32,000 bases of DNA, from the NCBI GenBank assembly GCA_031316235.1, contig JALDRA010000001.1, positions 2,490,001 through 2,522,000 of the forward strand, in the 5' to 3' direction. The DNA comes from Candidatus Scalindua sp. GTDB taxonomy: Bacteria > Planctomycetota > Brocadiia > Brocadiales > Scalinduaceae. The notes beneath the pieces were generated by a model. That model was not told where the DNA came from, did no database searches, and saw only the letters and a program-made list of their open reading frames with translations. The translations under genes and the position numbers were made by a program. Positions 1 through 32,000 of the stretch are shown here, piece by piece (positions within the stretch are counted from its first letter, which is position 1; every line of letters begins with the position of its first letter).

Positions 1-187
1 CTCTTTTTTTATCTTTTCTGCCCAATCTACCGTTTTGTATCTCTTTCAGCTTTTTTTCTTTATTCTGTCTATTAAATTGCTCTTCCGGTTTACGCTTCCA
101 CAGGAAATTTGTCTTTAAGACAAAAAAAGCTGCGGCTGCAAGGATAAGAAATATCAGGCAGGCCCTGATAAGAATCACACTTTTCAT
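1..187 (-). CDS. Partial CDS running off the left edge: N-terminus of a small membrane-anchored or secreted hypothetical protein
   Basis: Minus-strand ATG at 187-185. It translates MKSVILIRACLIFLILAAAAFFVLKTNFLWKRKPEEQFNRQNKEKKLKEIQNGRLGRKDKK..., a hydrophobic N-terminal helix followed by a K/E-rich tail. It is absent from the supplied track because no stop lies in the window. No clear SD. Confidence 0.3.
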   Translation of the reverse strand, partial: MKSVILIRACLIFLILAAAAFFVLKTNFLWKRKPEEQFNRQNKEKKLKEIQNGRLGRKDKKR

Positions 188-237
188 GGTTTATTTTTCG
201 TATTTAGTAGTTTCACGGTTTTTTTTGAATAGTGTTT

Positions 238-378
238 CTATACTGAAACCGATTTGGTTTTCGGTTTTTCTGAAAACCAAATCCTGGTGAAAGTATCCCC
301 GGACAAAAAGCGCCGGGGACTTTACCTGCTCCGTTTTTTCTCGGATTTTATCCGAAACCCAGTATGAAATGAGTATAT
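238..378 (-). repeat. Copy A of a structured dispersed repeat (MITE-like), full length, inverted orientation
   Basis: Its reverse complement reads taatatactcatttcatactgggtttcggataaaatccgagaaaaaacggagcaggtaaagtccccggcgctttttgtccggggatactttcaccaggatttggttttcagaaaaaccgaaaaccaaatcggtttcagtatag. This aligns with the copies at 3069 and 24541. Internal hairpins: tcgga/tccga, tccccgg/ccgggga, gatttggttt/aaaccaaatc. Confidence 0.8.
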
Positions 379-448
379 TATAACATAGTCTTTGAGAGAC
401 ACAATGTATCTTAAGGAGAGACGGGAAACCAGAAAAAACAGCATGTAC

Positions 449-531
449 TCCTCCGGTCACTTCTGTCCGGGGACTTTACCCGCTCCGTTTTTCTCGGATT
501 TTATCCGAAAACCATTATGGAATGAGTATAC
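449..531 (-). repeat. Copy A' of the same repeat, partial (5' arm plus central hairpin only)
   Basis: ttctgtccggggactttacccgctccgtttttctcggattttatccgaaaaccattatggaatgagtata is near-identical to 290-378. It lies about 70 bp from copy A in the same orientation. Confidence 0.75.
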
Positions 532-628
532 ATTGTCGTGGTCTTTCAGCAAATGACAGGATTGTGGATAGGTGTTCAGATCTTGCTGGAATTATCAGTT
601 TATGAGAGGAGAGGCAAAAAGCAGGGAA

Positions 629-2980
629 TCAACCTTGACTATCCCTTGACACAGATATGGTTTTCGAAGCCCCTTTTTTGTCCAGAAACAGCAGCATCTC
701 TTCAGCAGCCTGTTTAAATGTATTATTTTCGTTCCCTTCCAATTCCAGTATCCGGTTACAGGATTGTTTCGCATCTTCATATCTTTTAATCTTAATGAGT
801 GTTTTCGCCAGATTCATATGCAGGCCTGGTTCGGACGGTACATAACGTATCGCTTCGTTTAATTCGTAAACAGCTTTTTCACATCGGCCTGTTTCATTAT
901 AAATTTGGGCAAGTTTATTGTGTATTTCATATTTAAACGGGTATAAGTCTGCTGCCTTTTGATAAGAGGCAATTGCTTCCCTGGTGAAATCCCTGCCCGA
1001 TATCAAACCAAGGGTATGGTAGGCCTGGCCGAGGATAAATGCCGAACGGTAATCTTCCGGATAAAGCTTCTGAACCTCCCCGGCCCCGAGAATAGTATTA
1101 TTTAACCAGAGAGTTGCCTGTTCATGGGTAAAAGATTCCGGTAAGCCTCTTTTTACATACTCTCTTTTTTGATTCAGTGTAATCGCAGCCATCTGCAGAT
1201 AAATCTCATTGCGAACATTGAGGTAATTTATCTCAAAGGGATTGTGCCTTGCAGCCATTTCGTAGTTTTCAATTGCTTCAATTGTTGAATTTCTGTGCAA
1301 TAATTTCTGTGCCCTGCTGAAATAGATGTCCGCCTTATAACGTGTTAAGGTTCCAATGACGAGCAAAACCATGAAAGCCATTACACAGCCGCAGAGTATA
1401 GTCTTTGCCAGTCTGTCAGGGCGAAGAAGGGCGCCTCGCCTTCTTACCCAAAATCCATTATTCTGCTTAAGTTGAATATCTGTTTTGGTTTCTTCAATTA
1501 CTTCGTTTGATAAGGGATTCCCGGTTGTACACGCGATTACCGATAAACCAACAAGAAACCAGATCATGGTGATTATGGGTACATGCCCGAAGCTGAACTG
1601 GTTTTGTATAAAATAAGCGAGGCAACCGGAAGAGAGACCAGTTATCAATATCTTATTCTTACCATCCGTTTCCCTGTATCCTTTCCATATCATTCCTGCA
1701 TAGGCAACAATGAACCAGACATATACACCAAGCCCCAGAAACCCCCTTGAAACTGCCATGTCCAGGATATCATTATGTATCCTGTTCTGGTTTTCAAAGT
1801 TTCCCTGTTTATTCCTTTTCTTATAGACCTTCGAGAGGTACTGAGGATAGAGCATGCCTAATGTATCAGGACCAATCCCAAGAAGAGGATAATCTTTGAT
1901 AATCTCAATTCCCGTCAGGTATTGAAAAACTCTCATAGCCATTGTGCCTCCCAGACGATCGGTATACCCGATCTCCGTCCGGGCAGGATCCGGATCCCTG
2001 CTCTCAACGGAATGAATATCCTGGGTGAACCTCCCGAATACTGAGGTCTTGTCACTGATGTTTGAGGAAACAGAAATACCTATCAGGATAGATAACGTAA
2101 CAGCAGTTCTTATTTTGTGAGTAAAAAGAGTTTTTTTCCCTATGAGAGAAAAGAAAAATATGCTTGAAATCAGGAGGCCTAAAAATGCTGCACGTGTTTT
2201 TGTATAGTAAAAGGCGAACAGGAGTAATGCCAGGATTGCCATGTAGAGAGCGCTCTGGTACCAGATTCTACGGGAAAAAATTTTCACCAGGACCAGGGGT
2301 ATTACCATGATAAGAAAGGCTGAAAAGAAGGCGGGGTGTCCAAAAGTAGAGCTCACCCTGATTCCAAATCCAAAATCCGTGCTCCACTGATAAAGGTCCA
2401 GACCAAAATGCTGAAATATTCCGTAAACAGCCGCCACACAGGCAGTGGAGATAATTACATCAAGAAATACCGGTACTCTCTTTCGTTCAATAAAATGCAC
2501 GACGGTATAGAACAGGATAACATACACGAGGGTGGAAACAAGACCATCGTATCGTTTATATGTCCCGAACAGGCTCATGAAGGGACTAATTGAGAAAAAT
2601 GTTGCAATAGCACTCACGAAGACAAAGGCTGAAACCGGCAGATATAATGGCATGGTAAAAGGGGAAGAAGAGGAGTGGTATCCAGAAAAACCAGATCTCT
2701 CACCCCTTCCCCCCATGACGTGTCCTCGAACAGAGCCCGCATCATTTTTACCTTTCCAGCAGATGGTTAACGTTTTTAGAGACCAGACTGCAACTATGGC
2801 AAAAATTAATATAGAGAGAATCGTAATCTTGCTCAGGTCAAATACGCTGTATAAGCGGACATCATAGAAGAGGGGCACTGCAATAACAATGACGAACAGG
2901 ATAGCCACTATGGTCTGATTATAGAACAGACCTGCACCTGTTTGTTTCTGCTCTGTTGTTTTATCCTGAGGTGTTACCAT
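629..2980 (-). CDS. Polytopic membrane protein of the O-antigen ligase/Wzy-like family with a C-terminal TPR domain
   Basis: 783-aa ORF with many hydrophobic segments. Wzy_C-like region: YYTKTRAAFLGLLISS and NRIHNDILDMAVSRGFLGLGVYVWF. The C-terminal ~230 aa is soluble with TPR-like repeats (AIENYEMAARHNP, AIASYQKAADLYP, AVYELNEAIRYVP). Confidence 0.75.
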   Translation of the reverse strand: MVTPQDKTTEQKQTGAGLFYNQTIVAILFVIVIAVPLFYDVRLYSVFDLSKITILSILIFAIVAVWSLKTLTICWKGKNDAGSVRGHVMGGRGERSGFSGYHSSSSPFTMPLYLPVSAFVFVSAIATFFSISPFMSLFGTYKRYDGLVSTLVYVILFYTVVHFIERKRVPVFLDVIISTACVAAVYGIFQHFGLDLYQWSTDFGFGIRVSSTFGHPAFFSAFLIMVIPLVLVKIFSRRIWYQSALYMAILALLLFAFYYTKTRAAFLGLLISSIFFFSLIGKKTLFTHKIRTAVTLSILIGISVSSNISDKTSVFGRFTQDIHSVESRDPDPARTEIGYTDRLGGTMAMRVFQYLTGIEIIKDYPLLGIGPDTLGMLYPQYLSKVYKKRNKQGNFENQNRIHNDILDMAVSRGFLGLGVYVWFIVAYAGMIWKGYRETDGKNKILITGLSSGCLAYFIQNQFSFGHVPIITMIWFLVGLSVIACTTGNPLSNEVIEETKTDIQLKQNNGFWVRRRGALLRPDRLAKTILCGCVMAFMVLLVIGTLTRYKADIYFSRAQKLLHRNSTIEAIENYEMAARHNPFEINYLNVRNEIYLQMAAITLNQKREYVKRGLPESFTHEQATLWLNNTILGAGEVQKLYPEDYRSAFILGQAYHTLGLISGRDFTREAIASYQKAADLYPFKYEIHNKLAQIYNETGRCEKAVYELNEAIRYVPSEPGLHMNLAKTLIKIKRYEDAKQSCNRILELEGNENNTFKQAAEEMLLFLDKKGASKTISVSRDSQG

Positions 2981-3068
2981 TTTATTTCGTAATAGAGATG
3001 ACAGTTGTGCCGGATGGCGGTTGAACAGAAACCCGGTAGTTCTCTTTCAGCCAGAGAGGTAAGCTGAG

Positions 3069-3178
3069 TATACTCATCTCATACTGGATTTCGGATAAAA
3101 TCCGAGATAAAATTGAGCGAGAAAAGTCCTCGGCTTCTGTCCGGGGATACCTTCACCAGGATCTGGTTTAGTATATAT
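3069..3178 (+). repeat. Copy B of the structured dispersed repeat (short form lacking the 3' gatttggttt hairpin)
   Basis: tatactcatctcatactggatttcggataaaatccgagataaaattgagcgagaaaagtcctcggcttctgtccggggataccttcaccaggatctggtttagtatatat. It sits 89 nt upstream of the Wzy-like gene start, so copies A/A' and B bracket that gene in inverted orientation. Confidence 0.8.
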
Positions 3179-3687
3179 CTGATCCCGCATGAATGAAAGA
3201 GCTGAATCAGGGCTCCGTTGTCTATCTCCCTGCCGATCAATACGCCGTATCTCTTTTCCTACACAAATTTCATTCCCTTTCAAGTAAACGCTATAGATGC
3301 CAGAAGACACGGGAGAAATCAAGAAAAATGGCCTTCATACGTCTCACATGGTGTACAAAATCACGACACGAGAGTTCATAATTTAAACTGATGACAGAGT
3401 TTCTCGCTCCGGAGAGGCAGGATAATCCCCTTTTGCTGCAGGAACTTATAAGAGTATCGAATTATTTAATTTTCAGTCAGCCACCGTGGTATCTATTTTG
3501 CTTGAGATAACCTGCCCGGAAGAAATGTGGCGGAGCTTTTTCCCTAAAGTCTGATTTTTTTATGACGATAAACAAGAGACTTTCTAACACCTGTTCCCCG
3601 GAAAATTTATAAAGATACCACAGGTGTGAGATTACAGTGCCTGCAGGTCTTTTATCCTGTACGGGCAAAAACAGCTATCCGGTAATT

Positions 3688-3833
3688 GGTGCTTGAACGG
3701 AAACCCGGTGGTTGGACCAGAAGTACCCGGATACAAGGCGCGTCATTATTTTGTAACCGGAACGTACTCATGTACTTGAGGATTACGAAATAATTACAGC
3801 AACAGATGAGATGGGTAGTTTTCGTTCAACCAC
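3688..3833. other. Long imperfect hairpin (nested inverted repeats) upstream of the pilin-like gene pair
   Basis: Outer arms: ggtgcttgaacggaaaccc (3688-3706) against gggtagttttcgttcaaccac (3813-3833). Inner arms: cattattttgtaa (3744-3757) against ttacgaaataatt (3783-3796). Apex: gtactcatgtac. A related half-site, ggttgaacagaaacccggtagtt plus ttatttcgtaat, occurs at 2982-3046. Confidence 0.45.
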
Positions 3834-3952
3834 TCATTATACTATTCATTTCATTAAATAGAGGAGGAATGTGAATGTGAGATATACGTTAAGATAAGAT
3901 GTGAATCTCTTTACCCTACTTTAAAAACGTTTTACTATGGAGGTCTTACAGA

Positions 3953-4636
3953 ATGAAAAACAGAAAAAAACTTGATAAGGGTTTTACCCTCATTGAATTA
4001 CTGGTAGTGGTAGCCATTATTGGTATCCTTGCCGCAATCCTTCTCCCTGCTCTGAGTAAGGCACGAGAGTCTGCACGGAAGACACAGTGTACCAGCAACC
4101 TGAAACAGATCGGCCTGGGACTTATCATGTATGCTAACGATAACAATGAAACCTTTCCTACAGGTACAGATCCAATGACTGACCTTAACCTGCTGTATCC
4201 CGATTATATATCTGAAAGAAAATCATTCAGGTGCCCGAGTGACAACCTGGTAACCGTTGTACTCAACTCTGGTATAAGAGAAGCCACGAAATTTACCAAG
4301 GCCCAATGCAGTTATGGGTATGATCCTGCACATAGTATGGCCGATGACCCTGGTACTGCGCTTGCCTCTGATCGCCCTACCAATAGTGCCGCCAATGTAC
4401 CTACTGCGTCTTTGGTAGATAATTCTCCAAATCATGGTGGTACTACCGCAGCCGCTGGTACTGCAGATACTGCCGGTACCGGACAAAATGTGCTCTATAT
4501 TGACGGTCATGTAGAATGGGTGGGAACCCCAACTGCAGGTAGTTATGATTTAACAGGTAATAGAGAAGACATTTATACGGATAATAGCGCAACTTACTTT
4601 GGTAGCGACACTTTTATCCGAATGGATGGTGCATGA
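3953..4636 (+). CDS. Prepilin-type N-terminal cleavage/methylation-domain protein (type IV pilin/pseudopilin-like, DUF1559/H-X9-DG-like family)
   Basis: 227 aa. GGAGG lies 9 nt upstream of the ATG. Class III signal [25 protein letters not shown]-terminal SPNHGG...[12 protein letters not shown] motif. Confidence 0.85.
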
Positions 4637-4704
4637 TTTCTCACTGTTAGCATAAAAAACTGCAATAGACTAATTTCTAAAGCTTAACCAATTTTTGTGC
4701 TTAG

Positions 4705-4768
4705 GAGACAGCTTTTACTGCCTTAGCTTCTGGAAAACCTTAAGCGCGGCAATAAAGCTGTCTCTTTT
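4705..4768 (+). promoter_or_regulatory. Intergenic stem-loop followed by a T-run between the two pilin paralogs (possible terminator or attenuator)
   Basis: Perfect 11-bp arms gagacagcttt (4705-4715) and aaagctgtctc (4754-4764), then tttt. The loop is long (38 nt). The structure ends 8 nt before the ATG at 4776. Confidence 0.3.
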
Positions 4769-4775
4769 ATCTAAT

Positions 4776-5468
4776 ATGGAAAAACCGAACTCTCAGCAAA
4801 GGGGCAGTAAGGGCTTTACCCTTATCGAACTGCTGGTGGTGGTAGCCATTATCGGTATCCTTGCCGCAATCCTTCTCCCTGCTCTGAGTAAGGCACGAGA
4901 GTCTGCCCGTAAGACGCAGTGCATGAGCAACCTGAAACAGATCGGTTTCGGACTCATTATGTATGCTAATGAAAACAATGAAGTATTCCCTGCAGGTGTG
5001 GACCCAATGACGGACTTCAACCTGCTTTATACCAATTATCTTGTGGAAAGAAAGACGTTCAGGTGTCCGAGTGACAACCTGGTAACTGCTTCAACCGTCT
5101 CTGGCATAGAAGCAGCCAGGAAATTTGATAAGGACGAATGCAGTTACGGGTATGATAATTCACACACTTTGACCGACGATCCGGGGGCTGCCGTCGCCTC
5201 GGACCGTCCTGCATTTGCCGCAGGTGACAATACTACACCCCTGGCAACAGCCAGTTCTCCAAATCATGGTGGTACGACTGGTGATCTTGCTACCGGTGAC
5301 ATTGCCGGTGCAGGACAAAATGTGCTCTATATCGACGGCCATGTCGAATGGGTGGGAACGGTAACTGCAGGTTGGTACCATGCTTCTGGCGCCAGGGATA
5401 ATATCTTCGCTGACGACCTCACTTTAACAGGGGGGACAGATACCTATATAGAACATAACGGTGGATGA
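4776..5468 (+). CDS. Second prepilin-type N-terminal methylation-domain protein, tandem paralog of 3953-4636
   Basis: The start is placed at ATG 4776 ([27 protein letters not shown]...), not the track start 4695, by analogy with the paralog. A 53-nt stretch is identical between 4022-4074 and 4854-4906. Same C-terminal NHGG...[13 protein letters not shown] motif. Confidence 0.85.
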
Positions 5469-5611
5469 TTCTCCTTCCCGATGCAGATTCAGCATCCCTC
5501 TTCCTCTTCAGGGAAGACACCGCCTGGAATTTTATCTTTGAGCCACTCTCCAGGTGCATTTTCATATGGCTCTGCCTGGACACATTTATTTATTGTTAAA
5601 CCTGAAAAATT

Positions 5612-5950
5612 ATGAATAAGACAGATGTAGTATCAAATGATAAAGATATAAGATTATCGATTATACAATACAGAGATAGACTCAACAGGATCGTTACCCT
5701 TGCATATCATTGCCTGGAAAAAGACAGACAGGGTAATGAAAATTGTGTAGATAATGGGAAACTTTTAGTTTATGTTAATGAAGAAGAGCTTTACAGGATA
5801 CCGTTTCGAGGAAAATTTACCGAGATGAGAATCTCGGCCTTAATAAAACATATTAATGATATTGTTAAACAGGGAGAGCCTGGTGAATCCCTCTGGGGGC
5901 ATATAGAAAATAAAGTTCTCAGCTGCTGCGGATCCTGTTATATACGATAG
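5612..5950 (+). CDS. Hypothetical protein (112 aa), no recognisable motif; ends in a Cys-rich tail CCGSCYIR
   Basis: Only an isolated ORF in an otherwise gene-free stretch. No convincing SD. Confidence 0.35.
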   Translation: MNKTDVVSNDKDIRLSIIQYRDRLNRIVTLAYHCLEKDRQGNENCVDNGKLLVYVNEEELYRIPFRGKFTEMRISALIKHINDIVKQGEPGESLWGHIENKVLSCCGSCYIR

Positions 5951-6318
5951 TGCATCATGCGGTTTTTCTCGATTGCAGAAGAGTAATGAAAAAGAATTTC
6001 GCTGTTTCTGTTTCACAGATTACCCTCCAGGATCCCCGTTTCAGACCTGAAAACAGCCCTTTTTGCAGCAAAACCCCTTTGAAGGCGAAACACTGTTTCG
6101 CTCTTGTGTCTCAGTGAGCGAAAACATGGGGGTTTTGCCCTCACGGGAGTCCTTAATTACAGCAAGGTGAACGTGAGAGCTCCCTTGTCAGAGCCCTTAA
6201 TGCTGCCTCATTCCACTCAAATACCTTCTACAAATAGAAGTAATCACATCTTTTTTCCTATTGCTTTTCAGTAGTGTCCGGTTAGGTTTTTGCGTATTTA
6301 ATTTATTGTTCAAAAGAT

Positions 6319-6397
6319 GTCATTCCCGTATGTTTTTAGCGGGAATCCAGGATGAATGAGACTCTCTGGATACCCGATAAAAGCACTCGGGTATGAC
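6319..6397. repeat. Palindromic element: two 32-bp inverted units separated by 15 nt
   Basis: gtcattcccgtatgtttttagcgggaatccag (6319-6350) and ctggatacccgataaaagcactcgggtatgac (6366-6397). Each unit is itself a small hairpin (cccg...cggg). It resembles the widespread gtcattcccgc...gcgggaatcc type of intergenic palindrome (recollection). Confidence 0.6.
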
Positions 6398-6436
6398 AAA
6401 AGCCGCACGTGCAAATTCCTAACCTGACGCTACTGA

Positions 6437-6475
6437 TATATACTCATCTTATACTGGTTTTGAGAAAATTCTAAA
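6437..6475 (+). repeat. Copy C of the structured dispersed repeat (degenerate 5' arm only)
   Basis: tatatactcatcttatactggttttgagaaaattctaaag matches the 5' arm of copies B and D. It abuts the IS200-like tnpA remnant. Confidence 0.5.
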
Positions 6476-6647
6476 GCCCAGACTGGTTTTCGTAGAGTCC
6501 AGGTGCCTGAATGGTGTGAAGTTCTGGGCCGGAGGATACGGTGTGTCAACGGCGGGTTTTGAACGTGAAAAGATAAGAAAAAAGGTAACACCGGCAGGAG
6601 AAACTCGAAAAAAGATCAGGAAGAGGGCAAATTTTAAACAGCCTTGA
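6474..6647 (+). pseudogene. Remnant of the C-terminus of an IS200/IS605-family Y1 transposase (TnpA)
   Basis: The frame containing 6522 translates ...LKPRLVFVESRCLNGVKFWAGGYGVSTAGFEREKIRKKVTPAGETRKKIRKRANFKQP*. FWxxGYxVSTxG followed by E..IR.Y/K is the typical IS200 TnpA C-terminal signature. The N-terminal HUH/Y1 part is not present. Confidence 0.55.
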
Positions 6648-6861
6648 CTGGTTGTCCTTGAGACTGTTTACACCCTTAAACCACCCATTCATGGGGTAAG
6701 CCATGACACGGTTGTATGGAGATTATTTTTGTAACCATAGACAACGTTAATGGTTAGATGTTTCGTGCGCAGGGGCACCCGTGTGAACCCTGAGCGGTTT
6801 CGTCTTTCTGGCGGGGACGGGGGAGCAATTTTGAAAGAGTGTGCTGTATGCAGTAACTCGA

Positions 6862-6891
6862 TTGACACAACCGCAGGAAATATGATACCAT
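6862..6891 (+). promoter_or_regulatory. Weak sigma70-like promoter candidate upstream of the cysteine synthase gene
   Basis: TTGACA at 6862-6867, an 18-nt spacer containing TG, then TACCAT at 6886-6891. About 50 nt upstream of ATG 6944. Confidence 0.2.
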
Positions 6892-6943
6892 GCATTTTCA
6901 GAATATTCTGTAGAAAACGTTATAGTGCAAAAAATCACGGATA

Positions 6944-7882
6944 ATGAAAAGCGATCTTCAAAGTTGCAGCATTGATGAAAAGATAGAGAACTCTCTATTG
7001 AGTTGTGTCGGAAACACACCCTTGATAAAGATTACTGTCTCTCCTTACATTCCGGATACGGTGGAAATATATGCGAAACTTGAGTACTTCAATCCTGGCG
7101 GCTCCATAAAAGACAGGCCTGTCTTAAGGATGATAAAGGAGGCAATCAAGTCCGGGATGTTGACCCACGACAAAGTCATTTTAGACTCCACCTCTGGAAA
7201 TGCAGGGATAGCATACTCAATGATTGGTGCAGCCCTCGGATATGACGTAGAGCTGGTTATGCCGGGAAATGCCAGCGAAGAGAGGAAACAGTGCATCAGG
7301 GCTTTCGGGGCACACATTATTATTACCGATCCGATAAAGGGATATGATGAGGCGATAAGAAAGGCGCATGAGCTGTGCGAAGAAAATCCTGACAAATATT
7401 TCATGCCGGACCAATATGCAAACAGATACAACCCGAGAGCCCATTACGATACTACAGGGGGCGAGATTCTGGAGCAGACTCAAGGTAAGATTACCCACTT
7501 TATCTGCGGTGTAGGGACCGGTGGAACGGTGATGGGAGTTGGAAGGAGATTAAAAGATCATAATCCAGGCATAGAAATTCACGTTATCATGCCGGAGAAT
7601 TTCCCGGGTATTGAGGGGCTGAAGCCCATGGGGGCTGAGTACATAAAACCAAAAATTTATCATGAAGAATTTATTGAGGATATCAGATTACCTATAACAT
7701 CTGAAGATGCGAAGGAGATGTGTAATATTTTATCAAAAGAGATGGGGATTTTTGTCGGACTCTCCTCCGGAGCCTTCCTGAAAGGGGCAATTGAACTGGC
7801 AAAAAAGATTAACAGGGGAACAATTGTTACCATTTTTCCTGATACCGGAAGCAGGTATTTCAGCACACAGTTGTGGGAGTAG
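6944..7882 (+). CDS. cysM: PLP-dependent cysteine synthase (CysM/CysK family, O-acetylserine or O-phosphoserine sulfhydrylase)
   Basis: 312 aa. GNTPLIKI; PLP-lysine motif NPGGSIKDRP; STSGNAGIA; GVGTGGTVMG; PDQYANRYNPRAHYDTTGGEI; IEGLKP. The CysM versus CysK assignment is tentative. Confidence 0.85.
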   Translation: MKSDLQSCSIDEKIENSLLSCVGNTPLIKITVSPYIPDTVEIYAKLEYFNPGGSIKDRPVLRMIKEAIKSGMLTHDKVILDSTSGNAGIAYSMIGAALGYDVELVMPGNASEERKQCIRAFGAHIIITDPIKGYDEAIRKAHELCEENPDKYFMPDQYANRYNPRAHYDTTGGEILEQTQGKITHFICGVGTGGTVMGVGRRLKDHNPGIEIHVIMPENFPGIEGLKPMGAEYIKPKIYHEEFIEDIRLPITSEDAKEMCNILSKEMGIFVGLSSGAFLKGAIELAKKINRGTIVTIFPDTGSRYFSTQLWE

Positions 7883-7941
7883 GAAAGAGAATCAGATGAG
7901 GAAAATTCCATAAAATTTTATCAGAAAAGATCCTAAAAAAT

Positions 7942-8667
7942 ATGAAAAAAACCATTTTTACAATTCAGGTAGTAACGTTATGCGTGTGTCTTACCATTTC
8001 AAATCTCGGCTGCGGGGGTAAGCTGAATGATGCGACAGAGCACTTCGATGTCGGTGTACTCCACTGGAAGCAGGGAAGGATTGATGATGCAATTGAAGAA
8101 TACAATAAAGCTGTCGAAATCTATCCAGACTTCGAAATGGCACATTATAATCTCGGTTCGATGTATTATGAAAAGGGAGATATTGGTCTTGCAATAGAAT
8201 CCTTCAAAAAGGCTGTTGAAATAAAACCTGACCTGGTTGAAGCACACTCCATGCTTGGTGTTGCATACGAAATGCACAATATGTTTCAAGATGCGGTCGA
8301 AGAGTATCAGAAGTCCCTGGAACTCAGCCCGAACCAGGCGGGAACCCATACCAACCTGGGAAACCTCTACTACAAGATGGAAAAATATGATAAGGCAATT
8401 GAGGAGTATAAAAAAGCTATCAGCATAACCCCTGACTTTGCAGAGGCTTATAATAACCTTGGGTTTGTCTACTATGAGACCCAGAAATACAGCTTTGCCA
8501 TTAATGAATTTAAGAAGGCCGTAGAGCTGAAACCGGATTATATAAGCGCACATACGAACCTCAGCCTGGCATACAGAAAAGTAGGTCTGCATGATCAGTC
8601 TAAAGAAGAAATTGAAATTGCGAAACAACTTGCAATGAAAGAACAGGCAAACCAGGGACAACGATAA
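7942..8667 (+). CDS. TPR-repeat lipoprotein
   Basis: 241 aa. Signal peptide with a lipobox-like ISNLGC. At least six 34-aa TPR units (AIEEYNKAVEIYPDF, AIESFKKAVEIKPDL, AVEEYQKSLELSPNQ, AIEEYKKAISITPDF, AINEFKKAVELKPDY). Confidence 0.85.
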   Translation: MKKTIFTIQVVTLCVCLTISNLGCGGKLNDATEHFDVGVLHWKQGRIDDAIEEYNKAVEIYPDFEMAHYNLGSMYYEKGDIGLAIESFKKAVEIKPDLVEAHSMLGVAYEMHNMFQDAVEEYQKSLELSPNQAGTHTNLGNLYYKMEKYDKAIEEYKKAISITPDFAEAYNNLGFVYYETQKYSFAINEFKKAVELKPDYISAHTNLSLAYRKVGLHDQSKEEIEIAKQLAMKEQANQGQR

Positions 8668-8699
8668 CTCGATTGTATGGAAAGTCCCATTCTAAAGGT

Positions 8700-8867
8700 A
8701 AATAAATCATTGGGTTCCCAAGTCAACATTGTGCTGGTTGGATATTCTTTGATTAAGGATTCTACAAGTTGCTTTGCGTGGTCTTTCTTCCAGACATATT
8801 CTCTCTGGAAAGCAGGTACAAAAAGCTGTATTTCATCAATATTTTCAAGGATGCTGAGAATTTTCAT
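8700..8867 (-). pseudogene. Truncated N-terminal fragment of a DUF262 (GmrSD/type IV restriction-like) protein
   Basis: MKILSILENIDEIQLFVPAFQREYVWKKDHAKQLVESLIKEYPTSTMLTW matches the DUF262 N-terminal (I)PxFQRxYVW...L(I/V)xS...(Y)P motif. Only about 50 aa are plausible. The rest of the 90-aa ORF runs antisense into the 3' end of the TPR gene (8595-8667). Full-length members are several hundred aa. Confidence 0.6.
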
Positions 8868-9011
8868 GGTGTATTTTCTTAGTTATTAGATTTTGAAAGC
8901 AGGGTATAATACTTTTCAAGATAAGTTAAGATGCTTTTTAGTGCCACATTTATTACTATAAGTGTGATAATGTATCTTACGGGAAATAATCTAAATTATT
9001 AAGAACGACAT

Positions 9012-9233
9012 TTAACTGGTTAAGTCATTTTCTAATTCATTAAGCAGTGTACGTGCCTGCTTAATCATTTCAAGGGCTGTTTCTTGTGAGTAACAAAATC
9101 TGTCGCGGGGGCCTTCATATAAAACGAGGCAAATACTACCTTTCAAGATTGGTTGCTTTGTGAATTTGCAGGTACGGAGTGCTTTGGCGATTTGAATCTC
9201 AGAGCGTTTGATCATCTGTTTCATTTTAGGCAT
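9012..9233 (-). CDS. Small hypothetical protein (73 aa), third gene of the nuclease-helicase cassette
   Basis: Its ATG (9233-9231) overlaps the helicase stop (9228-9226) in an 8-nt ATGCCTAA overlap, implying translational coupling. K/E-rich, no motif recognised. Confidence 0.55.
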   Translation of the reverse strand: MPKMKQMIKRSEIQIAKALRTCKFTKQPILKGSICLVLYEGPRDRFCYSQETALEMIKQARTLLNELENDLTS

Positions 9234-11061
9234 TTTTCATTTTTCCTCTTACAAGAGCCGATAGTTTGTCAACAATATCAGGAGAAGCGCTTAATGCACG
9301 TTGAAGCTGCTCTATACTTGCAGATGGCCGCCCTCCAGATTCCACACCCATGATTTTGTTTTGTTCTGCGCTAGCAAGCCTTATAAGGATTTCCGAATTG
9401 TGGTTACCGGCAAAGCAACTTAAGAGGTCCCTACCCATATGTTGTATACCGAGGCGATTAATAACCGTATCTGCGATTGAACGTGCTTCTTGCTGTAACC
9501 TTCCTTTCATAGCCTCTCTCCGCTCTTGAGGTTGGATAACCGGGTTAAATGCAGCTATCTGACCATCATTATGAGCGGCAACCAAGCGTCTACGCACAAT
9601 ATCTTCTGTAAGTCCAAATTCGCTAGGGTCGAATCCCTTTTCTCTGATTGTGTTGAACAAGTCACTAACCATTACATCATCAATTTTCTTTAGATAACCT
9701 TTGCGCTGATAGTTCTCCACAACCTCATTTAAGACGCGCATAAAAGGTCTGAGAGTAAGTCTTGGCGAGCTCGATTCATCACCCTCAATTTCAAGCTCAC
9801 CTTCCAGATATTCACGGAAGAACTCTTGATCATCCTTATCAAAGTCGGTGAAATCGCTCCACCAGCGGTCGTCATTCAAACCGATATGGGATACAAGATA
9901 TACATGGTTGGCAGGAGAATACGGCGTGTCTGGCTGAGCAAGCCGTAAAATTCGGCCAACGAATTGAATGTAAGGTGAAAGACTACGGTAAGGCCGGAAA
10001 ACTGCGGCCACGGACAACGTTGGCAGATCATAGCCTTCACCTAGGATGTTAACCTGCACGACTACGTCAATGACTCCGCTGCGCAGGCTCGCTTCTATAC
10101 GTTCTCGTTCTTCTGAAGAAAGCTGGCTATGAAGCACCTCAACGCGTAATCCATGCTCATTGTAGAGCGCAGCTACTTGTGTGGCATGTCGGATAGAACA
10201 GGCAACAGCAATTATTTGACGGGGTGTACCGAGGCTACGAACATGGTGCAGTTGTTGTACTGAGGCGTTTACGACACTGCGGTTGCACTCTTCTGACATA
10301 GCGACACCCCTGCTAAACCAGTCATTTTCACGCATCTTCATGATATCTTCGATGTTCAACGTTTTGGTTTCACCCTTAGCGGTAAAAGTGATTTCAGTAG
10401 GTTGAACAAAAAGAGCATCTATCTGAGATATGAAGCCCATAATCATAGACCGGGCATATCCAAATCTGTAAACGCGCTCACCGGATACCACCTTGCCGTC
10501 TGATCGCATAGGAGTAGCGGTGAAGGAAATAACTTTTGCTTGGTTGAAATACTCAAACAGGCGGGTCCAAGATTCAGCGACATTGTGGTGGCCCTCGTCG
10601 ACTAAAATCATATAGAAATAGTCAGTAGGAAGAGCTTCGTACCATTTATTGCGAGTTCCTGAAAACTGATGAATATTCGCAACGACAATATGTGCAGCGT
10701 CACAGTCATGAATATTGGCTCCCGTCTTAAGTTCCGAGAGATAAGGACCATACTTGGGGACAAAAACACCTCTTTTTGTGTAAAAGCAATTTGGATCACT
10801 AATATTCAACTCGCGACGTATGTTTTCACGTATCGTTAGGTTTGGGGCTATAATAAGAACGCGGCCTTTAGAAATACCAAACGGAGTTAGACCCATCAGG
10901 CCGGTTTTTCCGCAACCGACAGGAAGCTGCACGTAGCATGGTTCATCGCTACTTTGGAAGTGTTCTCGAATAGCAAAGTAGCCATCAATCTGTGGTTCAC
11001 GAAGTGAAGGGTTGTTCCAGATACCAACTTCTGTTTCGAAGAAAAATTGTTCTATATTCAT
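9226..11061 (-). CDS. SF2 helicase, ResIII/COG1061-like (DExH), with an uncharacterised ~200-aa C-terminal region
   Basis: Motif I LPVGCGKTG, motif II LVDEGHH, motif III FTATP, motif V VNILGEGYDLP, motif VI QFVGRILR. The start is placed at ATG 11061 (MNIEQFFF...), 1 nt after the stop of the upstream gene (TAA 11065-11063). The track's 21-codon extension to 11124 overlaps that gene and is hydrophobic nonsense. Confidence 0.85.
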   Translation of the reverse strand: MNIEQFFFETEVGIWNNPSLREPQIDGYFAIREHFQSSDEPCYVQLPVGCGKTGLMGLTPFGISKGRVLIIAPNLTIRENIRRELNISDPNCFYTKRGVFVPKYGPYLSELKTGANIHDCDAAHIVVANIHQFSGTRNKWYEALPTDYFYMILVDEGHHNVAESWTRLFEYFNQAKVISFTATPMRSDGKVVSGERVYRFGYARSMIMGFISQIDALFVQPTEITFTAKGETKTLNIEDIMKMRENDWFSRGVAMSEECNRSVVNASVQQLHHVRSLGTPRQIIAVACSIRHATQVAALYNEHGLRVEVLHSQLSSEERERIEASLRSGVIDVVVQVNILGEGYDLPTLSVAAVFRPYRSLSPYIQFVGRILRLAQPDTPYSPANHVYLVSHIGLNDDRWWSDFTDFDKDDQEFFREYLEGELEIEGDESSSPRLTLRPFMRVLNEVVENYQRKGYLKKIDDVMVSDLFNTIREKGFDPSEFGLTEDIVRRRLVAAHNDGQIAAFNPVIQPQERREAMKGRLQQEARSIADTVINRLGIQHMGRDLLSCFAGNHNSEILIRLASAEQNKIMGVESGGRPSASIEQLQRALSASPDIVDKLSALVRGKMKNA

Positions 11062-11062
11062 G

Positions 11063-11662
11063 TTATTCACTATTACCCTCGTTGTTATATAAACCGCGAT
11101 GAACCAAATCACGGAGGCGATCATAAGACATTACGGTTGTACCGTCTGTAGAGAGAGCTCGATATGTCTTGGCCTGTTTCGGGTCAAGAGAACCGCGCCG
11201 ACCAATAATGACATATGATGGACAAATTGCTTCGATATCTTTCAGTCCAAGCTGATCACGCGCGTAAGCAACATTATCCGTTAGCCACATCCGCCAGTCA
11301 CGAATCTGTTTAAGCGCTTCTGCGAGTTTCTTCGCGGGCAACCCTGACTTTGTTAAAACCCTTTCATTTGGACTCTCCAATTCGACCATTGTCCAGCGGA
11401 ATCCCGAAGAAGTTCGAGAAGCTAAAAGAAAGTCTGGTACAAACTCAGCTCCAAATCTGGGTCTATCAAGACACCAGTATGTACTCCCAGGTGGGGCTAG
11501 CGGTGCCAGAAGATTTGCATACGATGCAAAGAGTGTTTGCAGGGGACGCTCATCAAACGCATCACTCAAAACACGGTCGAACACGTCAACTATTGCAGAC
11601 GCTGTTTCACGGCCAACAGACGCATGACTTTCATTCCATTTTTCAAGAACTGGTTCGTTCAT
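11063..11662 (-). CDS. Minimal PD-(D/E)xK-type nuclease-fold protein resembling the Shedu SduA nuclease domain (DUF4263-like), lacking a large N-terminal domain
   Basis: 199 aa with ERPLQTLFASYANLL, RFGAEFVPDFLL, RWTMVELESPNERVL, EALKQIRDWRMWL, SYVIIGRRGSLD and TVMSYDRLRDL. The order and spacing match my recollection of the DUF4263 profile. The usual E-x-K reads E-L-E-S here. Confidence 0.6.
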   Translation of the reverse strand: MNEPVLEKWNESHASVGRETASAIVDVFDRVLSDAFDERPLQTLFASYANLLAPLAPPGSTYWCLDRPRFGAEFVPDFLLASRTSSGFRWTMVELESPNERVLTKSGLPAKKLAEALKQIRDWRMWLTDNVAYARDQLGLKDIEAICPSYVIIGRRGSLDPKQAKTYRALSTDGTTVMSYDRLRDLVHRGLYNNEGNSE

Positions 11663-11676
11663 CCATTTTATTTTCC

Positions 11677-11705
11677 ATTATGAAAGGTAGACTGTTTGTT
11701 GACAT
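11677..11705 (-). promoter_or_regulatory. Sigma70-like promoter candidate for the nuclease-helicase cassette
   Basis: On the minus strand: ATGTCA (plus 11705-11700), 17-nt spacer, CATAAT (plus 11682-11677). The -10 element ends about 15 nt upstream of ATG 11662. Confidence 0.3.
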
Positions 11706-11808
11706 ATCCATTTTCCACAATGGTTATTATCCGATTACATCCCCTTATTTGGGAAAAGTATATTACTGTATATTACGGGCTTATCTAGAAAAAACTGTAG
11801 TTCATCTA

Positions 11809-13302
11809 TCAGTTGTTTGCCTTATTTAATGTCCCTAAAATTTCCCGGAAATTATTTAGTCCGGCTTCTAGGTTCTCAATTATCTCTTCCGCCAGTTCAT
11901 CTGGTTCAGGCAGATTATCAAGGTCGGTCAGGCTTTTGTCTTTGAGCCAGAAAAGATCAAGGCTGGTTTTGTCACGAGTGGTTAATTCTCCGTATGTGAA
12001 TTTACGCCAGCGGCCTTCGGGGTTGCTCTCCTCGTTCCATGTATCTTTACGATCATGACGGTTTTCAGGATTGTAACACTTTACGAAGTCTTGCAAATCG
12101 TCATACCGCATAGGTTTCTTTTTCAGGGTATGATGAATGTTTGTGCGATAATCGTAATACCAGACTTCTTTTGTCCAAGGGTCGGGACTGGCCTCGCGGT
12201 TATCAAAGAAGATCACGTTCGCTTTCACACCTTGGGCATAAAAAACACCTGTGGGAAGTCGTAAGATCGTGTGCAGTTCTGTGTTTTGTAGCAGCTTACG
12301 GCGGATGGTTTCACCTGCGCCGCCCTCAAACAGTACATTGTCCGGTACAACGACAGCCGCTCTACCAGATATTTTCATCATAGTACGGATATGCTGAACA
12401 AAGTTAAGCTGTTTGTTTGATGTGGTTGCCCAAAAATCCTGACGGTTGTAGGTTAAATCTTCCTTGTCTTGCTCGCCTTCTTCGTTGGTAAAACTCATAG
12501 AACTTTTCTTCCCGAAAGGGGGGTTAGCTAATACATAATCAAAGCGATCTCCGCTATCAGCTACAAGCGCATCATTGGGGGAGATCATGCTTTCCCCGTC
12601 AATCTCACCGATATTGTGCAAAAACATATTCATCAGACACAGGCGACGGGTATTGGCCACAATCTCATTTCCGGTAAAGGTTTCGTGTTTCAGGAAAGCT
12701 TTCTGGTCTTTATCTAGAGAATGGTTATCCGGGTTCGTGACGAAATCATAAGCGGTCAGGAAAAAGCCTCCTGTGCCACAGGCCGGGTCCGCAATAGTTT
12801 TGCCTGGTTCGGGGCGCATACACTCCACCATGGCTTTAATAAGTGCTCTTGGGGTAAAATATTGGCCTGCACCTGACTTGGTGTCCTCGGCATTCTTTTC
12901 TAGTAGTCCTTCATAAATATCGCCTTTGGTATCGGCTCCCATCGTTACCCACTCTGTGCCATTAATCATATCTATGAGACGAAACAGCTTGGCAGGGTCT
13001 TGAATTTTGTTTTGTGACTTGGTGAATATCTGGCCTAGCATTCCTTTCTTTGTTGCCAATTCGCGTAACAAATTCACGTAATGAACTTCCAATTCTGCAC
13101 CCTTTTTGGATTTAAGGCTCTGCCAATTATATTCGCCAGGAATGCCAACATCGCGGCTATAAGGCGGCCTGGAATACTCATCTGCCATTTTCAGGAAGAT
13201 GAGATAGGTGAGTTGTTCCAGATAGTCACCATAGCCCACACCATCATCCCGCAGGGTTGTACAAAAACTCCATACTTTAGATACTATTGCTGCTGTGTTC
13301 AT
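11809..13302 (-). CDS. hsdM: Type I restriction-modification system, N6-adenine DNA methyltransferase subunit
   Basis: 497 aa. HsdM_N-like N-terminus, AdoMet motif I ADPACGTGGFF, catalytic motif IV NPPFG. ATGA overlap with the hsdS stop. Confidence 0.93.
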   Translation of the reverse strand: MNTAAIVSKVWSFCTTLRDDGVGYGDYLEQLTYLIFLKMADEYSRPPYSRDVGIPGEYNWQSLKSKKGAELEVHYVNLLRELATKKGMLGQIFTKSQNKIQDPAKLFRLIDMINGTEWVTMGADTKGDIYEGLLEKNAEDTKSGAGQYFTPRALIKAMVECMRPEPGKTIADPACGTGGFFLTAYDFVTNPDNHSLDKDQKAFLKHETFTGNEIVANTRRLCLMNMFLHNIGEIDGESMISPNDALVADSGDRFDYVLANPPFGKKSSMSFTNEEGEQDKEDLTYNRQDFWATTSNKQLNFVQHIRTMMKISGRAAVVVPDNVLFEGGAGETIRRKLLQNTELHTILRLPTGVFYAQGVKANVIFFDNREASPDPWTKEVWYYDYRTNIHHTLKKKPMRYDDLQDFVKCYNPENRHDRKDTWNEESNPEGRWRKFTYGELTTRDKTSLDLFWLKDKSLTDLDNLPEPDELAEEIIENLEAGLNNFREILGTLNKANN

Positions 13303-14609
13303 GCGGCTCTGCCTTTCTTAGATTTTTTATTATCTTCTTTTTCAGCCTTAATGCGTTCAAGCAGAACAGAAGCAGGCTCGTCATTCGGATCTTGTTTAAC
13401 CAGCTTTCCTGAGAAGGCTTGTTTCAGGATGGACTGACGAAGAGATTCTGATTTTTGAAGCTGAAAATCTACATCAACTTCAAGTCTATCTATATAAGAA
13501 AACTGATTATTAAGGTATGCAACTGTTTCTTCTTGAGTTTGAGGGTTGGGTATCCATAGCCGCAGCGGCATTAAATCCTTTTGATAGATTGCACATACAT
13601 TGGTTGTTGCCTTCTTCTGGCCACGCAAAGCAGCTCTCATAAGAGGGTTTATTAATTGATAACAAACATAATAAGAGCTTACACCGTCAACGAATCTCAT
13701 CCTCATAATATTATTATTGAAGAGTAACGGTTCAGAAACTTGTTTTACAACACCAGTTTTTCCAACAAGTTCATAGCTATTCCTCGTATTAAGTAGAACA
13801 TCTCCATTTCTAAGACGATATTTTTGGATTTCATCTTCTGTAGCTGCAACATAGACAACATCCTTGGAATCAACGCTGCCATTCATATCAATATTATTCA
13901 TTTTGATATACTTCACACCCAAATCATCGGAGTTTTGTTCTTTTGCAGAACGAACAATGCCTATCAAAGATTCTTTAATAATATCGGCTAATGCCACTTG
14001 CTCATTTTGCGTGGAACAACCTGTAAGTTTACCTTCGAAGGCGTGTTTGAGAACGGCTTGACGGTAGACCTTGAGTTGCTCACGGGCGGTTTTGAGGCTT
14101 TCTATCCCCTTGTCCAGTTCAGAAAACAGCTCTTCAATCTTGCTCACAATCCGCTTTTGTTCGTTGAGTGGGGCAATAGGAAATTCGTAATTCCATAGTA
14201 AGTCGGGATCAACGTGTGGTGTGCCGCTCCCCTTAGCTCTTGTATTTATTTGCTGGTATTTTGATTGTAAAAAGTAATATGCGTAAGAATTTTCAATCTC
14301 AGGAAAATTAATTCTTACCAATGTGCTGCCTAAAGCACCATGCATGCCTTTACCAACTAAACCGGATCGTGATCCATCCCAGACCATAAGAAAATCAGAT
14401 TCATAACAAAGGCGGCAGTCCTCACCATCAGTCCAACTTTTAACAACTCCTTGTTCAAAAGCTTCAATATCGACATATGGGTATTTAAACTGACTATCTG
14501 ATTGCTCTTTTTGTCTTTTTGGTTTTTTCCCTTTCTCGTTTTCTACAAATTTTCCGAGTGGTACGGTTTTCCATGATTTTGGGTATATATTGCTTGCTCT
14601 TTCCATCAC
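13299..14609 (-). CDS. hsdS: Type I restriction-modification system, specificity subunit
   Basis: 436 aa. Two variable target-recognition halves are separated by the conserved helical spacer PLNEQKRIVSKIEELFSELDKGIESLKTAREQLKVYRQAVLKHAF, with a second conserved helix near the C-terminus (SESLRQSILKQAFSGKLV). The GTG at 14609 or ATG at 14606 overlaps the hsdR TGA. Confidence 0.9.
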   Translation of the reverse strand: MMERASNIYPKSWKTVPLGKFVENEKGKKPKRQKEQSDSQFKYPYVDIEAFEQGVVKSWTDGEDCRLCYESDFLMVWDGSRSGLVGKGMHGALGSTLVRINFPEIENSYAYYFLQSKYQQINTRAKGSGTPHVDPDLLWNYEFPIAPLNEQKRIVSKIEELFSELDKGIESLKTAREQLKVYRQAVLKHAFEGKLTGCSTQNEQVALADIIKESLIGIVRSAKEQNSDDLGVKYIKMNNIDMNGSVDSKDVVYVAATEDEIQKYRLRNGDVLLNTRNSYELVGKTGVVKQVSEPLLFNNNIMRMRFVDGVSSYYVCYQLINPLMRAALRGQKKATTNVCAIYQKDLMPLRLWIPNPQTQEETVAYLNNQFSYIDRLEVDVDFQLQKSESLRQSILKQAFSGKLVKQDPNDEPASVLLERIKAEKEDNKKSKKGRAA

Positions 14610-17377
14610 GCAGCCAACGCCTCATTTAATTCGTTAATCAAGCTATCCATATCATCCCCGAACAGCTTATACATTTTGCCCATGCCGCCATGGGTGTCGA
14701 AGGGATTTGATTCCAGATCATCACGTTCAATATGGAATGAGCTGATGATATGATCACGGATCATGTGCAGCCATTCCATCTGTTCCTTGTTGAATTTCTC
14801 ACCGCCACCACTGTGGTGTTTCATGATCCAGTCCTGGAAATTTTTCCGTACTGTCTCACTATGGCGGGACACGGTTTTATCTATGCCGCAGGCTCGGCGT
14901 ATGAGGGAGATCAGGGCGGTTAGCTCACTCACCGGGTTTTCACCTTTATAATCGTCAAGATGGGCGTAGGCACGCCATACGCGCAACGGGGCAAGCCTTG
15001 GTTTATCGTCTCTGATTTTATCCATGAGCTGTTTAATCATGGCATAAGTTATGTTTTGTCGTCTGTGGGGCTCACTATAGAAGATCGTCAGGGCTTCGAT
15101 CTCATCGCGGTTTTCTTGTAAGTACGTTTCAAAGTCCTGTACCATTGTTTTCGCGTTTTCTTCTGCATCACCATCCCATTCGGCAAGGATCACATTATCA
15201 AGATTGTCATGATCTATGATTTGTTCTTTGTCCCGGCGGATTGAATCGAGTAACTCTATCAGCTCGCCGTTAAAGACATTCGCTGCATTTTTGACCAGCT
15301 CGTTTTGTGCCTTCACTCGTGTTTCTTCTTTTGGATCCTGGCCTTCGGAGATTTGCTCAATATCTCTGGCCTTGGTTTCTACATTATCCGGGTCAATGGC
15401 AGAAAGCAGGTCGCCGACAATATCGGACAACTCCATGCCGCCCGCTTTTTCCTTAATTCGTTCAAGGTCTTTGTTATCGAGCTGTTTATTCAGGCGTGAG
15501 AGGCGTCCAGCGAGGGAGCTGACCGTATCCTCATCACTTGCCCCCATCATTACGCCCATGGCCAGGTCTTTAAGGGGCACAGTGGGTTTCGTAATAAGCG
15601 GCTGGCTGGCTGTTTTCAGGGACTTGGTAACACCGACAGCATCCACTATCACATAGTGGGTCTTGGCGCTCTTTGCTGAAGGTGTAACCTTTTTCAAGTC
15701 GTCATAGCCCAGCGTCCGTGTGCCTCGGCCTTTCATCTGCTCAAGGTAATTACGGCTTTTCACATCACGCATAAACATGAGACATTCCAGCGGTTTTACA
15801 TCCGTGCCTGTGGCAACCATATCCACTGTCACGGCAATGCGCGGATTATAATCATTGCGGAATTGCGCTAGAATCGATTTCGGGTTCTCTTTGGTTTTGT
15901 ATGTGATTTTCTTACAAAACTCATTTCCTTCGCCGAATTCTTCCCGCACAGTCTGAATAATATCATCAGCATGGCTATCCGTTTTAGCAAAGATCAGGGT
16001 TTTGGGTAATTCCTTGCGTCCGGGAAATATATCCGGTAGCTTATCTTTGAATGTACGAATGATAGTACGGATTTGATCAGGGTTTACAATATCACGATCC
16101 AGTTGTGTGGCAGTGTAGTTCTCATCTTCGTCTTGACGTTCCCATCGCTTCTTACGGGTGAGTTTTTCCCTGTGCTCTACTTGCTGACCGGCTTTAATTG
16201 TACCACCACCTTTGGTGCGCTCTGTCTCAATTACATAGATTTCATTGCCAACATTCACGCCATCGGCTACGGCCTTTTCGTGATCATATTCACTGACTAT
16301 ATTCTTTTTGAAAAATCCATAAGTGCGGTTATCCGGCGTAGCTGTCAGGCCAACAAGATATGAGTCAAAATATTCCAACACCTGCCTCCAAAGGTTATAA
16401 ATAGAGCGGTGGCACTCATCAATTACGATAAAATCAAAAAACTCAGGTGGTACTTTTTCATTATAGCCGACAGGAACAGGCTCTTTCGGCTTTGTCATTT
16501 GTTCTGCCGGGTTTAACTCTTCCAGTGCTTCATCCAATTCTTCGTCTTTAAGAATGGAATACATGCGTTGTATGGTGCTTATGCACACTTGAGCATCTTT
16601 TGGCACATATGAAGAAGATAATCGCCTGGCAGTGTAAAGCTCTGTAAATTTGCGATTGTCATCGTTAGGAACAAATTTCATGAATTCCTGTTCGGCTTGC
16701 TCGCCGAGGTTCCTTGTGTCTACTAAAAACAGAATGCGCTTGGCATCAGCATGTTTTAAAAGACGATAAATCGAGGTTATGGCCGTAAATGTTTTACCTG
16801 AGCCTGTGGCCATTTGTATTAGAGCGCGAGGCTTATCGTATTTGAAGGATTGTTCCAGATTTTCAATTGCTATAATCTGGCATTTACGTAGCCCTTCATG
16901 GTCGAGGGGCGGCATAACCAGCAAGTGGCTACGCAGGGATTTTTCCTTGCAATACCATTCTTGTAATGTTTCAGGTCTATGGAAGGTGAAGACTTCCCGT
17001 GATCGTGGTTTGGGATCACGCCCATTTGTAAAGCGGGTAATAATGCCGGTGCTTTCATAAACGAAGGGTAACAGCTTACTGTTATTTACCCATTTCAGTT
17101 TTGCCTTGGCATAGTCACCGGATTGAGTTTCGACGGTAGTGATATTTTGCGCTTCCTCTTCTCGCTTGGCCTCGATAACACCCACAGCCTTATTTTCCAC
17201 GAATAAAACATAATCAGCAGGACCAACATCGGTCTGATATTCACGAACCGCAATACCCAGCCCAGCATTAAAATCTATCTTATCTTTGTTCTGAACATGC
17301 CAGCCTGCCTGGGCCAACATAGAATCAATGTTGGCTCTGGCTTTTTGTTCGGGAGTCTGATTAATGTCTGATGTCAT
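14606..17377 (-). CDS. hsdR: Type I restriction-modification system, restriction (helicase-nuclease) subunit, with an EcoEI-R-type C-terminal domain
   Basis: 923 aa. HSDR_N-like N-terminus (ADYVLF...GVIEAK, PD-(D/E)xK). SF2 motifs MATGSGKT, VIDECHRS, GLTATP, QMKGRGTR. C-terminal FNKEQMEWLHMIRDHI...FDTHGGMGKMYKLFG. Confidence 0.93.
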   Translation of the reverse strand: MTSDINQTPEQKARANIDSMLAQAGWHVQNKDKIDFNAGLGIAVREYQTDVGPADYVLFVENKAVGVIEAKREEEAQNITTVETQSGDYAKAKLKWVNNSKLLPFVYESTGIITRFTNGRDPKPRSREVFTFHRPETLQEWYCKEKSLRSHLLVMPPLDHEGLRKCQIIAIENLEQSFKYDKPRALIQMATGSGKTFTAITSIYRLLKHADAKRILFLVDTRNLGEQAEQEFMKFVPNDDNRKFTELYTARRLSSSYVPKDAQVCISTIQRMYSILKDEELDEALEELNPAEQMTKPKEPVPVGYNEKVPPEFFDFIVIDECHRSIYNLWRQVLEYFDSYLVGLTATPDNRTYGFFKKNIVSEYDHEKAVADGVNVGNEIYVIETERTKGGGTIKAGQQVEHREKLTRKKRWERQDEDENYTATQLDRDIVNPDQIRTIIRTFKDKLPDIFPGRKELPKTLIFAKTDSHADDIIQTVREEFGEGNEFCKKITYKTKENPKSILAQFRNDYNPRIAVTVDMVATGTDVKPLECLMFMRDVKSRNYLEQMKGRGTRTLGYDDLKKVTPSAKSAKTHYVIVDAVGVTKSLKTASQPLITKPTVPLKDLAMGVMMGASDEDTVSSLAGRLSRLNKQLDNKDLERIKEKAGGMELSDIVGDLLSAIDPDNVETKARDIEQISEGQDPKEETRVKAQNELVKNAANVFNGELIELLDSIRRDKEQIIDHDNLDNVILAEWDGDAEENAKTMVQDFETYLQENRDEIEALTIFYSEPHRRQNITYAMIKQLMDKIRDDKPRLAPLRVWRAYAHLDDYKGENPVSELTALISLIRRACGIDKTVSRHSETVRKNFQDWIMKHHSGGGEKFNKEQMEWLHMIRDHIISSFHIERDDLESNPFDTHGGMGKMYKLFGDDMDSLINELNEALAA

Positions 17378-17394
17378 ATTATCTTATAAACAAA

Positions 17395-19843
17395 ATATCA
17401 CTACAGCGACACTTTTTTTCGCAGCTTCCGCTGCAATTTTTTGAATTCCTCTATTTTTGTTTTTCTATGAGAACGATAAGCACTATAATTCCTTTTCTGG
17501 TGGTACCTGATAAGTTCAATTACGTATTTTTTATCAAGTGGAATAACCGGCAGAACGGCCTCCAACAGCATACGAGCTTGGGGTAAAGTCAGAGCCGGTG
17601 TTTTTTTTTAATACTCCGCGTATTCTAAGCAAAAATAATTGTGCCAAAAAAACAAACGTCATATGCCTATGCCAGGCGGGCCAGGAACGATGTTCATAAT
17701 CTGCCATGCCTAATTCGCTTTTGCCTTCTTGAAATGATTGCTCGACAGGCCAGCGTAATACACATACACGTATCATTTCTTCAAGTGCCGTCTCTGCCGG
17801 AGCATTGCTGAGGCAGTACTTTATTTCATGTGTTTTAGGATCTTTTCTTAAAAACAGCCATCTTTCATTCTCCGCTGTACTGTCATCGCCTGCAAACACC
17901 CTGGTTCGAGCGACAAATCCATAAATTGGCCCTTTTGCTCCTTCAGCAAGTTGGGCCAGCTTCCACTTTACATTTCCGTCCTGTGCTATATCGGATACTT
18001 TTCTTTCAACTCTCTTCCGGCAAGCTTCACCATCTTGCGTGCTCACTAACACTTTCCGATTCTTTGCTATATCAGCTAGATAAAAAACCTGTGGAGGAAG
18101 ATTTTCTAAAAAATCAGGGCTATTGCCAAATATACTATCACACGTTATCCAACGAAATGGGAACAGCCCACCCGTACTCAATTCAGCAATCATCTCAACG
18201 GCAAGTTCCGGTTTCTTCCTGAATACCAAATTTTTAGGCACTTTGCATCTTTCACGTCTCTCTTTATACTCAGGGTCAAACCACTTTTCAGGCATATACA
18301 GCCGGCGGTCTATCAATCCATACCCCTTCGTACTCGTATATGCCACGTACACTCCAGACTGACAATTTTCTATTTTACCAAGACGGCCACAATATTGACG
18401 AGCGACTCCCACCGATTCCTTTCCTTTTTTCACCACTTCTCTACTATCAAGACTGAGTACTCCATCAGCTTCGGACAATAGTTTTGAGAGTTCCTCTTTG
18501 TGCCGTGAAGCGATAAATTCTCCATCCCACTTGTACTCTCCCATGAACCGTTGCAAGCTTCGTACTGTATCTTTACCTCGGAGTCGAAGTGCTATTGGCT
18601 CTATCGATTTACGATCAAGCTTACTTAATAAACCCTGCAAATAGCACAAGCTCAAATCTTTCTGCTCTTTCCGTCTGAATCCCTCCTCAAACAATGCGTG
18701 ATACTTCTCCAACTCTGTTGCAAGCTTTCCGATATCGCTTGCACTCAATTCAACTCCGGGTTCTACTTCAGGACTCCAGTCCGGGGGACGTACTATCATA
18801 CTGCTTCTCCTTTCCAATGGCAGATTGCTGTAAGGTCTGTTTGAAAGGAGATACTTTCGGGTAAGTAATGGTTCTGTTTTGTCTTGTTTAATCTTTTGTC
18901 TGCCTTGTGGATCTAATACATAAAAATAAACCTCCTTGCTGTTTCCATGGTATATAAATCCTTTCTGCTTTTTACGATAGCCCTTCGTGTTGCCAATTTT
19001 TACCCAGTTAGCTGCCTGATAACACGTTCCTGAAAATTTTGATGGATCGATAAATGTTTCCAGAAATAATAATCGGGTGCCATACTTCTCTACCCAATCT
19101 TTCTGCAATTGTCGGACAACTCGTGATAAAATATGTGATGCAATATTTTTTACCTCTACCCATGGCATGATCAGAAAGCGACTATTGTTTAGTACTTTGT
19201 CTAAAGCCTTTCTGCGCTCCTGCACATTCCAGCCTATGATAATGTCCCTGCAATATAACCGCTCTACTGCGGATTGCCAGCCCAGTGCCGCCACTAATCG
19301 ATCAGAGCTGTATATTAAATACCTTATGTTCTGCCCTACTAATACTCGATAGCCCAAATAGTGATATCTTCTATTGACGTACTTCCATATGCGGCCACTT
19401 TCTTTATCCGTTACGCTCTTTATCTTTAACGGAAGAAACACCTTTATGTTTCCCTTGATTTCTGTGGTATCCAACCTCACATGTTCTAACGGACGTTCGT
19501 TTTTGCATGATGGTGCCCTTTTGGAAGCAGGCAGTTGGATAAGCCCTCTCTCGGACAACGATTGCAGTATACTACGGCATGCACGATCTTTTAGATGTCC
19601 GTTAGCTTGTTTCCATTGCCAATGTTCTGACAACTTGATAGAGATATATACCCGGCCTCGGTTGCCATAGTGCTCTATCAAACCACGTACAACGGCTATA
19701 TCCGCTTCGCTTATTTCCCGGCCTCGAATGACAAGCCTGCGGCCTTCAGGTGGCTTACCCATAAAGTCCTCCTGTACTCTATGGGTGCGAGTTTAACCGA
19801 TTCGCTCAAAAGGCGCAAGAAAAAAATGTCGCTGTAGTGATAT
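17395..19843 (-). mobile_element. Intact-looking insertion sequence (~2.45 kb) with terminal inverted repeats and a single long transposase ORF
   Basis: The left end atatcactacagcgacac (17395-) and the reverse complement of the right end atatcactacagcgacat (-19843) give 17/17 identical nt, followed by a T-run. The outer palindromic ATAT could equally be a 4-bp target-site duplication (17395-17398 and 19840-19843). Confidence 0.85.
17534..19762 (-). CDS. Fusion transposase: N-terminal DUF4338 (Druantia DruA-like) domain + C-terminal IS701-family DDE transposase domain
   Basis: 742 aa. N-terminal ~300 aa: RRYHYLGYRVLVGQNIRYLIY, AALGWQSAVERLYCRDIIIGW, LNNSRFLIMPWVEVKNIASHILS, LLFLETFIDPSKFSGTCYQAANWVKIGNTKGY (DUF4338 pattern). 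C-terminal: LSLDSREVVKKGKESVGVARQYCGRLGKIENCQSGV, WITCDSIFGNSPDF, RWPVEQSFQEGKSELGMADYEHRSWPAWHRHM (IS701-type D, D, E). Confidence 0.8.
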   Translation of the reverse strand: MGKPPEGRRLVIRGREISEADIAVVRGLIEHYGNRGRVYISIKLSEHWQWKQANGHLKDRACRSILQSLSERGLIQLPASKRAPSCKNERPLEHVRLDTTEIKGNIKVFLPLKIKSVTDKESGRIWKYVNRRYHYLGYRVLVGQNIRYLIYSSDRLVAALGWQSAVERLYCRDIIIGWNVQERRKALDKVLNNSRFLIMPWVEVKNIASHILSRVVRQLQKDWVEKYGTRLLFLETFIDPSKFSGTCYQAANWVKIGNTKGYRKKQKGFIYHGNSKEVYFYVLDPQGRQKIKQDKTEPLLTRKYLLSNRPYSNLPLERRSSMIVRPPDWSPEVEPGVELSASDIGKLATELEKYHALFEEGFRRKEQKDLSLCYLQGLLSKLDRKSIEPIALRLRGKDTVRSLQRFMGEYKWDGEFIASRHKEELSKLLSEADGVLSLDSREVVKKGKESVGVARQYCGRLGKIENCQSGVYVAYTSTKGYGLIDRRLYMPEKWFDPEYKERRERCKVPKNLVFRKKPELAVEMIAELSTGGLFPFRWITCDSIFGNSPDFLENLPPQVFYLADIAKNRKVLVSTQDGEACRKRVERKVSDIAQDGNVKWKLAQLAEGAKGPIYGFVARTRVFAGDDSTAENERWLFLRKDPKTHEIKYCLSNAPAETALEEMIRVCVLRWPVEQSFQEGKSELGMADYEHRSWPAWHRHMTFVFLAQLFLLRIRGVLKKNTGSDFTPSSYAVGGRSAGYST

Positions 19844-20268
19844 AAGGTTAGATGCTATTAAATCAGAATAAGCTCCCTACTCCGGCAAGTCTGATATTAA
19901 GGCTCTAAGACATCATATGGAAAATAACCAAATCCCTGTTATGCCTTTTAAGACCATTCTATATGTTATTGCTTATTTTTAATGTATGTTCTTATTGATC
20001 TTTCAAAAAGTTTTGTTCGCATGCGATCAGGCAGGTTCGAGCAAAAGGATTTAAGGTCCTGATCAACGCGCACGCTTGTGTTGGCCTTTTCCCCTGTAAC
20101 AGAAATGTTTGTATGTGCTTTCATAATAATTATTCTAAGCGTAATGAATTATATTGATATGTATGTAATGGAAACATATTAAAACCAATAAAATTCACAA
20201 AAGCAATGAAAAATATAGGGGCCAAGGCCACTCTTGAATACATAGCGGAAATAAGGTACGCTCTTGTC

Positions 20269-20501
20269 ATGGCACGTCCACTAAGAATAGAATATCCAGG
20301 TGCGTGGTATCATGCAATGAACAGAGGATTAAATCAGTACTCCATATTTTTGGATAATTCCGATTATGAACTTTTTAATGTCTTCATTTTCTCAAACTGT
20401 TTGATGCCAAACATTACCATTTACTATTATACACACCGGAAGGCAATCTTGGACGTTTTATGAGGCATTTAAATGGTGTATATAAGCAAAGTCATAAATA
20501 G
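20269..20501 (+). pseudogene. Degraded Y1 (IS200-like/REP-associated tyrosine transposase-like, COG1943-type) gene
   Basis: MARPLRIEYPGAWYHAMNRG...IFLDNSDYELF...CLMPN, then a frameshift. Restoring one missing nt at about 20412/20413 gives PN(H)YHLLLYTPEGNLGRFMRHLNGVYKQSHK*, the HUH-containing core of this family. It is also truncated after about 90 codons. Confidence 0.7.
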
Positions 20502-20552
20502 GAAACGGGATTGTATACTTTACACAGGTTTAATATATTGCTAAACTTTGTT

Positions 20553-21332
20553 ATGCTTGAGCAAATTAAAGAAATACGAGATGTGTGGTCTATAATAAAA
20601 AATATGCCACCGACTCTGTGCATCGTTATATCAATTTTAATAGGAGTTGTTATAGGGGTCTACATTGGGTATTATCTTTTTTATCAGCCAAATCTAGTTA
20701 GTAAGGAAAACATTATAGATGGAAAGAATACTATTATACAAACCAAAGATACAATAATACAATCGAAAGATAATAAAATATTAGACTTAAAAGTAGAGTT
20801 AAGTAGTTGTAAAAAAAAATTAGCCCAATCAAAAAAATTAGATAATAACGATTTTGATAAAGAAAAGAAAACATATCTTACACCACTAGAAATTGAAAAT
20901 GAAGTACAAGATTGGTTAATTAATGAAGGTTATGTTGTGCAAAAAGTACAGTCAAAAAATACAGAATTTAGATTTATTATAACAAATACTATTGGTGATG
21001 AAATAATGGATAAAATTGTTGTTGAATTACCAAAATCAAAAGAACTGTATCTTATGTTTAAAGTAAAACTATCACTATCAAGTGAACACCAAGAAGCTAT
21101 AAGTAAGTTGAGTTTGGTAAAAAGAAATGAATTATTGGTTAGCATAAAAAACGCCTTAACTAATATAGGACTAGGTTTTGAAGTACCATCACCTGAAAAG
21201 ATAGAATTTGATCAGATTTTGTACATTGAAGATTTAAACAGATCAAATTTTTTTAAAATTCTTAACAGTTTGAAAAGGGCGCGTGTTATGATTTCGACTT
21301 TTTTTCATACAGCTATTATAATAAATCCTTAA
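20553..21332 (+). CDS. Hypothetical membrane-anchored protein: one TM helix, a coiled-coil/Lys-rich linker and a C-terminal globular domain
   Basis: Very AT-rich ORF. ATG 20553 is preferred (MLEQIKEIRDVWSIIKNMPPTLCIVISILIGVVIGVYIGYYLF). The C-terminal part (EVQDWLINEGYVV...FRFIITN...VKLSLSSEHQEAISKL...RNELLVSIKNAL) loosely recalls DUF2299/YbjN-like proteins; this recollection is low confidence. Confidence 0.5.
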   Translation: MLEQIKEIRDVWSIIKNMPPTLCIVISILIGVVIGVYIGYYLFYQPNLVSKENIIDGKNTIIQTKDTIIQSKDNKILDLKVELSSCKKKLAQSKKLDNNDFDKEKKTYLTPLEIENEVQDWLINEGYVVQKVQSKNTEFRFIITNTIGDEIMDKIVVELPKSKELYLMFKVKLSLSSEHQEAISKLSLVKRNELLVSIKNALTNIGLGFEVPSPEKIEFDQILYIEDLNRSNFFKILNSLKRARVMISTFFHTAIIINP

Positions 21333-21417
21333 GCTATTAATTTTTGATATCCTAAATTTCAAGGTTGTGGGTGCCACATTAAGAAGCTATCAGTTTTTGG
21401 TATTCCAAATTTCCAGA
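21331..21417 (+). repeat. Imperfect 34-bp direct repeat (two units, 53 bp start to start) at the junction between the AT-rich orphan gene and the GH130-like gene
   Basis: Unit 1 is aagctattaatttttgatatcctaaatttcaagg (21331-21364). Unit 2 is aagctatcagtttttggtattccaaatttccaga (21384-21417). 27 of 34 positions are identical by eye. Confidence 0.55.
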
Positions 21418-21500
21418 AACACTTGAATTTTATTAACAATTTTACTACTTATAGAAAATATCTAAAAAGCAATTTCCTATCATCTCATCAGGACGCATTA

Positions 21501-22580
21501 ATGAATAGAGAGAACGACCTTTCAAACGTCACAACAAGATATTCACGCAATCCCATTTTAGATTGCCATGCGGTCAATAAGGTTTGGAAAGAACCTCATT
21601 TAAAGGTGATGACTGTCCATAATGCAGGAGTAACAATCTTTGAAAAACAGGTCGTGATGCTGTTTAGATCCCACTTACGAAATGGTGTCTCTGTTATCGG
21701 CATCGCTAGAAGTAAAGATGGGTTGACAGGATGGGAAGTTGGAGACGGCCCGGTTTTAAAACCTTGCAACGAAGATGATCTCTTTGCTGACGGCTCTGAT
21801 ATTAAAAAGCAAATCGAGTCCGAGGCTGGTGGAGTTGAAGATCCCCGCATCTCAAAAATTGATAACACATATCTTATTACTTATAGCGCCTATCACGGGA
21901 CTATCAAAAATCAGGTAAGAGTGTCTCTGGTCTCAACTCAGGATTTTAAAACATTTCTCAGATATGGACCAGTACTGAAACAAGACATGCGAAATGTAGT
22001 CATCTTTCCTGAGAAGATTAATAATCGTTTTTTAGGACTTTTCCGTCCAAACGACTCCCTTCCAGGAGATCTTGGAGGCAGATTTCAAGAAATTCTTCTA
22101 GGGAGTAGCGAAGACTGGCGATCAGGTAAGTGGAATATCGAGGATTCTCCCATAATCAGACAATTGGGTGGGCCGAGCTCTTTTTCGGATAAGATTGGCC
22201 CCGGAGCGACACCGATTAAAACTTCCCATGGATGGATCAATATCTTCCATGGAGTAAGAAATACCATGGGTGGAAATCCCTACGTGCTGGGAGTTGCACT
22301 GCATGAGCTTGATAATCCGAAAAAGGTGATGATTTCTAATATCCCCATACTGTTTCCGACGTCAGCTGATTGTCGAGTTGGAGAAGAGGATTATGTTCAT
22401 GTTCCCAATGTGGTTTTTTGTTGTGGTGCTATTCGGAAGGAAGATGGTTCGATCCTCATCTATTATGGGGGAAATGATACCGTTATGAATGTCTGTTTTA
22501 CCCATGAAGATGTTTTGGCGCAGTTGTGTTGTCGCTACCCACAAAATCCAGAGACGGGAAGAGCTGAATATTCCATCTAA
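21501..22580 (+). CDS. Glycoside hydrolase family 130-like protein (beta-mannoside phosphorylase/glycosidase, DUF377-type five-bladed propeller)
   Basis: ATG 21501 is preferred over TTG 21423. Motifs: RNPIL, VHNAGV, SVIGIARSKDG, GGVEDPRISKI, ITYSAY, RNVVIFPEKI, GLFRP, GPGATPIKT, HGWINIFHGV, YVLGVALHELDNP, VPNVVFCCG, ILIYYGGNDT. Confidence 0.75.
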   Translation: MNRENDLSNVTTRYSRNPILDCHAVNKVWKEPHLKVMTVHNAGVTIFEKQVVMLFRSHLRNGVSVIGIARSKDGLTGWEVGDGPVLKPCNEDDLFADGSDIKKQIESEAGGVEDPRISKIDNTYLITYSAYHGTIKNQVRVSLVSTQDFKTFLRYGPVLKQDMRNVVIFPEKINNRFLGLFRPNDSLPGDLGGRFQEILLGSSEDWRSGKWNIEDSPIIRQLGGPSSFSDKIGPGATPIKTSHGWINIFHGVRNTMGGNPYVLGVALHELDNPKKVMISNIPILFPTSADCRVGEEDYVHVPNVVFCCGAIRKEDGSILIYYGGNDTVMNVCFTHEDVLAQLCCRYPQNPETGRAEYSI

Positions 22581-22609
22581 TATACGAAAACCGCTTGAAT
22601 TGCAACCCT

Positions 22610-23335
22610 ATGTTTTTTATCGTATCAAAAATATTAGCCTGGTTTCTATACCCGCTCAGCATAAGCTTTTTCCTGCTGGTGACGGCACTGGTTCTCAGTT
22701 ATCGAGCGAAAAGAAAGCTCTTCTTCGTATTTTTTATGAGCAGCCTGATGATACTGTATCTCTTCAGCATCAGGCCTACTGCTGATTTTCTGCTCAAGCC
22801 GCTTGAGCAGAAATATATCGAAAATAACAATCCTTTTTCCCCTGCGGACGCAATAGTCGTACTGGCCGGGGGAGAAGGAAAGAGGCTTATCAAGGGAGTA
22901 AGCCTCTTTCATAAAAAATTGTCGCCGCTGATTATTATGAGTGGAGGAAGCGGCAGCATTTTTGATCAGAGTCGAAAAGATGCACTATTGATGAAAGAGA
23001 GTGCTGTGGAACTCGGCGTACCAGAAGAGTCTATTATTGCCGAAGCAGAATCCAGAAACACAAGGGAGAATGCGATAAACACCAGGCAGATACTTGACAA
23101 AATTGGTGCAAAAAGGGTTTTGCTTGTAACAACCGCATCTCATATGCCACGGTCGTATGCATTATTTAAAAAGATCGGTATCGATGCGGTACCCGTTGCA
23201 ACTGATTTTTTTGTCAAGCCTGCACCTTACAATCCATTCAGTTTCGTACCGAATGCAGGAGATTTGCTAAACTCCACCATGGCCATACATGAATACATTG
23301 GTATTATTGCTTATCGAATGAAAGGATGGATATGA
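22610..23335 (+). CDS. DUF218/YdcF (ElyC/SanA-like) family membrane protein
   Basis: ATG 22610 is preferred over TTG 22595. Two N-terminal TM helices, then AIVVLAGGEG, IIMSGGSG, SRNTRENA, VLLVTTASHMPRS. Lies 30 nt downstream of the GH130-like gene, so it is probably co-transcribed. Confidence 0.75.
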   Translation: MFFIVSKILAWFLYPLSISFFLLVTALVLSYRAKRKLFFVFFMSSLMILYLFSIRPTADFLLKPLEQKYIENNNPFSPADAIVVLAGGEGKRLIKGVSLFHKKLSPLIIMSGGSGSIFDQSRKDALLMKESAVELGVPEESIIAEAESRNTRENAINTRQILDKIGAKRVLLVTTASHMPRSYALFKKIGIDAVPVATDFFVKPAPYNPFSFVPNAGDLLNSTMAIHEYIGIIAYRMKGWI

Positions 23336-23493
23336 CAATTGATGAAGAATGTATGGTATAGCGGCTGTCAGACAGATACCCAGCTCCAGGCTGCGTGACG
23401 TTACTTCCCTTTTTAATCCTTTTTTTATCACGGCAGTCTCACGCAAAAAAACAAGTACCTGCAATCTTTTTGCGTTAAATGCCGAGGTATTTT

Positions 23494-23520
23494 TTAAGTA
23501 TCGTCTAAATCCGCCGATAC
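23494..23520 (+). promoter_or_regulatory. Sigma28 (FliA)-type promoter candidate
   Basis: TTAAGTAT-N11-GCCGATAC compared with the enterobacterial consensus TAAAGTTT-N11-GCCGATAA (6/8 and 7/8 matches). It ends 18 nt before ATG 23539, with AAGGAG in between. Confidence 0.4.
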
Positions 23521-23538
23521 TACAAAAAAGGAGTTGTT

Positions 23539-23892
23539 ATGTATACAACGTTCAATTCTTCAATTTCTGGCATACGAGCTTATGGAAATAGTCTGGATGG
23601 ACTTGCGCATAATACAGCAAACATCAATACTGATGTGTATAAAAAACAACACGTTAACAACTTGAATCAAATTCGTCATAGGAAAGTTGCGGTAAATATA
23701 ACTGAAAACTCTCCTCCTGGTCCATTTTATAAAAACATTAAGGGGGATGTTATGGAAGGCTCAAAAGTTAATTTTATAAAAGAATTTGTAGTTATGATCA
23801 AATCAAACAATCAATTTTCGGCTAATCCTGCTGCAATTATACGTACTAATGCTAATGTGGCTCAAAAAAGTCTTATCGATATAATGGCTTAA
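23539..23892 (+). CDS. Short, divergent flagellar basal-body rod protein family member (FlgC-like), orphan
   Basis: 117 aa with a strong SD (AAGGAG). The N-terminal rod motif SISGIRAYGNSLDGLAHNTANINTDVYKK matches the NIAN.nT..yK pattern. The C-terminal SKVNFIKEFVVMIKSNNQFSANPAAIIRTNANVAQKSLIDI matches sNVd...EmvnmI.a.raYeaN. No other flagellar genes are in the window. Confidence 0.55.
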   Translation: MYTTFNSSISGIRAYGNSLDGLAHNTANINTDVYKKQHVNNLNQIRHRKVAVNITENSPPGPFYKNIKGDVMEGSKVNFIKEFVVMIKSNNQFSANPAAIIRTNANVAQKSLIDIMA

Positions 23893-24157
23893 AACCATTC
23901 ATATTCCTGTGAATCCAGATTTTCAAATTCCCCATTGCAATATGCCCCCTCATTTCAAAGTAATAAATAACTGATGTGTACCGCTGACAAAATTGACAAA
24001 ATTCCAGTTTGTTGTCGTTGCCGTTAAGTACCTTTGGTTTTTTCTTTGTTCAAATCAGTCTTTACATTGGGTCCACTTCAACCAGCCTCTGTATATCTTG
24101 AGATAGAAGGTACAGTAGTCAGAGTTTGATAAGACATCTGGTTTACGTTACCGTGAG

Positions 24158-24292
24158 GGTAAAGGACGGTCAGCCAAGCATACACGATTACTGATAGGTC
24201 TTCACTACTTGAAGAACACGTATAACCCGAGTAATGAGAAACCGGGAAGAGTATTTTCTGAAGCTTTGGCACTTGCACGACGCATATCATAG
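24158..24292 (+). pseudogene. Remnant of the N-terminal DUF772 region of an IS5/IS1182-type transposase
   Basis: Translates GKGRSAKHTRLLIGLHYLKNTYNPSNEKPGRVFSEALALARRIS*. Compare the family pattern GRPa...RLlvGL..LK..yNLSDEe. No DDE domain follows. Confidence 0.4.
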
Positions 24293-24540
24293 TACGAAAC
24301 CAGTAATAACGTATAATTAAACATCACAATGTTTAAAATCCCACCCCCCAATACTCTTCGTTGAACAATAAAATACCAGTTCAATTTGAAAAAGAATTTC
24401 TATAAAAATGCAGCTTGACAAAATGGGTGAAGTGCATGTGCGGTACAGAACTGAAATCCGGATTTTAAAATCTGGCAATTATTTTGCGTATACAAATGGA
24501 AGTGTTGAAAATTCTTAACCCAAGTTCTATATTCATGCTT

Positions 24541-24706
24541 ATATACTCATCTCATACTGGATTTCGGATACAGTCCGAGATAAAATTGAGCGAGTAAAGT
24601 TCTCGGCGCCTGGTCAGGGGATACCTGCCCGCCTGAACGACATGTCGGGCAGGTAACCAAGATTTGGTTTCCAGAAAAACCGAAAACCAAATCGGCTTTA
24701 GTATAT
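24541..24706 (+). repeat. Copy D of the structured dispersed repeat (longest form, with an extra internal hairpin)
   Basis: atatactcatctcatactggatttcggatacagtccgagataaaattgagcgagtaaagttctcggcgcctggtcaggggatacctgcccgcctgaacgacatgtcgggcaggtaaccaagatttggtttccagaaaaaccgaaaaccaaatcggctttagtatat. The extra hairpin is cctgcccg/cgggcagg. It lies about 270 nt upstream of the sensor kinase. Confidence 0.8.
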
Positions 24707-24858
24707 CTCATTGAGATGTAATAAATTTATTATAAATTTTTCATACCAAAAAGTTATACGCTTAATTCCCAAGCTGGTCCCCAGCTGCTGCCGGGGAGTG
24801 AATGGCAACAGCTATGCTTAAGTATTTATAAGAATAACCTCCTCCTGTATAGTGCATT

Positions 24859-24887
24859 TTGAAATGCTTGAAATTTTGCAATATAAA
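24859..24887 (+). promoter_or_regulatory. Sigma70-like promoter candidate for the sensor kinase operon
   Basis: TTGAAA (24859-24864), 17-nt spacer, TATAAA (24882-24887). About 93 nt upstream of ATG 24980, which is preceded by GGGGAGA. Confidence 0.35.
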
Positions 24888-24979
24888 AACAGAAGGATGC
24901 AAGTATTAAAAAATTACAATGCTTTTCTCATATGCGGGGCAAGGATGGAATATGAGACAAACAGGGGAGATAGAATACG

Positions 24980-27900
24980 ATGAAGATCCGAAAGACTAGC
25001 ACTTTAAATTTTCAACTATACATTGTTTCAGCAATTTTATTATCTTTATTAACATTGTTGATAGTAATCACGATTAAGAGATCATTTGAAGGAAGAAAAC
25101 TTGCAGAAGAATATGCGATAAAAAATGGAATCAACGGTCATCTTAATGCGGCCGCAGCATGGCAGGCAGTTGAACGCGGGTATGGTGCTACAATTCTCGG
25201 AAGCGGTAAAGGAGATTCTTCTCATCTCTTCCCTCATTTTCTTGAAGTGGGACAGAGAGGGGAAGCAGAAGTCTTGCAGGCTGAAAAACAGATTAAAAGA
25301 CTGTTACGTGTTGCGGGCAGCAAAACATTACAGAGACAATTTGATACGTGGCATAATGGATATGAAGATCTTGCCGGTGCTCGTCCCAAAATTGCTGCGA
25401 ACGACATTTCAGAAGAAGAGTGGTTTTATACTGCAACACTTACCATTAATAATGGATCTCATCTGAGAAATAGTGTCTTCGCTCCGCAGAAAAAAGAGGA
25501 GAAAATACTCTATCTGAATAATGTTATGCGTCTTAACATTACGAGGCTGTGCGAATATGCGGGGCGGGAACGAGCTCTTGTAGGTAATATGATTGCATCG
25601 GGAAAACCTTTTTCCCGGGAGGTCAGTAATGAAATTGAACACTGCCGTTCCATCGTGGAGGAATCACTTAACCAGTTACTCATTTTAAAAGATATTCAAT
25701 TAACATCAACCCGGATGAAACAAGCTATAGAAGATTTTGAGGAAGAGTTCCTGCAGTCATTTGATATTCTGATGGAAGAGGTATTTATTTCAAGTAAAGA
25801 ACAGGAAGAGGAGATAAGAACTTCATCTGTTGAAATTACAAAAAGGAAAGCGATTTTTAGAGAGTATTTATCGGGAATATACAATGATTTACTGAATATG
25901 AGTAACCAGGAAAACATAAAGACATTAGCCAGGGCCTTAAATGGTCAGGAAGATATTGCTCTGTCTGAACATCTGCATGTGGTGGGAAATATGTTTGAAA
26001 CATTTTCCCAGGTAAAAAAGACATTGTGCCGGATTCAGTATCTGGATACATCAGGGTATGAGCGTGTCCGTGTAGATTTTGATGGTAACCTTACGGAAAT
26101 AATTAGTGATATACACCTTCAAGACAGAAGTGACAGAAGTTATTTTACAAAAGCAATACATCTTCTGCCAGGTGAGATATATACTTCTCCCCTTGAGCTG
26201 AATATGGAATATGGCAAAATCGAAATGCCCTATAAACCGGTTATCCGCTTAGCAACACCCGTTTTTGCTGACGAAAAGAGTTCCGGGATTCTTGTCTTTA
26301 ACGTACTGGCAAATACACCCCTTTTCCTGCATAAAATTGCAGAAAATGAACGACAGGGAGACTACCTGTTAGCAAACCAGGATGGTTTTTATCTCAATCA
26401 TCCATATGAGTTGAAAGAGTGGGGAATGATGGCGCTTCTCAACAAGTCGCATCATAATGTACGAATGGACTATCCTGATGTTGCAGAACAGATTCTTTCT
26501 GGAAAAGAGGGAAGTGTCCCTTTGGCTTCAGGTAAAATGCTTGTTTATGAACCGTTTTTTCACAAGATAGATGATAATGCTGATAGTTTCTGGGTCCTTA
26601 TTAAAGAGGTTAAAGCGGTTGAGTATCCGGTCGATGCATCCACCTGGTTCGAGAGAGCAACACAAGCAATAAATAGGGGATTAGCCGTTTCAAATATTGC
26701 CGGTGATGAGGCCGACGCTGTTATAGGAGAGATGTCTTCTGCCGCAAAAAGGAATGTAATAATGAGTTTCCTGATTTTCGTTGCAGCTGTTTCGATTTTT
26801 ATTTTTTATATTCGATGGGTAAGGAATAGAATTCTCAAGCCTGTCGAGAGATTGACTGGGATTACGCAGAGAATATATGAAGGAGATTACACGTTTAAAT
26901 TTGAAGTTAATACAAAAGATGAAATCGGTGTCCTTGCAGATAATTTTAACAAAATGGCAGAAAGGCTCACAAATGAGATCACTGAGCGCAGACGTGGAGA
27001 GGAATTGATCCGAAAGCTGTCCAGCGCAGTCGAACAGAATCCTGCAACAGTGATAATTACCGATGCCAGGGGTACTATTGAATATGTGAACAGAAAGTTT
27101 ACACAATTAACAGGTTACACTCTGGATGAAGTCATAGAAAAAAACCCTCGCATTTTAAGCTCGGGCAAGACAGCACCGGCAGACTACAGGAATTTGTGGC
27201 AGACTATTGTGTCTGGCAATGAATGGCATGGAAAGTTCTGCAATAAAAAAAAGAATGGAGAACTCTATTGGGAATCTGCATCAATTTCACCTGTCAAAGA
27301 TACAGAAGGGATCATTACCCATTTTGTAGCGGTTAAGGAAGACATTACCGAACGAATGAAAGCTGAAAAACGTCTGAGAGCTCAGCATATTGTGACACAA
27401 TTGCTGGCGGAATCTGCTACGATAAAAGAGAAATTTCCCAAAATTATACAGGCAGTATGTACGGCACTGGAGTGGGATCTTGGAGATATATGGATATTTT
27501 CTCAGCTTGACAGGGTGCTGCACTGCTCAGAAATCTGGCATAGTCCATCCATTGATGTATCAGGATTCATTGCAAGGAGCAGGGGAATAACCCTTGCTCC
27601 AGGCGTTGGATTGCCTGGGCGCATTTTTTCCAGTGCTAAAGCAGCGTGGATATCAGACGTTGGAGAGGATGAAAATTTTCCACGGTCATCAGCTGCATTA
27701 AAAGAAGGGCTGCATGGGGCCTTTGGTTTTCCCATTTTGAGCGGTAGAGAGGTACTGGGGGCAATAAGCTTCTATAGCCGTGAGATAAGATCACCGGACA
27801 GGGACACGTTTGATATGATGTCTTCTATTGGTAATCAGATAGGTCTCTTCATTAAGCGCAAACAGGCTGAAGCGCTACTGAAAGAATCAGAGAAGAGGCA

Positions 27901-29902
27901 TCGTAGGCTTATCCAAACAGCACAAGATGCAATTGTCAGCACAGACAAAAATGGATTAATTAGTGTTTGGAATCAATCAGCAGAAAAGTTATTTGGTTAT
28001 TCCAATCATGAAATCATTGGGCAGCCTATAACAACCATTATTCCTGAAACATATAATAAGCAGTGCCAGAATGGTAAGGGGCAGATTATAAGGGGAGGTA
28101 TGTCTAAAAATTCTGGTGAACCGGTAGAAGTTTTTGCGAGGACAAAGAAGGGAATTGAAATACCGATAGCACTGTCCTTATCCATTCTACAGGAGGGAAA
28201 AGGTCAACACATTCTTACGGCTATCATCAGAGATATGACTGAAAGGAAGAAATGGGAAAATGATGTCCATAAATTATCTTGTGCCATTGAACAAAGCCCG
28301 GTTTCTGTTGTTATTACGGATACCAAAGGTAATATCGAGTATGTTAACAAGAAATTCACACAAATAACCGGTTATACTTCCGAAGAAACCAAAGGAAAGA
28401 ACCCAAGAATACTAAAAACAGATGAAAAGAACTCAGAGGAATACAAAGAGCTCTGGGAAACCATTACATCAGGCTATGAATGGAAAGGAGAATTTTCCAA
28501 TAAAAACAAAGAAGGAAAAATCTATTGGGAAACGGCATCTATTTCTCCGATCAAAAACGATAATGGTGATATCACCCATTTTATTGCGGTAAAAGAAGAC
28601 ATATCCACCCAAAAGCAAATGGAAGCAGCTCGCGAACGAGCACACTTACGCCTGGAGAAAATAAACGAAGTGCAACAATTCCTGCTCGCTCCCGGCAGAC
28701 TGGAGACAAAGCTCAAGAAAATCACTGATAGTGTGGTTGAGATGTTTGATGCCGATTTTTGTCGTATTTGGGTAATTCGACCTGGAGATCGTTGCAAATC
28801 AGGGTGTATTCATGCTGCGGTGTCTGATGGTTCACATGTCTGCCGGGATCGGGATCGATGTCTGCACCTCTTGTCCAGTTCCGGGCGTTACACTCATATC
28901 GATGGAGATGTCCATCGTCGTGTGCCTTTTGGTTGTTACAAGATCGGGTTAGTGGCTGCTAAAAAGGAACGAAAGTTTCTGATAAGCGACGTAACGCATG
29001 ACTCACGCATCCATAATAATGAGTGGGCTTCTCAATTGGGATTAGTATCCTTTGCAGGTTATCAACTGTGCCCTACAGGAGATGAAGCCCTCGGTGTTAT
29101 GGCCCTCTTCTCAAAAAATACCATTTCAGGGGATGATGATGAATTGCTACAGGTGCTGAGTCACTCGACTTCCCAGGCAATTCAGGCATCGATAATGGGA
29201 AATTTGATTCAAGACTCAAAGAATAAACTGGAATTTTTACTTTTTTCTATCCCGTATGTAATAATTGAATTGACAAGTGATAATAAGATTAATAGATGGA
29301 ATGAGTTTGCGGAGAAAATCTTTGGAATCGCTGCATCCGATGCCATAGGAAAGACCGTTAGTGAATTAAACCTACAGTTGGATATGGACGTTATTAGTAA
29401 AAAAATTGCATTATGTAGGGATAATGAGAGCGCAGTGTGGATAGACGACAGCAGATACAAACGTACCGATGGAAGTGAGGGCCTGCTTACTGTTACGATA
29501 AATCCAATCAAAAATGAGGACTGTAAACAAACAGGCCAAATTATATTAATGCAGGATATTACAGAACATAAAAAAATTGAGAACCAATTAGTTCAATCAC
29601 AAAAGCTGGAATCGATAGGGCAATTGGCTGCCGGTGTTGCCCATGAAATAAACACACCAACACAGTTCATATCAGACAATACATTCTTCATTCAGGATGC
29701 GTTTAACAAGATATTTACTATCTTGAAGAAGTATTCACACTTACTTGAGATGAATAAGGCCGGATCAGTAACTCCGGAAATGATAAGAGAGATGGATGCT
29801 GCTGAGAAAGGTGTCAAATTGGACTACCTTACTGAAGAAATCCCTATAGCGATTAGTGAAACGCAGGAGGGGATAAAGCGTGTAACGGAAATAGTTAAAT
29901 AA
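24980..29902 (+). CDS. Giant multi-domain sensor histidine kinase, N-terminal 1640 aa up to the end of the DHp/HisKA domain, terminated by an in-frame TAA
   Basis: TM1 (res ~14-32). Extracytoplasmic helical NIT-like region (WQAVERGYGATILGSG; EYAGRERALVGNMIASG). Cache-like region (LQDRSDRSYFTKA..GEIYTSPLELNMEYG..PVIRLATPVF). TM2 (26755-26820) and HAMP. Then PAS1 (~27010-27360), GAF1, PAS2, PAS3 (~28270-28620), Cys-rich GAF2, PAS4. H-box QLAAGVAHEINTP. Confidence 0.85.
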   Translation: MKIRKTSTLNFQLYIVSAILLSLLTLLIVITIKRSFEGRKLAEEYAIKNGINGHLNAAAAWQAVERGYGATILGSGKGDSSHLFPHFLEVGQRGEAEVLQAEKQIKRLLRVAGSKTLQRQFDTWHNGYEDLAGARPKIAANDISEEEWFYTATLTINNGSHLRNSVFAPQKKEEKILYLNNVMRLNITRLCEYAGRERALVGNMIASGKPFSREVSNEIEHCRSIVEESLNQLLILKDIQLTSTRMKQAIEDFEEEFLQSFDILMEEVFISSKEQEEEIRTSSVEITKRKAIFREYLSGIYNDLLNMSNQENIKTLARALNGQEDIALSEHLHVVGNMFETFSQVKKTLCRIQYLDTSGYERVRVDFDGNLTEIISDIHLQDRSDRSYFTKAIHLLPGEIYTSPLELNMEYGKIEMPYKPVIRLATPVFADEKSSGILVFNVLANTPLFLHKIAENERQGDYLLANQDGFYLNHPYELKEWGMMALLNKSHHNVRMDYPDVAEQILSGKEGSVPLASGKMLVYEPFFHKIDDNADSFWVLIKEVKAVEYPVDASTWFERATQAINRGLAVSNIAGDEADAVIGEMSSAAKRNVIMSFLIFVAAVSIFIFYIRWVRNRILKPVERLTGITQRIYEGDYTFKFEVNTKDEIGVLADNFNKMAERLTNEITERRRGEELIRKLSSAVEQNPATVIITDARGTIEYVNRKFTQLTGYTLDEVIEKNPRILSSGKTAPADYRNLWQTIVSGNEWHGKFCNKKKNGELYWESASISPVKDTEGIITHFVAVKEDITERMKAEKRLRAQHIVTQLLAESATIKEKFPKIIQAVCTALEWDLGDIWIFSQLDRVLHCSEIWHSPSIDVSGFIARSRGITLAPGVGLPGRIFSSAKAAWISDVGEDENFPRSSAALKEGLHGAFGFPILSGREVLGAISFYSREIRSPDRDTFDMMSSIGNQIGLFIKRKQAEALLKESEKRHRRLIQTAQDAIVSTDKNGLISVWNQSAEKLFGYSNHEIIGQPITTIIPETYNKQCQNGKGQIIRGGMSKNSGEPVEVFARTKKGIEIPIALSLSILQEGKGQHILTAIIRDMTERKKWENDVHKLSCAIEQSPVSVVITDTKGNIEYVNKKFTQITGYTSEETKGKNPRILKTDEKNSEEYKELWETITSGYEWKGEFSNKNKEGKIYWETASISPIKNDNGDITHFIAVKEDISTQKQMEAARERAHLRLEKINEVQQFLLAPGRLETKLKKITDSVVEMFDADFCRIWVIRPGDRCKSGCIHAAVSDGSHVCRDRDRCLHLLSSSGRYTHIDGDVHRRVPFGCYKIGLVAAKKERKFLISDVTHDSRIHNNEWASQLGLVSFAGYQLCPTGDEALGVMALFSKNTISGDDDELLQVLSHSTSQAIQASIMGNLIQDSKNKLEFLLFSIPYVIIELTSDNKINRWNEFAEKIFGIAASDAIGKTVSELNLQLDMDVISKKIALCRDNESAVWIDDSRYKRTDGSEGLLTVTINPIKNEDCKQTGQIILMQDITEHKKIENQLVQSQKLESIGQLAAGVAHEINTPTQFISDNTFFIQDAFNKIFTILKKYSHLLEMNKAGSVTPEMIREMDAAEKGVKLDYLTEEIPIAISETQEGIKRVTEIVK

Positions 29903-30424
29903 ATGAAGACATTCTCGCATCCTAATGTCAATGAAAAGGTGTATGTAGATATCAACATGATGGTTAAGAGTACGATTACCATCTCAAGACACGAGTGGAA
30001 GTATGTAGCAGATGTCGAGACAAACCTTGATTCTGACCTGCCACCTGTCCCCTGTTACCCAGGTGAGTTTAATCAGGTAATTCTCAACTTGATTGTCAAC
30101 GCTGCCCATGCCATCGGAGAAGTTCCTGGTAGTGGAAGCGAGGATAAGGGGAAAATTACTATAAGTACTCATTATAATGATGATAAAATTGAGATCTGCA
30201 TATGCGATACAGGCGCAGGCATTCCTGAAAATATAAGATCCAGGTTATTTGAACCATTCTTTACAACTAAAGAAGCAGGGAAAGGAACCGGTCAGGGGTT
30301 GTCTATTGCACATGCTGTTATAGTAAAAAAACATAATGGAACAATTACCTTTGATTCAGAAATAGGGAAGGGAACAAAATTTATTATTCGCTTACCTCTT
30401 TCAGATCAAACGGCACTTAACTAA
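29903..30424 (+). CDS. HATPase_c (catalytic ATP-binding) domain of the same histidine kinase, separated from it by the in-frame stop
   Basis: 173 aa in the same frame as 24980-29902; its ATG immediately follows the TAA. N-box QVILNLIVNAAHA, G1 DTGAGIP, F-box FEPFFTTK, G2 GTGQGLSIA. The N-terminal MKTFSHP continues the ...RVTEIVK(x)MKxFSHP linker typical of intact kinases. Confidence 0.85.
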   Translation: MKTFSHPNVNEKVYVDINMMVKSTITISRHEWKYVADVETNLDSDLPPVPCYPGEFNQVILNLIVNAAHAIGEVPGSGSEDKGKITISTHYNDDKIEICICDTGAGIPENIRSRLFEPFFTTKEAGKGTGQGLSIAHAVIVKKHNGTITFDSEIGKGTKFIIRLPLSDQTALN

Positions 30425-30636
30425 ATGTATCAAGAGCACACGACATTTATCCTAAATACGAATGGTCAAAATTTAAGGGTTTTTGTAGAAATAATGCTGA
30501 AGCAAACCTGATATTACACTTGAACTTGTGTCAATAATTTGATTCAGGATCAGCGGCAGGCAAGGCCTCTGAACAAAGGCGATAATTTATTTGCGGAGCA
30601 AACCAGGATATTAGTGACTGAAAGGACGTAGGTTAT

Positions 30637-31776
30637 ATGAAGAAACAAATACTCTTTGTTGATGATGAGCCGTGTATCCTGAATGGGTTTAGGCGTATTT
30701 TACAAGACCAGCATAATATATGGGAGATGTATTATGTTAGCAACGTTGATGCTGCTTTAGAACAATTAGAAAATGTTAGTATTGACGTAATCGTTTCTGA
30801 CATAAATATGCCGGGCAAGGACGGATTTGAGTTGTTAAAAATTCTTCAAGAGGGTGAAAAGACTAAAAATATTCCAGTAATTATCTTAACAGGTTGCAAA
30901 GAAAACGGTTTCAAACGGCGCGCCTTGGATCTCGGGGCTATGGATCTTCTTAATAAGCCAGTAGATAGAGATGATCTTTTCGCACGACTCAATAGCATGC
31001 TTCGTCTAAAATCATATCATGATACTCTCGAACAAAGGGTTAAAGAACGAACTGCAGAACTGACATATTCACGAATGGACATAATATGGCGTCTTGGTAA
31101 CCTTGCAGAATTCCGGGATGAAGATACTGGCAATCATATTTTAAGAGTAGGGTCATATTGCAAGGCTATAGCCGAACAACTTGGTATGGGACAAGACTTT
31201 ATCGAGACGTTGTTTTTAACAAGTCCTCTTCATGATATCGGTAAGGTTGGGATTCCAGACAATATCTTATTGAAACCTGGGAAGCTAACTTCTGATGAGT
31301 TTGAAATCATGAAACATCATTGTGTTATAGGTTCAGAAATATTTTATCAGGATTCCAAGATTATGAAGTTATTTCAAACATGGCACAGGAATCAGATACA
31401 AATTGATAAGAGGTTTGATAAAAACCCCATTCAGGAAATGGCAGCGACCATTGCTTTGACACATCATGAAAAATGGAGTGGTACCGGATATCCTAAAGGA
31501 TTATCAAAAAGAGATATTCCTTTAGAATCACGGATTGTTGCGATATCAGATGTTTTTGATGCCTTGAGTACTGTACGTCCATACAAACCTGCATTTTCAG
31601 AAAGTAAAACAATGGACATAATCAGTGGGGAAGTTGGCAGGCATTTTGATCCGGAGGTTTACGAAGCCTTACTGAAATCTATGGAAGAGGTTAGAAAAAT
31701 TAAGGCTCAATTTTCAGACGAAAATATAAATCAGATGACTCTCAAACCAAACGACCTTACGGGTACTGATAATTAA
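30637..31776 (+). CDS. Response regulator with receiver + HD-GYP domain (RpfG-like, predicted c-di-GMP phosphodiesterase)
   Basis: 379 aa. REC: ILFVDDEP, VIVSDINMPGKDG, ILTG. HD-GYP: HILRVG, LHDIGKVGIPDNILLKPGKLT, HHEKWSGTGYPKGL, DVFDAL. Confidence 0.9.
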   Translation: MKKQILFVDDEPCILNGFRRILQDQHNIWEMYYVSNVDAALEQLENVSIDVIVSDINMPGKDGFELLKILQEGEKTKNIPVIILTGCKENGFKRRALDLGAMDLLNKPVDRDDLFARLNSMLRLKSYHDTLEQRVKERTAELTYSRMDIIWRLGNLAEFRDEDTGNHILRVGSYCKAIAEQLGMGQDFIETLFLTSPLHDIGKVGIPDNILLKPGKLTSDEFEIMKHHCVIGSEIFYQDSKIMKLFQTWHRNQIQIDKRFDKNPIQEMAATIALTHHEKWSGTGYPKGLSKRDIPLESRIVAISDVFDALSTVRPYKPAFSESKTMDIISGEVGRHFDPEVYEALLKSMEEVRKIKAQFSDENINQMTLKPNDLTGTDN

Positions 31777-31797
31777 ATTGCTGTCGTTAGGAGGAAA

Positions 31798-32000
31798 ATG
31801 GAAAAAATACTTTTTGTAGATGATCAACCGGAAATACTTAGAGGTCTTAGAAGGGCATTGAATACAGAAGATAATGAATGGGACTTTGAATTTGCTACGA
31901 GTGGAGAAGAGGCCCTAAACATCATGTCAAAATCCTCATTTGATGTAGTAATATCAGATATGCGTATGCCAAAAATGAATGGTGTTGAACTCCTGGAAAC
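31798..32000 (+). CDS. Response regulator receiver domain protein, partial (runs off the right edge)
   Basis: GGAGG SD, then ATG 31798. MEKILFVDDQPEILRGLRRAL...FDVVISDMRMPKMNGVELLE is a typical CheY-like REC N-terminal half. Confidence 0.8.
   Translation, partial: MEKILFVDDQPEILRGLRRALNTEDNEWDFEFATSGEEALNIMSKSSFDVVISDMRMPKMNGVELLE

Follow-up and report, generated by a model that had tools for sequence, protein, structure and literature searches.

Directly after a type I restriction-modification (R-M) operon in a Candidatus Scalindua genome, three minus-strand open reading frames of 199, 611 and 73 aa abut or overlap one another, which raises the question of whether these genes work together and, if so, to what end. 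On balance, we believe that they form one operon for a helicase-nuclease module directed against mobile DNA, that is, a defence module. Given that it moves as a unit between distant bacteria and sits among anti-virus genes, the trio probably represents a known immune nuclease in a multi-gene form not yet described.

Cassette layout and flanking genes

Within the window (the whole 32,000-nt stretch analysed), ORF1 (11063-11662, minus strand, 199 aa) encodes a predicted domain-only (Type 2) Shedu-type PD-(D/E)xK nuclease, ORF2 (9226-11061, minus strand, 611 aa) an SF2 helicase/translocase (ResIII + Helicase_C) and ORF3 (9012-9233, minus strand, 73 aa) a small basic, zinc-ribbon-like protein of an unannotated family. 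All three were found where the first-pass annotation had placed them, and every peptide motif that it quoted is present in the translations. A mechanical ORF list starts ORF2 at 11124; the 611-aa start was preferred because an identical database protein (P0001) uses it and because it aligns with homologues. Both gene junctions could be read directly in the sequence as previously described. ORF1 and ORF2 meet at TAA-C-ATG (11059-11065, minus strand; TAA 11065-11063, C, ATG 11061-11059), an arrangement compatible with translational coupling, and the ORF3 ATG (9233) overlaps the helicase stop in the 8-nt ATGCCTAA (9226-9233, minus strand). In homologous loci, the ORF1 and ORF2 counterparts overlap by 4-20 nt or lie 2-12 nt apart, and those of ORF2 and ORF3 overlap by 8-26 nt.

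Pfam assignments agree with the flanks reported earlier. Co-oriented and directly upstream of the cassette is a complete type I R-M operon (11809-17377, minus strand) consisting of hsdR (14606-17377, minus strand), hsdS (13299-14609, minus strand) and hsdM (11809-13302, minus strand), and downstream is a truncated GmrSD-like gene, a 90-aa GmrSD_N fragment (8595-8867). The cassette had also been credited with a plausible promoter of its own. A sigma-70-like candidate, ATGTCA-17-CATAAT, does exist in the 146-nt spacer between hsdM and ORF1 (11677-11705, minus strand), and several homologous loci back it modestly, as TTGACA-like hexamers precede the nuclease gene there at a similar distance. The site is weak (9/12 matches), the region holds 10 promoter-like sites against 6.6±2.5 expected from shuffles, and the candidate at 11705-11677, taken alone, is no more than chance. 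No terminator-like site was found between hsdM and ORF1, so that read-through from the R-M operon is possible.

ORF1, a predicted Shedu-type nuclease

ORF1 matches Pfam SduA_C (PF14082) with an E value of 8e-13 and 49.3 bits (cut-off 27) over profile positions 3-158 of 159, and 10 SduA models of PADLOC match it as well (best E 2e-16). The B. cereus Shedu nuclease 8ti9 is the best Foldseek match (E 7e-7, TM 0.60-0.64) of its AF2 model (pLDDT 79.7, pTM 0.80), with E. coli SduA 8ps5 and also 8ti8 among the further matches (overall E 7e-7 to 7e-4, TM ~0.6). The model thus predicts a Shedu-type elaborated PD-(D/E)xK fold, and the three approaches agree with the earlier proposal of a DUF4263/SduA_C nuclease consisting of that domain alone. 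Pfam, PADLOC and fold comparison were all needed for this link, since searches of PDB chains with the ORF1 sequence, alone or as a 15-sequence profile, reached no SduA entry. The family is small (188 matches, all ~200 aa), and annotation pipelines already label ORF1 as Shedu/DUF4263.

The domain-only form had been regarded as unusual, which it is not. Gu et al. (bioRxiv 10.1101/2023.08.10.552793) class 2,286 of 7,687 Shedu homologues as Type 2, i.e., domain-only, and place 602 Shedu genes within R-M loci. Neither a minimal Shedu protein nor such a location is therefore new, and ORF1 and its position beside an R-M operon are of a kind already described.

Less ordinary is the active site, in which E38, Q42, D77, E94, E96 and Q119 correspond to E226/Q230/D269/E283/K285/Q314 of EcSduA. 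Shedu catalytic motifs I (E, Q), II (D) and IV (Q) are present, and the motif III lysine is absent (E94-L-E96). That the E-x-K lysine is replaced had been noticed in the window; the replacement by Glu at position 96 proved invariant across the ORF1 family, as are E38, Q42, D77, E94 and Q119 (33 and 15 aligned members). These residues predict a complete acidic metal-binding site, and the change from Lys to Glu could mean that catalysis is altered or lost in the family. Active BamHI also has E-x-E in place of E-x-K (D94/E111/E113), and BamHI was found among the weaker Foldseek matches of ORF1. The invariant E-x-E site of this family amounts to a natural experiment on Shedu catalysis.

ORF2 and ORF3, a helicase and its small partner

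ORF2 is an intact SF2 motor of the XPB/RadD/ResIII type, as had been proposed. It matches Pfam ResIII (E 5e-23) and Helicase_C (E 6e-15), and all SF2 motifs are intact (Walker A GCGKTG, DEGH, TAT, QFVGRILR). The best PDB sequence match is SauUSI 7clg (positions 308-546), followed by XPB, RadD, UvrB and HsdR, and the best PADLOC match is the motor of a type IV ATP-dependent restriction enzyme (mREase_IV, SauUSI-like; E 1.8e-16), of which model positions 316-554 of 945, the motor region only, align to ORF2 residues 126-375. RadD and archaeal XPB are the best Foldseek matches, which say little beyond “SF2 motor” given the low-confidence model (pLDDT only 65), a poor model because only close homologues (≥73% identity) were supplied. 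PHROGs returned a generic phage helicase family only. Homologues of ORF2 in other phyla share 73-94% identity with it, a degree of conservation unusually high for a defence gene.

The C-terminal part of ORF2, for which no motif had been recognized, remained unassignable in our searches as well. This family-specific domain (residues ~395-611, ~215 aa), mostly helical in the low-confidence model, has no relative and nothing significant in Pfam or the PDB. It was found only at the C-terminus of the same helicase family (81 clusters, mostly fragments), and among 1.84 billion representatives there was no “Rosetta-stone” fusion of it to a nuclease.

ORF3 follows the pattern R-x-C ... G-x-x-C-L-V ... 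Y-(C/S)-x-x-(C/A)-A with a subsequent C-terminal helix and, judged from this pattern, looks zinc-ribbon-like and partly degenerate in the clade of the window. No match to it was found in Pfam, PADLOC, NCBIfam or PHROG, and the family profile reached nothing significant in the PDB. The same profile collects 107 database proteins which, where named, are all “hypothetical” except for one “polyferredoxin”. In at least 55 of 76 non-duplicate loci, BLAST clustering finds the small protein behind the helicase, and further loci were recognized by position, from which the ORF3 family appears to be an obligate partner of the helicase. In locus L022, the ORF3-type protein is fused to an XRE HTH and has a weak MqsA-like match.

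Conservation and mobility of the trio

More than 20 independent, non-identical loci in several phyla repeat the trio order, again with overlapping ORFs, so the cassette is no chance juxtaposition. Carriers include Bradyrhizobium, Spirochaetaceae, Pseudomonadales, Paracoccaceae, Acidobacteriota, Verrucomicrobiota, Planctomycetota and others, and the loci lie in defence or mobile contexts, which bears out the synteny check that the first-pass annotation had called for. Many ORF1 and helicase homologues agree in the length of their longest contig, which suggests that they share contigs, and in all four contexts reached from ORF1 homologues the helicase gene comes next (4/4).

It is unlikely, in our judgement, that ORF1 is a self-sufficient Type 2 Shedu that attacks DNA lacking modification or modified differently, much as a restriction endonuclease does, with the helicase and the small protein as separate neighbours. 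Defence genes cluster in islands anyway, the helicase/small-protein pair is autonomous elsewhere, and Type 2 Shedu proteins have been proposed to be constitutively active, with one Salmonella example working alone (Gu et al.). The ORF1 family, however, is seen only directly upstream of the ORF2-type helicase clade, with overlapping or abutting ORFs, and the nuclease is present in 21 of the 22 loci with upstream sequence in the helicase clade of at least 60% identity (a count that includes L017, whose helicase is IS-interrupted). Furthermore, across 22 loci, identity to the window correlates between helicase and nuclease (r = 0.91) and between helicase and small protein (r = 0.90); the three genes are inherited together and diverge together. 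The trio also inserts as a unit, as in B. japonicum, where it lies alone between housekeeping genes, and it occurs as IS- or integrase-flanked copies and as ICE cargo (L001). Synteny, co-divergence and the lone insertion speak for the single operon preferred here.

Defence neighbourhood

The counts of neighbouring genes below come from a crude gene caller applied to a few dozen loci, with no genome-wide background rate, and are to be read accordingly. A type I R-M system adjoins 6 of 19 nuclease-bearing loci (window, L004/L005, L006, L010, L019). In the 18 other than the window, type I R-M methylases were found within ~5 genes in 5, YgjP in 3 and SIR2_2 in 2. The ICE cargo of L001 includes an AAA+/S8-protease pair, which we take to be Iet-like, and Mrr and Type ISP genes occur near the trio in other loci. 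Clades of the helicase that lack Shedu adjoin HamA/HamB, HD dGTPase-like genes, ThsB_TIR, AAA_15+DUF3696, SNF2, DUF499 and PIN_10, as well as SIR2- and HerA-like proteins read by eye.

The frequency of type I R-M systems brings up an accessory or back-up role, in which the cassette would be co-transcribed with the R-M operon and would process ends made by it or rely on its methylation. The cassette is co-oriented with and directly downstream of the R-M genes in the 6 loci, L029 and L037 of distant clades are similarly placed, and in the window the spacer combines a weak promoter with the lack of a terminator-like site. EcSduA senses DNA ends according to published work, and Shedu has been suggested to complement R-M and BREX (Gu et al.). 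We nevertheless consider this role improbable. R-M genes are absent nearby in about two thirds of the loci, among them the clean insertion, the IS- or integrase-flanked copies and the ICE cargo; the adjacent systems fall into more than one type I family (EcoEI_R_C versus T1R_D3); and conserved leader sequences travel with the cassette. An integral type I R-M subunit was rejected, as the association with hsdM/S/R is not constant (6/19) and stand-alone insertions occur. The R-M operon is treated here as context of the three-gene operon that we favour.

A helicase and small-protein core without Shedu

The pair of helicase and small protein occurs widely without any Shedu gene, down to ~33-40% identity. 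Such clades carry the helicase either as a fusion with a MerR HTH or behind other unknown genes, and on 6-kb ColE2-like enterobacterial plasmids the helicase gene begins before the rep/primase gene has ended. When the ORF3 family was aligned by hhalign with the small proteins that accompany the plasmid helicases (33-40% identical), the probabilities were 98.9% and 97.3%. The plasmid version had no match in 5,426 complete E. coli genomes, and PHROGs had none for ORF1 or for the c14/c20 proteins. The deeper conserved unit is the helicase with the small protein. To all appearance, the helicase module takes the nuclease as one of several interchangeable partners and is not itself an accessory to Shedu. 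Since the pair exists without the nuclease, its basic activity is independent of Shedu and may be something other than defence.

A role outside immunity, with the pair serving repair, replication or maintenance of mobile elements in a RadD-like manner and the nuclease as a processing partner, would accommodate several of these observations: the plasmid overlap with rep/primase, the many loci that adjoin integrases or transposases, the high conservation, and RadD as top structural match and as the JGI name for homologues. We find it highly improbable all the same. A RadD repair helicase was rejected, as ORF2 scores 54.3 bits against the NCBIfam heli_RadD_YejH equivalog with a cut-off of 720 and the fold likeness is limited to the SF2 core. 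The helicase has a patchy distribution over phyla (168 loci among 185,579 species genomes), its neighbours are mostly defence genes, and the partner nuclease family is known only from immunity. To our knowledge, ColE2-type replication does not need a plasmid SF2 helicase.

It is possible, if still doubtful, that the helicase with its private C-terminal domain and the ~75-aa zinc-ribbon-like protein constitute an unrecognized modular, helicase-centred immune family, whose foreign-DNA-sensing core has spread horizontally over more than 10 phyla and small enterobacterial plasmids and into which clades plug output or input modules such as the Shedu-type E-x-E nuclease, the MerR HTH or the c14/c20 proteins. 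If so, Shedu nucleases would be exchangeable effectors and not always self-contained systems. The module is unrecognized in PADLOC v2, Pfam and NCBIfam, and the 6-kb enterobacterial plasmid versions offer an easy experimental entry point.

Proposed mode of action

For the helicase-nuclease operon, we propose that the SF2 motor and its small zinc-ribbon-like partner would be the DNA-engaging, regulating part. Driven by ATP, the motor would load onto foreign dsDNA or track along it, as in the XPB/RadD/HsdR/SauUSI group, and would either recruit the Shedu-type nuclease or license it; like the Shedu proteins of known structure, this nuclease is probably oligomeric. A domain which in B. cereus and E. 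coli Shedu is toxic and constitutively active when expressed alone would in this way be confined to DNA that the motor has selected. A B. cereus Shedu construct stripped of both its N-terminal domain and its linker domain is highly toxic (Gu et al.), and the toxicity of EcSduA is limited by its N-terminal domain (Loeff et al.). The helicase/small-protein pair would take the role of the fused N-terminal sensor domains in Type 1 Shedu, and the nuclease may be only one of several modules exchangeable on this conserved core.

Comparison with known systems

No PADLOC system model covers the pair or the trio, no NCBIfam family was above its cut-off in a search of the cassette, and we found no description of it in literature that links Shedu, DUF4263 or SduA to helicases, three-gene systems or type I restriction. 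Hachiman (HamA + HamB) and Helicase-DUF2290 share with the cassette a small PD-(D/E)xK-type effector beside an SF2 helicase that senses DNA state. The first-pass annotation had held the cassette to be neither, and Pfam and PADLOC agree. ORF1 has no HamA match (DUF1837, PF08878; HamA fold 8vx9 E 0.2), ORF2 matches the PADLOC HamB model at no better than E 0.0056, over 40 residues, and neither ORF1 nor ORF3 matches DUF2290. Genuine Hachiman operons adjoin Shedu-less relatives of ORF2 as separate systems.

The motors closest to ORF2 are those of HsdR, type III Res and type IV SauUSI (mREase_IV E 1.8e-16; PDB 7clg, 3h1t). These ATP-dependent restriction enzymes, like the cassette, combine a PD-(D/E)xK or other nuclease with a dsDNA translocase, whereas the nuclease and motor of the cassette are separate polypeptides and ORF2 comes without a methyltransferase, specificity subunit, SRA or PLD domain. 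A SauUSI-like type IV enzyme, with PLD nuclease, SF2 motor and SRA-like reader in one chain, was likewise rejected, as only the motor aligns. In archaeal XPB-Bax1, too, an XPB-like SF2 motor has a nuclease of its own, which is encoded alongside the motor and binds it, but the pair serves repair and not immunity, and the likeness is restricted to the motor core of the low-confidence ORF2 model. We know of no relationship between Bax1 and SduA_C.

Among Shedu systems, KELShedu (KELA + KELB) is a bicistronic operon in which the Shedu nuclease depends on a separately encoded DNA-binding partner (Zhang et al. 2025, PMC12577705). That partner is a 12.6-kDa dsDNA-binding protein at a 3-bp spacer (PMC12577705), whereas the cassette has a helicase and a zinc-ribbon-like protein downstream; KELB (38.6 kDa) keeps an N-terminal region, whereas ORF1 is the domain only. 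With Type 2 Shedu, ORF1 shares the single ~200-aa DUF4263/SduA_C PD-(D/E)xK domain without N-terminal sensor, the predicted Shedu fold, motifs I, II and IV, and the frequent location in or beside R-M loci and mobile elements. It differs in that it always precedes an overlapping SF2 helicase gene followed by a small-protein gene, in that the motif III lysine is invariantly Glu, and in belonging to a narrow, divergent family whose sequence profiles miss the solved SduA chains. Shedu is treated as the textbook case of immunity by a single protein, whose one chain holds both sensor and effector, yet ~30% of homologues are sensor-less, and for one sensor-less branch the trio offers a testable account of how the nuclease may be controlled: in trans, by an ATP-dependent motor.

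Organization of the cassette and its surroundings

The cassette consists of three minus-strand genes located exactly where a first-pass annotation had placed them: a nuclease gene (ORF1, 11063-11662, 199 aa), a helicase gene (ORF2, 9226-11061, 611 aa), and a small gene (ORF3, 9012-9233, 73 aa). Identical database proteins are found in Candidatus Scalindua sp. (P0001, P0121, and P0292). A mechanical ORF list extended ORF2 to 11124; we place its start at the ATG at 11061, since the identical database protein begins there and all homologs align with that start. Direct reading of the minus strand bore out the junctions that had been described, TAA-C-ATG between ORF1 and ORF2 and an 8-nt overlap, ATGCCTAA, between ORF2 and ORF3, and all peptide motifs quoted earlier were present in the translations.

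A promoter of its own had also been proposed for the cassette, at 11705-11677 on the minus strand. The 9/12 match exists, but promoter-like matches in the region are no more numerous than expected from shuffled sequence. Two conserved leader types are found upstream of the nuclease gene in homologous loci and may be promoter or operator elements. The first (L003, L009, L011, L017, and L088) is an approximately 60-nt block, GAAACGGGCG…AGACAATGGAACAG…GCAGA, and the second (L005, L008, and L010) contains TTGACA…TGCCAAACC. As these leaders move with the cassette, they lend modest support to the proposal.

Upstream of the cassette lies a complete type I restriction/modification (R-M) operon, with hsdR (carrying EcoEI_R_C) followed by hsdS and hsdM. 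Directly upstream of this operon, a 742-aa minus-strand ORF (17534-19762) joins an N-terminal DruA (Druantia, PF14236)/Mom-like region to a DDE_5 transposase domain, an unusual fusion that may mark one edge of the island. Downstream, 90 aa of a truncated GmrSD/DUF262 N-terminal domain (GmrSD_N; 8595-8867, minus) overlap the 3' end of a convergent TPR gene (7942-8667), in what seems to be the remnant of a type IV restriction gene at the opposite edge.

The remainder of the window holds ordinary planctomycete housekeeping genes. At 24980-30424 (plus strand), a 1640-aa PAS/GAF/HAMP sensor ORF abuts a 173-aa HATPase_c ORF (stop 29902, ATG 29903), which is either a histidine kinase split at its catalytic domain or a sequencing/frameshift artifact. 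The G+C content falls to 31-35% at 20001-22000, compared with ~39-46% elsewhere in the window; within it lie a DUF2299 gene and the beginning of a GH130 gene.

ORF1 is a minimal Shedu-type nuclease

The assignment of ORF1 to the Shedu nucleases was upheld by profile and fold alike, and databases already name it DUF4263/Shedu. It matches Pfam SduA_C above the gathering score (E 8e-13) with near-complete profile coverage, as well as ten PADLOC SduA models. An AF2 model made from 33 family members (pLDDT 79.7) has an α-βββ-α-β core whose top PDB match is the B. cereus Shedu nuclease domain 8ti9 (E 7e-7, TM 0.60-0.64); E. coli SduA (EcSduA) 8ps5 is also among the best matches, and FokI and BamHI match far more weakly. 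The family is small and uniform, with 188 database proteins of about 200 aa each, and is too divergent for sequence-profile searches to reach the solved SduA chains.

Six residues, E38, Q42, D77, E94, E96, and Q119, are invariant in the family alignment and occupy the secondary-structure positions of EcSduA E226, Q230, D269, E283, K285, and Q314, and likewise those of B. cereus motifs I-IV. The sole departure from the Shedu active site is the motif III lysine, which is glutamate throughout the family. BamHI cleaves DNA with a D…E-x-E site, and ORF1 is therefore probably an active metal-dependent nuclease.

The helicase and its small partner

ORF2 is an intact SF2 helicase (ResIII and Helicase_C in Pfam) with the complete set of motifs. 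Its closest relatives by sequence and fold are the dsDNA-tracking motors SauUSI, XPB, RadD, UvrB, and HsdR, and no curated NCBIfam cut-off was reached (RadD, 54 bits vs 720). The last ~215 residues, in which no familiar motif had been recognized, are indeed without a Pfam or PDB relative; they are helical and highly conserved, and are confined to the C-terminus of this helicase family.

No match to ORF3 was found in Pfam, PADLOC, NCBIfam, or PHROG. Aligned with its homologs, it follows the pattern R-x-C … G-x-x-C-L-V … Y-C-x-x-C-A and then a C-terminal helix, a pattern that appears zinc-ribbon-like and partly degenerate in the clade of the window. One homolog (L022, 11851-12300) continues at its C-terminus into an XRE-type HTH and weakly matches MqsA_antitoxin (E 4e-4). 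MqsA is a zinc-ribbon and HTH antitoxin, and members of the small protein family may, to judge from this fusion, act in regulation or much as antitoxins do.

Conservation of the three genes

A scan of 185,579 genomes, one per species, returned 168 loci, and the 80 retained span more than 10 phyla, including Patescibacteria, Actinomycetota, Acidobacteriota, Verrucomicrobiota, and Planctomycetota. Delta-, Gamma-, and Alphaproteobacteria, Spirochaetaceae, and other groups have helicase homologs that are 73-94% identical. Within the close clade (helicase at least 60% identical), the order wherever the trio is present is nuclease, helicase, small protein, with ORFs overlapping or nearly abutting. 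The nuclease is carried by 21 of the 22 close-clade loci with upstream sequence present, including L017, whose helicase is interrupted by an IS; the exception, L016, has an unrelated 192-aa ORF in its place. Loci whose sequences begin within the helicase gene (L007/L012 and L023) were left out of this count. Contexts collected from ORF1 homologs contained the trio in four of four cases. The three-gene synteny is robust. In B. japonicum, the trio alone is cleanly inserted between guaA and other housekeeping genes.

Across 22 phylogenetically non-independent loci, helicase identity to the window protein correlates with that of the nuclease (r = 0.91) and of the small protein (r = 0.90). That the nuclease and the helicase/small-protein pair are merely unconnected neighbors seems improbable to us.

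In four independent nuclease-helicase loci, a 285-aa DUF6615 gene follows the small gene directly on the opposite strand (L002, 3174-4031; L009, 12106-12963; L017, 14548-15405; L088, 10713-11570), and it may be a further traveling companion or a separate defense gene.

A conserved core without the nuclease

Loci with a helicase at 33-43% identity lack an SduA_C gene and retain the small gene, overlapping the helicase stop. In many Alphaproteobacteria, Acidobacteriota, and CPR lineages, the helicase begins with a ~70-aa MerR/HTH_17 domain and has no upstream nuclease gene (L053, 9791-11845, and about 30 other loci); three such loci adjoin complete Hachiman operons. Elsewhere, a helicase with a ~130-aa helical extension is preceded by a 182-228-aa protein of family c20 (L046, 8971-9657; L060; L076, 9102-9668), or a 229-271-aa protein of family c14 (L028, 27-716; L030; L036; L080, 65-859) or unrelated genes stand ahead of the helicase. 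Members of both families immediately precede the helicase gene, where the cassette has its Shedu gene; neither family matches Pfam or PHROG, and both are candidate alternative partners.

The pair is also borne by ColE2-like mobilizable plasmids of about 6 kb in Klebsiella, Salmonella, Hafnia, and Serratia and by similar small plasmids in Erwinia. The rep/primase gene runs into the helicase start, hinting at a possible function of the pair for the plasmid. One 5.9-kb Klebsiella plasmid (L090, NZ_CP067049.1) encodes a 33% identical helicase and a 77-aa partner at 300-2304, and such enterobacterial pairs offer an experimentally tractable relative of the cassette. As the pair reaches beyond the nuclease, the conserved core is the helicase with the small protein, to which the Shedu nuclease has been added in a single clade.

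Genomic context and proposed mechanism

Type I methylases lie within about 5 genes in 5 of 18 other nuclease-bearing loci, or 6 of 19 with the window. Five of those six (the window, L004/L005, L006, L010, and L019) have the cassette in the same orientation as, and immediately 3' of, a YgjP-like gene, hsdM, or hsdR. This adjacency, and the failure to find a terminator-like site between hsdM and ORF1, would suit a type I R-M accessory; stand-alone copies of the cassette exist, however, and we regard such a role as unlikely.

Other neighbors of nuclease-bearing loci are SIR2_2, Mrr, Type ISP R-M, integrases, IS elements, and, in ICE cargo near one locus, an AAA+/S8-protease pair which we take to be Iet-like. 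Shedu-less clades adjoin Hachiman (HamA and HamB), HD dGTPase-like genes, ThsB_TIR, AAA_15+DUF3696, SNF2, DUF499, and PIN_10 and, as read by eye, SIR2- and HerA-like proteins. Drawn from crude gene calls without a genome-wide background, these neighbors form a defense-island signature. Their kind, like the sporadic distribution, speaks against a repair or replication function for mobile elements, which the resemblance to RadD and the coupling of plasmid copies to rep would favor and which we consider very unlikely.

The analysis establishes that the three genes form an operon and are inherited together, that the motor and the acidic nuclease site are intact, and that the context is one of defense genes or mobile elements. 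We lean, by a little, toward a model in which the motor and its small partner would engage foreign dsDNA in an ATP-dependent manner and recruit or license the Shedu-type nuclease, together providing in trans the control exerted by fused N-terminal domains in Type 1 Shedu. Control would be needed because the nuclease domain of B. cereus Shedu, on its own, shows constitutive activity and toxicity (Gu et al., bioRxiv 10.1101/2023.08.10.552793) and the EcSduA N-domain limits toxicity (Loeff et al.).

Comparison with known systems

The novelty of a minimal Shedu had been overrated, as domain-only Type 2 Shedu accounts for 2,286 of 7,687 homologs and 602 Shedu genes are located within R-M loci (Gu et al., bioRxiv 10.1101/2023.08.10.552793); ORF1 and its position are thus of a known kind. 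A Shedu-helicase operon link was not found in the literature searched, and PADLOC v2 covers ORF2 and ORF3 with no model beyond generic motor matches. The cassette failed the membership tests for Hachiman, Helicase-DUF2290, SauUSI-type enzymes, and RadD, and the exclusion of the first two in the first-pass annotation stands. Its interpretation was partly right: a split nuclease/helicase system of putative function outside the named ones is retained, and the conserved helicase/small-protein core had been missed. A new helicase-centered modular family is a plausible reading. KELShedu (PMC12577705) is a two-component Shedu, but its partner is a small dsDNA-binding protein, whereas that of the cassette is a helicase.

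Follow-up and report, generated by a model that had tools for sequence, protein, structure and literature searches.

An IS701-family insertion sequence from Candidatus Scalindua with a Mom-like N-terminal module and a C-terminal tail in a second reading frame

Introduction

The DUF4338/DruA domain is known as a component of a defence system, and its presence in a transposase gene of Candidatus Scalindua raises the question of what such a domain contributes to a mobile element, and whether the transposase that carries it is whole. The locus lies in a stretch of 32,000 nucleotides, referred to below as the window. Here we define the boundaries of the element, compare both halves of its protein with known families and structures, and analyze the 3' end of its gene in a large set of relatives.

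Boundaries of the element

The window contains exactly two copies of ATATCACTACAGCGACA, one on the plus strand at 17395-17411 and one on the minus strand at 19827-19843; shuffled sequence yielded a mean of 0.05 matches, and none of 100 shuffles contained two. If one indel is allowed, the inverted repeat grows to 24 nt (96%). The four outermost bases, ATAT, are read as a target-site duplication lying outside the repeat, as the 4-bp duplications of related elements set the register. By this comparison the ends of the element are CACTACAGCGACA, and the element proper, an IS701-family insertion sequence, spans 2441 bp from 17399 to 19839 (Table 1).

A related element is present in six identical copies of 2299 bp in one chromosome, each starting with TACTACAGCG and bounded by duplications of CTAT, TTAG, TTAA, TTAG, TTAA and CTAA, respectively. 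For other relatives we found TTAA, as well as CTAA and ATAA that were read from one flank only; in all, both flanks of the NTAN duplications were read for seven insertions. The inverted repeats and the ATAT duplication described in an initial annotation of the locus are thus borne out by two exact repeat matches and by the NTAN duplications of the relatives. The YACT motif near the tip of the repeat reads CACTACAGCG in the Scalindua element and TACTACAGCG in relatives.

Table 1. Parts of the Scalindua element, with positions counted from the first base of the window
Feature	Positions	Strand	Remarks
Target-site duplication ATAT	17395-17398		transposase 3' side; same 4 bp at 19840-19843
Terminal inverted repeat, transposase 3' end	17399-17418		CACTACAGCGACA followed by C and a run of T; starts YACT
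Transposase C-terminal tail, +1 frame	17401-17607	-	KKTPALTLPQARMLLEAVLP...YHQKRNYSAYRSHRK...KKVSL, 68 aa plus stop
Zero-frame ORF, 742 aa	17534-19762	-	DruA-like module, linker, IS701 DDE core and a non-conserved 22-aa extension at the end
A9 slippery run (T9 on the plus strand)	17601-17609	-	junction of DDE frame and tail frame
IS701-type DDE domain, aa 351-712	17627-18712	-	NF033540, 328 bits; invariant columns
Predicted Mom-like GNAT core of the DruA/DUF4338 module, aa 97-292	18887-19474	-	Pfam DruA; AF2; Foldseek; profile-profile match to Mom
Small N-terminal domain, beta-hairpin and three helices, aa 10-71	19550-19735	-	AF2 secondary structure, pLDDT 85-96
Terminal inverted repeat, transposase 5' end	19820-19839		
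Target-site duplication ATAT	19840-19843		transposase 5' side; relatives have 4-bp NTAN duplications

The 742 codons of the open reading frame contain no further stops or indels, and the copy is complete and probably mobile. At least six copies or fragments of the element are present in the source contig, a number derived from cluster members. A scan of the element for promoters and terminators gave counts no higher than those in shuffles.

An IS701 transposase with an additional N-terminal half

The assignment of the C-terminal half to an IS701-type DDE transposase in the initial annotation is confirmed by NCBIfam model NF033540 ('IS701 family transposase'), which is matched from position 1 to 360 of its 363 positions by residues 351-712 with a score of 328 bits (cut-off 150). 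Pfam DDE_5 matches residues 358-573 (E 2e-44). Judging from the invariant columns of the alignment, D439, D542 and E674 are the putative catalytic residues, and the last of these is part of an R-x3-E-x6-K motif without tyrosine, VCVLRWPVEQSFQEGK, of which R670, E674 and K681 are all invariant.

According to the rules of the IS701 family (ISfinder; De Palmenaer et al. 2008), its members have a C1 motif R-x3-E-x6-K that usually lacks the tyrosine of YREK, a target duplication of exactly 4 bp and YACT near the tip of the repeat; their published size is 1400-1550 bp, with one open reading frame of approximately 400-450 aa and no frameshift. The Scalindua element shares the DDE type, matched to NF033540 end to end, the C1 motif, the 4-bp duplication and the YACT ends with members such as ISRso17, IS1452 and ISRm31, but at 2441 bp, with a 742-aa reading frame plus a tail in the +1 frame, it departs from the family in size and gene layout. 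Elements of its kind measure 2.3-2.45 kb against 1.4-1.55 kb because of an N-terminal, Mom-like module of approximately 340 aa that is absent from the classical members, for which the published size agrees with the earlier statement that they lack it.

The N-terminal module likewise was correctly recognized as DUF4338, as Pfam DruA (PF14236) matches residues 97-262 with 114.7 bits (E 5.8e-33), well above its cut-off of 27. The fusion of the two domains is genuine and under selection: it is found in more than 100 protein clusters from NCBI, JGI, ENA and Logan assemblies that at 44-87% identity retain both domains and the linker, and 432 fusion loci were counted in many phyla among contigs representing one genome per species. 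The element belongs to a large IS701 subgroup that is not described in the literature searched. An artefact might be considered, in which a frameshift or a faulty assembly of this metagenome-assembled genome joined a DUF4338 gene to a neighboring IS701 transposase, since beside other transposases the module is also encoded by an open reading frame of its own. Its probability is negligible, however, and it is already refuted by the more than 100 independent clusters and by 80 fetched genomic loci that read through the same conserved linker, among them the identical six-copy set of a closed chromosome.

The N-terminal module resembles phage Mu Mom

The DruA/DUF4338 module spans residues 10-292, approximately. 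When the N-terminal 340 residues and the family profile were searched by sequence against PDB chains, nothing meaningful was returned, and it was the comparison of folds alone that led to a solved structure. With the AlphaFold2 model (pLDDT 84.7), the top match in Foldseek is Mom of phage Mu (PDB 8bv8, E 5e-8), and a profile-profile alignment of the module with Mom in hhalign extends over 152 columns with a probability of 73% (E 3e-5). As modeled, the module folds as a GNAT domain, with Mom as its nearest neighbor among solved structures, and in an independent paper DUF4338 is named a GNAT domain as well.

Mom is a tRNA-dependent adenine N6-carbamoylmethyl transferase that installs an N6-carbamoylmethyl group on DNA adenine using Gly-tRNA; it binds DNA and protects the DNA of Mu from restriction. 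Residues H58, Y59, R111, S124, D149 and Y159 of Mom align with H134, Y135, R195, S209, D239 and Y248 of the Scalindua protein, and these are invariant or more than 90% conserved in hundreds of diverged sequences. Six of the seven catalytic residues are thereby paired with conserved ones, and for the seventh, R151, the alignment is one position off the conserved R/K242. As the testable catalytic residues of Mom all appear to be retained, the sequence points to the module being an enzyme. The N-x-x-S loop typical of Mom is present as well. The similarity in sequence is nevertheless marginal: Pfam Mom (PF25680) scores the Scalindua protein at 25.0 bits, below the cut-off of 27.1, which some relatives pass, for example P0144 with 29.6 bits. 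Moreover, the helix-turn-helix-like insertion of Mom is not evident in the module, which instead has a small helical domain of its own at the N-terminus, and while Mom is the product of a phage late gene, the module belongs to a transposase.

The initial annotation had suggested a role in DNA binding or end recognition for the module. We consider it rather improbable that this is a non-catalytic domain of such a function, although Mom itself binds DNA, the module is always linked to transposases, and its N-terminal residues 10-71, which we read from the predicted layout as winged-helix-like, might be taken to support the idea. A purely DNA-binding role fits poorly, since the IS701 part is by itself a whole transposase, which matches the full-length family model and therefore already has its own end-binding region, and since the residues that Mom needs for catalysis do not vary among hundreds of diverged sequences. 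In addition, the helical domain is conserved in one subclade but absent from another that retains the GNAT core, and with transposases of the ISKra4 and IS66 families the module is a separate protein.

A further reading is that of a cargo gene for defence or anti-defence, either a component of the Druantia type or a Mom-like anti-restriction enzyme that would protect the DNA bearing the element. The name of the Pfam family and the shielding of Mu DNA by Mom lend themselves to it, and the neighborhood of the element comprises a type I restriction-modification operon and a Shedu-like gene, besides a glycoside phosphorylase and sensor kinases. Related elements, however, occur in many unrelated genomic contexts, a domain fused to a transposase of low abundance is in a poor position to modify an entire replicon, and no gene for DruB, DruC, DruD or the DruE helicase is present in the window. 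The likeness to Druantia DruA that had been noted holds at the level of the Pfam family, which is shared with DruA of type I Druantia, but the PADLOC model of DruA is matched with 14.6 bits only (E 0.003), so that by sequence the module appears to be no more than distantly related to DruA as modeled there, and it sits in a mobile element. We regard a defence cargo as quite unlikely.

A conserved C-terminal tail outside the main reading frame

The 742-aa reading frame lacks the conserved C-terminal tail of its family, a basic and by prediction helical peptide of approximately 68 residues that in the Scalindua copy is encoded in the +1 frame, with its TAG stop codon (17401-17403) falling within the terminal repeat. 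The earlier description of the transposase as apparently intact consequently stands for the DDE core, which is complete, but not for the tail, whose synthesis would require recoding. Conservation of the tail as a peptide extends to 62 related loci, and four proteins, P0016, P0071, P0074 and P0113, have it in frame. At the position of the junction a run of seven to nine adenines is found in 72 of 81 loci, and the tail follows in the +1 frame in 50, in the -1 frame in 12 and in frame in three of 65 loci. The 114 full-length clusters give the same picture, with 83 ending in a long non-homologous extension, 27 stopping within 8 aa and four continuing in frame. If run length were neutral, one third would be expected in frame; the binomial tails of 4e-15 and 2e-8 overstate the significance of the deviation, as related clusters are not independent.

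Could the Scalindua copy then simply be a decaying pseudogene, killed by the gain of one base in the A run that removed the C-terminus of its transposase? Its tail is out of frame and few relatives have theirs in frame, as such an event would predict, but a tail out of frame is the rule, being found in approximately 95% of relatives and in all near-identical copies in the Scalindua genome. Each member of the identical six-copy set, whose duplications are intact, has A8 and is out of frame, the tail is still conserved as protein, and no other defect is found in the 742 codons. A dead element is accordingly very unlikely. A phase switch on the level of DNA, by which replication slippage would turn copies on or off without any slippage in transcription or translation, is unlikely as well. 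It would account for the occurrence of A7, A8 and A9 and of all three frame relations among relatives, yet the 3-5% of copies in frame are far below what a freely switching tract should produce. The sets of multiple copies are moreover uniformly off, although in principle a copy in the on state could mobilize others in trans.

What is found at the junction, two conserved frames, a slippery run and an out-of-frame state that is kept among active copies, is the sequence pattern expected of programmed recoding. The arrangement is not confined to the DruA fusions: classical IS701 elements also have a conserved tail behind a homopolymer run in another frame. In seven of eight classical members with a recognizable tail, this tail is out of frame, which makes the absence of a frameshift doubtful as a family criterion. 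An HMM built from the tails of the fused proteins finds the classical ones weakly (Azospirillum, E 0.002; others above 0.1), so that the statement on classical elements rests on motif searches and reading frames. The out-of-frame tail in approximately 95% of relatives and in most classical elements examined implies, at the level of sequence, that the tail is reached through recoding. It also suggests that transposases of the IS701 family, annotated everywhere as single unbroken reading frames, have mis-annotated C-termini and are regulated in this way. No report of recoding in IS701 was found in the literature searched.

In IS1 and IS3 elements, A-rich heptamers are the site of a -1 frameshift, and runs of A or T in insertion sequences reportedly give rise to transcriptional slippage. 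Common to these cases and the present one is a homopolymer run that joins two transposase frames and limits the full-length product. In IS701-type elements, however, the junction lies at the extreme C-terminus, behind the catalytic domain, and the most common arrangement needs a shift of +1 (or -2). Furthermore, no stimulatory element is conserved here: RNAalifold detected no conserved RNA structure beside the A run (mean z-scores -0.14 and -0.45), and a Shine-Dalgarno-like stimulator was sought in its flanks with the same result. Efficient programmed frameshifting is thus not indicated.

As for the function of the tail, the transposase part of an in-frame homologue has Tn5 transposase as its nearest solved fold (E 1e-10, approximately 490 columns). 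Synapsis by Tn5 transposase depends on the C-terminal helix, and the element (IS50) also makes a shorter, inhibitory protein. By analogy, this inhibitor may offer a model for the product without a tail, although Tn5 belongs to a different family and the short protein of the Scalindua element would lack the C-terminus rather than the N-terminus, arising from the choice of frame and not from an internal start. In the AlphaFold2 model of the in-frame homologue the tail forms three helices of low confidence (pLDDT approximately 55), which speaks neither for nor against a role in dimerization as in Tn5. The tail-less protein could also be a working transposase itself.

Discussion

Taken together, a probably mobile IS701 element that carries a Mom-like enzyme module and a recoded C-terminal tail is the best overall explanation, and we hold it with slightly better than even confidence. 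RNA polymerase or the ribosome would slip on the A run, and only then would the full-length transposase of 786 aa be made. Most of the product would be the tail-less protein of 742 aa, and transposition would be kept low. The Mom-like module may function as an acyl- or aminoacyl-transferase whose substrate is the nucleic acid bound by the transposase, and its marks might be placed on the ends of the element or on the target. Enzyme activity, substrate, donor and DNA contact are here deduced from conserved residues and the predicted fold. For DUF4338/DruA as a component of defence systems, the kinship to Mom provides the testable hypothesis of an acyl or aminoacyl transfer to DNA, and an insertion sequence of 2.4 kb is a simpler experimental system than a defence operon of five genes.

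A far-reaching extension, which we consider rather improbable, holds that DUF4338/DruA proteins in general are enzymes of the Mom type that modify bases in nucleic acid, and that six or more families of insertion sequences use them to place chemical marks on their ends or targets, in a self-encoded epigenetic control of transposition. Type I Druantia would have borrowed this enzyme as its missing 'modification' component. Apart from this, an unrecognized recoding event at the C-terminus would be a requirement of the IS701 family as a whole.

A link between DruA and transposons had been proposed from the Scalindua locus alone; it proved to be real and much broader. We found 7095 representative clusters of DUF4338/DruA, whose diversity resides mostly inside insertion sequences, and transposases of six families, IS701, ISAs1, IS66, Tn5-like, IS630 and ISKra4, have the module either as a fused part or next to them. 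Its occurrence on at least six unrelated families hints at an unrecognized helper function. If the Mom-like module were a portable accessory function, its spread over six unrelated families of transposases would be accounted for. In plasmid records the module was found in two places only, and examples from cultured organisms are thus scarce. The closest parallel outside IS701 is the DruA-like orfA of two-ORF elements of the ISKra4 family, which shares the helical and the GNAT part of the module with 35-42% identity over residues 10-292. There the module lies inside the terminal repeats of a 2.37-kb element but, unlike in the Scalindua element, forms a separate, translationally overlapping reading frame and accompanies a transposase of an unrelated family.

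A complete IS701 element with an added N-terminal module

The initial annotation had placed a DUF4338 domain in the N-terminal and an IS701-type DDE domain in the C-terminal part of the 742-aa protein, and profile searches bear this observation out: residues 97-262 match Pfam DruA (PF14236, formerly DUF4338; E 5.8e-33), residues 358-573 match Pfam DDE_5 (E 2e-44), and residues 351-712 match NCBIfam NF033540, 'IS701 family transposase', at 328 bits. As the latter model is covered almost end to end (positions 1-360 of 363), the IS701 part is a complete transposase core, and the DruA part is an addition ahead of this core, not a substitute for its N-terminus. Published hallmarks of IS701 are YACT ends, a target duplication of exactly 4 bp and an R-x3-E-x6-K motif without Tyr; in the window protein this motif is VCVLRWPVEQSFQEGK, with R670, E674 and K681 invariant and Tyr absent.

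The perfect 17-bp terminal inverted repeats described initially also hold. The window contains exactly two matches to ATATCACTACAGCGACA, an inverted pair that encloses a single long ORF, against a mean of 0.05 matches in shuffled sequence, and the match extends to 24 nt when one indel is allowed. A closed Thermodesulfovibrionales chromosome carries a related element in six identical copies of 2299 bp, each starting with TACTACAGCG and ending with its complement, flanked by the 4-bp direct repeats CTAT, TTAG, TTAA, TTAG, TTAA and CTAA. A second multi-copy relative has TTAA on either side; CTAA and ATAA were read there from a single flank each. In the register of the six copies the window element has the ends CACTACAGCGACA and a 4-bp duplication ATAT, the one previously suspected. 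We consider this anatomy and the family assignment very likely to be correct.

Features of the window (window coordinates)
Feature	Position	Strand	Remark
Insertion sequence	17399-19839		transposase ORF on minus; register taken from related copies
17-nt inverted repeats	17395-17411, 19827-19843		
742-aa ORF	17534..19762	-	ORF call
A9 run	17601-17609		frame junction, zero frame/+1 tail
Defence island	9226-17377	-	
ResIII/Helicase_C protein	9226-11124	-	
Shedu SduA_C-like protein	11063-11662	-	
hsdM, hsdS, hsdR	within 9226-17377	-	type I restriction-modification; in this order after SduA_C-like protein
Short ORF	20206-20463	+	
Signalling locus	24980-31776	+	
Two DUF1559 genes	3953-5468	+	

On the source contig (4.15 Mb, Candidatus Scalindua) this protein carries the annotation 'IS701 family transposase'; a further intact 742-aa copy is encoded there, along with several truncated copies. 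More than 100 protein clusters of 720-800 aa and 44-87% identity combine DruA with DDE_5, their conservation spans the full protein including the linker, and relatives are encoded in 432 stretches of a one-genome-per-species collection, from Planctomycetota, Verrucomicrobiota, Acidobacteriota, Nitrospirota, Desulfobacterota, Chloroflexota, Bacillota, NC10 and other phyla; these data rule out that the fusion is an artefact. Two subclades are distinguished, one with an additional N-terminal domain (residues ~10-71), the other lacking it but retaining the GNAT core. The window element belongs, as a complete copy, to a widespread IS701 subgroup for which the literature searched has no description.

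A conserved tail lies out of frame

The transposase had been called apparently intact, but a conserved C-terminal tail of ~68 aa sits in the +1 frame behind the A9 run. The zero frame runs through RIRGVLKKNTGSDF to a final GYST, and the +1 frame from the A9 run encodes KKTPALTLPQARMLLEAVLPVIPLDKKYVIELIRYHQKRNYSAYRSHRKTKIEEFKKLQRKLRKKVSL, with its stop codon inside the terminal repeat. The tail peptide is kept across the family and is in frame in four homologues (P0016, P0071, P0074 and P0113). Among 65 related loci with both landmarks, it was in the +1 frame in 50, in the -1 frame in 12 and in frame in 3; the junction run was A7-A9 in 63, and A5 in both others. Sorted by C-terminus, 114 full-length protein clusters comprise 83 extended by a long stretch without homology, 27 that end within 8 aa and 4 in frame; long extensions would correspond to the +1 and early stops to the -1 arrangement. 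With neutral run length about one third should be in frame; binomial tails against this expectation were 4e-15 and 2e-8, values that overstate significance because related sequences are not independent. All six identical copies with intact duplications have A8 and the tail in +1, and the A9 state is common to the intact Scalindua copies, so that the out-of-frame arrangement is the family norm and apparently functional.

Neither an RNA structure nor a Shine-Dalgarno-like element beside the A run was conserved among relatives, from which we infer slippage on the homopolymer itself, whether of RNA polymerase or of the ribosome at lysine codons. Most of the product would then lack the tail, and a smaller share would be the 786-aa protein. 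In an in-frame homologue, the transposase part is similar throughout to Tn5 transposase; the AF2 model is of low confidence over the tail. Tn5 transposase requires its C-terminal helix for synapsis; by analogy, the product without a tail would plausibly lack activity or act as an inhibitor. On balance, we regard conserved recoding as probable.

Ten classical IS701 elements without a DruA module, from plasmid records (including L089-L092 and L096-L099), were assigned frames from tail-motif matches and reading of frames. The motif was in the -1 frame in IS1452 (behind A7), ISRm31 and the Leptolyngbya (behind A5G6) and Streptomyces copies, in the +1 frame in ISRso17 (behind A8), ISBj6 and the Azospirillum copy (behind a G run), and in frame in ISDds6. 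The Calothrix copy apparently continues in frame with no motif match, and the tail position in the Isosphaeraceae copy is ambiguous. Seven of the eight recognisable tails are out of frame and behind a homopolymer run; note that an HMM of fused-group tails reached significance of any kind for Azospirillum alone among them. This distribution of frames suggests recoding across the whole IS701 family, and the out-of-frame tail would be an overlooked feature of its transposase genes: IS4-related families are described as free of frameshifts, and the literature searched made no mention of recoding in IS701. Public annotation of classical copies runs past the junction into non-conserved sequence.

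The DruA module resembles phage Mu Mom

Structure prediction for the N-terminal part (AF2, residues 1-340, pLDDT 84.7) yielded a small domain of a hairpin plus three helices, joined by a disordered linker to an alpha/beta domain. With Foldseek the top match in the PDB was phage Mu Mom (8bv8, E 5e-8), followed by many GNAT acyltransferases, and another group has independently called DUF4338 a GNAT domain. Profile-profile alignment matched 150 diverse module sequences to the Mom family over 152 columns (probability 73%, E 3e-5). Mom residues of functional weight, established by mutagenesis, align with window residues as follows: W48 with W126, H58 and Y59 with H134 and Y135, R111 with R195, S124 with S209, D149 with D239 and Y159 with Y248, while R151 is offset by one position from the conserved R/K242. 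The aligned module residues are invariant or nearly so, also within the 150 sequences. In our reading of the profile alignment, the CoA-pyrophosphate loop of ordinary GNATs is replaced by a Mom-type N-x-x-S.

Mom modifies adenine in DNA using Gly-tRNA. We infer that the module may be an active Mom-type transferase; that it acts on nucleic acid as a Mom-like enzyme is a tentative proposal, possible rather than probable.

A companion of several transposase families

A full-library phmmer search with residues 1-340 returned 7095 representative clusters at E <=0.001, 528 of them at E <=1e-30. Among the best 150 of the 7095 matches, 84 were stand-alone proteins of <=330 aa. The 66 longer ones carried DDE_5 (IS701) in 23 cases, the ISAs1-type pair DDE_Tnp_1_assoc and DDE_Tnp_1 in 8-10, Tn5-type domains in 4, an IS66 DDE domain with the module C-terminal in 3, IS630-type DDE_3 and HTH domains in 1-2, and a nucleotide cyclase in one. 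P0180, a 594-aa protein of the representative library, joins a DruA-like module to an adenylate/guanylate cyclase catalytic domain in place of a transposase.

All stand-alone module proteins examined (~298 aa; loci L082-L087 and L101-L106) lie within mobile elements. At every readable locus the module gene abuts or overlaps (<=7 nt) a gene for 460-468 aa, as first and second ORF of ~2.37-kb two-gene elements with terminal repeats GGGAGCATTAC that occur in differing genomic contexts; one partner scored was an ISKra4-family transposase (NF033572, 250 bits). At L106, a separate DruA-like gene (293 aa) comes after one for an IS66 transposase. Fusions at either end and separate ORFs thus tie the module to six transposase families, a pattern that favours a portable accessory role over a structural part in one transposase. 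The initial interpretation as a whole is supported in part. In the literature searched, four papers mention DUF4338, and its association with transposases is in none of them. The window element is of value chiefly as a way into the biochemistry of DUF4338/DruA and into a neglected feature of IS701 transposase genes.

Relation to Druantia and genomic neighbourhood

The window protein is a member of the Pfam family that takes its name from DruA. Its match to the PADLOC DruA model is marginal (14.6 bits). DruB-E genes are absent from the window, and the element is no Druantia system. It lies at the edge of a defence island comprising a helicase, a Shedu-like gene and a type I restriction-modification operon. 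Its distance upstream of the start codon of hsdR is 17-21 bp, and the two have the same orientation; the insertion may have severed the hsd operon from the operon's promoter, or read-through from the element may drive the operon.

In the short ORF on the plus strand, the sequence MARPLRIEYPGAWYHAMNRG looks like the beginning of a REP-associated or IS200-type tyrosine transposase. It had no match in a Pfam search and is probably a remnant; P0515, from the same genome, is a truncated copy of the insertion sequence fused to sequence similar to MARPLRIEYPGAWYHAMNRG. The signalling locus is ordinary and unrelated to the insertion sequence: after a 1640-aa multi-PAS/GAF/HAMP sensor come an HATPase_c protein and an HD-domain response regulator. 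Two further genes, adjacent to each other, code for proteins that combine an N-terminal methylation motif with DUF1559.
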